A stretch of 64,000 nucleotides of DNA from Pseudomonadota bacterium (lineage in GTDB: Bacteria; Pseudomonadota; Gammaproteobacteria; Steroidobacterales; Steroidobacteraceae): NCBI GenBank assembly GCA_025356815.1, contig JANXQL010000028.1, positions 10,930 to 74,929 of the forward strand. The letters run 5' to 3'. The notes beneath the pieces are model-generated. The model saw only the letters and a program-made list of their open reading frames with translations, did no database searches and was not told the DNA's origin. Position numbers and translations under genes: made by a program. Shown here in pieces: positions 1 to 64,000 of this stretch (positions are counted from its first letter, which is position 1; each line of letters opens with the position of its first letter).

Positions 1-858
1 CTTCTCGCCGAGCAGCCGGTTGAGTCCGTACGCCAGTGCGGAATTGAACAGCACCTGGATCAGGATAGGCACCGCGAGCAGCGCGATCACGGTCGGCTGC
101 CCGAGGATCGCCTCGCCCTGGAACGCGAACAGCAGCACCAGCGTCATCAGCAGGGCGCCGATAGACCACGGCCCGATGCTGGCCATCGCGGCGTCGAAAC
201 GCGTCGTGCCGCCAGCGAGCAGCCGCCGACGCCAGAGCTGGGCGAGCAGCACCGGGATGACGATGTACAGCACGACCGAGGTCAGGAGCGTCGCCCATGG
301 CACCGTGATCGCCGAGATGCCCAGTAGCCGTCCGACCAGCGGCGCGAACGCGAACACCATGATCGTATCGTTGAGCGCGACCTGCGACAGCGTGAATAGG
401 GGGTCGCCGTTGGTCAGCCGGCTCCAGACGAGCACCATCGCCGTGCACGGTGCCGCTGCGAGCAGGATCAGCCCCGCGATGTAGCTGTCGAGCTGCCCTG
501 CGGGCAGCTACGGCGCGAACAGGTGCCTGATGAACAGCCAGCCGAGGAAGGCCATCGAGAAGGGCTTGACCAGCCAGTTCACGAACAGCGTGACGCCGAT
601 GCCGCGCACGTGTTTGGTGACCTCGCGCAGCGCGCCGAAGTCGACCTTCACGAGCATCGGGATGATCATCACCCAGATGAGCGCGCCGACCGGCAGATTG
701 ACGTTCGCGACCTCCATCCTGCCCAGGACGTGGACGACGCCCGGCAGGGCATGGCCGACAAGCACGCCCACCGCGATGCACAGCGCGACCCACAGCGACA
801 GGTAGCGCTCGAAGAACCCCATCGCCGGCCTGGCCTCGACGCGGGTAGCAGCGTTCAT
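1..858 (-). pseudogene. acr3: ACR3-family arsenite efflux permease. The C-terminus runs off the window at nt 1 and the frame is interrupted by an in-frame TAG at 508-510.
   Basis: Track ORF 508..1092(-) contains MNAATRVEARPAMGFFERYLSLWVALCIAVG...FLGWLFIRHLFAP, then TAG. Hand translation of the same frame below 508 continues LPAGQLDSYIAGLILLAAAPCTAMVLVWSRLTNGDPLFTLSQVALNDTIMVFAFAP... to nt 1. ATG at 858-856, 4 nt after the arsC stop. Confidence 0.85.
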
Positions 859-862
859 TTCT

Positions 863-1357
863 TCAGCTGTCCGCGAGCGTTCGTGCGGACTGCTCCAGCA
901 CCATCCGCTGCAGCGACGCCGCGGGCAGGTTGACGAAGATCTGCAGTCGACGCCTGATCTGGTGCAGCGTTGTGCGGAACGCGAACCGCTTGACCTCGTC
1001 GGCGGCATCGCCGGCGCTGGGATCGTCGTAGCCCCAGTGCGCGGTCGCCGGCCGGCCCGGAAAGACCGGGCAGACTTCGTTGGCGTTGCCACACACGGTG
1101 ATCACCAGGTCGATCGGGGGAGCGTCGGGCCGCAGGAATTCGTCCCAGCTCTTGCTGCGCAGCGTCGAGGTGTCGATGCCGGCGTCCTCGAGCGTGCGCA
1201 GGGCGAGCGGATTGGGCTTGCCGTCCGTACGCGGCGTGCTGCCGGCCGAAGAGGCTATGAACTTGCCCGCGCCCGGCTCGTTCAGCAGCGCTTCCGCCAG
1301 CACGCTGCGGGCGGAATTGTGGGTGCACAGCAAGAGGACGGAAATAGGCGCGCTCAT
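863..1357 (-). CDS. arsC: Arsenate reductase, low-molecular-weight phosphatase (thioredoxin-coupled) type
   Basis: 164 aa from an internal ATG of ORF 863..1750. MSAPISVLLLCTHNSARSVLAEA carries the CX5R(S) P-loop, and further Cys residues sit in VITVCGNANEVCP. ATGA overlap with the arsR stop. Confidence 0.85.
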   Translation of the reverse strand: MSAPISVLLLCTHNSARSVLAEALLNEPGAGKFIASSAGSTPRTDGKPNPLALRTLEDAGIDTSTLRSKSWDEFLRPDAPPIDLVITVCGNANEVCPVFPGRPATAHWGYDDPSAGDAADEVKRFAFRTTLHQIRRRLQIFVNLPAASLQRMVLEQSARTLADS

Positions 1358-1698
1358 GATGCTCCCACTCGCTCGAGGTTGACGGACGGCGCCACCGGCA
1401 CCACGGCGCAGGGCCTGCCGCCGCAGCAATTGCGGGACAGGAACGCCAGCAGCTCGTTCATCCGCTCGAAATCGGCCCGGTAGATCAATGCCCGCCCGCG
1501 CGTCTGGCGGGTGATCAGCTCGGCCGCCATCAGTCCCTTGAGATGGAACGAGAGGCTGTTGGCGGGAATTCCGATCATCTGGGCCAGCGGCGTCGGCTGC
1601 AGGCCCTCCGGGCCCGCCTCGACCAGCGCCCGGAAGATGGCCAGTCGCGAGACCTGGGCCAGCGCCGAGAGGGTTGCAACAGCATCTACGGATTCCAT
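1354..1698 (-). CDS. arsR: ArsR/SmtB-family metalloregulator with a C-terminal Cys triad
   Basis: MESVDAVATLSALAQVSRLAIFRALVEAGPEGLQPTPLAQMIGIPANSLSFHLKGLMAAELI is a wHTH; the C-terminus reads NCCGGRPC. An alternative GTG start at 1734 would read through an AT-rich stretch that is more likely promoter/operator. Confidence 0.8.
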   Translation of the reverse strand: MESVDAVATLSALAQVSRLAIFRALVEAGPEGLQPTPLAQMIGIPANSLSFHLKGLMAAELITRQTRGRALIYRADFERMNELLAFLSRNCCGGRPCAVVPVAPSVNLERVGAS

Positions 1699-1919
1699 GA
1701 TTCCAGCATGAATAAAATGACGATTCAAAGACACTCGTTCCGCGCGGCAAGCCGCCGCGGCCTCCCGGCGGTAGGGCGACTGCCGGGAAGTCGATCTCCA
1801 GCGTCTACAGTGGAGCGAGGCGCTGCGGGAGCTTGCCTACGGCGACCTGCGCAGCGACCCAGTCCCGTGCGACCGGCGCGATTCTCCGACCCCGGAGTGC
1901 ACTTGCCGGCCTGTGCGCG

Positions 1920-2298
1920 TCACGGCGCGTATAGCGCAGCGTTGTCGATGTAGATGCGGTAGCAGTCGATCCGGCCACCATCGAGGGTAAAGGTGTTGGC
2001 GAACGGCACGGTCACCTGGCGGCTGTCGTGCCGCGTGTACGTCACGGCGCCCTCGCAGGCCACGCTGCCCTCCCCAGATCAGCTGCGGGACAACTCGTGG
2101 TGGCAGCCGGCGATCGAATCGAAGAAGCCACCGACCGCGGCCAGGGTCGCCGCGCGACCCCGAACCGGCGGGCTGTTACCGAAGCGAAAGACCCCGTCCG
2201 GGGGTCAGCAACGCAGCGAAGCGTTGCGCATCGCGGGCGTCGATGGCCGCAAAAAGCGCCTTCCAGGCACGCCCCGCGGCGGTCCAGTCCGAGGCCAT
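1920..2298 (-). pseudogene. SnoaL-like / NTF2-fold protein disrupted by a +1 frameshift and an in-frame TGA
   Basis: ATG at 2298-2296 gives MASDWTAAGRAWKALFAAIDARDAQRFAALLTP. The frame breaks in a run of five C (plus-strand G 2200-2204). The next frame continues DGVFRFGNSPPVRGRAATLAAVGGFFDSIAGCHHELSRS, then TGA (2079-2081), then SGEGSVACEGAVTYTRHDSRQVTVPFANTFTLDGGRIDCYRIYIDNAALYAP to the stop at 1920-1922. Confidence 0.65.
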
Positions 2299-2650
2299 GT
2301 ACGTATCTGCCGTCACTTGTGCTTCTCCCCGGGACGCCCGCTGAGGCCGCCGCTTCGCGGTAGGCTCTACTGCATTTGGCGGTGAACAGTATCGCCGAAC
2401 CGCGTCGCGCGGGACATTTCGCATTGCAGCTTCGCTTTTGGTGGCCGGGACGCGCAACCCGCAACGTTCGAGGACCCTCGCATCGGTACAGACCGAAGCT
2501 ATCGCGCCCGCTTGAGCCGCCGCTGCGCCGAACGCTGACTTGGCCACTAGGAAGTGCTGCAAGTCCGTGAATTCTGACTAGGGATTTTCCGCTACTGCGG
2601 AACTTTTCGTTCAAGAGCATCTTTCGCAACCGCCAGAAAAGCGAAATAGC

Positions 2651-2671
2651 GGTAACGCCTCAAACGTTACC
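2651..2671 (+). promoter_or_regulatory. 7-bp perfect inverted repeat GGTAACG-N7-CGTTACC, 24 nt upstream of the first cytochrome start
   Basis: Read directly from the sequence. It lies between a lower-GC leader and the GGGAGAGAGGA Shine-Dalgarno region at 2683-2693. Function unknown (operator or 5'-UTR hairpin). Confidence 0.3.
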
Positions 2672-2694
2672 CACTGTCTTTCGGGAGAGAGGAC

Positions 2695-5373
2695 ATGAAA
2701 GTGAGCAGCAGCTGGGGAACACGGATTCTCGGTTGTGTATGGGCGTTCTTCGCCATCGCAATCCTCGCGGGTTGCTCCGGCGGCAAGGACGGCGCCCCTG
2801 GACAGCCTGGCCCCACGGGCCCCGGCGGTTCGACCGGCGGCACCGGCGGCACCGGCCCCATCCTTGCGCTCGACCTCTCGACCGCAAAGAGCATCACCGC
2901 CAAGGTCACCAGCGTGACCTCGGGCGCTTCACCGACGGTTACCTTCACGCTGGTCGACGAGACCGGCAATCCGCTGAAGGGCCTGAAGGCCAACCAGATC
3001 AGCGTCGCCATCGCGCAACTGCAGCCGACGGTGGGAGGCTACCCCCAGTGGCGCAGCTACGTGACGCAGGTTGAGGCCGCGCAGGCGGGCACCCTCGGCT
3101 GGGGCACGGCCGACGCGGTGCAGCCGAAGGCCGAAAGCGCGACCGCCGGGACGTTCGTCGACAATGGCGATGGCTCCTACACCTACCGGTTCAGCAAGGC
3201 GCTGGACGCTCTGGCAGTGGACGCGAACGCCGCCTACGCGGTCGCCGGCCGGATCCCGACCGGCGTCACGATTGCGTACGATGGCACGCTGACGCACCGC
3301 GTCGCGCTGGAGCTGCGCGCCCCGTTCGGCACCACGGCACTGAACCCTACGAATAACGCGGTTTACGACTACGTCCCGGCCACGGGCTCGACTGCGGTGA
3401 CGACCACGCGCAAGATCTCCAGCAACAAGCAGTGCGACGCCTGCCACGCGAAGTTCGCGATGCATGGCGGTCCTCGCATCGACGTCGAGTACTGCGTCGT
3501 GTGCCACAACTCCGGCAATGCGGATGCGCAGTCCGGCAACTCGCTGGACCTGAAGGTGCTGGCGCACAAGATCCATTCCGGCGCCAAGCTGCCGAGTGTG
3601 GTCGCGGACACCGTCAACCACGGCACAGTGCCGGGCGCTGGCATCGGCTACGTCATCTACGGCTACGGTGGCTCCGTCAACAACTTCAACGACGTTGTGT
3701 TCCCGCAGGACGTGCGCAACTGCACGACCTGCCACAACCCGGCCGATACCCTGAATACGCCGGATGCGGGTAACTACTCGGCGATCGCCAGCACGGCTGC
3801 CTGCGGCGCCTGCCACGACACGATGAACATGGTCACGCACGCCAATGCGGCTGACGTCGCCGCAGCCGACGCGAGCTGCATGAACTCCGGCTGCCACTCG
3901 GCAACCAGCCCGGGCGTCGCCGCCGTCGGCGGTGGCAACGTCGATGTCGTCACGGCCCACTCGATTGCCAAGCAGACGCAGATGGCGAAGTACAAGCTCA
4001 ACATCGTCCGCGTCGAAGCCATCCAGCCCGACGGTATGACGGTCGAGCCTGCCTGTGCCGCCAAGATCGCCGCGGCTGCGGCCGGCGCCACGGTCGTCTG
4101 CACGGTCCCGCCGGGCGACTATCCGCGCGTCTCGGTCACGGTCACCGACCCGACCAACGCCAACGCGAAGTACGACCTGCGTGCGGCCCCGTTCAACACC
4201 TACGGCACCTCGCTCTCGGCTCGCGCGGGCTGGTCGACGCTCAACTACACCAACCCGGGCACGATCGTCGGCGCCGGCACGACCCAGGCCGAGTCGGTGT
4301 CGTTCTTCGCGAACGTCGGCAAGACCTCCGCCGCGCCCGCGCCGGCCACGACCGCGGTCAACGTCACGACGCCGACCGCGTTGGCCGCCGTGTCGGTCAT
4401 CCCCTCGGTCCCGGCCGTGATCGTCAGCGCCGACGGCACGATGCTCAGCGCGCGCTTCCCGTACTCGGTGCCGCTGGCATCGGAGCGGGTGCTCGCCGGT
4501 GGTAGCGGCGCGATCGGTGCCCAGGCGCAGATCAACCTGCTCGGCGTGGCCGACGTCGGGACGACCGCGCCGCTCATCTCGGGCTCGGTGCCGTCGCTGT
4601 ACGCGACAGCCGTCCCGCTCAAGTCGGCAGACGTGGTCTCCTTCCCGATCACCGACACGACCGCCGTCGCTCGTCGCGTCGTCGTCGACTCGAACAACTG
4701 CCTGCGCTGCCACAAGAAGCTGGTGCTGCACGGCAGTCGCGTCGACAACGTGCAGTTCTGCGTGATGTGCCACAACCCCGCCCAGGCGCCGTACGTGCCG
4801 ACGCGCGCGGCCTCGGGCGTGTACCTGCAGGGCTCGGAGCCGGTGGACTTCAAGTTCTTCGTGCACGCCATTCACTCGGCGCAGTACAAGGCCGGCCAGC
4901 TCGATTTCACCGAGGTCGGCTTCCCCGGCCAGCTCGGCAACTGCCTCGGCTGCCACAAGACCGACACCTACTTCCCGGTCGATCCGACCAAGGTGTTCGG
5001 CACGACGATCGACCCGGGCACCCAGCCGACCGCCACGCGGTTCGGCGGCTACGACGATCCGACGCAGCACTACGCGATCACCGCGAACGCGGCGGCGTGC
5101 GGCTCCTGCCACGCGGATGCGACGGCGCAGAACCACATGAAGCAACAGGGCTCGGTAGTCATCGGCGACCTGATCTCGACCGGCGGCGCGGGCATGAACG
5201 GACTTGGCTTCGGCGTCCCGAACACCTTCGTGTCGGGTGCGCCGCACATCAAGGCGCTGGATGGCTCGACGCTGCCGCAGTACCAGACCGAAACGTGCAG
5301 CGTCTGCCACGGTCCGGGCGCGACGGCGGACGTGAAGGTCGTCCACGGCGTGGCCTCGTACAAGTACAACTGA
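2695..5373 (+). CDS. Outer-membrane decahaem c-type cytochrome lipoprotein, OmcA/MtrC family (paralog 1, 892 aa)
   Basis: Lipobox ILAGCSGG followed by a Gly-X-Y tract. Haem motifs in order: CDACH, CVVCH, CTTCH, CGACH, CMNSGCH (CX4CH), CLRCH, CVMCH, CLGCH, CGSCH, CSVCH, grouped 5+5. TFVDNGDGSYTYRFS and CDACHAKFAMHGGPRIDVEYCVVCHN resemble Shewanella MtrC as I remember it. Confidence 0.85.
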   Translation: MKVSSSWGTRILGCVWAFFAIAILAGCSGGKDGAPGQPGPTGPGGSTGGTGGTGPILALDLSTAKSITAKVTSVTSGASPTVTFTLVDETGNPLKGLKANQISVAIAQLQPTVGGYPQWRSYVTQVEAAQAGTLGWGTADAVQPKAESATAGTFVDNGDGSYTYRFSKALDALAVDANAAYAVAGRIPTGVTIAYDGTLTHRVALELRAPFGTTALNPTNNAVYDYVPATGSTAVTTTRKISSNKQCDACHAKFAMHGGPRIDVEYCVVCHNSGNADAQSGNSLDLKVLAHKIHSGAKLPSVVADTVNHGTVPGAGIGYVIYGYGGSVNNFNDVVFPQDVRNCTTCHNPADTLNTPDAGNYSAIASTAACGACHDTMNMVTHANAADVAAADASCMNSGCHSATSPGVAAVGGGNVDVVTAHSIAKQTQMAKYKLNIVRVEAIQPDGMTVEPACAAKIAAAAAGATVVCTVPPGDYPRVSVTVTDPTNANAKYDLRAAPFNTYGTSLSARAGWSTLNYTNPGTIVGAGTTQAESVSFFANVGKTSAAPAPATTAVNVTTPTALAAVSVIPSVPAVIVSADGTMLSARFPYSVPLASERVLAGGSGAIGAQAQINLLGVADVGTTAPLISGSVPSLYATAVPLKSADVVSFPITDTTAVARRVVVDSNNCLRCHKKLVLHGSRVDNVQFCVMCHNPAQAPYVPTRAASGVYLQGSEPVDFKFFVHAIHSAQYKAGQLDFTEVGFPGQLGNCLGCHKTDTYFPVDPTKVFGTTIDPGTQPTATRFGGYDDPTQHYAITANAAACGSCHADATAQNHMKQQGSVVIGDLISTGGAGMNGLGFGVPNTFVSGAPHIKALDGSTLPQYQTETCSVCHGPGATADVKVVHGVASYKYN

Positions 5374-5390
5374 TCAACGCAACGACGAGC

Positions 5391-5414
5391 GGCCCGGCGC
5401 ACCAGCGCCGGGCC
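5391..5414 (+). promoter_or_regulatory. Perfect 10-bp GC stem with a 4-nt loop in the 67-nt spacer between the two outer-cytochrome genes
   Basis: GGCCCGGCGC-ACCA-GCGCCGGGCC. No U-tract follows, and a GAGGAG Shine-Dalgarno for the next gene sits at 5429-5434. Confidence 0.5.
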
Positions 5415-5440
5415 ACGACGGACCGAACGAGGAGCGAACC

Positions 5441-7912
5441 ATGTTCGCGATGACTAAGGCGATTCGTGGCCAGACGCTGGCCGGTGTTGTGCTCTCGCTC
5501 GTGGCGGGGGTGCTGCTGGCGGGCTGTAGCGGGGGAGCGGGGTCCACCGGACCTGCCGGTCCCGCGGGCGGGTCGGGATCCACCGGACCCGGCGGGTCGC
5601 CGCTGGCACGCGACATCTCGGTGGCGCAGTCGATCACGGTGCAGATCACCGGGGTCAACGGCGGCGCTTCGCCGAAGATCTTCTTCAACCTCGCCGACCA
5701 GAAGGGCCAGCCGCTGTACGGCCTGAAGGCTACGCAGGTCCGCTTCGCGATCGCAAAGCTGGTGCCGGGCAACAACGGTAGCCCGAGCGACTGGGTTTCC
5801 TACATCAACACCGTTGACAACCCGGTCGCAGGACAAGGCTGGGGCACCGTCCCGACCCGCCAGCCGACCGCGGAAGTCGCAAGCACCGCTGGCGGCGCCT
5901 TCGTCGACAACGGCGACGGCACCTACAGCTACACGCTGTCGAAGAGCCTCGGCGCCTACACGGCCGCCGACGCCATGGGACCTGCGATCGCATACGACCC
6001 GAGCGTGCCGCATCGCGTCGGCCTCGAGCTGCGCGGCACCGGCCCCAACAGCAGCAACAACGGCATCAACAACGGCGTGTTCAACTGGCTGCCGCAGACC
6101 GGTGCCACCACGAACCTCGCGACTCGCGACATCGTCGGCAACCGCGAGTGCTTCGCCTGCCATGCGCGGCTCGCGCTGCACGGCGGCGCGCGCAACGACA
6201 TCCAGTACTGCGTGATCTGCCACAACCCCGGCAACAAGGATGCGCAGTCGGGCAATACGCTCGACTTCAAGGTGATGGTCCACCGGATCCACCAGGGCGC
6301 GAACCTGCCCACCGTCGTCGATGCCGGCAGCACCGATCCCGCGCAGGGCATCGGCTACACCATCTGGGGCTTTGGCGGCTCGGTGAACAACTTCAATACC
6401 GTCGTCTGGCCGCAGGACACGCGCAACTGCACGACCTGCCACAACGCGTCGGATCCGGCGACGCCAGACGCGGACAACTACAAGAACGCCCCCAACGAGG
6501 CCGCCTGCACCGGATGCCATGACGACGCGAGCATGACCACCGGCGTCAACCACGGCCCGACCAACCAGCCCTCGACCGACGCCGACTGCGTGACCTGTCA
6601 CGGCCCGACGGCGAGCGTCGCCGCGGGCGCTTGGCAGGTGGCGGCGTTGCACGTGATCCCCGAAAAGGTCGCGTCCGGCCAGTTCAAGTACAACCTCCTG
6701 TCGGTGACCAGCGATACCGATGGCGCCCTCGCCAATGGCGGGCAGATGAAGATCACCTTCTCGGTGACCGACCCGACCCGACCGGGCGCCTGGTACGACA
6801 TCCGCTCGGACGTCGCGTTCGCAGGCGCCGACGCCGGCGGCGTGGTCTGCCGCGGCGGTGGGCCGGCACGGCTCGCGATCGATGTGGGCTGGAGCACCGG
6901 CGACTACACGAACTTCGGCTCCAACGCCAAACCCGCGCAGCCATGGTCGTTCAACCCGATCACCGGCAGCGTTGCCGCGACCGCCGGCGTGACCGGCTGC
7001 CCGGCGGATGCCGCGGCCGCGGTCACCGGCCCCGACGCGAACGGCGTGTTCACGCTGGTCACCCACAAGGCCGGCGGCCTGCCTGCCGGGATCGGCTCGC
7101 TGACGGTCGTGTTCGAGGGACACCCGGCGGTCGATACGCAAAACGTCGGTACCACCGCCGGCACCGGCTGGCAGCGGATCGCGGTCACCACCGCCGTCAG
7201 CAGCGTGAAGGTCAACGACGCCAAGCTCGTTGCACGCCGCAGCGTGGTGGCGATCGCCAAGTGCGACCGCTGCCACAACCAGCTCACGGTGCATGGCAAC
7301 AACCGTACCGACAATCCGCAGGCCTGCGTCGTCTGCCACAACCCGGGCGCCACCGACGGCGCGCGGCGGGCGGGCATCAAGGACGCTGACGGTACGGTGA
7401 CGGGCTTCGACCCGGTCGATGGCCTGTACGAGCAGCCGATCGACTTCAAGTTCCTGATCCACGGCATTCACGCCGCGGACTACCGCGCGACCCAGGGCGC
7501 GGATCCGCTCGTGGTGTACGGATTCGGCGGCTCCCGCACCGACTTCGGCGACGTGGGCTTCCCCGGTGCGATCAACGACTGCGAGATGTGCCACACCGCC
7601 GGCACCTACTTCCCCGTCGATGTGACCCAGGTGCAGGCGACGAGCACGAGCACGGGCACGCTGGTCAACGCGTTGAACCCGAATCCGGTCGCGGCGACAT
7701 CGCCGAACATGGCGGCCTGCTCGGCCTGCCACACGGCGACGATCGCCCGCACCCACATGCTGCAGAACGGTGGATCGACGTCGATCCAGAAGGACGCCAA
7801 CGGGCGCTCGCTGGCCGGATCGGTCGCGGAGACCTGCGGGATCTGCCACGGACCGGGTGCGACGGCGGACGTCAAGGTCGTGCACAAGGTGGCGTCCTAC
7901 CCGTACAACTGA
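5441..7912 (+). CDS. Outer-membrane decahaem c-type cytochrome lipoprotein, OmcA/MtrC family (paralog 2, 823 aa)
   Basis: Lipobox LLAGCSGG plus a Gly-X-Y tract. Ten canonical CXXCH motifs: CFACH, CVICH, CTTCH, CTGCH, CVTCH, CDRCH, CVVCH, CEMCH, CSACH, CGICH. The C-terminus CHGPGATADVKVVHKVASYPYN parallels paralog 1. Confidence 0.85.
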   Translation: MFAMTKAIRGQTLAGVVLSLVAGVLLAGCSGGAGSTGPAGPAGGSGSTGPGGSPLARDISVAQSITVQITGVNGGASPKIFFNLADQKGQPLYGLKATQVRFAIAKLVPGNNGSPSDWVSYINTVDNPVAGQGWGTVPTRQPTAEVASTAGGAFVDNGDGTYSYTLSKSLGAYTAADAMGPAIAYDPSVPHRVGLELRGTGPNSSNNGINNGVFNWLPQTGATTNLATRDIVGNRECFACHARLALHGGARNDIQYCVICHNPGNKDAQSGNTLDFKVMVHRIHQGANLPTVVDAGSTDPAQGIGYTIWGFGGSVNNFNTVVWPQDTRNCTTCHNASDPATPDADNYKNAPNEAACTGCHDDASMTTGVNHGPTNQPSTDADCVTCHGPTASVAAGAWQVAALHVIPEKVASGQFKYNLLSVTSDTDGALANGGQMKITFSVTDPTRPGAWYDIRSDVAFAGADAGGVVCRGGGPARLAIDVGWSTGDYTNFGSNAKPAQPWSFNPITGSVAATAGVTGCPADAAAAVTGPDANGVFTLVTHKAGGLPAGIGSLTVVFEGHPAVDTQNVGTTAGTGWQRIAVTTAVSSVKVNDAKLVARRSVVAIAKCDRCHNQLTVHGNNRTDNPQACVVCHNPGATDGARRAGIKDADGTVTGFDPVDGLYEQPIDFKFLIHGIHAADYRATQGADPLVVYGFGGSRTDFGDVGFPGAINDCEMCHTAGTYFPVDVTQVQATSTSTGTLVNALNPNPVAATSPNMAACSACHTATIARTHMLQNGGSTSIQKDANGRSLAGSVAETCGICHGPGATADVKVVHKVASYPYN

Positions 7913-7931
7913 TGCAGAGCTCGTGGCGCGA

Positions 7932-7952
7932 CGGGGGAACTCGCTTCCCCCG
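7932..7952 (+). promoter_or_regulatory. 8-bp stem-loop CGGGGGAA-CTCGC-TTCCCCCG just downstream of the paralog 2 stop
   Basis: Read directly. No U-tract. It precedes the CAGAA microsatellite. Confidence 0.4.
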
Positions 7953-7977
7953 CCGCCTCTCGAGAGACGAAGCGGAC

Positions 7978-8002
7978 CAGAACAGAACAGAACAGAACAG
8001 AA
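7978..8002 (+). repeat. Pentanucleotide microsatellite (CAGAA)x5
   Basis: Five perfect tandem CAGAA units counted in the sequence. The tract ends 13 nt before the mtrA ATG at 8016. Confidence 0.95.
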
Positions 8003-8015
8003 GTAGAGGCTTCCG

Positions 8016-8993
8016 ATGCGCGACCACCAACCGACTGCTCGACTGCGTGACTGGGCGCTTGCTGCGTGCCTGACCGCGTTCAGCCTGTTCGGGTCGACGC
8101 CGGCCGGCGCCGCCGAAGGCGCTGCTGGGCCGGCCGCGCCTGCCAAGAGCGCCTACAGCAAGGCTGGCGCCGACACCTGTCTGGACTGCCACGATGAGGC
8201 GGCGGTCGCTGGCATCTTCAAGACGGCACACGGCCGGCCCACCAACGATGCCGGCCCCTTCGGCCATGGGCAGCTGCAGTGCGAAGCCTGCCACGGTCCG
8301 GGCGACCTGCATTCCAACGGCAAGGGCAAGGCGCGGCCGCACCTGATCCAGTACGGCAAGAACGCGCTGACGTCCAAGACGGCGCAGAACGAGCAGTGCC
8401 TGACCTGCCACCGCGACACCGCCGCTCACTGGGGCGGCAATGCGCACGCCGCGAACGACGTGTCCTGCGCCGACTGCCACAAGCTGCACCAGGCGAAGGA
8501 CCCGGTCCGCGAGGTCGCGACCCAGACGGAGGTCTGCACCAGCTGCCACCAGACGCGCAAGTCGGATGCGATGAAGCCATCGCACCATCCGCTGCGCGAG
8601 GGCAAGATGGCCTGCAGCAGCTGTCACGCGCCGCACGGCTCGACGGCGCCTGCGCAGCTGAAGAAGAACTCCGTGAACGAGACGTGCACGAGCTGCCACG
8701 CGGAATATCGCGGGCCGTTCCTGTGGGAGCACGCCCCGGTCGCCGAGGACTGCGCCAACTGTCACCAGCCGCACGGCTCGACTCAGCCGGCAATGCTCAA
8801 GACGCGGGCGCCGTTCCTGTGCCAGCAGTGCCACGAGGTGCAGGGGCACCCCGCGGTCTCGTACACGCCGGATGGTCTGCCGGGCGGCAGCGGCACTCAG
8901 CGCGGCGCGTTCCTGCTCGCCGGTAGCTGCCTCAATTGCCACTCAAAAGTACACGGTTCGAACCATCCCTCCGGCTCGAAACTGATGCGCTGA
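8016..8993 (+). CDS. mtrA: Periplasmic decahaem c-type cytochrome, MtrA/DmsE family (325 aa)
   Basis: Signal peptide ...LFGSTPAGAAEG. Ten CXXCH motifs: CLDCH, CEACH, CLTCH, CADCH, CTSCH, CSSCH, CTSCH, CANCH, CQQCH, CLNCH. Size and position immediately upstream of the barrel gene match MtrA. Confidence 0.9.
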   Translation: MRDHQPTARLRDWALAACLTAFSLFGSTPAGAAEGAAGPAAPAKSAYSKAGADTCLDCHDEAAVAGIFKTAHGRPTNDAGPFGHGQLQCEACHGPGDLHSNGKGKARPHLIQYGKNALTSKTAQNEQCLTCHRDTAAHWGGNAHAANDVSCADCHKLHQAKDPVREVATQTEVCTSCHQTRKSDAMKPSHHPLREGKMACSSCHAPHGSTAPAQLKKNSVNETCTSCHAEYRGPFLWEHAPVAEDCANCHQPHGSTQPAMLKTRAPFLCQQCHEVQGHPAVSYTPDGLPGGSGTQRGAFLLAGSCLNCHSKVHGSNHPSGSKLMR

Positions 8994-9006
8994 GCGGGAG
9001 TCCAGC

Positions 9007-11109
9007 ATGTCACCCCGTCATATGATCAAGTTCTCCATCGCCGCGGTTCTCGCCGCGGCAGCCAGCCAGGCCCTCGCGGACGACGCGGCCGCGCCACCCG
9101 ACACGAGCGGGTGGACGTGTTCCGCCTGCCCGTTCGACAAGGGCCAGCAGGCCGACGTGTCGGCCGGGGCGATCTACGCCGACGGCGCCAACGCGGCCTC
9201 CGGCAGGTTCACGGGCCTGGATCGTCAGTCGACGTTCATCGACCTGGCGGCGCATGGCACCTACGCCAACGACAAGGGCCAGTTCGCGAACTACGCGCTC
9301 GACAACCTCGGGCTCGACTCGCGCAGCGGTTCGGTCAAGTTCGGCCGCTACGGACACTACGACGTCGCGCTGAAGTACGACGGCCAGCCGTTCCGGCGCT
9401 ACGACACGGCCGTCACGCCGTACAGCGGCGGCTCGGCGCAGACGCTGCCCGCCGACTGGACGGCCGCCGGTACGCCCGCTGGCATGACCGGCCTCGATGC
9501 CGCCCTGCACGGGATCGACATCGGCACGCTGCGCAAGACCTACGGCGTCGCCGCGCGCTGGTTCCCCGGCCACGGCCTGCAGCTGTTCGCCTCGTTCGAC
9601 CGCCAGGACAAGAGCGGCACGCAGCTCGTGGGCGCGAGTTTCCTGACGCAGTCGGTGCAGTTGGCGGCGCCGGTCAACTACAAGACGGACACCCTCGAGG
9701 TCGGCGTGGCCTGGTCGGGCCATGGCACGGCCTGGCGCTTTTCCGCGTCGGACTCCAAGTTCCGCAACGACGATCCGCTGCTGACCTTCCAAAGCCCGTA
9801 CCTTTCGTTCTTCGAGGGCGTTCCCACCGGCACAATTGGTGGCCTGTCGCGGCCGCCGGAAAACGAGGCGCGCAGCTGGAACTTCACGGCCAGCGCCGCG
9901 CTGCCGATGAATACCTCCGCCTCTATGGTGATGGGCTCGAGCACCCTGCTGCAGTCGGCGGCGCTGCTGCCGGTGACCGCGCAGCCGGACGCGCTGCCGC
10001 CGAGCGAGGCGTTCGATGGCAACGTGCGACTGACGCATTTCGCGGCGACCGTCGGCTCGCGCCCCTGGTCGCGACTGCACCTGCACGGCCGGGCCGCCTA
10101 CGACGAACGTTCCGATCACGGCACCACGTTGGCCCTGACGCAGTACCTGACAGATCTGGTCGCAGGTCCCACCGTCACGACGCCGCGCTTCGACTTCCAG
10201 CGCATTCGCCTGGACGGCGGCGCGGATGTGCGCGTGTCGTCCTCGACGACCATCGGCATCGCCGCTGATCGGGTCGAGATCGACCGCACGCAGCAGCTGG
10301 TCGCGCACACCGAGGATGGGCGGACCTACGGCCGGGTGAAGTGGACGCCGGGCGGCGGCTTTGCAGTCACGCTCAAGGGTGGCGCGGCGCATCGCGACGC
10401 GCGCGGAGTGAACCTGAGCTACCTACCGGTGGGACAGAACCCGCTTTTGAGCATGTTCAACCTGTCCAACCGGGATCGTGAGTTCGGCGACATCGACGTC
10501 GTCTGGAGCCCGGGCGAGAAGCTGTCGATCACGCTGCAGGCGTCGGCCAACAACGACCACTACGGCCGCTCGGTGCTCGGCCTGCTCGACGGCAAGGAGC
10601 GCCGCGGCGCGGCGAACATCAGCTGGACGCCGAACGAGAAGGTGTCGTTCTACGTCGATGCCGGCTACCAGACCCGCAACACGCTGCAGGCCGGCGCCTA
10701 CAGCCCGTCGTCGGCCACTTGGCAGGCGGAGATCCGGGACCGGTTCCGCAACCTCGGTGCGGGCCTGAAGTACACCAACGAGAAGTGGAACTACGCGATC
10801 GACGTCGCGCACGCGACTTCGGTCGGCGAGACCAGCTCGGGCCTCGTCAATGGGCTCGCGCAGTTCCCGGACCTGAACGCAACCTATGACAACGCGCGCG
10901 TGTCGGTGGGCTACGCCGCGACCGAGCGGCTGGCCGTGAGGGTGCGGTACGTGTACCAGAACTACTCATCGCTGGACTGGGCGCTGGACGGCGTCGGCCC
11001 CGCCACGGCCAACAACCTGCTGGCGATGGGCGTGGGTCCGGACCACTACAACGCCAGCATTTTCGGTTTAAGCTTCACCTACAGGTACGGCACGCCCGCA
11101 TCGCCCTGA
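9007..11109 (+). CDS. mtrB: Decahaem-associated outer-membrane beta-barrel, MtrB/PioB family (700 aa)
   Basis: Signal peptide ...ASQALADD. N-terminal WTCSACPF (CXXC) motif. Long alternating beta-strand-like sequence ending in an aromatic-rich C-terminus (FGLSFTYRYG). 13 nt after mtrA. Confidence 0.85.
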   Translation: MSPRHMIKFSIAAVLAAAASQALADDAAAPPDTSGWTCSACPFDKGQQADVSAGAIYADGANAASGRFTGLDRQSTFIDLAAHGTYANDKGQFANYALDNLGLDSRSGSVKFGRYGHYDVALKYDGQPFRRYDTAVTPYSGGSAQTLPADWTAAGTPAGMTGLDAALHGIDIGTLRKTYGVAARWFPGHGLQLFASFDRQDKSGTQLVGASFLTQSVQLAAPVNYKTDTLEVGVAWSGHGTAWRFSASDSKFRNDDPLLTFQSPYLSFFEGVPTGTIGGLSRPPENEARSWNFTASAALPMNTSASMVMGSSTLLQSAALLPVTAQPDALPPSEAFDGNVRLTHFAATVGSRPWSRLHLHGRAAYDERSDHGTTLALTQYLTDLVAGPTVTTPRFDFQRIRLDGGADVRVSSSTTIGIAADRVEIDRTQQLVAHTEDGRTYGRVKWTPGGGFAVTLKGGAAHRDARGVNLSYLPVGQNPLLSMFNLSNRDREFGDIDVVWSPGEKLSITLQASANNDHYGRSVLGLLDGKERRGAANISWTPNEKVSFYVDAGYQTRNTLQAGAYSPSSATWQAEIRDRFRNLGAGLKYTNEKWNYAIDVAHATSVGETSSGLVNGLAQFPDLNATYDNARVSVGYAATERLAVRVRYVYQNYSSLDWALDGVGPATANNLLAMGVGPDHYNASIFGLSFTYRYGTPASP

Positions 11110-11122
11110 ACGGAACTCAGCT

Positions 11123-12094
11123 ATGGATAGCGCTGCCCGGGTTTCAGATGGACCTACATCGGCGGAACTCGGGGGGCCCGGCCTGCCAGCCGCGCTCAGG
11201 CGGGCGTTCCTTGCGTCCCGCCCCAAGTTCTTCACCGCCTCGGTGCTGCCCGTGCTGGTCGGCACCGCCTGGGCGGGCGCGGCCGATCATGCATTCAACG
11301 GGCTGACGTTCGCGCTCGCGTTGCTCGCGACGGTGCTCGCGCATGCCGCGACCAACGTCTACAACGACGTCGGCGACGACCTCAACGGCACGGACCCTGC
11401 CAACGTCGGCCGCATCCATCCCTATACCGGCGGTTCGCGCTTTATCCAGAACGGGATCTTCAGCCGCGCGCAGATGCTGCGGCTCGCCGTCGTGCTGACG
11501 CTGCTCGCGCTCGCGGTGGGGGCGTGGCTGACGCTGCTGCGCGGGCCGGGCGTGCTGATGCTGGGACTCGCCGGGCTCGGGCTCGGACTGTTCTACTCGC
11601 AGCCTGGCGTGCAGCTGTCCGGACGCGGCAGCGGTGAGCTTGCCTGCGCCATCGGCCTCGGGGTCCTGCCGGTCGCGGGCGCCGCCTGGCTGCAGTCCGG
11701 CGTCGTCGATCCCGGTGCGTGGCTGCTCGGCACGATCGTCGCCGTCTGGGTTTGCCTGATCCTGCTGATCAACGAGGTGCCGGACTCCGTCGCTGACGCC
11801 GCCGCCGGCAAGCGCACGCTCGCGGTGCGCCTGGGCGAAGCGGGTACGGTGGTGCTCTATCGAGCGCTGACACTGTGCGCGCTCGGCGCGGGCGTTGCGC
11901 TCGTCGTGCGCCGCGACGTGCCGATCTGGGCGGCGCTGCCGCTGCTGCTGCTGGCGGCGGCGGGGCTCAAGGCGGCGGGCGGGATCTCGCTCGCGCCAGC
12001 GCATCGCGCAGGCCTGACCCGGTCGATCGAGATGACCCTCGGCATCCACGCCGTCGGCAGCCTGGTGCTGGTCGCGGCTGCGCTGCTGCGCTAG
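11123..12094 (+). CDS. UbiA-superfamily prenyltransferase, MenA-like (1,4-dihydroxy-2-naphthoate prenyltransferase family)
   Basis: Polytopic membrane protein. First Asp-rich motif NVYNDVGDDLNGTD (compare MenA NDYGDxxxGxD). Second motif NEVPDSVADAAAGKRTLAVRLGE (compare MenA NNxRDxxxDxxxGKxTLxVRLG). 13 nt after mtrB on the same strand. Confidence 0.65.
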   Translation: MDSAARVSDGPTSAELGGPGLPAALRRAFLASRPKFFTASVLPVLVGTAWAGAADHAFNGLTFALALLATVLAHAATNVYNDVGDDLNGTDPANVGRIHPYTGGSRFIQNGIFSRAQMLRLAVVLTLLALAVGAWLTLLRGPGVLMLGLAGLGLGLFYSQPGVQLSGRGSGELACAIGLGVLPVAGAAWLQSGVVDPGAWLLGTIVAVWVCLILLINEVPDSVADAAAGKRTLAVRLGEAGTVVLYRALTLCALGAGVALVVRRDVPIWAALPLLLLAAAGLKAAGGISLAPAHRAGLTRSIEMTLGIHAVGSLVLVAAALLR

Positions 12095-12103
12095 CGTGCG
12101 TTG

Positions 12104-13246
12104 CTAGTCCAGCGCACGGGCGACGGCGGCGAAGAACGCGGTGTCCTCGACCACGTGCGCGTCGGAGGGCTTGGGTCGCGCGCACAGCGCGACGATCGCG
12201 AGGCGCCTCGCCGGATGCAGGTAGATCCGCTGGCCGAAGATCCCCATCGCGAGGAACGCACCCTCGTGCAGCGGATCGCTCGACGCCGGCAGCCACCACT
12301 GGTAGCCATAGTCGCGTCGCACGCCGTGGCGCGCGACGCGTGAGGTCGACTCCGCGAACCAGCCCTCGCGCACGACGCGGGTGGTGCCGACGCAGCCGTC
12401 GTCGAGGACGAACTGTGCGAAGCGCGCGTAGTCGCGCAGCGTGGCCGACAGCCCGCTGCCGCCGATCGTCGCGCCGCCCGCCGACTCGAGCCACCAGGCC
12501 GCGTCGGCGTTCATGCCCGCCGGCGACCACAGCCGCTCGCTCAGGAAGCGCCAGAGCGGTGCACCGACGGCCGCCTCCAATGCGGCACCGGCGAGATAGG
12601 TCTCGCCGGTGTTGTAGTTGAAGACGCTGCCCGGCGCATGCGCGCGCGGCCTCTCGCCCATCATGCGCAGCAGGCTGCCGGGCTCGCCTGCGATCTGCAG
12701 CTTGAGGAAGCGCCGGCGCTCCGAAGCGGGGTTGGTGTAGGTCTCGTCCCACGCGACGCCCGAGGCCATCTCCAGGACCTGGCGCAGCGATACGTCGCGG
12801 TAGGCGCTGGCGGCGAGCGCCGGCAGATAGCGTGCGATTGGGTCATCGAGGCGGCCCAGCAGGCCGTCGTGCAGGGCCGCGCCGTACAGCGTCGAGCAGA
12901 CCGATTTTGCGAGCGAGAACGACGCGAAGCGATCGCCCGGTGCAAGTCCCAGCTCGTAGTCCTCGCGGACGATCGCGCCGTCCTTGAGCACCAGCAGGCC
13001 TGCGACACGGTTGTAGGCGAGGTAGTCGGCCAGGTCATAGCGGCGGCCGTCGCTTGCGATCTCGACCGAGTCGAGCCGGTGTGACGAGGTGCTCAGGCGC
13101 TCTGGCGTCGCGCCGCAGGCGACGATCGCGACCGGGAACAGCGTATCGAGGCGCTTGAGCGTCGCCACCAGCCGGTCGGGCGTGAGCGTGCCGGCGTAGA
13201 GGCTGCGGATCAGGGCGGCACGCGCCGTGGCAGCGGACTCTTGCAT
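12104..13246 (-). CDS. Serine hydrolase, beta-lactamase/PBP4*-like family
   Basis: 380 aa from the internal ATG of ORF 12104..13906: MQESAATARAAL.... SxxK motif in FSLAKS. The upstream part of the track ORF is antisense to the methyltransferase gene and was discarded. Confidence 0.75.
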   Translation of the reverse strand: MQESAATARAALIRSLYAGTLTPDRLVATLKRLDTLFPVAIVACGATPERLSTSSHRLDSVEIASDGRRYDLADYLAYNRVAGLLVLKDGAIVREDYELGLAPGDRFASFSLAKSVCSTLYGAALHDGLLGRLDDPIARYLPALAASAYRDVSLRQVLEMASGVAWDETYTNPASERRRFLKLQIAGEPGSLLRMMGERPRAHAPGSVFNYNTGETYLAGAALEAAVGAPLWRFLSERLWSPAGMNADAAWWLESAGGATIGGSGLSATLRDYARFAQFVLDDGCVGTTRVVREGWFAESTSRVARHGVRRDYGYQWWLPASSDPLHEGAFLAMGIFGQRIYLHPARRLAIVALCARPKPSDAHVVEDTAFFAAVARALD

Positions 13247-13360
13247 GGAACGCGATGTTACCCGAGCCGCCGCGCCATCGGCGGCCAGCGCTGGGCGCGA
13301 CCCGCCCGTGTGGCATGCTGGCACCGCCCGCTCACCGCGGGTGACCCGACCGGATGCTCC

Positions 13361-13960
13361 ATGGCCCGCGCGCCCACCGATTTCGACGAAGCGTTCTTCG
13401 AGCGCTATTACGGCGATCCCGCCACGCGCGTGGCCGATCGCGGCGACGCCGAACGACTCGCCGGCCTGATCGCGGGGGTGCTGCATTATCTGGAACTGCC
13501 GGTGCGTCGCATCCTCGACGCCGGCTGTGGCACGGGGTTGCTGCGCGAGCCGCTCGAGCGCCTTTTCCCGAAGGCGCGCTACGAGGGACTCGAGGTCAGC
13601 CCGTACCTGTGTCGGCGCCACGGCTGGCTGCAGGGCTCGCTCGCCGATCACGTGGCCCGCCAGCCGTACGACCTGGTCGTCTGCCACGACGTGCTGCAGT
13701 ACCTGGACGACGCCTCGGCCGCGCGGGCGATCAAGAACCTCGCCCGCCTGAGCCGCGGGGCGCTGTACCTGAGCGTGCTGACCCGGCGCGACTGGCGCCA
13801 CGCCGCCGACCAGTCGCGGACCGACCGCGGCGTCCACCTGCGGGACGTCGACTGGTACCGCCGCCGGCTGCGGCGCGGCTTTCACCACGTCGCCGCCGGC
13901 GTGCACCTGTCACGGACGCTGGAGCCGATCCTGTGGGAGCTCGAGACGCCCTGGAAATAG
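13361..13960 (+). CDS. Class I SAM-dependent methyltransferase
   Basis: MARAPTDFDEAFFERYYG.... Motif I ILDAGCGTGLL. Internal ATG of ORF 13241..13960. Confidence 0.75.
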   Translation: MARAPTDFDEAFFERYYGDPATRVADRGDAERLAGLIAGVLHYLELPVRRILDAGCGTGLLREPLERLFPKARYEGLEVSPYLCRRHGWLQGSLADHVARQPYDLVVCHDVLQYLDDASAARAIKNLARLSRGALYLSVLTRRDWRHAADQSRTDRGVHLRDVDWYRRRLRRGFHHVAAGVHLSRTLEPILWELETPWK

Positions 13961-14061
13961 GGCGATGTCACGCCGCACTCCCTGCCCCGGCCACTAGACG
14001 CTACAATCGCCCGGCGCCACCACCGTACCTGTCCACAATGTGCTCACCCAGGGGGATCCGC

Positions 14062-14487
14062 ATGCTCTTCTCCTCGAACCTCGCAGGCCGCAAGGCCGGC
14101 CTCGTCCTCGTCACGGCCGTCGTCGTCACCCTCGCCGGCTGCAGCGGAGGTGAAGAGTCGGTGCCGCTGATCAAGACCTCGATCAAGGTCCAGTCGATCA
14201 CCCAGCAGGGCAACTGCGAGGATGTGAACGTCAAGGTCACGCCGGTCGCGATTCTGCCGGGTGCGCCGAAGATGTCGAACTCCAAGGAGTTCGTGACCCC
14301 GGTGAAGCTGACCAAGGGCGCCGACGGCGTCTCCTGCACCGGCGACGCCTCCACCATCCCAATGGCGCCGGGCAAGTGGAAGTTCACGGCGAACCTGCCG
14401 TCGGAGAACGCGAGCTGCGAGCGCGACGTCGCCGCGGCCGGCCAGTCCACGGTTGCGTTCAAGGACGCCGAGACGGGCTGCTCCTGA
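14062..14487 (+). CDS. Small lipoprotein, unknown function
   Basis: MLFSSNLAGRKAGLVLVTAVVVTLAGCSGG lipobox; 141 aa. Followed by a terminator-like hairpin. Confidence 0.6.
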   Translation: MLFSSNLAGRKAGLVLVTAVVVTLAGCSGGEESVPLIKTSIKVQSITQQGNCEDVNVKVTPVAILPGAPKMSNSKEFVTPVKLTKGADGVSCTGDASTIPMAPGKWKFTANLPSENASCERDVAAAGQSTVAFKDAETGCS

Positions 14488-14502
14488 TCCTGGTTTTCGG
14501 GG

Positions 14503-14536
14503 CGGGCCGGCCCTTGGCGGCCGGCCCGGTTTCGTT
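14503..14536 (+). terminator. Rho-independent terminator candidate
   Basis: CGGGCCGGCC (14503-14512) pairs with GGCCGGCCCG (14519-14528) across a 6-nt loop, followed by GTTTCGTT. 16 nt after the lipoprotein stop. Confidence 0.55.
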
Positions 14537-14598
14537 GGCCGGCCCTCGCTCGGTGACAGAGCGATAAATCAACGACCGATCGTGCTAAAATCGCCCTC

Positions 14599-15198
14599 AT
14601 GGCCAAGGGAGCACGGACGCGCGCGACGATTCTGAGGGTGGCCGCCGAGACCGCGAGCCTCGGTGGCGTCGCCCGCCTCAACCTGCAGCCGCTCGCCGAC
14701 CGCGTCGGCATGACCAAGAGCGGCCTGTACGCCCACTTCGGTTCGAAGCAGGCGCTGCAGCTGGCAACCCTCGAATACGCCACCGAACTCTTCCAGGCGA
14801 TCGTCGTGGCACCCGCCAAAACCGAGGCGGCCGGCCTCCCGCGGCTTGCCGGCATCTACGAACGATGGTTGGGATGGCCGGCCAACGCGGGCCTACCCGG
14901 GCAGTGCCCGTTCCTCGCTGCGGCGGTGGAGTTCGACGAGGGCGAGGGCCCGCTGCGCGAGCGCCTGACGCGGCTGTTCCGCGATTTCCGCGGCGTCATC
15001 GAGCAACTGGCGGCGTCGGCCGTGCGCCACGGCCATCTGCCGGCCAGCACCGACGCGGCGCAGTTCGCGCACGAGCTGCTCGCGCTGCGCTACGCGCACC
15101 AGTGGGCGGCGGGATTCATGCGCGACCCCGCCGCGCTGGAGCGTGCGCGCGCCGGCTTCGCCCGGCTGGCCTCGAGGGCGCCGCCTCAGCGGCCGTAG
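14599..15198 (+). CDS. TetR/AcrR-family transcriptional regulator
   Basis: N-terminal HTH RATILRVAAETASLGGVARLNLQPLADRVGMTKSGLYAHFGSKQAL. Confidence 0.85.
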   Translation: MAKGARTRATILRVAAETASLGGVARLNLQPLADRVGMTKSGLYAHFGSKQALQLATLEYATELFQAIVVAPAKTEAAGLPRLAGIYERWLGWPANAGLPGQCPFLAAAVEFDEGEGPLRERLTRLFRDFRGVIEQLAASAVRHGHLPASTDAAQFAHELLALRYAHQWAAGFMRDPAALERARAGFARLASRAPPQRP

Positions 15199-15740
15199 TA
15201 GACGGTGAAGCTCGCCCGCTCGAGCTTGTTCGCGTTGAGCATGAAGCCGACCATCGCCGCGGTGGACGCCGGCTCGGCGCCGAGCTTGTCGAGCTTGAGC
15301 GCATACAGCGTGAACACGTAGCGATGGGGCTTGTCGCCGGCCGGCGGGCACGGCCCGCCGAAGCCTGCCTTGCCGAAATCCGTGTTGGTCTGCACGGCGC
15401 CCTTGGGCGCCTTGCCGCTGGCCGGGTCGCCCGCCCCCGCCGGCAGTGCGCTGGTTGTCGCCGGGATGTCGAACATGACCCAGTGCCACCAGCCGCTGCC
15501 GGTCGGCGCGTCCGGATCGTACACGGTCAGTGCGAAGCTCTTGGTGCCGGCCGGCGCGCCGCTCCAGGCGAGCGCAGGCGAGGTGTTGCCACCGCTGCAG
15601 CCGAAGCCGTTGAACACGTGGCGAGCCTCGAAACGGCCGCCGGGCGTGAGCTCGGTGCTGGATAGCGAGAAGTCGGCGGCGCCGGCGATGGCGGGCAGCG
15701 CGCCGAGCATTATCAGGGCGAGGCGGGGCAGGTGCGTCAT
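15186..15740 (-). CDS. YbhB/YbcL-family (PEBP / Raf-kinase-inhibitor-like) periplasmic protein
   Basis: Signal peptide MTHLPRLALIMLGALPAIAGA. DPDAPTGSGWWHWVMFDIP and GGPCPPAGDKPHRYVFTLYAL motifs. GGAG Shine-Dalgarno upstream of the ATG at 15740. Confidence 0.85.
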   Translation of the reverse strand: MTHLPRLALIMLGALPAIAGAADFSLSSTELTPGGRFEARHVFNGFGCSGGNTSPALAWSGAPAGTKSFALTVYDPDAPTGSGWWHWVMFDIPATTSALPAGAGDPASGKAPKGAVQTNTDFGKAGFGGPCPPAGDKPHRYVFTLYALKLDKLGAEPASTAAMVGFMLNANKLERASFTVYYGR

Positions 15741-15851
15741 CGGTGTCTCCCTGGCCATCACGGCAACGACACCGAGTCTAGCAGTGGCGTCGCGCGAGCG
15801 GGCGTCACGCGATTGAGCGATAATGGCGGACTGTCAGGGGGCTCTGTCGAC

Positions 15852-16502
15852 GTGCATTTTTCCGCCAGGTTGCTGCCGTTGATCGCGCTCGCGACGCTGC
15901 TTGCTGGCTGTGGCGAGCGACGCTGGTCCGTTCCCCATGCCCCCACGCTCGGCTGGCGGCGTGCCGACGAGCCGCGTCTGCCGATGCGCATCGCGTCGGA
16001 CCTCGTGCTCAAGCGCATCCAGTTCGGCGTGCTCCAGACCAGCGCCGACGGCGAGGAACACTTCAGCGCCGCGCAGGAACTGCCCGCCGAAGACGGCCAG
16101 GTCTTCGGCTGGGTGCTCGAGGTCGATACGACCCGGCCTTCGGTCCGTTGGCAGGAGCACCTGCGCCTGCCGCGCGCACCGACCGACTGGGGCGAGGTCG
16201 CGACCGACCCGGACGTGCTGCTGTCACGCGATGGTGCGAGCGCCATGGCGCAGGGCGAGGAGCTGGTCGAGGACGGCTCGCTGTCACGGTTCTACTGGTC
16301 GCTGGCAGCCGGCGACCCGGCGGGCGACTACGAGATCGACCTCGCAGTCGAGGGGCACCCGGTCGCGCACTTTGTGTTCAAGGTGCCCTCGCCGGTGCAG
16401 GAGAAGGCGATCCTGGTGAAGAACGGCGGCGCGCGCCACGAGCGCCTGTTCGCCCACATGATGCCGGCGCTGTCCGGCGGTGGAGCCACGCGATGGAGAT
16501 GA
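15852..16502 (+). CDS. Hypothetical lipoprotein
   Basis: GTG start gives VHFSARLLPLIALATLLAGCGERRW (lipobox). G/C-rich third positions. No recognised domain. Confidence 0.5.
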   Translation: MHFSARLLPLIALATLLAGCGERRWSVPHAPTLGWRRADEPRLPMRIASDLVLKRIQFGVLQTSADGEEHFSAAQELPAEDGQVFGWVLEVDTTRPSVRWQEHLRLPRAPTDWGEVATDPDVLLSRDGASAMAQGEELVEDGSLSRFYWSLAAGDPAGDYEIDLAVEGHPVAHFVFKVPSPVQEKAILVKNGGARHERLFAHMMPALSGGGATRWR

Positions 16503-16705
16503 AGCGGGTCAGTGCCGGCAGCCTGCGGGCGATCGGCTACGACGAGTCGAACCGGCTGCTGCGCGTCGAACTGGGCAACGGCACCCTGGTGGAGTACTCG
16601 GGCGTGTCGTCGGACACCTGGCGGCGGTTCTCGTCCTCGTCCTCGATGTGGAGTTTCTTCCGCGACAACATCGAGGAAAACTACTCCGAGCGCCAGGTTC
16701 GCTGA
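16493..16705 (+). CDS. KTSC domain-containing protein (70 aa)
   Basis: MEMKRVSAGSLRAIGYDESNRLLRVELGNGTLVEYSGVSSDTWRRF matches the KTSC pattern as remembered. Overlaps the upstream gene by 10 nt. Confidence 0.7.
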   Translation: MEMKRVSAGSLRAIGYDESNRLLRVELGNGTLVEYSGVSSDTWRRFSSSSSMWSFFRDNIEENYSERQVR

Positions 16706-16714
16706 GGCGCCGCA

Positions 16715-17704
16715 GTGCGAAGAAGCCTTCTCTCGCCGCGGCGACTCCTGCCGATCGCCGTCTCCGCGGTGATCGTCGTGCTGGCGCTGCGCTTCCTGAC
16801 CAGCGCCACCCACGGCCTGCACGTCGCCGACGTGCTGCGTGCACTGCACGAGATCCCGCTGACCGAGGTCGTCACCGGCGCGATCCTGGTGGTGGTGCTG
16901 TACTCGGCGCTCGCCACCTACGAGGCGATCGTCGCCCGCTACCTCGGCGGTCCGGTGAGCAGCCGCCGGGCGGCGATGGGCGGCGTGCTCGCCGCCTCCA
17001 TCGGCCACGCGCTCGGCCTGGGCACCGTGTCGGGCGGCGCGATCCGCTATCGCATCTATGCCGCCGCCGGCATGCGGCCGCTCGCGGTGGGCAAAATGAT
17101 CCTGCTCGCCGCGATCCCGTATCCGGGTGGTCTGGGTCTGCTGCTGGCGATATCGCTCCTGGTGCAGAGCGAGGCGGCCGCGCCGATCCTGCACACCAGC
17201 AGCGAACTTGCGCGCGGCATCGGCCTTGCGCTCGTCGTGCTGCACATCGCCTACGTGACGCTGGTGCTCAGGCGCCGCCAACCGCTCATGTTCGGTCGCT
17301 ACCTCGTGACGCTGCCGCCGCCGCGGCTGACCGCGGTGCAGTACTGCGTCGGCGTTATCGAGGTGTGCTCGGCCGCGAGCATCCTGTACGTGCTGCTGCC
17401 GACCGAGGCCGGCCTGCCCTTCAGCGTCTTCATCGGCGTGTACGTGCTCAGCATCCTCGCGGGCCTCGCCAGCAGCGTGCCGGCCGGGTTCGGCGTGTTC
17501 GATGCAACGCTGATCGGGCTGTTGCCGCATGCGCCGCAGGCGGAGCTGTGGGCCGCCGTGATCGTCTACCGCATGCTGCTCGAGCTTGCGCCGCTCGTGT
17601 GTGCCTCGCTCGTGTTCGCGGCTTACGAGGTCTGGTGGCGGCTGCCGGCCCAGCGGGCGCGGGTCGCGGCGCTGCGCGCCGCCGCGCGAGACGCAGACGA
17701 CTGA
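16715..17704 (+). CDS. Lysylphosphatidylglycerol-synthase-TM-region / YbhN (UPF0104) family membrane protein
   Basis: GTG start. Polytopic membrane protein with LYSALATYEAIVARYLG...GGAIRYRIY. Confidence 0.6.
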   Translation: MRRSLLSPRRLLPIAVSAVIVVLALRFLTSATHGLHVADVLRALHEIPLTEVVTGAILVVVLYSALATYEAIVARYLGGPVSSRRAAMGGVLAASIGHALGLGTVSGGAIRYRIYAAAGMRPLAVGKMILLAAIPYPGGLGLLLAISLLVQSEAAAPILHTSSELARGIGLALVVLHIAYVTLVLRRRQPLMFGRYLVTLPPPRLTAVQYCVGVIEVCSAASILYVLLPTEAGLPFSVFIGVYVLSILAGLASSVPAGFGVFDATLIGLLPHAPQAELWAAVIVYRMLLELAPLVCASLVFAAYEVWWRLPAQRARVAALRAAARDADD

Positions 17705-17710
17705 CCTCGA

Positions 17711-18328
17711 TCAGGGCGTCGACGCCTCGGCCCGCGTGCCGACGGTCGGCAGCACCGTGATGCGCAGCCGACCGTTCGCGGCAGCACCCAGCCACGCGCT
17801 GCGCGCGGCCTGCGCGGCCGCCTCGGCCGTGTCGGCGGGCGGCATCTGCCGCGGCGCGGCCAGCTCGGCGGGCGTGTACACGACCAGGTAACGCTCGTGC
17901 GCCTGGGCGGGATCCACAGCGACCGTCAGCCGATATGCAGGCGCCTGCGTGTCCTCGAACACCGGCAGGTCGAAGCGCAGCATCTCAAGCTCGGTCTGGC
18001 GCGACACCAGGAAGTCGTCGGTCAACAGCGCCGCGACCGGGTACAGCGCGCGCGCAGGGTCGGTGCCGCCCTGCAGCAGGCTGCGGATTTCGATGAGGTA
18101 GGGCGTGCCCGCGTCCGGCAGCCTAAATGCCCGGTAGCCGCTCATGCCGGTCTTGAACTCGAAGCGCGGGCTGGTCGGGGTGATCGACGCCTCGACGCTG
18201 CCCTGCACCGGCAGCGGCTGGTAGAGAAACTGCGCCGGATCCGCGGGCGGGGACGCCGCCACCGCCAGCGGCAGCGCCCCCAGCAGTGCCGCAAGGGCGT
18301 GCGGGCGGGGACGGGGATGAACTGGCAT
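17711..18328 (-). CDS. Hypothetical secreted protein
   Basis: Signal peptide MPVHPRPRPHALAALLGALPLAVAA. No confident family assignment. Confidence 0.5.
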   Translation of the reverse strand: MPVHPRPRPHALAALLGALPLAVAASPPADPAQFLYQPLPVQGSVEASITPTSPRFEFKTGMSGYRAFRLPDAGTPYLIEIRSLLQGGTDPARALYPVAALLTDDFLVSRQTELEMLRFDLPVFEDTQAPAYRLTVAVDPAQAHERYLVVYTPAELAAPRQMPPADTAEAAAQAARSAWLGAAANGRLRITVLPTVGTRAEASTP

Positions 18329-18416
18329 GGCGCAAGGCTAGCATGGACAGGGCGCCGCGCCCGCCGTCGCGTACCATGGGAGTCCGCCTCCCTGGGGCCC
18401 CAGATCCCTCCCGCCC

Positions 18417-20501
18417 ATGACCGACGACGCTCCCCGCGCCGCGCTTCGCAACTTCGACGTGCTCTCGCCGTGGGGCGCACGCGCCGATCCCTACTACTGG
18501 CTGCGGGACGACGAGCGCGAAGACCCGGACGTGCTCGACTACCTGCACGCCGAGAATGACTATCGCAGCCGCACGCTGGGCCGGCTGCGACCGCTGGAGG
18601 AGCGGCTCTTCGTCGAGATGACCGGCCGTCTGCGCCAGGACGACGCGACGGTGCCGGTGCTGTCGAACGGCTACTGGTACTGGAGCCGCTACGAGCCCGG
18701 CCGGGAGTACGCGCTGCACGTGCGCAGACGCGCACCCGGAGCCTCCGAGGAGCTGCTGGTCGACGGCAATGCCGAGGCGGTCGGGCGGGAGTTCTACGAG
18801 CTGGGCAACCTCGAGGTGAGTCCCGACAACCGCACGCTCGCGCTGGCCGAGGACACGCGCGGCCGGCGCCAGTACACATTGCGCTTTCGCGACCTCGCCA
18901 CCGGCCAGGACTACCCCGAGCGCATCGACAACGCCGAGCCGGATCTTGCCTGGGCGGACGACGGCCGCGCGCTGCTGTACGTCGCGAAGGACCCGGAGAC
19001 GCTGCTCGGCTACCGCGTGTTCCGGCACCTGCTGGGCACGCCTGCCGACGCCGACACGCTGGTCTACGAGGAGGCGGACAGGGCGTTCTACATGGGCGTC
19101 GAGCGCAGCAAGAGCGGTCGCTACGTGTACATCGTGCTGCAGAGCACGGTGTCGAGCGAGTACCGCTACGCGCGCACCGACGATCCGACGCTTGCGTTCG
19201 AGCTTGCGTTGCCGCGCGAGCGCGACCACGAGTACCAGCTCGAGGATCTCGACGACCGGTTCGTGATCCGCAGCAATCACCGGGCGCCCAACTTCCGCAT
19301 CGCCTCCGCCCCGATCGCGACCATCGCCGACCGCGGCGCGTGGCGCGACGAGGTCGCGCACCGGACGGACGCGTTCATCGGCGGCTTCGAGGTGTTTGGC
19401 GAGTTCCTCGTGGTGGCCGAGCGTGCCGGCGGCCTGCGCCGGATCCGGGTGCGCGCCTGGGACGGCTCGCGCGACTTCCTGCTGGCCGCGGACGAGGCCG
19501 CCTACACGATGTCGCTCGGCGACAACGAAGAGCTCGACAGTCACGTGCTGCGCTACGTGTACTCGTCGCTGACGACGCCGCGCACCACCTATGACTACGA
19601 CATGCGCAGCGGCGAGCGCGTGCTGCTCAAGCGCGACCCGGTCGAGGGCGACTTCGACCCGGCCCGTTACGTCACCGAGTTCGTGCAGGCGCCGGCACGC
19701 GACGGGAGCCGCGTGCCGGTATCGCTGCTGTTCCGGCGCGGCTGCCCGCGCGACGGCACTGCGCCGCTCTACCAGTATGCCTACGGCGCCTACGGCCACT
19801 CGATCGACCCGTCGTTCCGCGCGACGGTTCTGTCGCTGGTGGACCGCGGCTTCGTGTTCGCGCTCGCGCACGTGCGCGGCGGCCAGGAGCTGGGTCGGCG
19901 CTGGTACGACGACGGTCGCACGCTCGCCAAGCGGCACACCTTCGAGGACTTCGTCGACGTCACGCGCCACCTGGTGGGCGAGCGCTACGTCGACCCGGCG
20001 CGGGTCTGCGCCGCCGGCGGCAGCGCGGGCGGACTGCTGATCGGCGCGGTCGCCAACCTTGCGCCGACCGAATATCGCGCGCTGGTCGCGCACGTGCCGT
20101 TCGTCGACATCGTCACGACCATGCTCGACGACGACATCCCGCTGACGACCAATGAGTACGACGAGTGGGGCAACCCCGCGGCCGACCGCGTCGTGCACGA
20201 CTACATGCTATCGTACAGCCCTTACGACAACGTCACCGCCCAGGCGTATCCAGCGATGCTGGTGACCACCGGCCTGCACGACAGCCAGGTGCAGTACTGG
20301 GAGCCCGCCAAGTGGGTCGCGCGACTGCGTGCGCGGCGTACCAACGATGCGCTGGTCGTGCTGCACACCAATTTCGACACCGGCCACGGCGGTAAGTCCG
20401 GGCGTTTCGAGCGCTACCGCGAGATCGCCGAGGAATACGCGTTCCTGCTCGACCAGACCGGGCTCGCGGCCGCCGAGCCCGTCCGAGGAGACTCACCATG
20501 A
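18417..20501 (+). CDS. ptrB: Oligopeptidase B (S9A prolyl oligopeptidase family)
   Basis: 694 aa. N-terminal [26 protein letters not shown]. Catalytic-Ser motif GGSAGGLL. C-terminal His region DTGHGG. Confidence 0.85.
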
Positions 20502-21100
20502 AGCTCTACTACGCCCCCGGCGCCTGCTCGCTCGCTGCGCACATCGTGCTGCGCGAACTCGAGCTGCCGTTCCAGCTGGTCGCGGTCAGCCTGTCGCGCA
20601 AGACCACCAGCAGCGGCGCCGATTTCAACGCCATCAACCCGAAGGGCTACGTGCCGGTGCTGCAGCTCGACGACGGCAGGTTGCTGACCGAGGGCACCGC
20701 CGTGCTGCAGTATCTGGCGGATCTGGCGCCGGGCAAGGCGCTGGCGCCCGCCAACGGCACGTTCGAGCGCTACCGGCTGCAGGAGTGGCTGGGGTTCATC
20801 AACTCCGAGCTGCACAAGACCTTCGGGCCGCTGTTCGATGCGACGGCGCCGGCGGAGGCGAAGGCGCGCGCCCGCGCGCTGCTGGGCCGGCGCCTGGGCT
20901 ACCTCGACGGCGTGCTGCACGGGCCGTACCTGATGGGCGCGACATTCACGGTGGCCGACGCGTACCTGTACACGGTGCTCAGCTGGGCCAGCCACGTCGG
21001 CGTGGACCTCGACGACTGGCCGGCCGTGAAGGGCTACTTCGAACGGCTGGTGACGCGGCCGACGATCCAGGCCGCGCACGCCGCCGAGCGCGCACGCTAG
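20498..21100 (+). CDS. gstA: Glutathione S-transferase (beta-class, GstA-like)
   Basis: [25 protein letters not shown].... ATGA overlap with ptrB and a GAGGAG Shine-Dalgarno. Confidence 0.8.
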
Positions 21101-21104
21101 CGGC

Positions 21105-23264
21105 TCAGGCCGGTGCCTTGACGAACTCGGTGTGTGCAAGCGGCAGTCGCCGCGCGCGCACGCCGGTCAGCGCGTACAGCGCGTTCGCGACCGCAGGTGC
21201 GAGCGGCGGCGTGCCCGGCTCGCCGACGCCGGTCGGCGCGTCGGTCGAAGGCACGATGTGCACCTCGACGCGCGGCATCTCGGTGAGGCGCAGCGGCGGG
21301 TAGTCGCCGAAGTTCGACTGCTGGACGCGGCCCTGCGCGAGCGTGATCTCGCCGTGCAGCGCTGCGGACAGCGCGTAGCAGACCGCGCTCTCCACCTGGT
21401 ACGCGACCTGGCCCGGGTTCACCGCGAGCCCGCAGTGGATCGCCGCGACCACGCGGTGCACGCGCGGCCGCCCGTCGATGAGCGACACCTCGGCGACCTC
21501 GGCGACCACGCTGCCGAACGAGGCGTGCACCGCGAGGCCGCGGGCATGGCCGGCCGGCAGTGGCGTGCCCCAGCCGGCCTTCTCGGTCGCAAGCTTGAGC
21601 ACGGCGAGGTGGCGCGGCTGGTCGGCGAGCAGCGCGAGGCGATAGGCGAGCGGGTCCTGGCCTGCGGCCGTGGCGCACTCGTCGATGAAGCTCTCGACCG
21701 CGAAGCCCGTCTGGGCGTGGCCGACCGATCGCCACCACAGCACCGGTACCGCCTGGCGTGCGTCGTGCACGGCGACGTGCACGTTCGGCACGGCGTACGG
21801 CTGGTGCGAGGCGCCCTCGTGCTGGGTCTCCTCGATGCCGGTCCTGGGGTCGGCCATCATCTTCTCGAACGGCGTGCCGCGCGTGATCGACTGCACCACC
21901 TGCGTGTGGCTCCAGCGCGTCGGCCGGCCGTCGACGCCGAGCATGGCGGTCAGGCGGTTGTGTGCCTGCGGCCGGTAGTAGCCGCCGTGGATGTCGTCCT
22001 CGCGCGTCCACACCGTCATCACCGGCGCCGGGTAGCCCTTCGCGACCGCGACCGCCTCGCGCACGAAATCGCTGGCGGGATTGGCGCGGCGCCCGAAGCC
22101 GCCGCCGAGCAGCATCGTGTGGATGCGCACCTGCTCCGGCGCCAGCCCCGCCACGGCAGCTGCGGCGGCCCGGTCGACGGTCTGGAACTGGGTGCCGGTG
22201 TGGATGTCGCAGCCATCGGCGGAAAACGCGACGGCGCAGTTGAGCGGCTCCATCGGCGCGTGCGCGAGGTACGGGGTCGCGTAGTCGGCCTCGAGCGCCC
22301 GTCCGCTGCCGGTCGCGGCCATGTCGCCGCGCTCGTAGATCGTGACGCCCGGCGTGCGTGCACGCGCGGCGTAGTCGGCCGCGATGGCCTCGCTCGAGAC
22401 GGCGGCGCCGGCACCGGCTACCCACTCGACCTTGAGCGCGGCGCGCCCCTGGATCGCCGCCCAGGTGTTGGTCGCGATCACCGCGATGCCGCTGGGCACC
22501 TCGCGCACGGCCAGCACGCCCTGCACCTCGCGCGCGGCCGTCGCGTCGTAGTGGCTCACCGTCGCGCCGAAGGTCGGCGCGCGGGCGACGACCGCGTAGG
22601 CCATGCCGGGCAGCCGCACGTCGCAGCCGAAGCGGGCGCTGCCGTCGACCTTGCCGCGGGTGTCGATCCGCGGCACGGCCTTGCCGATCAGTTGCCACTC
22701 GCTGGCGGGCTTGGGCTGCGGGTCGGAGGGCGCCGGCAGGGTCGCGGCGCGCGCGGCGAGGGCGCCGTACGGCAGGTGCCGGCCGCTGGCGGCGTGCACC
22801 ACCGCGCCATTCACCGCGCGCAGCTCGGTGGCGTCGACGCCGAACTCGGCCGCCGCGGCGCCCAGCAGCAGGCTGCGCGCGCTGGCGCCGGCCTTGCGCA
22901 GCACCTCGAAGCTGCCCGCGATGCTCGAGCTGCCGCCGGTGAACTGGATCGGCGCGAAGGCGGCGTTGTAGACGGCGGCGACCGGCGCCGCCTCGATGCT
23001 GACGTGCTCGAGGCCGACCTCGAGCTCGTCGGCGAGGATCTGCGCAAATCCGGTGTAGATGCCCTGACCCATCTCCGATTTCGGCACCAGCAGCGTGACC
23101 CGGCCGTCGCTCGCGATGCGCACGTAGGCGTTGACGCTCGAGTCGACGACCGTCGCCGCGCCCGCGCCCGCGGCGCGGCCGCGCTGCGGCAGGGCGATGC
23201 CAATCAGCAGGCCACCGGCGGCGATGCCGGCGGTCTTCAGAAACGTCCGGCGGGAGGCGTGCAT
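21105..23264 (-). CDS. Molybdopterin-binding oxidoreductase large subunit (aldehyde oxidase / isoquinoline 1-oxidoreductase beta-subunit family)
   Basis: 719 aa. Tat-type signal [22 protein letters not shown]. Partnered with the adjacent 2Fe-2S subunit. Confidence 0.8.
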
Positions 23265-23274
23265 GGCGGGACCT

Positions 23275-23724
23275 TCAGGCGTCGGCGGCGCGGTGGATCG
23301 CCTGGCGGATGCGGTTGTAGGTGCCGCAGCGGCACAGATTGCCGTTCATCGCCGAGTCGATGTCCGCATCGCTCGGCCGCGGATGGCTCCTGAGCAGCGC
23401 GACCGCCGACATGATCTGGCCCGACTGGCAGTAGCCGCACTGCGGCACGTCCTCGGCGATCCACGCGGCCTGCACCTTCTTGCCGAGCGCGCTCTGGGCG
23501 ATGCCCTCGATGGTCGTGATCTTGCGGCCCGCGACCGCCGACAGCGGCGTCACGCAGGCTCGTGCCGCCTCGCCGTCCAGGTGCACCGTGCAGGCGCCGC
23601 ACAGCGCAGCACCGCAGCCGAACTTCGTGCCGGTCAGGCCGACGAGGTCACGCAGCGCCCACAGCAGCGGCATGTCGGGGGCGGCATCCAGTTCGTGGAG
23701 ATGGCCGTTGATGTCGAGTTGCAT
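23275..23724 (-). CDS. (2Fe-2S)-binding small subunit of the molybdopterin oxidoreductase
   Basis: [12 protein letters not shown] and [11 protein letters not shown] Cys clusters; 149 aa. Confidence 0.85.
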
Positions 23725-23792
23725 GACAGCGCTCCGGGATCGGGGAGCCGAGGGTAGCGCGCCCGGCGCCCGGCGTCATGCATCGTTCGTCG

Positions 23793-24887
23793 TCAGCGCA
23801 GGCGGAACAGCAGCCGTTCGTGGACTTCGGCCGGCGCGCCCGTGTCGCTGTAGCGGAAGCGCTGCACGGCCGCGAGCGCGGCGGCCTCGAATGTGCCGCG
23901 CGGCTCCGCTGCGGTCACCGTCGCGCCTGCGACGCTGCCGTCGGCGGCGACCGTGACGGCAAGGGCGACCCAGCCCTCGACGCCGTTGCGGCGGGCTGCG
24001 AGCGGGTACTCGGGGGCCGGCGCCGCCAGGCGGCGCGGCGGCGCCGCTTCCACATCGACCGTGACCGGCGGCTGGGCGAGCACGTCGGGCGTGTACGCGA
24101 GTACGGGCGGGGGTGTCTCAAGGGCAGGCGTCTGCCGCTCGGCCAGCGCCTCGGCCGGCGCGTCGGCGACCGTTGGCCTGGCCGCGGCGGCAGGTTCGGT
24201 GGCGGCGGCGAGGGCGGCCTGCGCCGGGCGCGGGACCGCCCCCGCGGTCGCCGCCGTCGTTGCCGTCGGCCGGCTCGCCGGGCTGACCTTGACCGGCCGG
24301 GTGGCGATCGCGAGGGGTGGGGCGACCGGCGGCCAGAGCAGGCGTGCCAGCAGCAGCACGAGCAACGCCACCAGCGCCAGGGCCGCCGCCCAGCTGGCCG
24401 GCGACGCCGGCGGCACGGCAGCGCGCCGGTGGGCCGACTGCAGGCCGGCCTGGCGTCGCAGCGCGGCATCGACGAACGTGCGGGCCCGCTCGATCGATAC
24501 CGGGCGGTGCAGGAAGCGATGGACGTGTCCGGCCGACAGCTGCGCACTGAGCGCGGCCTCGTCGTCGCGCGAGCCGACCGCGATCAGCGACAGCTCCGGG
24601 AACTGCTCGGCCAGCCGATCGACGAGCAGCACCGAGCTGCTGCCGAGCGAGGCGCAGTCCACCACCAGCACGGCGGTGCTTTCCTGCAGCAGCAGGTCCG
24701 CGAGCGCGAGCGGGGTCGCGATGATCATCACGGTGCGATCCGGCGTGGCCCTACGCAGCGCCTCGCCGAGCGCAGCGTCCTCGGTGACGACCGCGATCGT
24801 CAGGCGCGCGGCCGCGATCGGGGCGAGCGCAGGCACCGGGCCCGATGCCCGGTGCCGGACCGCCGCTGCAGCGCGACGCATGTGCAT
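23793..24887 (-). CDS. TonB C-terminal-domain protein with a receiver-like N-terminal domain
   Basis: Start MHMRRAAA, with an AAGGA Shine-Dalgarno 10 nt upstream. The N-terminus has a CheY-like beta/alpha pattern (IAVVTED...VLVVDC...LIAVGS...RFLHRP). This is followed by one TM segment (WAAALALVALLVLLLARLLW), an Ala/Pro-rich linker and a TonB_C-like end (PEYPLAARRNGVEGWVALAVTVAADGSV). Confidence 0.65.
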   Translation of the reverse strand: MHMRRAAAAVRHRASGPVPALAPIAAARLTIAVVTEDAALGEALRRATPDRTVMIIATPLALADLLLQESTAVLVVDCASLGSSSVLLVDRLAEQFPELSLIAVGSRDDEAALSAQLSAGHVHRFLHRPVSIERARTFVDAALRRQAGLQSAHRRAAVPPASPASWAAALALVALLVLLLARLLWPPVAPPLAIATRPVKVSPASRPTATTAATAGAVPRPAQAALAAATEPAAAARPTVADAPAEALAERQTPALETPPPVLAYTPDVLAQPPVTVDVEAAPPRRLAAPAPEYPLAARRNGVEGWVALAVTVAADGSVAGATVTAAEPRGTFEAAALAAVQRFRYSDTGAPAEVHERLLFRLR

Positions 24888-25140
24888 GGTCCGAACGTCC
24901 TTGCGGCGCGGGCCTTGGGGGCCCGTCCGGCTAGCTCGTGGGGCGGGCGACTCTGACGGCCACCCTGCCACCACCCCAGCGGACATCGTTCTGCAATGCC
25001 GCCGTTGCGGGCGGGAGACAGTTAACGGTTGGCCGCAAGCCCCCTGTGACGGGCGTCAAAAAAACCAACCCTGACGCTGGCTTATGTCACCCGACGCGCT
25101 CCCCGGGGGCCATGACTGTCGCGTTCGCGCGTCACGCAAC

Positions 25141-25161
25141 TAATTGATATTGATTAATTTT
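25141..25161. promoter_or_regulatory. AT-rich island with tandem ATTGAT units (weak Fur-box-like)
   Basis: TAATTGATATTGATTAATTTT is the only strongly AT-rich stretch in a GC-rich divergent intergenic region. It lies between the TonB-like gene (start 24887, minus) and the gene at 25291 (plus). Confidence 0.25.
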
Positions 25162-25290
25162 GTCGAGCCCAGGAGGCATTTTGACGCTCGACACGGACGC
25201 CTCCCCGGAGCAGGATGTCCGCCGACGGGAGTCTGGCTGCGAAAAGGCGGCCGGGCGACAGAACAAAAAAATCGGATGGGGGTTGAGAGC

Positions 25291-25746
25291 ATGGCCTACC
25301 AGATCCTGGTGAAGTCGCGCCTGCCGGCGACGATGCGTGGACAACTCGAGGCGCTGCTGTTCTTCAACGCGCGCCAGCACCGGATGCGCGAGAAGATCGC
25401 AGCGACCATCGAGCGATATGGCGTGCCCGAGCTGGTCGACGACCGCGGCTGGCTGCGCGTGCAGGTCGCGGGCAGGCCGGAGGTGCAGACGCTGTACGCC
25501 GTGCACGAGGAGGATGACCGCGCCCGCCCCGTCGGCGTGATCGTCTACCTGCGCGACAGCTTCGAGCACATCACCGTGCTGCACGTCGGCGTCGCCGACG
25601 ACTACGCGGTCGGCGGGCGCTACGCCTCCGAGCGCGTGCTGCAGCGACTGATGCAGCACATCCGCCAGGTGGCGCGGCGCACCTGCGGCGTGCGCCACGT
25701 GGCGCTTGCCTACCGCGTGACGCGGCTGCGGGCGGCCACCGCCTGA
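25291..25746 (+). CDS. Hypothetical protein, possibly GNAT-like fold
   Basis: MAYQILVKSRLPATMRGQLEALLFFNARQHR.... ITVLHVGVADDYAVGGRYASERVLQRLMQHI resembles acetyltransferase motif A. Start chosen after GGTTGAGAG. Confidence 0.45.
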   Translation: MAYQILVKSRLPATMRGQLEALLFFNARQHRMREKIAATIERYGVPELVDDRGWLRVQVAGRPEVQTLYAVHEEDDRARPVGVIVYLRDSFEHITVLHVGVADDYAVGGRYASERVLQRLMQHIRQVARRTCGVRHVALAYRVTRLRAATA

Positions 25747-25811
25747 GCGCGGTCCGAAATCCCCCGGCCGCGGGTAGAATGGGGGTCCCCATCGTCCAGC
25801 CGGAGCCCCCC

Positions 25812-26357
25812 ATGACCCTGTCCCGCCTATACGCGCTGCTCGTGCTGTGCGTCCTCGGCCTGTCGCCCGTGGCAAGCCACGCGGCCTCCAAGGAAGTCCT
25901 CGACGCCAAGGTCCGCGAGGCGGTGCAGGAGCTGTACAAGACGTCCTCGGCCGCCAAGGAGCTCGCCGGCCACGCGCAGGCGATGCTGGTGTTCCCGGAG
26001 ATCTACAAGGCGGGCCTGGTCGTCGGCGGCGAGTTCGGCGAGGGCGCGCTGCTGGAGGGCGGGCATACGGCCGCCTACTACAACCTCGGCTCCGCTTCGA
26101 TCGGCTTCCAGGCCGGCGTGCAGCGCAAGAGCGTGGTCATCCTGTTCATGACGGCCGAGGCGCTCAAGCGCTTCCAGAGCGTCCGCGGCTGGAAGGCCGG
26201 GGTCGACGGCTCGGTCGCGATCGCCACCCTCGGCGCGGGCGGGCAGCTGGACACCGAGACGGTACAGAAGCCGATCGTCGGCTTCGTCTACTCGAACCAG
26301 GGCCTGATGTACAACCTGACCCTGGAAGGCTCGAAGATCACGCGCATCCGCAAGTGA
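25812..26357 (+). CDS. SYLF (Ysc84/DUF500) lipid-binding domain protein, secreted
   Basis: Signal peptide MTLSRLYALLVLCVLGLSPVASHA. GLVVGGEFGEGALL...GSASIGFQAGVQ pattern. Confidence 0.7.
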   Translation: MTLSRLYALLVLCVLGLSPVASHAASKEVLDAKVREAVQELYKTSSAAKELAGHAQAMLVFPEIYKAGLVVGGEFGEGALLEGGHTAAYYNLGSASIGFQAGVQRKSVVILFMTAEALKRFQSVRGWKAGVDGSVAIATLGAGGQLDTETVQKPIVGFVYSNQGLMYNLTLEGSKITRIRK

Positions 26358-26375
26358 CGCGCGTCGCGGCGACGG

Positions 26376-26990
26376 TCAGCGCCGCGGCGGGGTGTTGCCG
26401 TGCTGCGGCGAGGCGCTGGCCATGCCGCCGGTGAGCGCCAGGCGCATCGCGGCCTCCACCGGCATGTCCACCGGTTCGACGGCATTCTTCGGCAGGTACA
26501 GCGTCACGCCGCCGAGCATGTAGCTGAGCGGGAAGTAGACCGCCACGAGGTCGACGCCGCCGGCCTGCTTCTCCAGCTCCGGCAGGTCGTCGCGCGTCAC
26601 GAACCCCAGCATGCGGGCCTCGCCCACGCGATAGACCACGACGCTCTGCAGGTCGCGCTTGTTCTCGCCCGAGGGCAGCAGGCGCGTCACGTCGCGCACC
26701 GCCCCGTAGACGGTCTTCACCAGCGGGATGCGACCGAGGAACTCCTCCCATACCGAGATCGCGCGCCGCACGATGTAGGCGTTGACCAGAGAGCCGACCA
26801 CGAACAACGCCAGCAGGCCCGCGAGAATCCCCATGCCCGGCCGGTACTGGTCCGCCGGGACGAAGCCGCGGATGAAGCCGCGCATCAGCGACTCGGCGGC
26901 ATTCGCCAGCCACCAGACGGCGTAGATCGTCAGCCCGATCGGCAGGACGGCCGCGAGGCCTTTCATCAGAATATTGGTCAGCGCTTTCAT
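26376..26990 (-). CDS. DUF502-family membrane protein
   Basis: MKALTNILMKGLAAVLPIGLTIYAVWWL...GRIPLVKTVYGAVRDV. Confidence 0.7.
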   Translation of the reverse strand: MKALTNILMKGLAAVLPIGLTIYAVWWLANAAESLMRGFIRGFVPADQYRPGMGILAGLLALFVVGSLVNAYIVRRAISVWEEFLGRIPLVKTVYGAVRDVTRLLPSGENKRDLQSVVVYRVGEARMLGFVTRDDLPELEKQAGGVDLVAVYFPLSYMLGGVTLYLPKNAVEPVDMPVEAAMRLALTGGMASASPQHGNTPPRR

Positions 26991-27078
26991 GGTGTGCTCG
27001 CGCGGCGGCGAGGGGCCGGGCAACGCTAGTGTGACACGCGCCGCGCGCAACGGCGTAACCGGTGGACGACGACCCGGG

Positions 27079-27996
27079 TCAGCGCGCCGTGGCGCAACGC
27101 TCACCCAGGGCGCTGGCGAGCGCCGCGACCTGCCGGAGCGTGCCGGCGTCCGTGTCCCAGACGTAGTAGTGCGTCACCAGCTCGTTGTGCTCGCGGCCGG
27201 TGACGGTCAGCAGCCGGCTGTCGCGCCGGAACACGAGCGGACCGCGTGCGCTGCAGGCGGTGCCGGCCGGCAGCTCCGCCAGCGCCGGCGGGTACGACAC
27301 CCGGCCGGTGGCGAGGTCGACGAGCGCTATGCCCACGCAGCCCGCGCCACAGCCGAGCCGCTGCAGCTGCATGCGGCCGGCGAAGTTCGCCGGCTGCGAC
27401 AGCACCGACCCCGGCAGCAGTTCGCGGCCGCCGCCGGGGTCGGCACCCGCCTGCAGCGCGCCGGCAAGCGGACCTGCGAACGGCGCGGCCGGGTATTCGG
27501 AGAACTTGGGCGCGGCCAGCTCCGCCTCGTCGATGACCTCGCCGTCGGCCCGGCCGAGGAGGTGGTCGAGCTCGGAGGTGGCGGCGTCGTCCAGATGCCA
27601 GTCCGTCAGGTCGATGCCGCCGACTGCCTTGCGGCCGGCCGCGACCGCGCGCAGCGCGTGCGTCACGCACTCGCCCGGCTCGCGCGTCGCGCGGGCGCAC
27701 GGCACGAACTGCGTGTGGGCGCCGTACACCTGCGGCGCGCCGGGTTCGGCGGGCGCGGCGAACAGCCAGTAGCGGCCGGGCGGAACCTCGATGGTGTAGC
27801 CGGCCTGGCCGGCGGCGGTGCTCACCCAGTAGAGCCGAGCCCGCGTCAGCGACCAGGCGTACACCGTCAGCGCCGGTGCCGCCCCCGCCGGGGTCGCGAG
27901 CCTGCCTGACAGCGGCGCCGCGCTCGACGGCGGCGTCAGACACAGCGACACGAGCAGGGCGGCGGCGAGGTGCGCAAGCGGCAGCGGGGCGGTCAT
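27079..27996 (-). CDS. Hypothetical secreted protein
   Basis: Signal peptide MTAPLPLAHLAAALLVSLCLTPPSSAAP. G/C-rich third positions. No recognised family. Confidence 0.5.
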   Translation of the reverse strand: MTAPLPLAHLAAALLVSLCLTPPSSAAPLSGRLATPAGAAPALTVYAWSLTRARLYWVSTAAGQAGYTIEVPPGRYWLFAAPAEPGAPQVYGAHTQFVPCARATREPGECVTHALRAVAAGRKAVGGIDLTDWHLDDAATSELDHLLGRADGEVIDEAELAAPKFSEYPAAPFAGPLAGALQAGADPGGGRELLPGSVLSQPANFAGRMQLQRLGCGAGCVGIALVDLATGRVSYPPALAELPAGTACSARGPLVFRRDSRLLTVTGREHNELVTHYYVWDTDAGTLRQVAALASALGERCATAR

Positions 27997-28057
27997 CGGC
28001 AAGTCCGGGCGTCGGGGCCACAGGACTATGGCAGCGTCGCCGGAGAGGTCAAGCTTC

Positions 28058-28600
28058 ATGCCGCGAAAATCGCGTAACATCGCCGTCGTTCCCGCGCTGG
28101 AGATTCCCTTGCCCCTGACCCTCGATGCCGCGACCCCGGCCGACATCCCGACCCTGCTGACGCTGATCGGCGAGCTGGCGGAGTTCGAGCGGCTCGCGCA
28201 CGAGGTCGTGGTCACCGAGGCGAGCCTGGCGGAATCCCTGTTCTGCGCGACGCCGATCGTTCAGACCGTGATGGCGCGCGTCGACGGCGAGGTCGCCGGC
28301 TTCGCGCTGTATTTCCACAACTTCTCCACCTTCCTCGGCCGGCCCGGCTTGTACCTCGAGGACCTGTACGTTCGGCCCGCGTTCCGCGGTCAGGGCGTGG
28401 GTCGCGGCCTGCTGGTGCACATCGCGGGCGTCGCCGCGGCCCGCGGCTGCGGGCGCATGGAATGGTCGGTGCTGAACTGGAACCGCCGCGCGATCGGCTT
28501 CTACGAGTCGCTGGGCGCCCGCCCGGTCAACGACTGGATGGTGTACCGGCTCGATCGCGCGGCGCTGGAGGCCCTGCAGGCGCCGCCCGGCGGCGGCTAA
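28058..28600 (+). CDS. GNAT-family N-acetyltransferase
   Basis: LYLEDLYVRPAFRGQGVGRGLLVHIAGVAAARGCGRMEWSVLNWN (motif A). Start uncertain: 28028, 28058 or an internal TTG. Confidence 0.8.
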   Translation: MPRKSRNIAVVPALEIPLPLTLDAATPADIPTLLTLIGELAEFERLAHEVVVTEASLAESLFCATPIVQTVMARVDGEVAGFALYFHNFSTFLGRPGLYLEDLYVRPAFRGQGVGRGLLVHIAGVAAARGCGRMEWSVLNWNRRAIGFYESLGARPVNDWMVYRLDRAALEALQAPPGGG

Positions 28601-28648
28601 CCCCGACTTGCCTGTGCCGCATTGATGCGGCCCCAGCGGAGAATCGAC

Positions 28649-29077
28649 ATGTCGCGAACCTTGCCGCTACTGCTGACCTGCGCGCTGCTGTGCGCCGCCC
28701 TGCCGGTACTGGCGGAGCCTGCCGCAGCGGAACTCGCTGCCGACGCGCTGGTGGCCCGCCAGGCCACCGGCGACGCCGCGCTGATCGTGCTGGACGTGCG
28801 CAGCGCCGAGGAGTTCGCGGCCGGCCACGTGCCCGGTGCGATCAACGTGCCGCACGACGCACTCGAGGGGCAGCTGTCGGCGCTGCCGCAGCTGAAGGAC
28901 CACGACGTGGTGGTCTACTGCAAGTCGGGTCGCCGCGCGGGACTCGCACTCGAGGTGCTGGCGCGCCACGGCTACACGCGTCTGCAGCACCTCAGCGGTG
29001 ACATGGAGGGCTGGCGCGCGGCGTCACGCCCGGTCGAGCTCACGCCGCCACCGACCGCGCCGCCTGCGCCGCGCTGA
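28649..29077 (+). CDS. Periplasmic rhodanese-domain sulfurtransferase
   Basis: Signal peptide MSRTLPLLLTCALLCAALPVLA. LDVRSAEEFAAGHVPGAINVP and active-site loop CKSGRRA. GGAG Shine-Dalgarno upstream. Confidence 0.8.
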   Translation: MSRTLPLLLTCALLCAALPVLAEPAAAELAADALVARQATGDAALIVLDVRSAEEFAAGHVPGAINVPHDALEGQLSALPQLKDHDVVVYCKSGRRAGLALEVLARHGYTRLQHLSGDMEGWRAASRPVELTPPPTAPPAPR

Positions 29078-29143
29078 CGCGGCGCACTGCCGAGGGTAGA
29101 GCGCCTTGGGAATGCGCCCGGGCGTACCCCCCGCGCGCGGCGG

Positions 29144-30130
29144 TCAGTCGCCGACGCTGAGCATGATCTTGCCGATGTGCGCGCTCGACTCCATCAGTCG
29201 ATGGGCCGCGGCCGCCTCGGCCAGCGGGAACGTCGCGTGCACGACCGGCGCACAGCGACCGCTGCCCAGCACGGGCCACACCTGCTCGCGCAGCGCCTGG
29301 GCGATCGCGCCCTTCTGGCTCGCCGTGCGCGGCCGCATCGTCGAGCCGGTGATCACCAGCCGGCGCTGCATCACGCGCGACAGGTCGAACTGCTCCACCT
29401 TCGCGCCGTGCATGACCGCCACCTGCACCAGCCGGCCGTCCATCGCCAGGCAGCGCAGGTTCTGCTCGAAGTAGGGCGCGCCGACGATGTCGAGCACGAC
29501 GTTGACGCCGGTACCGCCGGTGAGTTCGGCGATGCTCGCGGCGAAGTCCGCGCTGCGGTAGTTGATCGCGCCGTCCGCGCCGAGCGCGAGACAGGCGGCG
29601 CATTTCTCGTCCGAGCCGGCGGTGGCGTACACGCGTGCACCGAACTCACGCGCCAGCTGGATGGCGGTGACGCCGATGCCGCTGGTGCCGCCGTGTACCA
29701 GCACCGACTCGCCGCGCGCCATGCGACCGTGCACGAACAGGTTCGCCCACACGGTGAAGTAGTTCTCGGGCAGCGCCGCCGCGCGCAGCGCGTCGTAGCC
29801 AGCCGGCCACGGCAGGCACTGCACGGCCGGCGCGACGCAGTACTCGGCGTAGCCGCCGCCGTTGGTCAGCGCGGTGACCCGATCGCCCACGTGCAGCTGC
29901 GTCACCTCGGCGCCGACGGACACGACGGTGCCTGCGACCTCGAGGCCGATCAGCGGGCTCGCGTCCGCCGGCGGCGGGTACTTGCCTTCGCGCTGCAGCA
30001 CGTCGGGCCGGTTGACGCCGGCGGCGGCGACGCGGATCAACACCTCGTGCACCTTCGCCACCGGCACCGGGCCGGTCGTGATCCGCAGCACCTCCGGGGC
30101 GCCGGCGGTGACAGCCTCGATGTGGCGCAT
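29144..30130 (-). CDS. NAD(P)H:quinone oxidoreductase, zeta-crystallin/PIG3 MDR family
   Basis: 328 aa from the internal ATG: MRHIEAVTAGAPEVLRI...GVNRPDVLQREGKYPPP...VLVHGGTSGIGVTAIQLA. Confidence 0.85.
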   Translation of the reverse strand: MRHIEAVTAGAPEVLRITTGPVPVAKVHEVLIRVAAAGVNRPDVLQREGKYPPPADASPLIGLEVAGTVVSVGAEVTQLHVGDRVTALTNGGGYAEYCVAPAVQCLPWPAGYDALRAAALPENYFTVWANLFVHGRMARGESVLVHGGTSGIGVTAIQLAREFGARVYATAGSDEKCAACLALGADGAINYRSADFAASIAELTGGTGVNVVLDIVGAPYFEQNLRCLAMDGRLVQVAVMHGAKVEQFDLSRVMQRRLVITGSTMRPRTASQKGAIAQALREQVWPVLGSGRCAPVVHATFPLAEAAAAHRLMESSAHIGKIMLSVGD

Positions 30131-30195
30131 CTGTGCGGGGACAGCAATGGCGGGGGGCACGGGCGTCTCCAGTGACGGGGCGAACGGGCGCGATC

Positions 30196-30735
30196 CTACG
30201 CCGGAACGCGCCGTCCGGGGCGCCCGTCCTGTGGCGGCACGAGCCCCCGCCGCCATGCGGCAAGCTTCGCCGCGGCCGTCAGCGCGGCATGGGCGGGACT
30301 GGTGGACGGCAGCTCGATTCGCTCCAGCGCCTGCAGGCCGGCGTCGAGCGAGGGCAGGACGTGGCGTCGATACAGCGACGCTGCGGTCCGGCCGTTGAAG
30401 CACACGCGCCGCAGCCGGGGGTGGTGTGCGTAGAACGCGGCAAAATCGTTCACCTCGACGCTGTCGCGCTCGATCGCGGCGTCCAGGCTGCCCGCGCGTC
30501 GCGCGGCGGCGCACACATCCCACAGCGCGATGCCTGCGGCCTGCAGTCGTGCGGTCCGCAGCGGGTACGGTTGCTCCGGCCCCGCGCCCGCGAGCACGCC
30601 GAGGATCCACCAGAATGCGTTGCGCGGCTGCGCATAGTACTGGCCGCGGCGCAGCGATTCGGCGCCGGGCAGCGAGCCGAGCACGAGCACGCTAGCGTCG
30701 GCATCGGCGAGCGGCGGGAAGCCGCGCAGGATCAT
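30196..30735 (-). CDS. DNA-deoxyinosine (hypoxanthine) glycosylase, UDG family 6
   Basis: MILRGFPPLADADASVLVLGSLPGAESLRRGQYYAQPRNAFWWILG. Confidence 0.7.
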   Translation of the reverse strand: MILRGFPPLADADASVLVLGSLPGAESLRRGQYYAQPRNAFWWILGVLAGAGPEQPYPLRTARLQAAGIALWDVCAAARRAGSLDAAIERDSVEVNDFAAFYAHHPRLRRVCFNGRTAASLYRRHVLPSLDAGLQALERIELPSTSPAHAALTAAAKLAAWRRGLVPPQDGRPGRRVPA

Positions 30736-30745
30736 GGCGCGCGCC

Positions 30746-31192
30746 TCAGCGCAGACTCGACGGCAGTGCCGTGAACGTGTCGGTACGGCCGAGGCCCTCG
30801 AGCGCCGCGGCGAGTTCCGCAACCGGCGCCATCAGCCGGCGCGCGTCGAGGTCGAGCCAGCCGCCCGTGCTGTCGATACGCGCCGCGAGCGCGCCGTCAG
30901 GCCGGAAGAACTCGTTGCGCAGGCGGAACCGGCTGCCGTCCGGGGCGAGGCCCGACAGCGCAAGCGTCGCGCGCAGGTGCTCGAGCAGGCCGACCTCGCG
31001 GTAATAGCAAACCTCGTCGCTCATGATCACCGGGCCGAAGCGGCGGCGGCTGAACTCGGCCGCCGGGAAGCCGCGCGTGGCGAAGTACGACAGCCGCACA
31101 TCCACCGCCTTCTCGAGATAGGCGGTGTTGCGCATGTGGCCGTTCATGTCCATGTCCTGCCAGCCGGTCAGCAGATCGATCTCGTAGCTCAC
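30746..31192 (-). CDS. Hotdog-fold acyl-CoA thioesterase (4HBT-like)
   Basis: GTG start 5 nt after the upstream stop: VSYEIDLLTGWQDMDMNGHMRNTAYLEKAVDVRLSYF. Confidence 0.65.
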   Translation of the reverse strand: MSYEIDLLTGWQDMDMNGHMRNTAYLEKAVDVRLSYFATRGFPAAEFSRRRFGPVIMSDEVCYYREVGLLEHLRATLALSGLAPDGSRFRLRNEFFRPDGALAARIDSTGGWLDLDARRLMAPVAELAAALEGLGRTDTFTALPSSLR

Positions 31193-31197
31193 AGCGC

Positions 31198-32850
31198 TCA
31201 GCCCTCGTACACCCAGCGGCCGTCGACCATCGTGCGCTCGGCGTGGATCTCGGTCAGGCGCTCCGGCGCCATGCTCAGCGGATCGCCACTCCAGGCGACA
31301 AGGTCGGCGAGCTGACCTGGCGCGAGTACGCCCTTGACGCCTTCCTCGAACGAGGCGAAGGCGCCGTTGGCGGTGCCGCAGGTCAGCGCCTCCGCCGCGC
31401 TGATGCGCTGGTTTGCCCCCCACAGGTGGCCGTCCATGCCGGTCCGCGATACCTGCGAGCGCATCCACAGCATCGGCTCGTGGGGACTGGCCGTGTAGTC
31501 CGACGACGAGGGCGGGCGCAGCCCCGCATCGATGAAGTCGCGCATCGCGAACATGCGCGCGAGGCGCGCGTCGCCGTAGAAGTGCAGCTTCTCCGAATGA
31601 AAGGTCACATAGCCCGCAAACGGCACCGGGATCGCACCGATCGCACGCATGCGCCGCACGAGCTCCGGCGTGATCACCGTGCAGTGCTCGATCCGGAAGC
31701 GCGGATCGCGCCGCGGCGACTCGCGCTGCAGCTGCTCGAATACCGTCAGCGCGGAGTCGATCGCGAGTTCGCCGTTGGCGTGGATGCCGACCTGCCAGCC
31801 GGCCAGGTGCGCCTTGCGCGCCTGCTCGTGGAGCACCTCTGGCGTGGTGACGCGGATGCCACGGTAGTCGCCGAGTCCGAGATAGGGCTCGGCGAGCAGC
31901 GCCGTACGCTCCGAGATCGACCCGTCAGCGAACAGCTTGACCGCGCCGATGCGCACCCAGTCGTCGCCGAAGCCGCTATGGATACCCGCTGCGATGAAGC
32001 GGTCGAGCTCCGCCACCTCGATGTGCTCGTAGAAGCGGGTGCGCAGCTCGCCCGCGTCGCGCGCGTCCTGGCAGCCCTGCAGCAGCGCCGCCGAGCCCTG
32101 CGCCTCGCAGGTGGAGGTGACGCCCGAGCGCGCCAGCCGTGCCGAGATCAGCGCCGTGCCGCAGCGGTACTCGTCGCGCGTCGGCGTCGTGATCGCCAGC
32201 TCCCCGATCGCGCCCGCGGCGGCGTCCGCCACCCGCCCGTCAAGGCGGCCGGACGCGTCGTGGAAGTACTCGCCACCGGCCGGATTGGGCGTCGCATCCT
32301 CGACGTGGGCGAGCGCGAACGCCCTGGAATTCACGAACGCGGTGTGCCCGCCACGATGCTGCACCAGCACCGGGTGCTCGGGAGCAGCGGCGTCGAGGTC
32401 CGCGCGTGTCAGCGGCCGCGGCGTCTTGGTGTCGTCGTACACCGCGCCGACGATCCACCGGCCCGGCGGGGTGCTTGCCGCGCGGGCCCGGATCGCCTGC
32501 TGGATCGCCTCGATCGAGGTCAGGTCGCATTGCACCTGCAGCAGCAGCGCGACGCCGCCCGCGCCGGGGTGGGCATGCGCGTCGTTGAACCCGGGCGTTA
32601 CTCGCCGCCGGCCCAGGTCGATGCGTTGCGTGCCGTGTGCGGCGAGGGCCAGCATGTCGGCGTCCGAGCCGGTCGCGAGCACTCGACCGCCGGAGAGCGC
32701 GAGTGCGGTGACGTCGCGCTGGCCGGGGACGCCCGTCCAGACCAGACCGTTGTGCAGAACGGTATCGGGCCGCGGCTGCCAGCGGGCGAAGGCCGCTGCG
32801 CTCGCCCCGAGGCCCGCCACCATGAAGCCACGCCGTGTCAGCTGTCGCAT
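31198..32850 (-). CDS. Amidohydrolase-3 (YtcJ-like) metal-dependent hydrolase, Tat-exported
   Basis: MRQLTRRGFMVAGLGASAAAFA twin-arginine signal. PGFNDAHAHP metal-binding motif. Confidence 0.8.
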   Translation of the reverse strand: MRQLTRRGFMVAGLGASAAAFARWQPRPDTVLHNGLVWTGVPGQRDVTALALSGGRVLATGSDADMLALAAHGTQRIDLGRRRVTPGFNDAHAHPGAGGVALLLQVQCDLTSIEAIQQAIRARAASTPPGRWIVGAVYDDTKTPRPLTRADLDAAAPEHPVLVQHRGGHTAFVNSRAFALAHVEDATPNPAGGEYFHDASGRLDGRVADAAAGAIGELAITTPTRDEYRCGTALISARLARSGVTSTCEAQGSAALLQGCQDARDAGELRTRFYEHIEVAELDRFIAAGIHSGFGDDWVRIGAVKLFADGSISERTALLAEPYLGLGDYRGIRVTTPEVLHEQARKAHLAGWQVGIHANGELAIDSALTVFEQLQRESPRRDPRFRIEHCTVITPELVRRMRAIGAIPVPFAGYVTFHSEKLHFYGDARLARMFAMRDFIDAGLRPPSSSDYTASPHEPMLWMRSQVSRTGMDGHLWGANQRISAAEALTCGTANGAFASFEEGVKGVLAPGQLADLVAWSGDPLSMAPERLTEIHAERTMVDGRWVYEG

Positions 32851-32901
32851 ATCCGAGCCTCCGAGCAAGGCCGTGCGCTCCGCGCGCGCGGCGAATGGGT
32901 C

Positions 32902-34731
32902 CTACCGCGCGGCTGGCGCCACGGGCGGGGCGTACTCCTGCAGTCCGACGACGAGAAAGCCCGGTCCGCCGTGCACGCCGAGTGCCGCGCCGCAGGGCAC
33001 AAGCCAGCCGCGCTCGATCGAGGGATGCGTGCCCAGCAGCGCGTCCAGCAGCGCCTGGCCTGCGACCGGCGCGGCGCCGTGGCCGACGATCAGCCGGTAG
33101 CGCCGGTCGGCGCGCACGCGCCGGCCGACGAAGCGGATGAACTTCTGCAGTCGGCGGGAGTTACCGTACAGCACGCCGCCGATCCCGAGGCGTCCGTCGG
33201 GGAACGTCGCCAGGAGCGGCGACAGCCGCAGCAGGTTCGCGAGCGTGCGCGCGATCGCAGGCACCCGGCCGCCGCGCACGCCGTAGTCCAGGCTCGGAAG
33301 GTACGCCCAGGTGCGCGTGCGCGGCAGTATCGCGCGCACTGCGGCGACCACTGCGGTCGCGTCCATGCCGGTGTCGGCGCACTCGGCCGCGTACATCGCG
33401 ATCAGCCCCTGTCCGGCCGAGGCGTTCGCCGAGTCGACCACCGTCACCCGCTCCCGCGCCGACACGCGGCTGGCGGCGGAGTCCGCCGCCTGGCGCGTGC
33501 CGCTGGCCCGACCGGTGAGGTTCACCGACACGACCGCGTCGTGGTGCGAGGCGAGGAACTCGAATACCCGCCGGAAATCGCCTGCCGGGGGCTGCGAGGT
33601 CTTCGGCTGCAGCGGGTGGCTCGCCAGCATGCGGTAGAACTCCTCGGGGCCGAGACTGACCTTGTCGAGGTAGCCCTGTTCGCCGAAGTGCAGCCGCACC
33701 GGCACCAGATGGATGTCGAGCCGCTCCAACGCCTCCTCCGGGATGTCCGCGGCCGAGTCGGTGACGATCGCCACGCGCCGTCGCCTGGCGTGCAGGGTCG
33801 ACTCCTGCTGGCGCTGCATGTCGTCGGCCTTCTGCGCAGAGACCGCGCCGAAGGTCGCGGCCAGACGAAACACTTCGCCGGGATCGGAGGTGTGCACGTG
33901 GACGCGGATCTTGCGCTGGGTGCCGGCCACGACCAGGCTCGAGCCGAGCGTCGAGAGTCGTTCGCGCAACGCGCGGCGGTCGACGTCGGTGCCGCTGACC
34001 ATGCACTCGGTGCACCAGCGGTGCTCGAGGCAGGCCTCGCCGCCCGACGACTCCGGTTCCAGCGACGCGGCATCGAAGGTGACCTCGGTCTCGTCCAGCT
34101 GACCGGTCGCGAGGTAGTCGCAGAAGCCCTCCAGCAGCGTCACGAAGCCCGCCGCCCCGGCGTCGACGACGCCGGCCTTGCGCAGGACGTCCAGCTGATC
34201 GCGCGTCCCCTCCAACGATACCTGCGCGCGTGCCAGCGCATGCCCGAGCAGCGCGCCGAAGTCGGCGACCCCGGAGGCGACGCAGGTCTTCAGGTCCACG
34301 GCGACGTCCTGCAGCACGGTCAGGATCGTGCCGTCGCGGGGATCGGACAGCGCCTCGCGCGCGCAGCGGGCGCCGCCTTGCATCGCGTCGGCGAAGTCGG
34401 ACGGCGTCAGCGCCTCGAGGTGACCTGCGCCGTCGCCCAGTCCCAGCAGGAACTGCGCGAGGATCGCGCCGGAGTTGCCGCGTGCGCCGTCGAGCGCGGC
34501 GTCGGCGACTGCGGTCAGCAGGCGGCCGGCATGGTCGAAGGTCGTGCGCTTGAGCACGACCAGCACCGCACCCATCGTCAGCGCGAGGTTGGTGCCCGTG
34601 TCGCCGTCCGGCACCGGAAACACGTTGATGCGGTCCAGGTGTTCCTGTCGCAGCAGTAGCCGGTGGATGCCGGCGCGCAGCGCGCGCTCCAGCGCCACGG
34701 CGTCCAGCCGTGCGATCACGGCGGTAGACAT
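32902..34731 (-). CDS. DAK2-domain / DegV-domain fusion protein
   Basis: N-terminus INVFPVPDGDTGTNLALT (DAK2-like). C-terminal half VAIVTDSAADIPEEALERLDIHLVPVRLHFGEQGYLD (DegV-like). Confidence 0.75.
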   Translation of the reverse strand: MSTAVIARLDAVALERALRAGIHRLLLRQEHLDRINVFPVPDGDTGTNLALTMGAVLVVLKRTTFDHAGRLLTAVADAALDGARGNSGAILAQFLLGLGDGAGHLEALTPSDFADAMQGGARCAREALSDPRDGTILTVLQDVAVDLKTCVASGVADFGALLGHALARAQVSLEGTRDQLDVLRKAGVVDAGAAGFVTLLEGFCDYLATGQLDETEVTFDAASLEPESSGGEACLEHRWCTECMVSGTDVDRRALRERLSTLGSSLVVAGTQRKIRVHVHTSDPGEVFRLAATFGAVSAQKADDMQRQQESTLHARRRRVAIVTDSAADIPEEALERLDIHLVPVRLHFGEQGYLDKVSLGPEEFYRMLASHPLQPKTSQPPAGDFRRVFEFLASHHDAVVSVNLTGRASGTRQAADSAASRVSARERVTVVDSANASAGQGLIAMYAAECADTGMDATAVVAAVRAILPRTRTWAYLPSLDYGVRGGRVPAIARTLANLLRLSPLLATFPDGRLGIGGVLYGNSRRLQKFIRFVGRRVRADRRYRLIVGHGAAPVAGQALLDALLGTHPSIERGWLVPCGAALGVHGGPGFLVVGLQEYAPPVAPAAR

Positions 34732-34765
34732 TGTTCTCGAACCCCCTCGTCGACCGGCCGTGCCC

Positions 34766-35416
34766 TCACTCGCGTGTCAGCACGAACCTCGTTCCCTGGT
34801 GATTGAGCAGCGCGCCCTCCGGCGTGATCTGCTCGACCAGCAGTCCCTCATGCAGTTGCCCGCCCTCGCGCACGCGCTGGCCGTTGATGATCACGAACCG
34901 CTGCGAGGCGACGCTGCTGTAGACATGCAGGTCCAGATTCAGCGGCGGCAGTGCGGTGGCGACCGCCGCCGGCAACTGGCGCAGCGTCGGCCAGACCGCA
35001 CCGTTGAGCGGCGTGCGCACGGGCGCGACCGCGGGCTGCGGCATCGCGAGGTGCGTGACCGGTGGTGGCTCCGGCACGTCCAGCGTCGGCTCCGCCGCTT
35101 CGATCTCGCCCGCCAGCGGGCGGATGCGGCCTGGCTCCGCCGGCGCCGCGGCGAGGCGCGCGCCGCCGGTCGATGTCGCAGGCGGTGGCGCCACGGCGCT
35201 CGCCGTCGGCGCTGCGGGCGCGACCGCAGGCGTCGGCCGCAGCAGCACGTAGAGCAGAATCGCGGCATTGAGCGCCAGCAGCACGGCGAAGCCGCCGACC
35301 ACCCAGGCCAGCCTCGCGGGCGCCTCGCGCGCGGCCGGCGACTCGATCAGACCCGGCAGGGCGCGCCGTTCACGCTCGTGCTCGGACTTGCGCAGGGCAT
35401 CGAGGATGAACGACAT
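34766..35416 (-). CDS. gspB: General secretion pathway protein B (GspB/ExeB-like)
   Basis: MSFILDALRKSEHERE.... One TM segment, a Pro/Ala-rich linker, and a C-terminus LDLHVYSSVASQRFVIINGQRVREG. Start overlaps the gspA stop (TGATG). Confidence 0.75.
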   Translation of the reverse strand: MSFILDALRKSEHERERRALPGLIESPAAREAPARLAWVVGGFAVLLALNAAILLYVLLRPTPAVAPAAPTASAVAPPPATSTGGARLAAAPAEPGRIRPLAGEIEAAEPTLDVPEPPPVTHLAMPQPAVAPVRTPLNGAVWPTLRQLPAAVATALPPLNLDLHVYSSVASQRFVIINGQRVREGGQLHEGLLVEQITPEGALLNHQGTRFVLTRE

Positions 35417-37035
35417 CAGCCGCCGCTCCTGCCGAGGGTCGGCGTGCCCGGCGCACCGACCAGCGCATCGAGCACGACCTGCGTCTGTTCGCCTGCGATG
35501 CCGTCGACGGTCAGCCGGTGGCCGCGCTGGAACTCCTCGACGCGCCGCGCGAGATCCTGGTCGTAGAGATCGGAGCCGGTCGGCGACGGCTCGCCATGGG
35601 CAGACGCGAGGCCCTGGCGCAACCAGCGTACCTCCGGTCCGCGCATGCCGGGCCGCAACAGCTTCGCCAGTGGCAGTGGCGGGCGCCACAGCAGCAGGAA
35701 GTCGCCGAGCCAGTAGCGTTCGAGGTCCAGCAGGTCCGCATCGAGCACGGCGCTGCCCGCCTCGAGGCGCGCGTGGCGCTCGTCCAGGGCCGCGACCACG
35801 ACCTGGTGCTCGACGCCGTCCGGCGTCGTCAGTGACACGATCGCCGGGCGGTTGAACAGCTTCAGCTGCGCGAGGCTGCCCTTGTCGGCCAGGCACTCCA
35901 GCCCCTGTGCAGCCGCCTGCTCGCAGGGGCGCGCGCCGCCGGCCTGGAACGCGCCACTCCACAGCGCGAACAGGCGCCCGAACGCAGCGTCGGTGCCGGT
36001 CTGGTTCGCGTGCGCGGCGAGGAAGGTCGCGACCGCCTCGCTCGCCGGCGGCGCGACCGGCGCCGCCGCCGGCGGGCCGGGCCGGGTGCTGGCCGTCGAT
36101 GCCGGCGCGGGGCGCCCTGCGGCGGACTCGACCCGGTAAAGCGCGTGTAGGGCGAACGCGACCAGCAGCGCCGCGGCGAGCGCCGCGCCGCCGACGAGCC
36201 AGGGCACGCCGCGCCGCGTCGCGTCGCGGCCGTCCACCTCGCGCGCCGCGCTGCGCACCAGCGGCGGGGTCACCCGGTGCTGCTCGCGCGTGTAGGCGCC
36301 CAGCAGCGCGCGGTCGGCGATCACGTTGATCAGCCGCGGCACGCCGCGCGCGAGCCGGTGCAGTTCGGCGAGCGCGCGGCCGCTGAAGATCTCGCCGCTC
36401 GCTCCGGCCACCTTGAGGCGATGGCGCACGTAGGCGGCCGATTCCTGGCGCGACAGCGGGTCGAGGTGGTAGCGCCCGGTAATGCGCTGCGCCAGTTGGC
36501 GCAGATCGTTGCGCGCGAGTACCTCGCGCAGCTCCGGTTGCCCCACCAGGATGATCTGCAGCAGCTTCTGCGTCGCGGTCTCGAGGTTGGTCAGCAGGCG
36601 CACCTGCTCCAGCACGTCCGCGGACAGCTGCTGCGCCTCGTCAACGATCAGCACCACGCGTCGGCCGCGCGCGTGCGCGTCCAGCAGGAACACGTTCAGC
36701 CGGTCGACGATGGCCTTGATGCTAACGCGCTCCGCCGGCTCGAGCGCGACGTGCAGCTCGTCGCAGATCGCCAGCAGGAACTCCTCGGGTGTCACGCGCG
36801 GGTTCAGGATCAGCGCCACATCGGCGTGCGCCGGCAGCTCGGCCAGCAGGCTGCGCACGGTGGTGGTCTTGCCGGTGCCGACTTCGCCGGTGAGCTGGAC
36901 GAAGCCGCCGGCGTTGTCGATGCCGTACAGCAGATGCGCGAGCGCCTCGGCGTGCCGCTCGCTCAGGTAGAGGTAGCGTGGGTCCGGGGTGATCGCGAAG
37001 GGCTTCTCGGCGAGCCCAAAGAAGCTCATGTACAT
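35416..37035 (-). CDS. gspA: ExeA/GspA-family AAA ATPase with a C-terminal peptidoglycan-binding domain
   Basis: MYMSFFGLAEKPFAITPDPRYLYLSERH...LTGEVGTGKTT (Walker A). C-terminal GPEVRWLRQGL...VEEFQRGHRLTVDGIAGEQT is PG-binding-like. Confidence 0.8.
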   Translation of the reverse strand: MYMSFFGLAEKPFAITPDPRYLYLSERHAEALAHLLYGIDNAGGFVQLTGEVGTGKTTTVRSLLAELPAHADVALILNPRVTPEEFLLAICDELHVALEPAERVSIKAIVDRLNVFLLDAHARGRRVVLIVDEAQQLSADVLEQVRLLTNLETATQKLLQIILVGQPELREVLARNDLRQLAQRITGRYHLDPLSRQESAAYVRHRLKVAGASGEIFSGRALAELHRLARGVPRLINVIADRALLGAYTREQHRVTPPLVRSAAREVDGRDATRRGVPWLVGGAALAAALLVAFALHALYRVESAAGRPAPASTASTRPGPPAAAPVAPPASEAVATFLAAHANQTGTDAAFGRLFALWSGAFQAGGARPCEQAAAQGLECLADKGSLAQLKLFNRPAIVSLTTPDGVEHQVVVAALDERHARLEAGSAVLDADLLDLERYWLGDFLLLWRPPLPLAKLLRPGMRGPEVRWLRQGLASAHGEPSPTGSDLYDQDLARRVEEFQRGHRLTVDGIAGEQTQVVLDALVGAPGTPTLGRSGG

Positions 37036-37149
37036 CGTGGCTGCATCATAGCGAGTCGGCCGCAGCCGTGGCGCCAAGCCGGCAGGGGGCGCCGCAGCTC
37101 CGTCTTAAATATCTGATTTTATGCAGTATATCTGCGCGCACCCGGAGTA

Positions 37150-38385
37150 TCAGCGGCGCCGCCGCACGTCGCTGAAGCCGTCTTCCTTCGCCGGCCGCTC
37201 CAGCGCGCTGGCGCGGGTGACCGCCGCCGCGCCGAACCGGTCGCGGATCTGGTCCAGGGTCGGATCCAGCCGTGCGCTGGCCCGCGGCGGCGGGCGGATG
37301 GGCAGGGCGTCCCCCGGTTGCGCCTGCGGGGGCGCGAACAGGTCCAGCTGGACGGCCGGCGACAGGGTGCTGACGCCCACCCCCAGCAGTCGCACAGCGG
37401 CCCGCGGCTGCTCGCCGAGCCAGCCATCGAGCAGCTCGCGGGCGATCTGAAGCACCGTGCCGGTGTCCTGGGTCGGCGGCCTGAAGCTGCGGCTGCGGGT
37501 GTAGGTCGTGAAGTCCCGGCGCCGTACCTTGATCGTGACGGTGGCCGCGAGCAGCGCCTTGGCGCGCAGCCGCACGCCGACCTTGTCGGTGAGCCGCGCA
37601 AGCTCGCTGCGCAGCGTATCGCGCTGGCGCAGGTCGGTCTCGAACGTCTCCTCGGCGCTGATCTGCTTCTCCTGCCAGTCGGCAACGACCGGGCGCTCGT
37701 CGATGCCGGAGGCGCGCTCGCGGATGCGCTTCGTGTACCGGCCGAACAGCGGCCAGAGCACGGTCTCCGGGGCCTGACGCAGCTGGCCGAAGGTATGCAG
37801 CGCGCATTCCTCGAGTCTGGCTGCGGTCTTCGCACCGATGCCCGACAGGCGCTGGATTGGCAGCGGATCGAGGATCCGCTGCACCTCGTCCGGCGCGATC
37901 GTGCACAGACCGTCGGGCTTCTCGAGGTCGGAGGCGATCTTCGCGAGCAGCTTGTTATGCGACACGCCGACGGATGCCGCAAGCCCGGTGCGCTCGCGCA
38001 CTCGTGCCTTGATGGACGCGGCGATCACCGCCGGCGCGCCGAACAGCCCGATGCTGCCGGTGACGTCGAGAAAGGCCTCGTCCAGCGACAGGCCCTCGAC
38101 CAGCGGCGTCACCTCGTGGAACAGCGCGAATACCTGTTCGGACACCTCGCGATAGCGGGACATCCGGGGCGTCACGACGATCGCCTGCGGGCAGCGTTCC
38201 AGCGCTATCCGTGTCGGCATCGCCGAGTGCACGCCGAAGGCGCGCACCTCGTAGCTGGCGGCGGCGACCACGCCGCGGCCCGAGCCGCCGCCGACGATGA
38301 CCGGCAGGCCGCGCAGCTCGGGGCGATCGTGCTGCTCGACCGATGCGTAGAACGCATCCATGTCGACGTGCAGGATCGCGCGCAC
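37150..38385 (-). CDS. dinB: DNA polymerase IV (Y-family)
   Basis: GTG start. RAILHVDMDAFYASVEQHDRPELRGLPVIVGG. Confidence 0.9.
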   Translation of the reverse strand: MRAILHVDMDAFYASVEQHDRPELRGLPVIVGGGSGRGVVAAASYEVRAFGVHSAMPTRIALERCPQAIVVTPRMSRYREVSEQVFALFHEVTPLVEGLSLDEAFLDVTGSIGLFGAPAVIAASIKARVRERTGLAASVGVSHNKLLAKIASDLEKPDGLCTIAPDEVQRILDPLPIQRLSGIGAKTAARLEECALHTFGQLRQAPETVLWPLFGRYTKRIRERASGIDERPVVADWQEKQISAEETFETDLRQRDTLRSELARLTDKVGVRLRAKALLAATVTIKVRRRDFTTYTRSRSFRPPTQDTGTVLQIARELLDGWLGEQPRAAVRLLGVGVSTLSPAVQLDLFAPPQAQPGDALPIRPPPRASARLDPTLDQIRDRFGAAAVTRASALERPAKEDGFSDVRRRR

Positions 38386-38391
38386 CGCGGC

Positions 38392-39270
38392 CTAGGTCGT
38401 CAGCACGCTGACGATCAGCGTGAGCAGCAGGGTGATCATCAGGAAGGTGACGTAGGCGAGCGACACGAAGACGATCTTCAGCAGCGTCAGCAGGCGGCCC
38501 TGGCCGTACACGACGCGCACGGAGCGGTAGACGTACCAGGGGGCGTAGAGCGCGACGACGGCGACGCTCGCGGTCTCGAGTCTGGCCATCGCCGGCACGG
38601 CACCGGCGAGCAGCGACAGCAGCATCGGCAGGGTCATGGCGAGGAAGAGCGCGGCATGGTTGTGCAGGAAGAACACCAGGTGCTCGACGTAGAAGCGTCG
38701 CGGGAACCAGTACAGCAGCAGCATCACCGCCGCCATCAGCGGCAGGAACACGAACATCATCCGTGGCAGGTTGGCGCGCGCCGCGTGCAGCACCTCCTTG
38801 CCGCCGCTCTCCACGTTGCGCTCGCAGCTGGCGCGCAACGCCTGCTGCAGCCACGGCCAGCTCGACATGAGCTTGCTGCAGTCCTTGGGCGTGATGCCCA
38901 TCTGGCGCAGGTCCAGGTCGACCGCGTGCGCGGGCGTCGAAGGGCCGCCCGGGCGCAGCGTACTCGACTGCACGTGCGCGGTCAGCGAGGCGAGCGCGAA
39001 CACCAGCAGGCTCAGGACGAGGTACAGCCGGACCGGTGGCACATAGCGGGCCCGCCGCTCGGCGAAGTACTCCCGGGTCAGCTGCCCGGGCCGCAGCAGC
39101 AGCAGGTGCATGGTCGACCAGAACCGGCCATCGAGGTGGGTGACGACATGCCAGCCGTCGTGCAGCAGCGCGCCGAGCGAACGGGCACTGTCGTGTGCGT
39201 GCTGGCCGCACTGCGCGCAGTACCGGCCGAACAGCGGGGAGTCACAGTTGCCGCAGGTGGGGGCGTTCAA
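38392..39270 (-). CDS. DUF3667-like zinc-ribbon membrane protein; start uncertain
   Basis: CGNCDSPLFGRYCAQCGQ zinc ribbon followed by several TM segments. The track start at 39432 would abut the divergent CDF start, so an in-frame TTG at 39270 just before the zinc ribbon was chosen. Confidence 0.55.
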   Translation of the reverse strand: MNAPTCGNCDSPLFGRYCAQCGQHAHDSARSLGALLHDGWHVVTHLDGRFWSTMHLLLLRPGQLTREYFAERRARYVPPVRLYLVLSLLVFALASLTAHVQSSTLRPGGPSTPAHAVDLDLRQMGITPKDCSKLMSSWPWLQQALRASCERNVESGGKEVLHAARANLPRMMFVFLPLMAAVMLLLYWFPRRFYVEHLVFFLHNHAALFLAMTLPMLLSLLAGAVPAMARLETASVAVVALYAPWYVYRSVRVVYGQGRLLTLLKIVFVSLAYVTFLMITLLLTLIVSVLTT

Positions 39271-39430
39271 GGGGGTGCCAGTAGGGCCGTGCAGGCGTCT
39301 AAGGTGCCAGAATGGCAGCGGCGCGGCGAGTCCGGCGCGCGCTGCCAAAATCCTCGTCGCGTCGGCCGCGCAACGAGGCAGAATCAGCACCCGTCCAGCC
39401 TGGAGTCCGTCCTTGAGCCCCACCAAGCGC

Positions 39431-40297
39431 ATGGCGATGCTGTCGATCGCGACCTCGATCGCGACCCTCGGCCTAAAGTTCGCCGCCTATGCGATGACGG
39501 ACTCGATGGGTCTGCTGTCGGACGCCCTCGAGGCGCTGGTCAACCTCGCCGCCGGCCTCATCGCGCTGGGCGTGCTGACGGTGGCCGAGCGGCCCGCCGA
39601 CGAGGACCACGCTTACGGGCACGAGAAGGCGGAATACTTCTCCAGCGGCGTCGAGGGGGTGCTGATCCTGGTGGCCGCCGTCGGCATCGTCTACGCCGCC
39701 GTCGGTCGGCTCATCCACCCGGCGGAACTGTCGCACCTGGGTCCGGGCCTGGTCGTGGCGGCGCTCGCGGGCGCCATGAACTTCGTCACTGCACGATTGA
39801 TGCTGCGCGTCGCCAGGCAGCACGACAGCATCACGGTGGAGGCCGACGCACACCACCTGATGACCGACGTGGCGACCTCGATCGGCGTGATCGCGGGCCT
39901 GCTGGTCGTGATGGCGCTGCCGAGCGCCCGCATCCTCGACCCGCTGATCGCGATCGCGGTCGCCGTGAACATCGTCTGGACCGGCGTGTCGCTGCTGCGC
40001 CGCTCAGTGGACGGCCTGATGGACCGCTCACTGCCGCCGGCGGAGCTCGCGATCGTCGATGCGACGCTGCGCGCCTCGCTGCGTGCCGGCGATCGCATCG
40101 CCGAGCTGCGCACGCGCAAGGCGGGCTCGCGACGCTTCATCGAGTTCAAGCTGTACCTGCCCGACGCGGCGACGGTCGCGGCGGCGCACGACGACTGCGA
40201 CAAGCTCGAGGCTGCCCTCGGTCAGGCGCTGGCGAAGACCATCGTCACCATCCACGTCGAGCCGATCAGCTGCGCCCCGCGCGATAGCCGGGACTGA
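39431..40297 (+). CDS. Cation diffusion facilitator (CDF) family transporter
   Basis: MAMLSIATSIATLGLKFAAYAMTDSMGLLSDALEALVN...DEDHAYGHEKAEYFSSGVEG...HHLMTDV. Confidence 0.85.
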   Translation: MAMLSIATSIATLGLKFAAYAMTDSMGLLSDALEALVNLAAGLIALGVLTVAERPADEDHAYGHEKAEYFSSGVEGVLILVAAVGIVYAAVGRLIHPAELSHLGPGLVVAALAGAMNFVTARLMLRVARQHDSITVEADAHHLMTDVATSIGVIAGLLVVMALPSARILDPLIAIAVAVNIVWTGVSLLRRSVDGLMDRSLPPAELAIVDATLRASLRAGDRIAELRTRKAGSRRFIEFKLYLPDAATVAAAHDDCDKLEAALGQALAKTIVTIHVEPISCAPRDSRD

Positions 40298-40301
40298 GTT
40301 C

Positions 40302-42278
40302 GTGACCGTCTCGCAGGTCCGCGCCGAGATCCTCGGACAGCCACTGCGGCTGGTGCTCGACGGGCGCGATGACGACCTGCTGACCGCAGGGCTCGGCCTT
40401 GCCGGCCTGCGCGGCGATCCGCCGGGCTTCGCGGATCCGCTTGCGCCGACGCGCCGCGAGCTGCGCCGACGCGCGGTCCACGCGGCCTACCGGGGCCTGG
40501 TCGATGTCAGCGATCCGGGCGGCTTCGGCCGCCTGTACGGCCCGATCGGCGACCGGCGGGTCGCGGGCGTCGAGTACCTGGTCGCCGTGCGCACGCCGGA
40601 CGGTGCGGGCTGCACGACGGTGCTGCTGCAGATCCCGGCCGAGTTCGATCCCGCCGCGCCGCGCCTGGTCGCGGTCGCCTCGTCCGGCTCGCGCGGCGTC
40701 TACGGCGCGCTGCCGACCGCCGCCGAATGGGCGCTGCAGCGCGGCTACGCGGTCGTGCACACCGACAAGGGCACCGGCATCGGCGTGTGGGACCTCGATC
40801 GCGCTCGCGGCTACCGCATCGACGGCACGCTGAGCGCCGATCCCGACGACCCCGCGATCGGCTACGCGCCGCGGCTGGACGCCGAGCTTTCGGTGTACAC
40901 GGCGCGCGAGCCGCACACGCTGCTGTTCAAGCACGCGCAGTCGGGCCTGAACCCGGAGGCCGACTGGGGCAGCTACCTGCTGCAGGCGATCGACGCGGCG
41001 TTCCAGCTGTTGAACCTCGAGTACGCTGCCCGCGAGCGCCGCGCGCTGTCGCCGGCGCAGTCGGTCGTGCTCGCGGTCGGCATCTCCAACGGCGGCGCCA
41101 CCGTGCTGCGCGCCCTGGAGCGCGACCGCGCCGGCTGGATCAGCGGCGCGCTCGCAGTCGAACCGAGCGCAATGGTCTCTGGCCGCACGCTTGGGCTGCA
41201 GATCCACTACGGCGCGTCGCGCCTTGCCGATGCCGGCATCGCGCTGTACGACTACACCAGCCTGCACTACCTGTATCAGGGCGCTGCCGTGCTCGCCGAC
41301 CTCGACGCGACGGCGCCGCTGCATGGCGCGACGCAGGCCGCGCGTCCGTGGCTCGAACGCTGGTGCCGGGCGCTGCAGGATGCGGGGCTCCTGGTCGGCG
41401 GGCCGATCGCCGCCGCCGCTGTCGACGCGCGCGAGCGGCTGCTCGCCGCCGGCATCCTCGCCGACGCGCTGCCGATGGGGCATTTCAACCTGGTCGCGAG
41501 CCTGTGGCCGGCGCTGACGGCCTCCTACGCGTGGGCCTACGCGCGCCGGCTCCCGTGGCAGGCCTACGCCGGCATCCGCTTCGCCGCGACCGACGCCGCC
41601 GGCCTGCCGCGTGCGCTTGGCGACGCCGAAGCCGCGCGACTGTGGGCGGACGGAACGGGCATTGCGCCGACCGCGGGGGTCTCGCTGGTCGCCCGCGACG
41701 ACAGCGGCGTGGCGCGGGCGATGAACGGCGGCAGCGTGGAGCTTGCGCTCGCGTTCGCTCCCGACCGGCTGCTGGACACCGCCTCCGTACCGCGCAGCGG
41801 CCTGCCGGCGGACCGCGACGAGATGCTTGCGGCGGTGCGCCGCGGCCAGGAAGAAGTCGTGATGAATGCCCGACCCGGCCACCGACCGGTCATCCTGCTG
41901 CACGGTCGCTGCGACGGGCTGATCCCGGTCAATCACTCCTCGCGCGCCTATTACGCGGTCAACCAGCGCGAGCGTGGCGCCCGCGACGAGCTGCGCTACT
42001 ACGAGCTCGCGCACGGCCAGCACTTCGACGGCTACCTGGGCCTGCCTGGCTTCGCCGAGCGCTACGTGCCGATGCAGGCATGGACCACCCGCTGCCTCGC
42101 ACTCCTGGAGGCGCGGGTGCAGCGCGGCGAGGCGCTGCCGCCGAGCCAGGTGATCCGCTCGCGGCCGCGCGGTGCCGGCGCGCCGCCGTTGGCCGCGGAG
42201 CACCTGGGCACGCTCGAGAGGGCGCCCGGCACCGACCTGATCCAGGGCACCGACAGCGCACTGACGGTCCCCGACTAG
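40302..42278 (+). CDS. D-(-)-3-hydroxybutyrate oligomer hydrolase family protein
   Basis: GTG 4 nt after the CDF stop. ...DGRDDDLLTAGLGLAGLRG...VVHTDKGTG.... Family assignment is from memory of the 3HB-oligomer hydrolase N-terminal pattern. No signal peptide. Confidence 0.6.
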   Translation: MTVSQVRAEILGQPLRLVLDGRDDDLLTAGLGLAGLRGDPPGFADPLAPTRRELRRRAVHAAYRGLVDVSDPGGFGRLYGPIGDRRVAGVEYLVAVRTPDGAGCTTVLLQIPAEFDPAAPRLVAVASSGSRGVYGALPTAAEWALQRGYAVVHTDKGTGIGVWDLDRARGYRIDGTLSADPDDPAIGYAPRLDAELSVYTAREPHTLLFKHAQSGLNPEADWGSYLLQAIDAAFQLLNLEYAARERRALSPAQSVVLAVGISNGGATVLRALERDRAGWISGALAVEPSAMVSGRTLGLQIHYGASRLADAGIALYDYTSLHYLYQGAAVLADLDATAPLHGATQAARPWLERWCRALQDAGLLVGGPIAAAAVDARERLLAAGILADALPMGHFNLVASLWPALTASYAWAYARRLPWQAYAGIRFAATDAAGLPRALGDAEAARLWADGTGIAPTAGVSLVARDDSGVARAMNGGSVELALAFAPDRLLDTASVPRSGLPADRDEMLAAVRRGQEEVVMNARPGHRPVILLHGRCDGLIPVNHSSRAYYAVNQRERGARDELRYYELAHGQHFDGYLGLPGFAERYVPMQAWTTRCLALLEARVQRGEALPPSQVIRSRPRGAGAPPLAAEHLGTLERAPGTDLIQGTDSALTVPD

Positions 42279-43690
42279 AATGCGGCGACGGGCGGCGCGT
42301 GCTCGTGCCAGTCGCTGTCGCGCTGGTAGGCGGCCGCGACGCGCAGCAGCAACGCCTCGGCGAAGGGCCGGCCGACCAGCTGCAGGCCGACCGGCAGACC
42401 GTTCGCATCCGGACCCACCGGCACGGACAGCGCCGGCACGCCCAGGTAGTTGAACGGCGCGACGCAGCGCACCAGCGCCGCGATCACCGCCCACATCGCC
42501 TCGCCGCCGCCGACGTCGGTCGCGGCCAGCGTGGGCACCCGCAGCGCAAGCGTCGGCGTCGCCAGCACGTCGCAGCGCGCGTAGACCGAGTCGACGAACC
42601 CGGCCAAGAGCCGCGGACGCAGCTGCAAGGCCTCCAGGTACAGCGGCGCCGGGATCGCAACGCCGCTCGCGAGGCGCGCGTGCACCTGCGGCGAGTAGTC
42701 GCCGGGTCGGCTGCGCAGCCAGTGCGCGTGTGCCGCGGCCGCCTCCGGGTAGACGATCGCGCGACTGAGCTCGCCCAGCGACTTAGGATCGGGCACCTCG
42801 ACCGGCACCAGCACGGCGCCTGCGGCCGCGAGGGTGGCGAGCGCGGCATCGAGTCGCCTCTGCACGTCGGCATCGACGCCGTCGAAGTAGAAATTGCCGG
42901 GGATACCGATGCGCAGCCCGACGACACCTGTGTCCAGCGCCGCCTCGTAGTCGGGCACCGGCCGGCGGCTGGCGGTAGGGTCGGCCGGGTCCTGGCCTGC
43001 GATGACGCCGAGCAGGCGCGCGAGGTCCGCCGCGGTGCGCGCCAGCGGGCCGATGTGGTCGCACGACCACGACAGCGGCATGGCGCCCGCACGCGACACT
43101 CGGCCGTAGGTGGGCTTCAGGCCAAGCACGCCGTTCACCGCCGCGGGCCCGCGGATCGAGCCGCCGGTATCGGAGCCGAGCGTGCCGTAGGCGAGCCGCG
43201 CCGCGACGGCGGCGCCGGCGCCGCTGGAGGAGCCGCCTGCGATGTAGTCGGGGTTCCAGGGATTGCGGCAGGCGCCGTGATGGACGTTGTGGCCGGTCGG
43301 CCCGAGCGCGAACTCGGTCATGTTCAGTGCGCCGAGGTTCACCGCGCCTGCCGCCGCCAGCCGTGCCGACACGGTCGCGACGCGCATGCCATGGAAGCCG
43401 GCGCGGACCTGGGAGCCGGAGCCTGTCTCGCGTGCCGGGTCGTAGAACATGTCCTTGAGCGCGATCGGCACGCCGTGCAGCGGCCCGAGGCGGCGGCCGG
43501 CGGCGCGAGCGGCGTCCGCCGCGGCGGCCGCGGCGAGTGCGGCCTCCTCCTCGACGCGCAGGAAGCAGTTGAGCGTGCCGTTCAGGCGCGCCACCCGCTC
43601 GAGGCAGTCGCGCGTCAGCTCGATGCTCGAAACGCGCCCCGCGGCGAGCGCCGCGGCGGCGCTAACAAGCGTGTCCGGCGCGTCGTTCAT
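42275..43690 (-). CDS. Amidase-signature enzyme (GatA/AtzE-like)
   Basis: 471 aa from the internal ATG: MNDAPDTLVSAAAALAAGRVSSIELT.... GGSSSGAGAAVAA and DTGGSIRGPAA signature. Confidence 0.85.
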   Translation of the reverse strand: MNDAPDTLVSAAAALAAGRVSSIELTRDCLERVARLNGTLNCFLRVEEEAALAAAAAADAARAAGRRLGPLHGVPIALKDMFYDPARETGSGSQVRAGFHGMRVATVSARLAAAGAVNLGALNMTEFALGPTGHNVHHGACRNPWNPDYIAGGSSSGAGAAVAARLAYGTLGSDTGGSIRGPAAVNGVLGLKPTYGRVSRAGAMPLSWSCDHIGPLARTAADLARLLGVIAGQDPADPTASRRPVPDYEAALDTGVVGLRIGIPGNFYFDGVDADVQRRLDAALATLAAAGAVLVPVEVPDPKSLGELSRAIVYPEAAAAHAHWLRSRPGDYSPQVHARLASGVAIPAPLYLEALQLRPRLLAGFVDSVYARCDVLATPTLALRVPTLAATDVGGGEAMWAVIAALVRCVAPFNYLGVPALSVPVGPDANGLPVGLQLVGRPFAEALLLRVAAAYQRDSDWHEHAPPVAAF

Positions 43691-43911
43691 GCCGGCGGCT
43701 CTGCGAGTCGCTCGAGCTCGGCGAGGAACGAGGCGGGCTCGACGTCGAACAGCGACCCCGCGGCGCTCGCGCGCACGGCTGCGGCGGCGCGCGCAGCGCC
43801 TTCGGCGATCCGCGCCAGTGTCGGAGCATCCAGCGGCGGCAGGCCCGCGAGCCCGGCGAGTGCCGCGACGGTGGCGGTCGAAAGTGGCTGCAAGGGGTCG
43901 CGATCCTGCAC
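43687..43911 (-). CDS. Small GatC/AtzG-like amidase partner protein (74 aa)
   Basis: GTG start with a GAGG Shine-Dalgarno 9 nt upstream. ATGA overlap with the amidase start. ...LPPLDAPTLARIAEGAARAAAAV...LFDVEPASFLAELERL. Confidence 0.5.
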   Translation of the reverse strand: MQDRDPLQPLSTATVAALAGLAGLPPLDAPTLARIAEGAARAAAAVRASAAGSLFDVEPASFLAELERLAEPPA

Positions 43912-44022
43912 GAGCGTCGCCTCGGGACGAAGGCCCCGGCGCCAGCATTGCAGTCTGTGTTCGAACGGTCAAAATGTCTGTGCCCCGCCGGGGCCCCGGT
44001 GGAGCCTCAGCAGGAGTCGACG

Positions 44023-44736
44023 ATGCGCATCCATGTGTCCGAAACCGCTGAAATGGCGGCGGCGCACGCGGCCGAGTGGCTGCGTGCCGAGATCAGTCGC
44101 GCCAGCGCGCAGCGCGGCCGCTGCGCCATCGCCCTGTCGGGCGGACGCACGCCATGGCGGATGCTGCATGACCTGAAGCGGCTGCACGTGCACTGGCACG
44201 ACGTGCAGCTGTTCCAGGTCGACGAACGGCTGGTGCCCGCGTCCGACGAGCGCCGCAATGCCCGCCAGATCGCCGACCTGATGATCGCGCCGGACGCGCT
44301 GCAGCTGAACCAGTTCCACCCGATGCCGGTCGAGCGCCAGCCGATCGCGGCGGGCGTGGCCGACTACACCGCGCTGCTTGCCAGCCTCGCCGGCTCCCCG
44401 CCGGTGCTCGACGTCGTGCAGCTGGGCCTCGGCGCGGACGGGCATACCGCGTCGCTTGTGCCGGGCGATGCGCTGCTGGACGTGCACGACCAGGACGTCG
44501 GCGTGTCGGCACCGTACCAGGGCGTGCCACGCATGACGCTCACCTACCGCGCGCTCAATGCCGCCCGCCACCGTCTATGGCTGGTGACCGGCGCCGACAA
44601 GGTCGATGCGCTGCGCGCGTTGTGGAACGGGGATGCCGCAGTGCCCGCGGGGCGCGTCGCACGCGAATCCTCGATCGTGTTCGCAGATGCCGCCGCGGCG
44701 GCCGACCTGCCGGCGGAGCTGCGCGCGCCGCACTAG
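44023..44736 (+). CDS. pgl: 6-phosphogluconolactonase
   Basis: AGGAG Shine-Dalgarno. MRIHVSETAEMAAAHAAEWL...IALSGGRTP...LFQVDERLVP...LGLGADGHTASL. Confidence 0.85.
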   Translation: MRIHVSETAEMAAAHAAEWLRAEISRASAQRGRCAIALSGGRTPWRMLHDLKRLHVHWHDVQLFQVDERLVPASDERRNARQIADLMIAPDALQLNQFHPMPVERQPIAAGVADYTALLASLAGSPPVLDVVQLGLGADGHTASLVPGDALLDVHDQDVGVSAPYQGVPRMTLTYRALNAARHRLWLVTGADKVDALRALWNGDAAVPAGRVARESSIVFADAAAAADLPAELRAPH

Positions 44737-44767
44737 CGACGGCGCGCCCGCGCGACAAGTTCGGGCT

Positions 44768-45664
44768 TCACGCGCGCGTGGTGAGCACGCCTGCGATCGC
44801 GTCACAGACCGAGGCGATCGCGGCCCCGCGTGTGCTGCTCTTGCGCCAGACGCCACCGAGCGTGCGATGTGGCACCGGCTTTGCGAACGGCCGCACGACC
44901 AGGTTGCGGGCGTTGGCGAACGGGCCGCGGGTCGCAAGCTCGGGCAGCAGCGTGATGCCGTAGCCTGCGGCGACCATCTGGCGCAGCGTCTCGAGGCTCG
45001 TCGCGCGGAAGTCCTGCGTTTCGTGCACCGGGATGCGGCTGCAGACCTCGAGCGCCTGATCGCGCAGGCAGTGGCCGTCCTCGAGCAGCAGCAGCGTCTC
45101 CTCGGCGAGATCGTCGGCCCGTACGCTGGCCTTCTTCGCCAGCGCGTGGCTGCCCGGCATCGCGACGGTGAACGCCTCGTCGGCGAGTGCCCGCGTCTCA
45201 AGTCCTTCGGTGTCGACCCCCAGTGCCAGCACACCGAGGTCGATGTCGCCCGCGCGCAGGTGCTCGAGCAGCGGCCCGGTCTGGTATTCGTACAGCATCA
45301 GCTGCAGCTTCGGTAGGCGCTTGCGCAACAGCGGCATGACCAGCGGCAGCAGGTACGGCCCCAGCGTCGGGATGAACGCCACCTTGAGGATGCCGGCGAG
45401 CGGGTCACGCGAGCCGCGGGCCATCGCGACGATGTCGTCGCTGTCCTGCAGCACGCGCCGGGCGCGCGCCACGACCCGCTCGCCGACCTCGGTGAGCGCG
45501 ACGTTGCGCGGCTGGCGCTCGACGAGCGTGACGCCGAGGAAGTCCTCGAGTTTCTTGAGCTGTGCCGACAACGTCGGCTGGGTCACGTTGCAGCGCTCGG
45601 CCGCACGCCCGAAGTGGCGGGTGTCGGCGAGGGTGACCAGATAACGCAGGTCGCGAAGGTTCAC
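44768..45664 (-). CDS. oxyR: LysR-family peroxide-sensing regulator OxyR
   Basis: GTG start. NLRDLRYLVTLADTRHFGRAAERCNVTQPTLSAQLKKLE. Redox Cys pair in LEDGHCLRDQALEVC. Confidence 0.85.
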   Translation of the reverse strand: MNLRDLRYLVTLADTRHFGRAAERCNVTQPTLSAQLKKLEDFLGVTLVERQPRNVALTEVGERVVARARRVLQDSDDIVAMARGSRDPLAGILKVAFIPTLGPYLLPLVMPLLRKRLPKLQLMLYEYQTGPLLEHLRAGDIDLGVLALGVDTEGLETRALADEAFTVAMPGSHALAKKASVRADDLAEETLLLLEDGHCLRDQALEVCSRIPVHETQDFRATSLETLRQMVAAGYGITLLPELATRGPFANARNLVVRPFAKPVPHRTLGGVWRKSSTRGAAIASVCDAIAGVLTTRA

Positions 45665-45789
45665 GGCTGGCCTCCTTGGCTATGTGGAGATGCTATCAGA
45701 CGTTCCGAACTGATTGTCGTGATCTATCGGTGCACAGGTCCCTGAGCTGCATCACAGCGCGCCCGACGGCCGCCGCCTATAATTGACAG

Positions 45790-46233
45790 ATGCATAGCCG
45801 GGGAACGAAGCGGGCGGCCGGAGTGGTGGTGGTTCGGGACACCGCCGACGGGCCCCGCTTCCTGCTGCTGCGGGCCTACCGCAACTGGGACCTGCCCAAG
45901 GGTCGGCTCGAGTCCGGCGAGACGCCGCTGCAGGCCGCGATCCGCGAGGTACGCGAGGAAACCGGCCTGTACGACCTGGATTTCGCTTGGGGCGACGATT
46001 CCATCGAGACCGAGCCGTATGCCGGTGGCAAGGTCGTACGCTTCTACGTTGCCCGTTCCATCGGCGGCGCGGTATCGCTGCCGATCAACCCGACGCTCGG
46101 CCGGGCCGAGCATCATGAATTTCGCTGGGTGGCGGCTGATACGGCGCTGACGCTGACGGTACCGCGGCTGCAGCGGGTTCTGCAGTGGGCGTTCGAGCGC
46201 ATCGCGCTGCCGCCGGTCCAGACCGGCGCCTGA
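45790..46233 (+). CDS. NUDIX hydrolase
   Basis: Nudix box GRLESGETPLQAAIREVREETGL. Confidence 0.85.
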   Translation: MHSRGTKRAAGVVVVRDTADGPRFLLLRAYRNWDLPKGRLESGETPLQAAIREVREETGLYDLDFAWGDDSIETEPYAGGKVVRFYVARSIGGAVSLPINPTLGRAEHHEFRWVAADTALTLTVPRLQRVLQWAFERIALPPVQTGA

Positions 46234-46252
46234 CGCGCCCCGCGGCGACTGC

Positions 46253-47161
46253 ATGACAGCGCTGACCGATTCGCGCGCGCGCCTGGCGGGCGTCGCCGCC
46301 GCGGTGTTTGCGGTGACGATCTGGGCCGGTTGGATCCCGGTCACGCGGCTCGGCGTGATCACCCGCCTCACGCCTGTCGACGTCGCGGCGCTGCGCTACG
46401 GCACCTCTGGCCTGCTGCTGCTGCCGGTGCTGCTCGCGCGCTGGCGCGAGGTGCCATGGCAGCGCGTCGGCCTGCTCGCGGCGATGATCGTCGGCGCCGG
46501 CGTGCCCTACTTCCTCGTGTTCGCCACCGGATTGCGCATGGCGAACTCAGGCCAGGGTGGCGTGCTCGGCCCCGGTGCCTCCGGCGTGTTCACCGTGCTG
46601 ATCGCGGCACTGCTGCTCGGCGAGCGACCCGGCCGGATGCAGTTCTTGGGCGTGTCGATCACCGCCGCCGGCGTCGCGCTGGTCGTGCTGCACGAGCTGT
46701 ACGCCGGCGGGGCGCGGGCAGCAGGGTTCGCGCTGATCCTGTGCGCGTCGCTCGGCTGGGCCAGCTTCACGGTCGCCAGCCGCGTGCTGCGGCTGCGTCC
46801 GGTGGTCACCACCGCGGTGATTGCGGTCGTCAACGGGGCGCTGTACCTGCCGTTCTACCTCGCGAGCGGCAATCCGCTGCGACTGGCCGCCGTGCCCGCG
46901 CACGACATCGTCCTGCAGGTCGTCTATCAGGGTGTGCTGACCGGCATTATCGCGCTGATCGCGTTCACGTTCGCGGTCGGGCGCCTCGGGGCCGCGGGCG
47001 CGGCGAGCTTCACGCCACTCTCGCCGGTACTGGTGGCCGTGTCCGGCTGGCTGATCCTCGGCGATACCGTCGACGCCGCGACCGCCGCGGGGCTGGCGGC
47101 GGTCGGGCTCGGCGTATTCGTCGCCAATCGTGGCGATGCGTGGGTCAGGGCGTTGCGATGA
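46253..47161 (+). CDS. DMT-superfamily (EamA) transporter
   Basis: About ten predicted TM segments, with two EamA-like halves. Confidence 0.75.
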   Translation: MTALTDSRARLAGVAAAVFAVTIWAGWIPVTRLGVITRLTPVDVAALRYGTSGLLLLPVLLARWREVPWQRVGLLAAMIVGAGVPYFLVFATGLRMANSGQGGVLGPGASGVFTVLIAALLLGERPGRMQFLGVSITAAGVALVVLHELYAGGARAAGFALILCASLGWASFTVASRVLRLRPVVTTAVIAVVNGALYLPFYLASGNPLRLAAVPAHDIVLQVVYQGVLTGIIALIAFTFAVGRLGAAGAASFTPLSPVLVAVSGWLILGDTVDAATAAGLAAVGLGVFVANRGDAWVRALR

Positions 47162-47663
47162 CGCCGCAGGCGACGCGCGCACCTGCGTTACCGGCCGGCT
47201 GCGAGGTGTAGTCGTCCCGGTCGCGGTGCACCACGACGCTGCGGCCGACGATCGACAGCGGGCCTACGGCCAGCGTCACGCCCTCGAGCACCAGCTCGAC
47301 GTGCACCTCGCCCTTGGCGTCGGCGACGACGCTCGGCGCGTCGCCGGCATGATGCGGCGTGCTGCCTGCGCGGCCGTGGACAGCGCCACCCGGGTTGAAG
47401 TGACCGCCGGCGCTGGTCGCATCCGCAGCCGAGCAGTCGCCCTTGTCATGGACGTGCAGGCCGTGTTCCGACCCGGGCGCGAGGCCGTGCAGATCGAGGC
47501 GCGCGTGCACGACGCCCTTGCGCTCGGTGAGCGCAAGGTGGCCTGCGACGCTGCTCCCGGCGCGTGACTCCAGCGACGCCGACGCGGTCGGCGCCGGGGG
47601 TAGTGTGGCGCAACCGGCGAGCGAACAGCCGGCGATCGTCATCAACAGCAGGGCCTGGCGCAT
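47145..47663 (-). CDS. sodC: Cu/Zn superoxide dismutase, lipoprotein form
   Basis: MRQALLLMTIAGCSLAGC lipobox. HGLHVHDKGDC, GGHFNP, HHAGD, VVVHRDRDD, ARVACGVI. The AAGGAG Shine-Dalgarno is best spaced for the ATG at 47663; the track start is 47669. Confidence 0.9.
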   Translation of the reverse strand: MRQALLLMTIAGCSLAGCATLPPAPTASASLESRAGSSVAGHLALTERKGVVHARLDLHGLAPGSEHGLHVHDKGDCSAADATSAGGHFNPGGAVHGRAGSTPHHAGDAPSVVADAKGEVHVELVLEGVTLAVGPLSIVGRSVVVHRDRDDYTSQPAGNAGARVACGVIATP

Positions 47664-47739
47664 GGGCATCTCCTTGCGAGAGCGCGACGGGAGGGGCAGC
47701 GTAGTCCGCGCCGGCCGCTGGCGCCAGCGTCTGCGCCGC

Positions 47740-48240
47740 TCAGCCGTCGCGCGCGTGCGCGCGTCGCAGCACGTACTCGCGCCGGACCCGCCAGACCAGG
47801 TAGGCGAGGATCACGATGTTGAGCGCGATCACCAACACCTTGTTCCAGCTCGGGTGCACGGTGAGCTCGTAAATCTCGAAGGGAATCAGCGAGCTTGTGG
47901 CAATCACAGTCAGCCACTCGGCCCAGTAGCGGCCGCGCCAGAGACCGACGCCCTCGACCACGAACAGCGAGGCGTACAGGAAGGTCGCGGTCGCCAGCAA
48001 CTGGATCCGCGATGGGCTGAGCCCGCTCAAAAAGCCGATTGCCTGGCGCAGCATGTGCTGTTCGACGCGGTACGGCATCTCGTCCGCGAGGCGGTACAGA
48101 CGCGCCAGGAACGACGGCTCGTAGAACGACAGGAGCCCGAGACCCACGACGATGAAGAACGCGGCCTTGAGCATCTTGAAGCTCGCGATCACGCGCAGGA
48201 AGAGCAGCGAACGCGGCAGGGGGTGGGGCGGATGTGGCAC
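47740..48240 (-). CDS. DUF2127-family membrane protein; start uncertain
   Basis: ...LRVIASFKMLKAAFFIVVGLGLLSF...WAEWLTVIATSSLIPFEIYEL. An in-frame GTG at 48240 was chosen. The remainder of track ORF 47740..50133 is antisense to the RND gene. Confidence 0.6.
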   Translation of the reverse strand: MPHPPHPLPRSLLFLRVIASFKMLKAAFFIVVGLGLLSFYEPSFLARLYRLADEMPYRVEQHMLRQAIGFLSGLSPSRIQLLATATFLYASLFVVEGVGLWRGRYWAEWLTVIATSSLIPFEIYELTVHPSWNKVLVIALNIVILAYLVWRVRREYVLRRAHARDG

Positions 48241-48326
48241 GGCGCGGTATGGGTGGCAGGCCGCGCAGTCTGCGATCCCCGGGCGGGTCGTGCAAGCGTG
48301 GCTTGTCGACCCGGTTGGGGAGTGCG

Positions 48327-51300
48327 TCAGCCGCCCGTCGTCGGCGCGTACACCTCGACCGCTGGCGGCAGCAGCTTGTACATGACCGGCGTGACCAGTC
48401 GTGCCAGCAGCGTCGAGGAGATCAGCCCGCCGATGATGGTCACCGCCAGCGGCGAATACAGCCCGGAGCCCTGCAACGCCAGCGGCAGCAGACCACCAAT
48501 CGCGGTCGCCGAGGTCAGCAGGATCGGCAGGAAGCGTACTTCGCCCGCCTTCTCGATCGCCTCGGCCAGCGGCCGCCCCTGCGCGCGCAGCTGGTTGGTG
48601 AAGTCGACCAGCAGGATGGAGTTCTTGATCTCGATGCCGACGAGCGCGATCATGCCGATGATCGAGGTGAACGACAGCGTGTAGCCGGTGACCAGCAGCG
48701 CCAGCAGCGCGCCGGTGACGCCAAGCGGGATGACCGTCGCGACGATCAGCGTCGAGCGGAAGCTGCCGAACTCCAGCACGAGCACCGCAAGGATGCCGAA
48801 CACCGCCACCAGCACCGCTGGCAACAGGCCGCCGAAGCTTTCCGCCTGCGCCTCCACTTCGCCTGCGACCACGTAGCGATAGCCCGGCGGGAATTCGACG
48901 CCGGCCAGGCGCCTGAGCAGCTCGGCCGTGACCTTGGCCGTGTTGTAGCCGCCGCGCACTTCGCTGGAGACGGTCACCTGGCGCTCGCGGTTGTAGCGCG
49001 TGATCGAATTGGGTGCGGTCTCGAAGCGCGGCCGCGCGATCTCGCGCAGCGGCACCTGCCGGCCGCTGATCGAGCTCACCACGATGCGGTCGAGCGCATC
49101 CAGCGTCTGTCGTTCGTTCATCGGCAGACGCAGCGTGATGTCGTATTCGTCGCCGTTGCCGGCGCGGAACTGCCCGGCGTTGAGTCCCGCGACCGCCATC
49201 CGGACCGTGCGATTGGCCTCGAACGCGGACACGCCGAGCAGTCCGGCCTTCTCGGTATCGATGCCGAGGTTCAGGTCGGTACGCAGCAGCCGCGAGGGAT
49301 TCTTGATGTCGCGCGTGCCCGGCGTGTCGTGCAGCACCTGCTCGAGCTGGCCTGCCAGTCTGCGCAGGCCGTCGATCTCGGGGCCGACGATGCGGATCGC
49401 GATCGGGTTGTCGATCGGCGGTCCCTGCTGGAACTGCTTCACGGTGATCTCGGCGGCCGGGTACTCGGCGAAGCGCGTGCGCAGTTCCTCGAACAGCCGC
49501 GGCGTGCGCGCGGCGTCGAACGAATCCAGCTCGACGTAGACCTCGCCGACGTTCGCGCTGCGACCCACCGGGAAGACGTTGTAGTAGACGAACGGCGTAC
49601 CGTGGCCGACGTGCGTGAACCAGCGACGAACCTCGCGGTGCCGGCCGAGCTCGTCCTCGACCACCTTCAGCGCACGCTCGGTCTCGGCGACGCTCGCGCC
49701 GTTGGGGGCCTCGACCCTGACGATGAACTGCGGCACGTCCGCCGCCGGGAACAGGCTGAAGCCGATCAGCGGCACGGTCGCAAGGCCGCCCACCAGCAGC
49801 AGGCCCGCCGCCGCCAGCGTCTTCCCCGGGTGACCGAGCGTCCAGCGCAGCGCCGGTCCGTAGATCGCGTGGATCGCCGCCATGATCCGTGCCAGCAGCC
49901 GGTCGGCGAGCAGGTCGAAACGGTGCACCCAGCCGAGCATGCCGCGGCTCGCAGGCACCGCATGACCGCTGCGCAGCAGACGGCTGGCGAGGAACGGGAT
50001 CACGGTCAGCGCGACGAACAGCGAGGCGATCACCGTGAACAGGATCGCCGCCGGCAGCGAGCGGATGAACTGACCCGCACCCTCGGGCAGGAACAGCAGC
50101 GGCAGGAACGCGAGCAGCAGCGTCGCGGTGCAACCCAGTACCGCCAGGTAGATCTGGTCGGTTGCCTTGACCGCGGCTTCGACGCGCGTGTAGCCCTCAC
50201 GGATGTAGCGGGAGATGTTCTCGACGACGACGATGGAGTCATCGACGAGCAGGCCCAGCGCCAGCACGAAGCCGGCGATCGACAGCTGGTTCAGCCCGAA
50301 GCCGGTCAGGTACAGCAGCGCAAGCCCGATCGCGAGCGACAGCGGCACCGAGATCATCACCACTCCGGCGGCGCGCAGGCCGAGCGGCAGCAGCGTCAGC
50401 AACACGAGGCCCACCGCGATCGCGAAGTCCGTGCCGAGGCGATCGAGGCGATGGCGCACGTTCTTCGACTGGTCGAAGCCCCGGTCCAGGCGGATCTCCG
50501 GCGACAGCGTGCGCTCGAACTCGGGCAGCTTCGCATAGATGCCGTCGCGCACCTTGAAGATGTTGGTCGCGTCCTTCTGGTTGGCGGTCACGAACACCGC
50601 GCGGTGGCCATTGAGCCGGCCGGTGTAGGCGTGCTCGGCGGTCTGCCAGGAGACCTCGGCAATGTCCCGGACCTTGACGATCCGGCCGACGCCGCCCCCG
50701 ACCACGGTGTTGGCGATCTCGTCGAGCGAAGCGTAGCTGCCGGACGTGCGCAGGTTGTAACGGCGCAAGCCCACGTCGACCGAGCCACCAGGAATACTGA
50801 CGTTCTGCCCCTGGATCGCCTGCGCGACCTGGCCGAGCGTGAGCCCGGCATGCGCGAGTCGCTGCAGGTCGATGGCGACCCGCACCTCCGGCTCCGGGTA
50901 GGCCCACGTTTCGGCGGTGCGCACGCCCGGCACCGTCTCGATCAGGTCACGCAAGGCTTCCGCGCGCTCCTTCAGCTCGCGGTAGCTCGCGCTGTCGCTG
51001 ACCAGCGCCATCTGCACGATGTTCACCAGGCCGGGGTTGTTCTTGACGATGTCGATCTTGGCGATCCCGGCGGGCAGCGTCGGCCGGATGCGGTTGAACT
51101 CGCGGATCACCTCGTCCTGCTTTTTCTCCGGATCCGAGCCGTAGTAGAACTCGACGTGCACGACCGCGAGTCCGTCGAACGCGGAGCTCTGGATCTTCTT
51201 GACGTTCTCGAGCGAATTGATCGCATCCTCGAGAGGCTTGACGACCGTGCGCTCCATGTCGCTCGGATCGGCGCCGGGCCAGACGACAGTGATGGTCGTG

Positions 51301-51431
51301 GCGGGGAACGGGAAAGTCGGATCCTCGGAGCGCGGAATGCTGATGAAACTCGCGATGCCGAGCGCGATCAGCAGCGCGAACAGCACCAGCGTGAACTGCC
51401 AGCGCCGGACCGCGAACGCCCAGATGCTCAT
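48327..51431 (-). CDS. RND efflux transporter permease subunit (AcrB/AcrD/AcrF superfamily)
   Basis: 1034 aa: MSIWAFAVRRWQFTLVLFALLIALGIASF.... 12-TM architecture with two large periplasmic loops. Confidence 0.9.
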   Translation of the reverse strand: MSIWAFAVRRWQFTLVLFALLIALGIASFISIPRSEDPTFPFPATTITVVWPGADPSDMERTVVKPLEDAINSLENVKKIQSSAFDGLAVVHVEFYYGSDPEKKQDEVIREFNRIRPTLPAGIAKIDIVKNNPGLVNIVQMALVSDSASYRELKERAEALRDLIETVPGVRTAETWAYPEPEVRVAIDLQRLAHAGLTLGQVAQAIQGQNVSIPGGSVDVGLRRYNLRTSGSYASLDEIANTVVGGGVGRIVKVRDIAEVSWQTAEHAYTGRLNGHRAVFVTANQKDATNIFKVRDGIYAKLPEFERTLSPEIRLDRGFDQSKNVRHRLDRLGTDFAIAVGLVLLTLLPLGLRAAGVVMISVPLSLAIGLALLYLTGFGLNQLSIAGFVLALGLLVDDSIVVVENISRYIREGYTRVEAAVKATDQIYLAVLGCTATLLLAFLPLLFLPEGAGQFIRSLPAAILFTVIASLFVALTVIPFLASRLLRSGHAVPASRGMLGWVHRFDLLADRLLARIMAAIHAIYGPALRWTLGHPGKTLAAAGLLLVGGLATVPLIGFSLFPAADVPQFIVRVEAPNGASVAETERALKVVEDELGRHREVRRWFTHVGHGTPFVYYNVFPVGRSANVGEVYVELDSFDAARTPRLFEELRTRFAEYPAAEITVKQFQQGPPIDNPIAIRIVGPEIDGLRRLAGQLEQVLHDTPGTRDIKNPSRLLRTDLNLGIDTEKAGLLGVSAFEANRTVRMAVAGLNAGQFRAGNGDEYDITLRLPMNERQTLDALDRIVVSSISGRQVPLREIARPRFETAPNSITRYNRERQVTVSSEVRGGYNTAKVTAELLRRLAGVEFPPGYRYVVAGEVEAQAESFGGLLPAVLVAVFGILAVLVLEFGSFRSTLIVATVIPLGVTGALLALLVTGYTLSFTSIIGMIALVGIEIKNSILLVDFTNQLRAQGRPLAEAIEKAGEVRFLPILLTSATAIGGLLPLALQGSGLYSPLAVTIIGGLISSTLLARLVTPVMYKLLPPAVEVYAPTTGG

Positions 51432-52510
51432 GAGCCGGTCCGCGTGCCGGCGGGCAGCGCCGCGGTCGCGATCCGTACGGCCTCCCCATCCTGCAGGAAC
51501 GCGCCGCCATCGACGACGACCAGCGCGCCGACCTGCAGGCCGTCGAGTACCTCGACCCGAGTGTCGCTCATGCGGCCGATGTGGATCGTCACTCGCCGGG
51601 CGGTCCGGCCGTCGGCTCCCAGCACGAACACGCTCGCCTCGCCGCCGCTGGCCTCGACCAGTGCCTGCACCGGGATCACCTTCGTCGCTGCACCGACGGC
51701 GGGGCTGAGCGCGACCTTCGCGACCAGTCCCTGCACGAACGCGGCCCCGTCGGCGCTGACCGCGATCTCGACCGTGAACGTCCCGGTGGCCGGGTCCGCG
51801 CTCGAGGAGAGGTTCGCGACGCGGCCCGCGAACGCACGTCCCGGCCAGGCATCGAAGCTCACCCGTGCCGCGTCACCTACGTGCACGCGCACCACGTCCC
51901 GATCGGCGAGTGCGACGCGCACGATCCAGCCACGGTCGGCGCTGCCGACGACCACGACTGGCTGGCCGGGCTGCACGAGCTCGCCGACCTCGGCGAGCTT
52001 CCTGAGCACTATGCCGTCGGCCGGCGCGAGGATCCGTGTGTAGCGGGCGTTGAACTCTGCCGCCTGCAGCGCGGCGGCGCCGACGGCGGCCGCGGTGCCC
52101 GCGTCCTCCAGCTGTTCCATGGTCGCCACGCCGTCGGCCTGCAGCGCCTTGACGCGCGCGAGGTCGCGCGCAGCCTTGGCGGCGCCCTGGCGCGCCTGCT
52201 CGACGGCTGCACCGATCTCCGCCTGCTTGAGCACGGCCAGCTGCTGGCCGGCGCGCACCTGCGCGCCTTCCTCGGCGCGCAGCACGTCGATCACGCCACC
52301 GACCTTGAATGACAGCCGCGCCTCGTTCTTTGGCGACAGCACGCCGACGGCCTGCACGCCGTCTGCCAGCGCATCGAGCGCGACCGGCGCGACGCGGACC
52401 GGTCGCGATGGCGGGGCGGCGGGCGTCGAAGGCCCCGCTCCGCCACAGGCCGCGAGCAGGATCGCCAGCAGCGTGATCGCCGGCAGCGGGTGGGTGAGGC
52501 GGGGCTTCAT
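51428..52510 (-). CDS. RND efflux periplasmic adaptor (membrane fusion protein)
   Basis: Lipobox LLAACGG. Coiled-coil/hairpin region AEIGAAVEQARQGAAKAARDLARVKAL. 4-nt overlaps with both neighbours. Confidence 0.85.
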   Translation of the reverse strand: MKPRLTHPLPAITLLAILLAACGGAGPSTPAAPPSRPVRVAPVALDALADGVQAVGVLSPKNEARLSFKVGGVIDVLRAEEGAQVRAGQQLAVLKQAEIGAAVEQARQGAAKAARDLARVKALQADGVATMEQLEDAGTAAAVGAAALQAAEFNARYTRILAPADGIVLRKLAEVGELVQPGQPVVVVGSADRGWIVRVALADRDVVRVHVGDAARVSFDAWPGRAFAGRVANLSSSADPATGTFTVEIAVSADGAAFVQGLVAKVALSPAVGAATKVIPVQALVEASGGEASVFVLGADGRTARRVTIHIGRMSDTRVEVLDGLQVGALVVVDGGAFLQDGEAVRIATAALPAGTRTGS

Positions 52511-53991
52511 GGCAGGAACTCCGGCGTCGTGGCGCGGCGAGTGCCGAGCGCGTACTCAAGCTGTGCGAGCGTGTCGAGCGCGCCGTAGCGCGTCAGATTG
52601 CGGTTCAGTTCGGCCTCCGTCAGCACGCGACGCGCGTCGATGAACTCGGCCTGGTTGATCTGGCCGAGGTCGCGCTTGCGCTCGGCGATGCGAAACGCAC
52701 CGTGCGCGGCGTCGACGCGGCGGGCGGCGGTGTCGATCGAGGCCATCGCGACCTCCACGCCGTCCAGCGCCTGCTCGACCTCGAGAAGGATGCGCTGCTC
52801 AGCGAGCGCGCGCTGGCTGCGCGCGGCGCGGCCGACGGCGCGCGCGGCGGCGAGTCCTGCGGCGTCGGCGCCACCGTTGAACAGGTTGAAGCGCAGCACC
52901 AGCGAGGCGAGCACGTAGCGGTCGTCACTGCCGAACCCATAGCGCTCGCCCTGCGAGCCTGCATCGACGGCGAGCGCGAGCTGCGGCTTGAAAGCGGCGC
53001 GGGCGAGGCGCTCACCGGCGGTGGCCGCGGCGCCCGCGGCATCGAGCTGCGCAAGCTCGGCGCGCCGCCCGACGGCGGCGGCTGATAGCACCGGCAGTGC
53101 GAGCGTGCCGGTGCCGAGGCGCTGCGCGAGCGAGTCGCGCGCGGCGGTGACATCGGCATCGGCGACCGGCGGCCGCGGCAGCGGCCGGTCGAACGGTGCG
53201 TTGCGGATCAGGTTCACGTAGCTCTGCGCGAGGCGCTCGACGTTGCGCGCCCCGAGCAGCGTCTGCTCCACCTCGAGCAGGTCGGCCTCCGCCCGGTAGA
53301 CGAGGTCGGGCGTGATCTTGCCGTTGGCATACAGGCTCTGGTTCACGCGCAGGTTGGCGCGCGCCAGTTCGAGCGTCGCCTCGAGGATGCCGCGTCGCTC
53401 GCCGGCCTGCAGCCAGCGGTAGTAGGCGCCGCGCATGTCGCGGTCGATGCGCCCGGCGAGCGCCTCGCGCGCAGCCTCGGCGCCTGCGAGGCCCGCCGCC
53501 GACGCGTCGCGAGCGGCGCCGATGCGCGCGTCATACAGCGGCTGCGTCAGGGTCAGGTGCGTGTCCTGCTCACGGGGTCGAAGCAGGTGTATCGACTGGT
53601 TGCTGACCGAAGCGAAGCGGCTGCCGCCGGCCAGCTGGTTGAGCGTCGCATAGACCGGGTTGAGCAGGTCGCCAACCGGAAAATCGATGGTGCGACCACC
53701 GTCGGCGGCCGAGTAGCGCGCGTCCAGCGCAAGCGCCGGCAGGTAGCGGGCGCGCGCCGAGTCCAGTGCCGCGAGCCGTTCGGCGGCATTGGCGCTGGCG
53801 ATGTCGAGTTCCAGGTTCGCGCGCCGCGCATCCTGCACCAGCGCCTCGACGACCGCGACGAGGGGCGCGTCGGCACCCGGCGAGGGCTCCGCATGCGCGC
53901 TCGCGGTCGCGAGCAGCACGGCGAAGGTCAGCGCGAGGGCGACGAGCTGGGCGAGGCCGCGGGCGTAGTCACGTGTTGATGTATTGGACAT
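52507..53991 (-). CDS. TolC-family outer membrane efflux protein
   Basis: 494 aa. Signal peptide, then two repeated coiled-coil halves typical of the OMF family. Confidence 0.8.
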   Translation of the reverse strand: MSNTSTRDYARGLAQLVALALTFAVLLATASAHAEPSPGADAPLVAVVEALVQDARRANLELDIASANAAERLAALDSARARYLPALALDARYSAADGGRTIDFPVGDLLNPVYATLNQLAGGSRFASVSNQSIHLLRPREQDTHLTLTQPLYDARIGAARDASAAGLAGAEAAREALAGRIDRDMRGAYYRWLQAGERRGILEATLELARANLRVNQSLYANGKITPDLVYRAEADLLEVEQTLLGARNVERLAQSYVNLIRNAPFDRPLPRPPVADADVTAARDSLAQRLGTGTLALPVLSAAAVGRRAELAQLDAAGAAATAGERLARAAFKPQLALAVDAGSQGERYGFGSDDRYVLASLVLRFNLFNGGADAAGLAAARAVGRAARSQRALAEQRILLEVEQALDGVEVAMASIDTAARRVDAAHGAFRIAERKRDLGQINQAEFIDARRVLTEAELNRNLTRYGALDTLAQLEYALGTRRATTPEFLP

Positions 53992-54016
53992 CTGTCAATT
54001 CCGGGCCAAAAAAGGG

Positions 54017-54664
54017 TCAGCTGTGCTTTGGGGCGGCGGTCATCGAGGTCAGCAGCCCGAACGCGTACTCGCTGAAGTCGGGGACCGAGATCTGCAGGCG
54101 GTTGAGGTCGCGCGCCTTGGCCATCGCCAGCTGGATGATCCCGTGGGTGAACGCCCACAGCGAGACGGCCAGCAGCATCGGGTCGCCGATGTCCGGACGG
54201 ATGCTGCCATCGGCCACGCCCGTGCGGATCGCGGCCACGACGACCCCGATCGCCTGGTCGCCCGCGGTCGCGCAGGCGCCTTCGTTGGAGCCGGGATCCG
54301 GCGAGACCGAGTGCGCCTGGAAACGGGCGCAGACGTCGAAGTAGTGCGGGAATTGCTGGGCGTAGGCCATGTAGGCGCGACCGATCGCCTCGACCTGCTC
54401 GCGGCCCGTGCCGCCGCGGCCGAGGGCCGCGACGAAGTAGTCGCGCAGGACGGCGAGCGCCCGCGCGCCGATGCCGTACAGCAGCTCTTCCTTGTCCCGG
54501 AAGTAGACGTACAGCAGGGCCCGCGACAGTCGCGCGCTGCGCGCGACCTGGTCCATGGTCACCGCGTCCCAGCCCTTCTCGGCGTACAGGCCCACGGCGG
54601 CATCGAGGATCTCGCCGCGGCGGCGCTCCTTCTCTTCGACCCGGCGTTCGGCGATGTAGGACAT
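54017..54664 (-). CDS. TetR/AcrR-family repressor of the downstream efflux operon
   Basis: HTH EILDAAVGLYAEKGWDAVTMDQVARSARLSRALLYVYFRDKEEL. First gene of the tetR-OMF-MFP-RND string. Confidence 0.85.
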   Translation of the reverse strand: MSYIAERRVEEKERRRGEILDAAVGLYAEKGWDAVTMDQVARSARLSRALLYVYFRDKEELLYGIGARALAVLRDYFVAALGRGGTGREQVEAIGRAYMAYAQQFPHYFDVCARFQAHSVSPDPGSNEGACATAGDQAIGVVVAAIRTGVADGSIRPDIGDPMLLAVSLWAFTHGIIQLAMAKARDLNRLQISVPDFSEYAFGLLTSMTAAPKHS

Positions 54665-54687
54665 GGGGGGGGATTCTAGACTAGAAC

Positions 54688-54718
54688 TGACACAGTGTCA
54701 ATACATGACACTGTGTCA
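54688..54718. promoter_or_regulatory. Tandem 13-bp palindromes TGACACAGTGTCA / TGACACTGTGTCA (probable TetR operators)
   Basis: Two perfect palindromes at 54688-54700 and 54706-54718, 5 nt apart and 24-54 nt upstream of the tetR ATG (54664). An additional palindrome TCTAGACTAGA sits at 54675-54685. Confidence 0.6.
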
Positions 54719-54730
54719 TATTTGTTCCCC

Positions 54731-55687
54731 TCACACTACCCGACCGCGTCGACCGCCGGCCTGGAAGTCGCGCACGTTCGCCGCGAGTTCGTCGAGCGCC
54801 CGCTGGCGCGACTCGAGCGCCGCCCAAGCCGTATGCGGGGTGACGATCAGCCGCTCGAGGTCCGGTGCCAGCAGCGGATGCCCGGGCACGGGCGGCTCCC
54901 CGTCGAGCACATCGATCGCCGCGCCGCCGATCCGCCGGGCGCGCAGCGCCGCCGCGAGTGCGCCGGCGTCGACCAGCGCGCCGCGGGCGGTATTGATCAG
55001 CACGGCGTCGGGCTTGAGCAGCGCGAGCTCCGCGCTGCCGATGAGGTGGCGCGTCGCCGGCGTGATCGGGCAGTGCAGCGTCAGCACGTCGACCTGTGGC
55101 AGCAGCTCGCCCAGCGGCACGCGGCCAGCCTCGGGCGGCGCGCCGGCCCGGTTGGCGACCAGCACCCGCATGCCGAAGGCCTCGGCGATGCGCGCCACCG
55201 CGCGCCCGAGCGTGCCCCAGCCGACGACGCCCAGCGTGCGGCCGGCCAGCTCGCGCAGCGGGTAGTGCAGCATCGTGAACTGGTCCTCGCGTTCCCATGC
55301 GCCGGCCTTCAGGGCCCGGTCGTACTCGCGCAGGTGATGCGTGAGCGCGAGCAGCACCGCCCAGACGTGCTGCACGACGGACGGCGTGCAGTAGTCGCGG
55401 ATGTTGCAGACCGCGACGCCACGCTCGCGCGCCGCGTCCAGATCGACGTTGTTGGTGCCGGTGGCCGTCAGCGCGATCAGCCGCAGGCGGGGGTTGGCCT
55501 CGATTCGTCGGCGGTTGATCTCGACCTTGTTGATCAGCACGACTTCGGCATCCCGGATGCGCTCGTCGACGAGCCCATCGGGCGTATGGGCGTGGATCTC
55601 AAGCGCCGGCAGCACGGCGCGAAGGCCGGTCGCGTCGAGATCGTCGCCGGTGCTCACCGTCGCGAAGTCCAGGAAGACCGCGCGCAT
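54731..55687 (-). CDS. D-isomer-specific 2-hydroxyacid dehydrogenase (glycerate dehydrogenase-like)
   Basis: GRTLGVVGWGTLGRAVARIAEAFGMRV NAD-binding motif. ...LINTARGALVD...TPHTAW. Confidence 0.85.
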   Translation of the reverse strand: MRAVFLDFATVSTGDDLDATGLRAVLPALEIHAHTPDGLVDERIRDAEVVLINKVEINRRRIEANPRLRLIALTATGTNNVDLDAARERGVAVCNIRDYCTPSVVQHVWAVLLALTHHLREYDRALKAGAWEREDQFTMLHYPLRELAGRTLGVVGWGTLGRAVARIAEAFGMRVLVANRAGAPPEAGRVPLGELLPQVDVLTLHCPITPATRHLIGSAELALLKPDAVLINTARGALVDAGALAAALRARRIGGAAIDVLDGEPPVPGHPLLAPDLERLIVTPHTAWAALESRQRALDELAANVRDFQAGGRRGRVV

Positions 55688-55846
55688 CAGCGGGCGGCCC
55701 GGGGCGCGGGGTGGGGGCTCGGGAGGGTCATGGCCCGACGGAAATTACCCGCTACCCCGGCCCGGGACAAGCGGTCGCCCGCGCTTGGACTTCGACCCGG
55801 GATCCATGCTCAACTCGCCCCGTAACTCGCCGCCCGGAGACTTGCC

Positions 55847-56416
55847 ATGACCGACACGCTGTTCACGCGCACGCCTCGCAGTGCGCTCCCTGCCGAGTTC
55901 CACCTTGCGTGGGACACCCTCAACGGCCTGACCGGGGACGCGACCTTCGTCGAGGTGTTCTCGCAGCACCCGTCGATGCTCGACTTCGTGATGAACAAGT
56001 TCTACGGACCGGTGTTCTTCGGAGGCCAGGTCGACAACCGCTACAAGCAGCTGGCGCGGCTGAAGCTGTCGTTGATCCACGGCTGCCTGACCTGCAACAA
56101 GCAGAACGTGCCCGGTGCGCTCGCGGCCGGCATCAGCCAGGCCCAGGTTGACGCGATGGACGACTTCGAGAACGGCCCGTTCAGCGACGCGGAGAAGGCG
56201 GTGATCGGCTATGCCGCGCAGGTCGCGCTGACCAACATCGAAGGTCGCATGTCGCCCGTCCTGTTCGCGCGGCTGCGCCGGCACTTCAGCGAGGCCGACA
56301 TCCTCGAACTCGGCACGGCGATGGCGATCATCTCAGGCATGGCGAAACTGTCGTTCGTGCTCGGGCTGGTGGAGAAGGAAGCCTACTGTCCGTTCGCGCC
56401 CGACGCCGCCGCCTGA
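55847..56416 (+). CDS. Carboxymuconolactone decarboxylase / AhpD-like family protein
   Basis: CXXC in LSLIHGCLTCNKQN; 189 aa. GGAG Shine-Dalgarno. Confidence 0.7.
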   Translation: MTDTLFTRTPRSALPAEFHLAWDTLNGLTGDATFVEVFSQHPSMLDFVMNKFYGPVFFGGQVDNRYKQLARLKLSLIHGCLTCNKQNVPGALAAGISQAQVDAMDDFENGPFSDAEKAVIGYAAQVALTNIEGRMSPVLFARLRRHFSEADILELGTAMAIISGMAKLSFVLGLVEKEAYCPFAPDAAA

Positions 56417-56504
56417 GCGCGGTGCGGTAGCGCGACGGCCAGCCCTGTCGGGCGGAGCCGCGGCTCCGAGGCCGATAGCACGCGGCGATTGCACAGCGCC
56501 GACA

Positions 56505-56918
56505 TCAGCCTAGCAACCGGTCACCGCCGCCGCGCCAGGGGGCTGCGATCGCAGCCCCCAGCGCGATGCCCAGCCACGGCAGCAGCAGGAAGCTGTCGGC
56601 GCCGAAGGCCGATCGCATCCACGGCAGGGCGAGACTCAGGCTGGCGGCGGCGATCACGGTGCCGCCCCCCAGCGCGATGACCGCGGTCAGCGCGATTCGC
56701 CGCCGCCCGGCCGCGAGGCGCGCATGCAGCGCCCGCCATTCCTGCTCGAGGGCGCTGCGCCGCCGTGCCGGATCGAGGCCGGCGCCTCGCGCGATGGCCG
56801 CGCGCACGTGCGCCGCGAATCCCTCCGGCAGGGCGGGCGGGGCAAGCACGCGCGACAGCACCCCGTCCAGCGGGTCAGCGTTCCCGTCTGCGCGGCTCAG
56901 GCGGCTGGGGTCATCCAT
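56505..56918 (-). CDS. Putative anti-sigma factor (single-pass membrane protein)
   Basis: 137 aa. Overlaps the 3' end of the ECF sigma gene by 22 nt. TM segments near the C-terminus. No zinc-binding HxxxCxxC motif. Confidence 0.5.
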   Translation of the reverse strand: MDDPSRLSRADGNADPLDGVLSRVLAPPALPEGFAAHVRAAIARGAGLDPARRRSALEQEWRALHARLAAGRRRIALTAVIALGGGTVIAAASLSLALPWMRSAFGADSFLLLPWLGIALGAAIAAPWRGGGDRLLG

Positions 56919-57538
56919 AGCGATGCGTCTCCGAGTCCGAGTTGCTGCATTCGCTGCAGCAGCAGCGCCCGTCCACGCGACAGGTGCGACTTGATGGTGT
57001 TCTGCGGCAGCCCGAGCTGCAGCGCGACGTCCGCGACCGACCGCTCCTCGTAGTAGAACAGCGTCAGCGCGACCCGATACGGCGAGGGCAGCCCATCGAC
57101 GAGCGGGCGCAGCGTGTTCTCGTCGAGCGGGTCCGCATCCGTCGCCGCCGCCCGGTCCGCCGCGATCGCGACTGTCTCGTCGGACAGCGACTCGGTCGGA
57201 CGGCGCCGGCGCAGCGCCGTCAGCGCGCAGTTGCGGGCGATGGCGTAGATCCATGTCGACAGCGCCGCGCGCCCGTCGAAGCTGTCGAGCGCGCGCCAGA
57301 TCCGCACGAACGTCTCCTGCGCGGCATCCTCGGCGAGCGCCGCGTCGCGCAGAAACGCGTGACAGAGCCGGAAGATCCGTCGGCCGTAACGCGCGACGAT
57401 CAGGTCGAACGCCGCCGCCTGGCCGCCGTCGCGCATCAGCGCGGCGACGTCCGCATCCGCGGCACCGTCGGGAGTCGTCGGGTCGTCTGCCAAGGCCGGT
57501 TCCTTCCTCGTTCCCGACATTACCTCGCGGCTCGCCAT
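56897..57538 (-). CDS. ECF (sigma-70 group IV) RNA polymerase sigma factor
   Basis: Region 2 IFRLCHAFLRDAALAEDAAQETFVRIWRAL...WIYAIARN. Region 4 YRVALTLFYYEERSVADVALQLGLPQNTIKSHLSRGRALL. Alternative starts at 57520 and 57577. Confidence 0.85.
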   Translation of the reverse strand: MASREVMSGTRKEPALADDPTTPDGAADADVAALMRDGGQAAAFDLIVARYGRRIFRLCHAFLRDAALAEDAAQETFVRIWRALDSFDGRAALSTWIYAIARNCALTALRRRRPTESLSDETVAIAADRAAATDADPLDENTLRPLVDGLPSPYRVALTLFYYEERSVADVALQLGLPQNTIKSHLSRGRALLLQRMQQLGLGDASLWMTPAA

Positions 57539-57635
57539 CCGGTTGCGCCACGCCGAAAATATTCCGGCGAGCTGCAACCGGACGGGCGCCAGCCGCGTAC
57601 TGTCAGGCAGCGAACCTCACCTAAAGGACACTCTC

Positions 57636-58022
57636 GTGGACCCAGCAGTCGTCGGCGTATTCATTCCCGTGATCGCGATCGTGATGGGCATCGGCATCGC
57701 GATGCTCAACTTGCTGCTCGACTATCGCAAGAAGGTCGCGATCTTCGAATTGCACCACAAGGAGCGGATGGCCGCGATCGAGAAGGGGCTGGAAGTGCCG
57801 CCGCTGCCCGCGGACCTGCTGCGCAGCAATCGCACCGCCAGCGGTCCGGGCGACTACCTGCGGCGCGGCCTGATCCTGCTGTTTGTCGGCGCAGGAGTGA
57901 CCGGCGCGATGATGATCGAGGGCCACGCAGGTGCGTACTACGGCATGATCCCGGCGGCGATCGGCGTGGCCTACCTGCTGTACTACTTCCTGCACGCGCG
58001 CACGGTCGGCGTCGACGCCTAA
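57636..58022 (+). CDS. Small membrane protein (DUF6249-like), divergent from the ECF sigma gene
   Basis: GTG start after AAAGGA. VDPAVVGVFIPVIAIVMGIGIAMLNLLLDYRKK...; 2-3 TM segments. Confidence 0.55.
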   Translation: MDPAVVGVFIPVIAIVMGIGIAMLNLLLDYRKKVAIFELHHKERMAAIEKGLEVPPLPADLLRSNRTASGPGDYLRRGLILLFVGAGVTGAMMIEGHAGAYYGMIPAAIGVAYLLYYFLHARTVGVDA

Positions 58023-58414
58023 ACGCGGGCGTCCGCGCCTGGACGCGGGAAGACGCGGGCTCCGAGTAGCGGGTAGTCCACCTCTATCTTGGCGCCGGCC
58101 CAAAGCTTGGGACCCGGAGTCCATCGATCTGGGAACTTCAACAGCCGCGGACGATAGTTATGCAAGATGCCGCGCAATCTGTTGATGGCCAGTGAGGTCG
58201 AAGGACCGATGGCAGGATGGATGGATTCCACTTCCGTAATGAATCATCGGTCGTTGGGCACCACAGCCCGCCTGCGCCGGGCGGAGCCTCGCGCGGGGTC
58301 TGAGGCGCCGGGGCGGGGCCCGATGGCGGTCGCCGGGGTATCCGATGGCCGGCAGCGTCCACGGGGGCGACGTCTGCAAACCGCCTGCAATTTGCGGTCC
58401 TGGTGTAAATATGC

Positions 58415-58433
58415 CATATGCATATAGCATATG
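58415..58433. promoter_or_regulatory. Cluster of CATATG/ATATGCATAT palindromes overlapping the start codon of the wHTH gene
   Basis: CATATGCATATAGCATATG read directly. It contains two CATATG sites and the 10-bp palindrome ATATGCATAT (58416-58425). The only AT-rich patch in this intergenic region. Confidence 0.4.
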
Positions 58434-59003
58434 AGCCGCTTACCCAAATCCGCCCTGTCCGTCGCCATGCAACGCGCGCAGCACCGCCAGTGGGTCCTGA
58501 AGCCGCAGGATCTCGTCGTCGCCCTCAAGCTTTACCTGCTCGGTGCGGATTCCTGGTCGTACGCTTCGCTCGCAGGCTCTATGCACCTGTCGGGCTTCGA
58601 AGCGCATGCGGCCGTGCAGCGACTCCTGGCCGCGCGACTTGCGGTCGAGGTCGACGGCCGGATCCGGCCCGTCATCGCATCGGTGCGGACGTTCCTCGTC
58701 AGCGGCGCGCCGTACGCGTATCCACCGGTGCGAGGCGAGTTGACGATTGGCGTGCCGACCGCGCACGCCGTCCCGCCTTTGTTGGGCAGTAGTGCGGTCG
58801 TCGATAATCTTCCACCAGTCTGGCCGGACCCCGACGGTAGCGTGCGTGGCCAGGCGCTGCTGCCGCTCTATCCCGGTGCGCCACGCGCGGCACTCGAGGA
58901 CCCGAAGTTGTATGAGCTGCTCGCGCTGTTCGATGCATTGCGCAGCGGCCAGGCGCGCGAACGCGATCTCGCGGGCCGTCTCCTCAAGGAGCGGCTCGCA
59001 TGA
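58431..59003 (+). CDS. Hypothetical winged-helix protein, antitoxin-like partner of the downstream NTase
   Basis: 190 aa. WSYASLAGSMHLSGFEAHAAVQRLLAARLA looks like a wHTH. The stop overlaps the next start (ATGA), and the AAGGAG Shine-Dalgarno for the next gene lies inside its 3' end. Confidence 0.55.
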   Translation: MSRLPKSALSVAMQRAQHRQWVLKPQDLVVALKLYLLGADSWSYASLAGSMHLSGFEAHAAVQRLLAARLAVEVDGRIRPVIASVRTFLVSGAPYAYPPVRGELTIGVPTAHAVPPLLGSSAVVDNLPPVWPDPDGSVRGQALLPLYPGAPRAALEDPKLYELLALFDALRSGQARERDLAGRLLKERLA

Positions 59004-59710
59004 ACGCACGCGATCCGGGCCTGGAGGCGAATGTTGCGCTGCTGCGCGATGTCGTCCTGCAGCTCGGCACACTCGCGGAGTCCCTCGTCTTCGTCGGTGG
59101 CTGTGCGACCGGCCTGCTCGTCACGGCCGCGCGTGCCCAGGTGGTGCGCGTGACGGTCGACGTCGATGCTGTCGCCCGGATCGAGACGATCGGCGACTAC
59201 CACGCGATCGAGCGCCGGCTCGAACGACAGGGGTTCGTTCGCGACCGCTCGCCGGACGCACCGATCTGCCGCTGAATCGCCGGCCGGCTGCGCCTCGATG
59301 TAATGCCGTCGGATCCGCGCGTGCTGGGCGTCAGCAACCGCTGGTATCCGCTGGCGATCGAGACCGCACAGGCATATCCATTGCCTGGTGCGTGCTCGAT
59401 CCGACTTGTCACGGCGCCGGTATTCGTTGCGACCAAGCTCGAGGCGTTCCGCGATCGTGGACAAGGTGACTTCGTCGCCAGCCATGACCTTGAAGACATC
59501 GTCACGGTGATCGATGGTCGCGCGGAACCGGTCGGAGAGGTCGCAGCTGAGCCGGAACCGCTGCGGGTCTACCTGCGTGATGTGCTTTGGCCGCTGGTCT
59601 CGGACGAGCGGTTCCTGACCGCGCTTGCGGGGCATTTGCCGGGCGACAGTGCGAGCCAGGGCCGGCTGCGTGCATTGATTGAACGGTTCCGCCAACTTGC
59701 CCACGGCTGA
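59000..59710 (+). pseudogene. Nucleotidyltransferase-fold protein (AbiEii/DUF1814-like), a single frame interrupted by an in-frame TGA at 59273-59275
   Basis: Track ORFs 59000..59275 and 59303..59710 are in the same frame: ...DAPICR-TGA-IAGRLRLDVMPSDPRVLG.... NTase motifs FVGGCATGLL...RVTVDVDAV, then VATKLEAFRDRG and SHDLEDIV. Confidence 0.6.
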
Positions 59711-59840
59711 TAACAGACCGGAACGAGCCGGCTCCCAATGGCACGCCAGACCTTCCGGATTGGCGCGTGTTCGAAATGAAAATCGTTGTTCCCGAATCGT
59801 TGGACTGGCGGCGGCTGGGCATCATGGCGGGCGATGATGT

Positions 59841-60038
59841 CTAGCCGCGAGGCAGTTCGCGCCCGGCGCCGTCGGCCAGGCCCTGTGCGTCCGGCGCCGG
59901 CAGGGTCACGGTGCAGCGCCAGGCCCACAGCGGGTACATGCTGCGGTAGACCGAACTTGGCGTCGTGCTGACCGGAAGCGGAGCCGCGGCGCGCGCGCGC
60001 AGCCAGCCGAGCATCCATGTCGGAAGTCTGGCGGTCAT
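59841..60038 (-). CDS. Small Trp-rich hypothetical protein (65 aa)
   Basis: ATG preceded by AAAGGAG with a 7-nt spacer. By hand count about 55 of 65 codons end in G/C, like the host genes. No recognised family. Confidence 0.45.
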   Translation of the reverse strand: MTARLPTWMLGWLRARAAAPLPVSTTPSSVYRSMYPLWAWRCTVTLPAPDAQGLADGAGRELPRG

Positions 60039-60160
60039 CGGGGAGCTCCTTTACAGGCAGCGCAGCGTGGCCGCCCACTGCCCCTCTGACAAAGGAATCC
60101 GCCGGCGCCGACGGATGAGCGGCTTTCCTGCATGCCAGGCCTTCCTTCGCCGCAGGACTG

Positions 60161-61705
60161 TCACCACGGCGTGGGCTTGTAGTCCTTCAGGAACTGGCCC
60201 CACACATGGGTGCCGGTCAGTTGCCCTGAAAAGATCGGGTCCACGATGCGCGCCGCGCCGTCGATGATGTCCAGCGGCGGCGAGAACCCCGCCTCGGCCT
60301 TGCGCGCCGCGTGCACGAGCGGATCCTCGTCCGTCACCCAGCCGGTGTCGACGGCATTCATGTGGATGCCGTCGCGGACGTAGTCCGGGGCGCTGGTGCG
60401 CGTCATCATGTTGAGCGCGGCCTTGGCCATGTTCGTGTGCGGGTGCTTGTCAGTCTTGGTGGTGCGGTAGAACTGGCCCTCCATCGCGCTGACGTTGACC
60501 ACGTGCTTGTGCCGGCCCGGCGTGCGCAGCAGCAGCGGCTTGAGCCGCGCGTTGAGGATGTACGGTGCGATCGCGTTCACCAGCTGCACCTCTAGCAGTT
60601 CCGGCGTCTCCACCTCGTGCATGCGCAGGCGCCAGCTGTTGATCTGGCGCAGGTCCGCCTGCTGGCGGTCCTCGTCATAGACCTCGGCCGGGAACAGCGC
60701 CTCGCCGGCCAGATAGTCCTCGTCCAGGTAGCGACGCTGCGACAGCGCCGCGCTGTGCAGCAGTCCCTCACCGCGTCCGCCGCCGTGCGTGGCGGCGCTG
60801 ATCAGGGCCCCGCTGTCGCGCGCCTGCGACGCCTCGAGCGCCCGATGCAGTTGCGCGTGGCTTGCCAGCGGAGCCTGCAGGGCCGGCGGCAGCGACGCCA
60901 CCGGTTGCGCCTCGCCCGCGAGCAGGTGCTGGAAGAAGCCCGCCGGTCGTCGCACGGTCTGGCAGGCATTGTTGAGGATGTAGTCCAGTCGCGGCAGTCG
61001 CTCGAGCAGGAAGCGCGCGAACAGCTCGACACTCGGCGTGTGGCGCATGTCGAGGCCGTGGATCTGCAGGCGCTCCGTGAACGAGCCGTAGTCCGCCTCG
61101 CGCGCATAGCGGTCGGCGGCGTCGTTGGGAAAGCGCGTGGTCACGACGACGTGGGCGCCTGCGCGCAGCAGCTTCAGCGATGCCTGGAAGCCGATCTTCA
61201 CCCGCGCGCCGGTCACCAGGGCGTAGTGGCCGTGCAGGTCAGCCGTCTGCGCTCGCTTGGCGTAGTTGAAGTCGCCGCACTCGGCGCACATCGAATCGTA
61301 GTAGCGGTGCACCCGGGTGAACGGCTGCTTGCAGACGTAGCAGGCGCGCTCCTGCTCCAGCGCCGGCCGGTCCGCACCACCCGCGGCTTCCGGCGGGGCG
61401 AGCCACAGCGGCGAGTACTCGGCGGCGCGCCGCTGGACGCGCAGCCCGGCTTGCTCGATCGCGTTGCGGTCGCGCGCCTTGGCTGCCTCGCGCTCCGCCC
61501 GGCGAAAGGCCTTGGCCATCTTCACCAGGTCGTGGCGATCGGGTTTGGCGACGAGTCCGGCGAGCGTCAGAAATTCGCGCCGCTGCTCCTGCGACAGGCG
61601 GGTGAGCCGTGAACGGTCGGCCTCGATCGCGCGAAGTACGCGCACGCAGGTGCGCAGGTCGTCGTCGGACAGGGGCGCATCGTCGGCGGGCGGCTCGGGC
61701 ATCAT
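60161..61705 (-). CDS. SDR-family oxidoreductase with a long N-terminal extension containing a CxxC...CxxC zinc-ribbon-like motif
   Basis: YALVTGARVKIGFQASLKLL (TGxxxxxG). NNACQ. N-terminus carries CYVCKQPFTRVHRYYDSMCAECGDFNYAKR. Confidence 0.8.
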   Translation of the reverse strand: MMPEPPADDAPLSDDDLRTCVRVLRAIEADRSRLTRLSQEQRREFLTLAGLVAKPDRHDLVKMAKAFRRAEREAAKARDRNAIEQAGLRVQRRAAEYSPLWLAPPEAAGGADRPALEQERACYVCKQPFTRVHRYYDSMCAECGDFNYAKRAQTADLHGHYALVTGARVKIGFQASLKLLRAGAHVVVTTRFPNDAADRYAREADYGSFTERLQIHGLDMRHTPSVELFARFLLERLPRLDYILNNACQTVRRPAGFFQHLLAGEAQPVASLPPALQAPLASHAQLHRALEASQARDSGALISAATHGGGRGEGLLHSAALSQRRYLDEDYLAGEALFPAEVYDEDRQQADLRQINSWRLRMHEVETPELLEVQLVNAIAPYILNARLKPLLLRTPGRHKHVVNVSAMEGQFYRTTKTDKHPHTNMAKAALNMMTRTSAPDYVRDGIHMNAVDTGWVTDEDPLVHAARKAEAGFSPPLDIIDGAARIVDPIFSGQLTGTHVWGQFLKDYKPTPW

Positions 61706-61733
61706 TCCCGCATTGTATGCGGCTGCCCGCCAC

Positions 61734-62969
61734 TCAGACGACGGTCGAGCGACGCAGCATCCGTTCCGGCCGGTACGGCGCGAGGATCAGGTCGTGCCGC
61801 TGGGCCAGGATCTCCTCGCTCACCAGCTTGCCCATGATCGGCGCGAGCGTGACGCCGCTGTGGGTGGCGACGACGTGTGCGTTCGCGCTCGACGGCAGCG
61901 CGCCGACGATCGGCAGCCCGTCGGTCGGCAGCACGCGAAATCCGAGCGTGAGCCGCGCCAGTGCCACCCCGCGCGCGGCGGGCATCACCTGCGCGAGCCT
62001 GGCCAGGATGCGCTCGCCGTGCTGGCGTCGCAGCGCTTCGTCCGGGAAGTCCACCGGCTGCTCGCGGATCAGCGCGTGCTGCGGCAGGTTCGGCACCTGC
62101 TCGGAGTCCGTGCCGACGATGGAGCCGTCCGCCATCTGCTTGAACTCGAGCCCTGCCGGCCCGTCGTACACCATGCGCGTCACCACCGGGCCCGGCACGC
62201 TGTGCGCGAGGATCCCAGGTGCGTGTGCAAGGGTCAGCTCTTCGCCGAGCATGCGCAGCAGGCGCGGGGTATCGACGCCGGCCGCGATCACGAGATGGTC
62301 GACCGGCGTCACGCCCTCGCGCGTGACGACAGCGGTGACCCGGCCTGCGCGCGTCGCGACGTCGGTCACCTCGCAGGGATACTTCAACTGCGCGCCATGG
62401 CGCTGCGCCGCGGCGAGGAAGCACCCGGTGACCCGCACCGGGTCGAGATGCCCGTCGAGTCCCGAGTAGAACGCGGCGGCGAACGGTCCCGGCTCGATCG
62501 CCGGACTCAACTGGCGGAACTGGGCCGCGTCCAGCGAGCGGACCGCGAAGCGCGTCCCCTCGAGCGCGGCGGCGAGGTCGCGCACGTCCCGCGCCTCGGC
62601 AGCGGATGCACCCCAGTCGATGTAGCCGCCCCAGACCATGCCCAGGCCAAGCTCACGATCGAGCCGGCCGTAGAGGGCGATGCTGCGCAGGCGCAGCTGC
62701 TGGTAGTGCAGGTCCAGCGTCCACGGGTCGACCCAGGCGAAGGAATTGCGCGTGGCGCCGGCGGCAGGCGCGGTCCGTTCGAACAGCGTGACCAAGGCGC
62801 CGGCGCGCGCCAGGTGCATGCCGATCGAGGCGCCGACGATGCCGGCGCCGATCACGCCCACGTGCGGCCGACGGCTGCCCCGCGGTGCCGCTGTCACGGC
62901 AAGAGGCATGCCCGACATGCCTAGCGCGAGCCCCGAAAGACCCTGTATGACCCTGCGACGGTTCATCAA
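61734..62969 (-). CDS. FAD-dependent oxidoreductase (DAO family), Tat-exported
   Basis: MMNRRRVIQGLSGLALGMSG twin-arginine signal. VGVIGAGIVGASIGMHLARAG dinucleotide-binding motif. Confidence 0.8.
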   Translation of the reverse strand: MMNRRRVIQGLSGLALGMSGMPLAVTAAPRGSRRPHVGVIGAGIVGASIGMHLARAGALVTLFERTAPAAGATRNSFAWVDPWTLDLHYQQLRLRSIALYGRLDRELGLGMVWGGYIDWGASAAEARDVRDLAAALEGTRFAVRSLDAAQFRQLSPAIEPGPFAAAFYSGLDGHLDPVRVTGCFLAAAQRHGAQLKYPCEVTDVATRAGRVTAVVTREGVTPVDHLVIAAGVDTPRLLRMLGEELTLAHAPGILAHSVPGPVVTRMVYDGPAGLEFKQMADGSIVGTDSEQVPNLPQHALIREQPVDFPDEALRRQHGERILARLAQVMPAARGVALARLTLGFRVLPTDGLPIVGALPSSANAHVVATHSGVTLAPIMGKLVSEEILAQRHDLILAPYRPERMLRRSTVV

Positions 62970-63018
62970 TCGCCCTGCGTGCCACCGGTTAACCCGACTC
63001 TAGCGCAGGCGCGGGCCG

Positions 63019-64000
63019 TCAGTGGAACAGATCCTTGAGCTTGTCCTTGAGAGACTCGCGCAGCTTGTCCTTCTGGTTTTCCAGCTCCTGCTTCACCCGT
63101 CCCTTGACGATGCCGGAGACATCCGGGCGGACCTTGTAGTCGTGCACCGTGCCGGTCACCGTGATCGGGACCTCGAGCGACTTCAGGCTGCCGAGCGAGG
63201 CGCCGCTGCCGCTGGCCGGGACCTGCCGCACCAGCGCCGCGATCTGGTAGTCGACCGCCTGGTCCGACAGGCGGAACGTCCCCTTGCCGGAAACCCGCAA
63301 CACGCTTGTCTCGATCTGCAACGGATCGGTGGCGAGCACGCCGTGCGCGAGCAGCGAGCGCGCGCTCAGTGCGGTGAACGCGGTCCGCTCGGGGCCGCTG
63401 CGCGTCGGCGGCGCCTCGCGCCGCAGCAGCGCCTGGGCGCGCTCGAGCTCGTAGGTGACATCCAGCCCCTCAAGTGCGCCGTTGCTGATGTCGAGGTTGA
63501 TGGGACCTTCGAGCGAGTCGATCAGCACCTTGTCGGTGGAGCCGCTGCCCGCCAGTTTCGACTGTGCGTTGGCGCGCCCGGACAGTCGGTCGGACTTCGC
63601 GTAGCCCTTGATCACGGCGCCGACGTCCACACCCGCGAGATCCGTCGCGACCTCGAGCGTTGCCGGCTCGTGTGACGCGTCCAGGCGCACGGCAAGTTTC
63701 ACGGTGCCGCCGAATGCATCGGCGCTGGGCATCAGCCGCAGATCTCCGTCGTGCAGAGTCATCGGAATTCGCAGATCTGTCAGCGCAAGCCCGGCGATGG
63801 TCGCGCGCTCGAACGTGACGCGCAACCGGGCGTCGACGCTTCGCAGCAGCCCGAACGGGATCGGTGTCGGGTCCCGTGCCGCGGCAGGCGCGGCACTCGC
63901 GGGTGCTGGCGCCCGGTAGCGGTCGAGATCGATGCTGTCGATGCGCAGTTCGGCGTCGAGCGCGGCCCTTACGCCGCCGTCGAGCGTCAACCGGCCACGC
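63019..64000 (-). CDS. AsmA-family protein, C-terminal part (N-terminus beyond the right window edge)
   Basis: The frame stays open to nt 64000; the track start at 63990 is an internal TTG. The C-terminal region ...VTVTGTVHDYKVRPDV...KDKLKDLFH is AsmA-like. Confidence 0.65.
   Translation of the reverse strand, partial: RGRLTLDGGVRAALDAELRIDSIDLDRYRAPAPASAAPAAARDPTPIPFGLLRSVDARLRVTFERATIAGLALTDLRIPMTLHDGDLRLMPSADAFGGTVKLAVRLDASHEPATLEVATDLAGVDVGAVIKGYAKSDRLSGRANAQSKLAGSGSTDKVLIDSLEGPINLDISNGALEGLDVTYELERAQALLRREAPPTRSGPERTAFTALSARSLLAHGVLATDPLQIETSVLRVSGKGTFRLSDQAVDYQIAALVRQVPASGSGASLGSLKSLEVPITVTGTVHDYKVRPDVSGIVKGRVKQELENQKDKLRESLKDKLKDLFH

Follow-up and report, generated by a model that had tools for sequence, protein, structure and literature searches.

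A predicted MtrCAB-type porin-cytochrome operon with an adjoining MenA-like prenyltransferase gene in a soil gammaproteobacterium

Results

Analysis of a 64-kb window (the whole stretch of DNA under study) revealed five co-directional open reading frames on the plus strand between positions 2695 and 12094 which, judging by their sequences, appear to form a single operon encoding an MtrCAB-type porin-cytochrome conduit. The first two genes encode surface decahaem lipoproteins of the OmcA/MtrC family, mtrC1 (2695..5373, 892 aa) in the distal, OmcA-like position and mtrC2 (5441..7912, 823 aa) adjoining mtrA. These are followed by mtrA (8016..8993, 325 aa), a periplasmic decahaem cytochrome of the MtrA/DmsE family, mtrB (9007..11109, 700 aa), an outer-membrane beta-barrel porin of the MtrB/PioB family, and a MenA-like UbiA-superfamily prenyltransferase gene (11123..12094, 323 aa, PF01040), with intervening gaps of 67, 103, 13 and 13 nt. 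The first-pass annotation had placed the cluster on one strand with these same gaps, as found here, but described only four genes; four gaps require five, and the prenyltransferase had been missed. The gene order that it likened to Shewanella omcA-mtrCAB (omcA-like, mtrC, mtrA, mtrB) is indeed present. The mtrC1, mtrC2 and mtrA products together carry 29 CXXCH motifs and one CX4CH motif; since a six-frame scan of open reading frames of at least 80 aa found only one more CXXCH elsewhere in the window, the haem motifs of the cluster are not there by chance.

Family membership, folds, motifs and gene order were observed for all five genes, and each of the four Mtr proteins exceeds its curated NCBIfam cut-off. 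MtrB scores 329.1 bits against the MtrB/PioB model TIGR03509 (cut-off 240) and 358.7 bits against PF11854, carries a signal peptide, and matches S. baltica MtrB over its full length (residues 17-693; PDB 6R2Q chain B, E 7e-54), so that the proposed barrel homology is upheld by both family models and a solved structure. The N-terminal CXXC previously noted in this 700-aa barrel was recovered by sequence scan as CSAC (9118..9129, plus strand) within WTCSACPF at aa 36-43. Both cysteines, C38 and C41, are invariant in a five-sequence alignment, and the pattern W-x-C-x-x-C-P-F occurs in 80 of 86 MtrB open reading frames from related loci and, among the 68 of these loci with an MtrC open reading frame as well, in 67.

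MtrA has a signal peptide and the ten CXXCH motifs first counted in this 325-aa periplasmic protein, and its residues 43-325 match S. baltica MtrA (PDB 6R2Q chain A, E 2.6e-85). It is named by the DmsE/MtrA model TIGR03508 (296.5 bits, cut-off 192.2), which would also suit a DmsEF-type conduit serving a reductase of soluble substrates such as DMSO or iodate in place of mineral reduction. We regard that reading as highly improbable, given that the place of an adjacent DmsAB-type molybdoenzyme is taken by two OmcA/MtrC-family cytochromes, and that the sole molybdopterin enzyme in the window is of the xanthine-dehydrogenase type and is encoded on the opposite strand at a distance of ~10 kb.

The two surface cytochromes, which share 39% identity, both exceed the OmcA/MtrC model TIGR03507 (cut-off 209.3), MtrC2 with 481.9 bits and MtrC1 with 403.6 bits. 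MtrC2 has a LAGC lipobox at nt 5516-5527 (Cys29) and ten CXXCH motifs, and its sequence matches in the PDB are S. oneidensis OmcA (E 1.9e-41), MtrF, UndA and MtrC. In MtrC1 the lipobox (LAGC, nt 2764-2775, Cys27) is followed by a Gly/Pro-rich tether and four domains (Pfam OmcA-like_N and MtrC-MtrF_II-IV). Its AlphaFold model (pLDDT 79.7, pTM 0.77), compared with the PDB by Foldseek at E ≤ 1e-3, matched only OmcA (E 1.5e-33), UndA and MtrC, with target-normalised TM-scores of 0.63-0.69. The 5+5 arrangement of ten haem motifs described earlier for each protein holds for MtrC2; MtrC1 has nine CXXCH motifs and reaches ten only if the variant CX4CH at haem 5 is counted (CMNSGCH, aa 395-401; 3877..3897, plus strand, sequence scan), the position at which MtrC2 has a canonical CXXCH. 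This variant, in the form C[MLA][NST][SA][GNSAT]CH, is kept in all 16 MtrC1 orthologues (52-100% identity), while all other MtrC homologues checked have ten CXXCH motifs.

The same annotation had remarked on the length of these cytochromes relative to Shewanella. This is correct with respect to MtrC but is not unusual for the family, as the UndA chain in the PDB has 874 residues and the best 120 of 871 MtrC2 homologues at E ≤ 1e-10 are nearly all about 790-860 aa long. Soil and peat metagenome genomes, many of them named Steroidobacteraceae, hold hundreds of homologues of ~790-940 aa, and the added length is normal for the clade.

The product of the fifth gene scores 101.7 bits against PF01040 (cut-off 34.2). 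Its best NCBIfam matches are all MenA models, each below its cut-off (NF004751, 115.9 against 264; TIGR00751, 76.5 against 102.15), and its sole sequence match in the PDB is UBIAD1 (E 6e-6), which is also the best structural match of the predicted model (pLDDT 85.7; TM-score 0.69 query-normalised and 0.78 target-normalised). Both Asp-rich motifs, NDVGDDLNGTD and NEVPDSVADAAAGKRTLAVRLG, are intact, and the NDxxDxxxGxD and DxxxD...GKxTL motifs line up with their UBIAD1 counterparts. The protein thus resembles MenA and UBIAD1 in its UbiA-superfamily fold and best matches; it differs from MenA in falling under every equivalog cut-off, in having an invariant segment, PYTGGSRFIQ, behind the first Asp-rich motif, and in not being clustered with other men genes. 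It is predicted to be a MenA/UBIAD1-like enzyme whose substrate is most likely a naphthoquinone-type head group. Because the gap to mtrB is only 13 nt and no terminator-like site was found between the two genes, the prenyltransferase gene is probably co-transcribed with mtrB.

Its linkage to mtrB is conserved. Among 41 species loci with an MtrB at least 34% identical to that of the window, 31 have a MenA-like gene beside mtrB; the orthologue lies within 3 kb downstream of mtrB in 27, and in four further loci the MenA-like gene is a second, non-orthologous one with radical-SAM genes on its flanks. Viewed from the prenyltransferase, mtrB adjoins it in 44 of 53 informative metagenome loci (co-directional upstream in 29, convergent downstream in 15; nine informative negatives), and MtrB is its commonest neighbour family (60 of 96 loci). 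The gap to mtrB is 13 nt in the window and in L002, and ~15-18 nt in L012 and L013 by tblastn coordinates. The pairwise distances among the prenyltransferases track those among the MtrB proteins (Mantel r = 0.88, with none of 999 permutations as high), a tight co-divergence that an old gene order simply passed down vertically would also yield.

This linkage suggests that the prenyltransferase may provide a dedicated quinone supply for the conduit. It could instead be an unrelated housekeeping UbiA-family gene beside which the mtr genes happened to land, the order then persisting by inertia, a reading to which we give serious weight, if rather less than an even chance. The distance co-variation fits plain vertical descent; orthologues of ~70% identity lack mtr in their vicinity; an orthologue also stands without adjacent mtr genes in L008, L072-L075 and L006, the last of which shares its contig with L051 and lies ~90 kb away from mtr; and in L008 mtr is missing from the same chromosomal backbone (glmU, glmS ... 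prenyltransferase, methyltransferase, TetR, PM0630 ... prolyl oligopeptidase ... DUF502). Furthermore, a RatA/Coq10-like gene also recurs beside the prenyltransferase (15 of 96 loci), and the sister subclade (L001, L014, L021) has mtr and lacks the prenyltransferase. Chance placement accounts less well for an adjacency that outlasts inversion (both co-directional and convergent arrangements occur), a SnoaL-like insertion and full replacement of the outer flanks; for the non-orthologous MenA-like gene at the same position in four species; for the close spacing behind mtrB in the window and three relatives; and for the NapC/NirT-like gene that immediately precedes the orthologue in L106 and L127, two loci that have no mtr genes close by.

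Directly beside the cluster lies an arsenic operon on the minus strand (arsR, arsC and ACR3). ACR3 carries an in-frame TAG at 508-510. The adjacency pointed out in the first-pass annotation is real in the window but is not conserved, the cluster of L002 following glmU-glmS instead. Just upstream of mtrC1 lies a decayed SnoaL-like gene (1929..2265, minus strand). By tblastn it shares 55% identity with its L010 counterpart over 91 aa, and it is broken by one frameshift and one in-frame stop. Many relatives have intact copies next to mtr and the prenyltransferase gene, and the window retains a remnant of this conserved neighbour. The reported absence of a CymA-type quinol dehydrogenase from the window was corroborated by a haem-motif scan, which found no other multihaem open reading frame in the 64 kb, and by a Pfam survey of the GC3-supported open reading frames of the window, which found no NrfD-type subunit, 4Fe-4S ferredoxin partner or cytochrome maturation gene. 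NetBCD, type II secretion and menaquinone head-group pathway genes are likewise absent from the window.

Discussion

The cluster resembles the omcA-mtrCAB locus of Shewanella oneidensis and S. baltica (PDB 6R2Q; OmcA 4LMH) in the order of extra surface cytochrome, mtrC, mtrA and mtrB, in its ten-haem MtrA, full-length MtrB with N-terminal CXXC and four-domain surface decahaem lipoproteins, and in passing the same curated HMMs. It differs in its low sequence identity, which in Foldseek alignments is 15-20% to the structures of MtrC, OmcA and UndA; in surface cytochromes that are 823-892 aa long with a Gly/Pro-rich tether after the lipobox and include a distal paralogue with CX4CH at haem 5; in lacking mtrDEF and a nearby cymA; and in having a MenA-like prenyltransferase built into the operon. 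The organism, an uncultured soil bacterium, has a high GC content (about 70%), and all of the relatives found are metagenome-assembled genomes.

MtrCAB clusters outside Shewanella have been sorted into seven groups by Baker et al. (2022, mBio, PMC8805035), with extra mtrC copies beside the core cluster in 44% of them. The present locus resembles these groups in its extra mtrC copy and lineage-specific accessory genes, and in the occurrence of CymA or NetBCD in at least some members; the text of that paper names neither Steroidobacter nor any prenyltransferase, and the MtrB of one of its genomes, Gammaproteobacteria bacterium MnB_17 (L046), is just 31% identical to that of the window. MtoAB of Sideroxydans and PioAB of Rhodopseudomonas also pair an MtrA-family decahaem cytochrome with an MtrB/PioB-family porin recognized by the same HMMs. 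To our knowledge, these Fe(II)-oxidation loci lack MtrC-type surface cytochromes, whereas the window holds two, together with the MtrB CXXC motif.

Outward electron transfer is the likeliest function on the sequence evidence. It is a reasonable assignment given the MtrC-type cytochromes, the CXXC motif of MtrB, reported by Wee et al. (2014, as cited in PMC12175506) to be characteristic of metal reducers, and the genes that relatives have beside mtr, namely a CymA-like NapC/NirT gene (194 bits against TIGR02161, under its cut-off) or an NrfBCD/NetBCD-like set with a PdsA-like cytochrome. Because Mtr conduits can run in reverse, as reported for Shewanella, direction is not fixed by sequence alone, and the conduit might draw electrons inward from Fe(II), reduced humics or minerals in the manner of MtoAB/PioAB. 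The lack of a CymA-type gene in the window would suit such a role, as would the HoxH NiFe-hydrogenase genes that adjoin the cluster in a larger related clade, a hint of lithotrophic metabolism, and the MtrC-bearing clusters associated with MtoC/MtoD described by Baker et al. (PMC8805035). We nevertheless consider inward flow unlikely, as the very features that favor outward transfer speak against it; no mtoC or mtoD homologue was noticed in the Pfam tables for the places of eight relatives.

In the proposed outward mechanism, MtrB would form a 26-strand barrel in the outer membrane, by homology to the S. baltica MtrCAB structure, threaded by the ten-haem chain of MtrA. MtrC2 is the probable docking partner of MtrAB at the cell surface, where its haem 5 would face haem 10 of MtrA; the solved complex has a distance of 8 Å between haem C5 of MtrC and haem A10 of MtrA, and the MtrC clade conserves the sequence around haem C5 (PMC7198977). 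The more divergent MtrC1 departs at exactly this site, and is probably an OmcA-like peripheral cytochrome that widens the reactive surface. Both the assembly of the complex and this division of labor are inferred. Electrons would leave the quinol pool by way of an inner-membrane quinol dehydrogenase, presumably encoded elsewhere in the genome, and pass along the conduit to insoluble oxides of Fe(III) or Mn(IV), to humic substances or to comparable acceptors. Menaquinone-7 serves Shewanella CymA as a required substrate and also as a required cofactor (PMC3340143), and according to Baker et al. an acquired mtr cluster works only where menaquinone synthesis is already present (PMC8805035). The prenyltransferase, inherited together with mtrB across this clade, may supply the low-potential quinone required by a dehydrogenase of the CymA type.

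Taken as a whole, an MtrCAB-type conduit operon with electron flow most likely outward and the prenyltransferase as its quinone supply is an explanation that we hold with good confidence. The cluster is a genuine yet fairly ordinary MtrCAB-type electron wire. Its single unreported feature, one that recurs beside such clusters throughout a clade of relatives, is the adjoining gene for a menaquinone-type prenyltransferase.

Operon organization and identity of the Mtr proteins

Five co-directional open reading frames occupy positions 2695-12094 of the forward strand, encoding proteins of 892, 823, 325, 700 and 323 aa with intergenic gaps of 67, 103, 13 and 13 nt. The first-pass annotation had given the same four gaps, which we confirm, but described only four proteins and missed the fifth gene within the same interval. 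All four Mtr proteins passed the curated NCBIfam models by wide margins: against TIGR03507 (OmcA/MtrC, cut-off 209.3 bits), the distal cytochrome in the OmcA position, MtrC1 (892 aa, 2695-5373), scored 403.6 bits and the mtrA-adjacent cytochrome, MtrC2 (823 aa, 5441-7912), scored 481.9 bits; the periplasmic cytochrome MtrA (325 aa, 8016-8993) scored 296.5 bits against TIGR03508 (DmsE/MtrA, cut-off 192.2 bits), and the outer-membrane barrel protein MtrB (700 aa, 9007-11109) scored 329.1 bits against TIGR03509 (MtrB/PioB, cut-off 240 bits). The Pfam domains OmcA-like_N, MtrC-MtrF_II-IV_dom and MtrB_PioB are in agreement, with MtrB reaching 358.7 bits against PF11854. Among solved structures, MtrA matches MtrA of Shewanella baltica MtrCAB (PDB 6R2Q chain A, E = 2.6e-85), MtrB matches chain B of the same complex over its full length (residues 17-693, E = 7e-54), and MtrC2 matches OmcA (E = 1.9e-41), MtrF, UndA and MtrC. 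An AlphaFold model of MtrC1 (pLDDT 79.7, pTM 0.77) matched only OmcA, UndA and MtrC in the PDB at E ≤ 1e-3, the target-normalised TM-scores being 0.58-0.69 where the chains were full length; MtrC1 and MtrC2 share 39% identity. Because family scores and structure matches support all four Mtr proteins, the earlier assignments stand, including the MtrB/PioB homology of the barrel, and the core cluster, as judged from sequence, clearly belongs to the MtrCAB family. A DmsEF-type assignment was rejected, no DmsAB being present.

MtrC2 and MtrA carry ten CXXCH haem motifs apiece, as had been annotated, while the ten ascribed to MtrC1 prove to be nine CXXCH and one CX4CH (CMNSGCH, aa 395-401), the latter at the place expected for the fifth haem. 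When the six frames of the entire 64 kb (G+C ~70%) were scanned, only one other CXXCH was found in an open reading frame of at least 80 aa, so that the clustering of haem motifs is not due to chance. MtrC1 and MtrC2, assigned to the four-domain surface lipoproteins of the OmcA/MtrC family, each have a LAGC lipobox, and a Gly/Pro-rich stretch comes after it. A pseudogene or relic state of the operon was likewise rejected: the five reading frames are intact, their GC3 of 0.86-0.90 is that of coding sequence, and catalytic and haem motifs are retained. A scan of positions 1700-13400 gave no match to a sigma-70 promoter, terminator-like sites in that interval were no more frequent than in shuffled sequences, no FNR/CRP-type box was found 5' of mtrC1, and neither tRNA genes nor Rfam families were found in the 64-kb window.

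Extended cytochromes and the CX4CH motif of MtrC1

It had been suggested that the outer cytochromes are markedly longer than those of Shewanella. This holds in comparison with Shewanella MtrC; the UndA chain in the PDB has 874 residues. Homologue lengths show the extra length to be a property of the clade: MtrC2 has 871 homologues at E ≤ 1e-10, the best 120 of which are nearly all ~790-860 aa long, many of them named "Steroidobacteraceae bacterium", and the MtrC1 orthologues span 894-943 aa. The CX4CH motif is kept in all 16 of 16 MtrC1 orthologues (52-100% identity), and every one of the remaining MtrC homologues examined has ten CXXCH. In S. baltica MtrCAB, haem 5 of MtrC faces haem 10 of MtrA at a distance of 8 Å, and the sequence around MtrC haem 5 is conserved in the MtrC clade and contacts MtrAB (PMC7198977). 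Since haem 5 is the MtrA-facing haem and only MtrC1 has CX4CH there, we infer by analogy a division of labour in which MtrC2, with its canonical haem 5 and its gene adjacent to mtrA, would be the docking MtrC, and the distal copy MtrC1 would take an OmcA-like peripheral role.

Inner-membrane entry and direction of electron flow

No CymA, NetBCD or cytochrome maturation genes were found across the 64-kb window, in agreement with the first-pass annotation as regards a CymA-type gene; the inner-membrane quinol dehydrogenase is a feature of the pathway and not of the MtrCAB complex itself. Candidate quinol dehydrogenases adjoin the mtr genes of relatives. In a large clade with MtrB 34-40% identical to that of the window, a divergently transcribed tetrahaem gene of the NapC/NirT family (CymA-like; 194 bits against TIGR02161, under the model cut-off) adjoins mtrC. 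In a sister subclade, whose MtrB is 51-52% identical, the genes beside mtr encode an NrfB/C/D-like set along with two cytochromes, one NrfH-like with 467 aa and one PdsA-like with two haems. The mtrB gene itself is directly beside mtrA (13-nt gap), and its product has the sequence WTCSACPF near the N-terminus, in which the CXXC motif is CSAC (aa 38-41). The two cysteines are invariant in a five-sequence alignment, and 80 of 86 related MtrB open reading frames, compared relative to the C-terminus, contain the motif. The N-terminal CxxC of MtrB, which includes C42, has been reported to mark metal-reducing Gammaproteobacteria (Wee et al. 2014, as relayed in PMC12175506). The MtoAB and PioAB conduits of Fe(II) oxidation consist of MtrAB homologues without an MtrC-type cytochrome, whereas here two MtrC/OmcA genes lie directly upstream of mtrA. 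Because the MtrB CXXC, the presence of MtrC-type cytochromes and the quinol-dehydrogenase genes of relatives together point the same way, the outward electron flow first proposed is the direction we favour.

As a separate observation, the cymA-like gene of the larger related clade is closely preceded by a gene for a B12-binding radical-SAM protein. This protein belongs to TIGR04190, an uncharacterised family (571 bits against a cut-off of 500; 1570-3228 in the related locus L010), and is conserved at 80-86% identity in L010 and ~17 other loci (e.g., L011, L018, L025, L029-L031, L036, L049 and L065). In L010 and L011 its gene has a NiFe-hydrogenase HoxH gene on one side and cymA on the other; the window lacks it.

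The MenA-like prenyltransferase

The fifth gene (11123-12094) is separated from mtrB by 13 nt that contain no terminator-like site, and it encodes a 323-aa prenyltransferase of the UbiA superfamily (PF01040, 101.7 bits vs a cut-off of 34.2). The family models that match it best are without exception those of MenA, each with a score under its cut-off (TIGR00751, 76.5 bits vs 102.15; NF004751, 115.9 bits vs 264). The sole sequence relative with a solved structure is UBIAD1, the menaquinone-4 synthase of animals, to which the predicted structure also has its top TM-score (0.69 query-normalised, 0.78 target-normalised); further structural matches are DGGGP synthase and archaeal UbiA homologues, giving target-normalised values of 0.67-0.78 with UBIAD1 included. 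Both Asp-rich motifs (aa 81-91 and 217-238), as defined in PMC7839719, are intact, and each can be aligned with its UBIAD1 counterpart.

A class-I SAM methyltransferase is encoded at 13354-13960 on the forward strand, separated from the prenyltransferase gene by nothing other than a beta-lactamase-fold gene on the opposite strand, and at the related locus L008 such a gene (11037-11633) directly follows that of the prenyltransferase. A MenA-MenG pairing with the methyltransferase of the window is unsupported, as the protein matches no NCBIfam model and neither UbiE nor MenG in Pfam.

Linkage of the prenyltransferase gene to mtr

Conservation of this gene arrangement was assessed from both sides. 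Starting from mtrB, the 41 species loci with MtrB at least 34% identical to that of the window include 27 in which a prenyltransferase orthologue (48-86% identical) lies within 3 kb downstream of mtrB. Four further loci have a different MenA-like gene at the same position, 29-32% identical to that of the window, with the same motif type and flanked by radical-SAM genes. Starting from the prenyltransferase, the best 80 metagenome loci comprise 29 with mtrB co-directional upstream, 15 with mtrB convergent downstream, 9 informative negatives, 8 without mtrB but with adequate flank on one side only, and 19 too short to judge. In an unbiased clustering of neighbours MtrB was the commonest family (60 of 96 loci); the other recurrent neighbours are RatA/Coq10-like, SnoaL-like and SDR-like proteins and V-type ATPase subunits, and no men or mqn genes were found among them. 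Pairwise distances of prenyltransferase and MtrB co-vary: for orthologues only, Mantel r is 0.88 overall, and for the co-directional clade by itself 0.78. In neither test did any of the 999 permutations reach the observed value; r falls to 0.34 when the non-orthologous MenA-like genes are included. In two loci with no mtr within reach (L106, 1464-3038; L127, 5362-6936), the prenyltransferase orthologue is immediately preceded on the same strand by a NapC/NirT-like cytochrome gene, which shares 40% identity with the cymA-like gene of L010.

Several points speak against a functional link. Plain vertical inheritance also predicts co-divergence; orthologues without mtr occur in L008, which shares the chromosomal backbone of the region downstream in the window, and in the group L072-L075; the orthologue in L006 is ~90 kb away from mtr; and in the sister subclade mtr is present but the prenyltransferase gene is not. 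On balance, we consider a functional link between prenyltransferase and mtr to be somewhat the likelier explanation.

The different MenA-like gene belongs to a cassette beside the mtr cluster (L051, 12335-15259; L047, 12428-15223; L056, 12472-15324; L019, 515-3364) that in these four species has the order radical-SAM gene, second non-orthologous MenA-like prenyltransferase gene, and one or two further radical-SAM genes, whose products weakly resemble AhbD, NirJ and mycofactocin-type maturases; it possibly serves the synthesis of a modified quinone. Duplications were also seen: L022 has two mtrB-prenyltransferase pairs facing each other ~6 kb apart (10001-13093 and 19143-21608), and L026 (3874-6160) and L082 (2681-4967) have a tandem double prenyltransferase gene after mtrB.

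The most economical role for the enzyme would be the supply of a menaquinone-type quinone. Shewanella CymA requires menaquinone-7 as both substrate and cofactor (PMC3340143), and a host that acquires an mtr cluster can profit from it only if it already makes menaquinone (Baker et al. 2022, PMC8805035). The literature searched makes no mention of a prenyltransferase together with MtrB or MtrCAB. We tentatively put forward a joint reading, which as a whole is rather more doubtful than probable, that a distinct MenA-like family is a dedicated Mtr accessory in a large clade of uncultured soil and peat Gammaproteobacteria, its position being taken in some members by the second, radical-SAM-flanked MenA-like gene, and that the distal MtrC1, with CX4CH conserved at haem 5, represents a new functional class of OmcA-like protein. 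The dedicated enzyme would then make a specific low-potential, possibly modified prenylquinone coupling the inner-membrane quinol dehydrogenase to the conduit. If this is true, the mtr locus would amount to an almost self-sufficient "quinone-to-mineral" module in aerobes that otherwise rely on ubiquinone.

Distribution and history of the locus

A scan limited to one genome per species returned 58 related loci, all from metagenome-assembled genomes of soils and peat bogs and most of them named Steroidobacteraceae, Gammaproteobacteria or Proteobacteria, with an MtrB 77% identical to that of the window in the nearest. The reference survey of mtrCAB mentions neither Steroidobacter nor a prenyltransferase (Baker et al. 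2022, PMC8805035). Between arsR and mtrC1 lies a decayed SnoaL-like gene (1929-2265, reverse strand; 55% identity over 91 aa to the intact gene of L010) with one frameshift and one in-frame stop; many relatives have an intact copy next to mtr or to the prenyltransferase gene. The arsenic resistance operon noted beside the conduit is indeed present, but the corresponding five genes of L002 are preceded by glmU-glmS and not by ars genes, and the adjacency is therefore incidental. In L002 (region 4193-9271) the mtr operon begins ~500 nt downstream of glmS, a classic integration hotspot, and in L008 (region 6110-10972) the interval from glmS to the prenyltransferase gene holds genes for an FMN-dependent dehydrogenase and a HycI-like protease in place of mtr.

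Within the ars operon, the ACR3/SBF-family arsenite-efflux gene, which runs on the reverse strand from ~792 off the start of the window, has a single in-frame TAG at 508-510 beyond which the frame continues (…HLFAP*LPAGQLDSY…), the result of a nonsense mutation or else of an error in assembly. Elsewhere in the window, an RND efflux operon of ordinary type (48327-54664, reverse strand; outer-membrane factor, membrane-fusion protein and AcrB-type pump) with a TetR regulator is unrelated to the conduit.

The lineage of this MtrCAB family member is not yet described in the literature searched, and is set apart by MtrCs that are long and tethered, one of the paralogues having CX4CH, by the co-inheritance of a MenA-like gene and by the lack, in this subclade, of an adjacent quinol dehydrogenase. 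If the cluster is active, Shewanella-type extracellular electron transfer reaches abundant uncultured soil and peat Gammaproteobacteria allied to Steroidobacteraceae; such bacteria are usually taken to be aerobic or denitrifying heterotrophs, and activity would therefore bear on the cycling of iron, manganese and humic substances in soil. Dedicated quinone supply is a plausible and directly testable role for the MenA-like partner, which offers a testable handle on what a host needs beyond mtrCAB for a working conduit, a question that matters both for the horizontal spread of the trait and for transplanting Mtr into other hosts.
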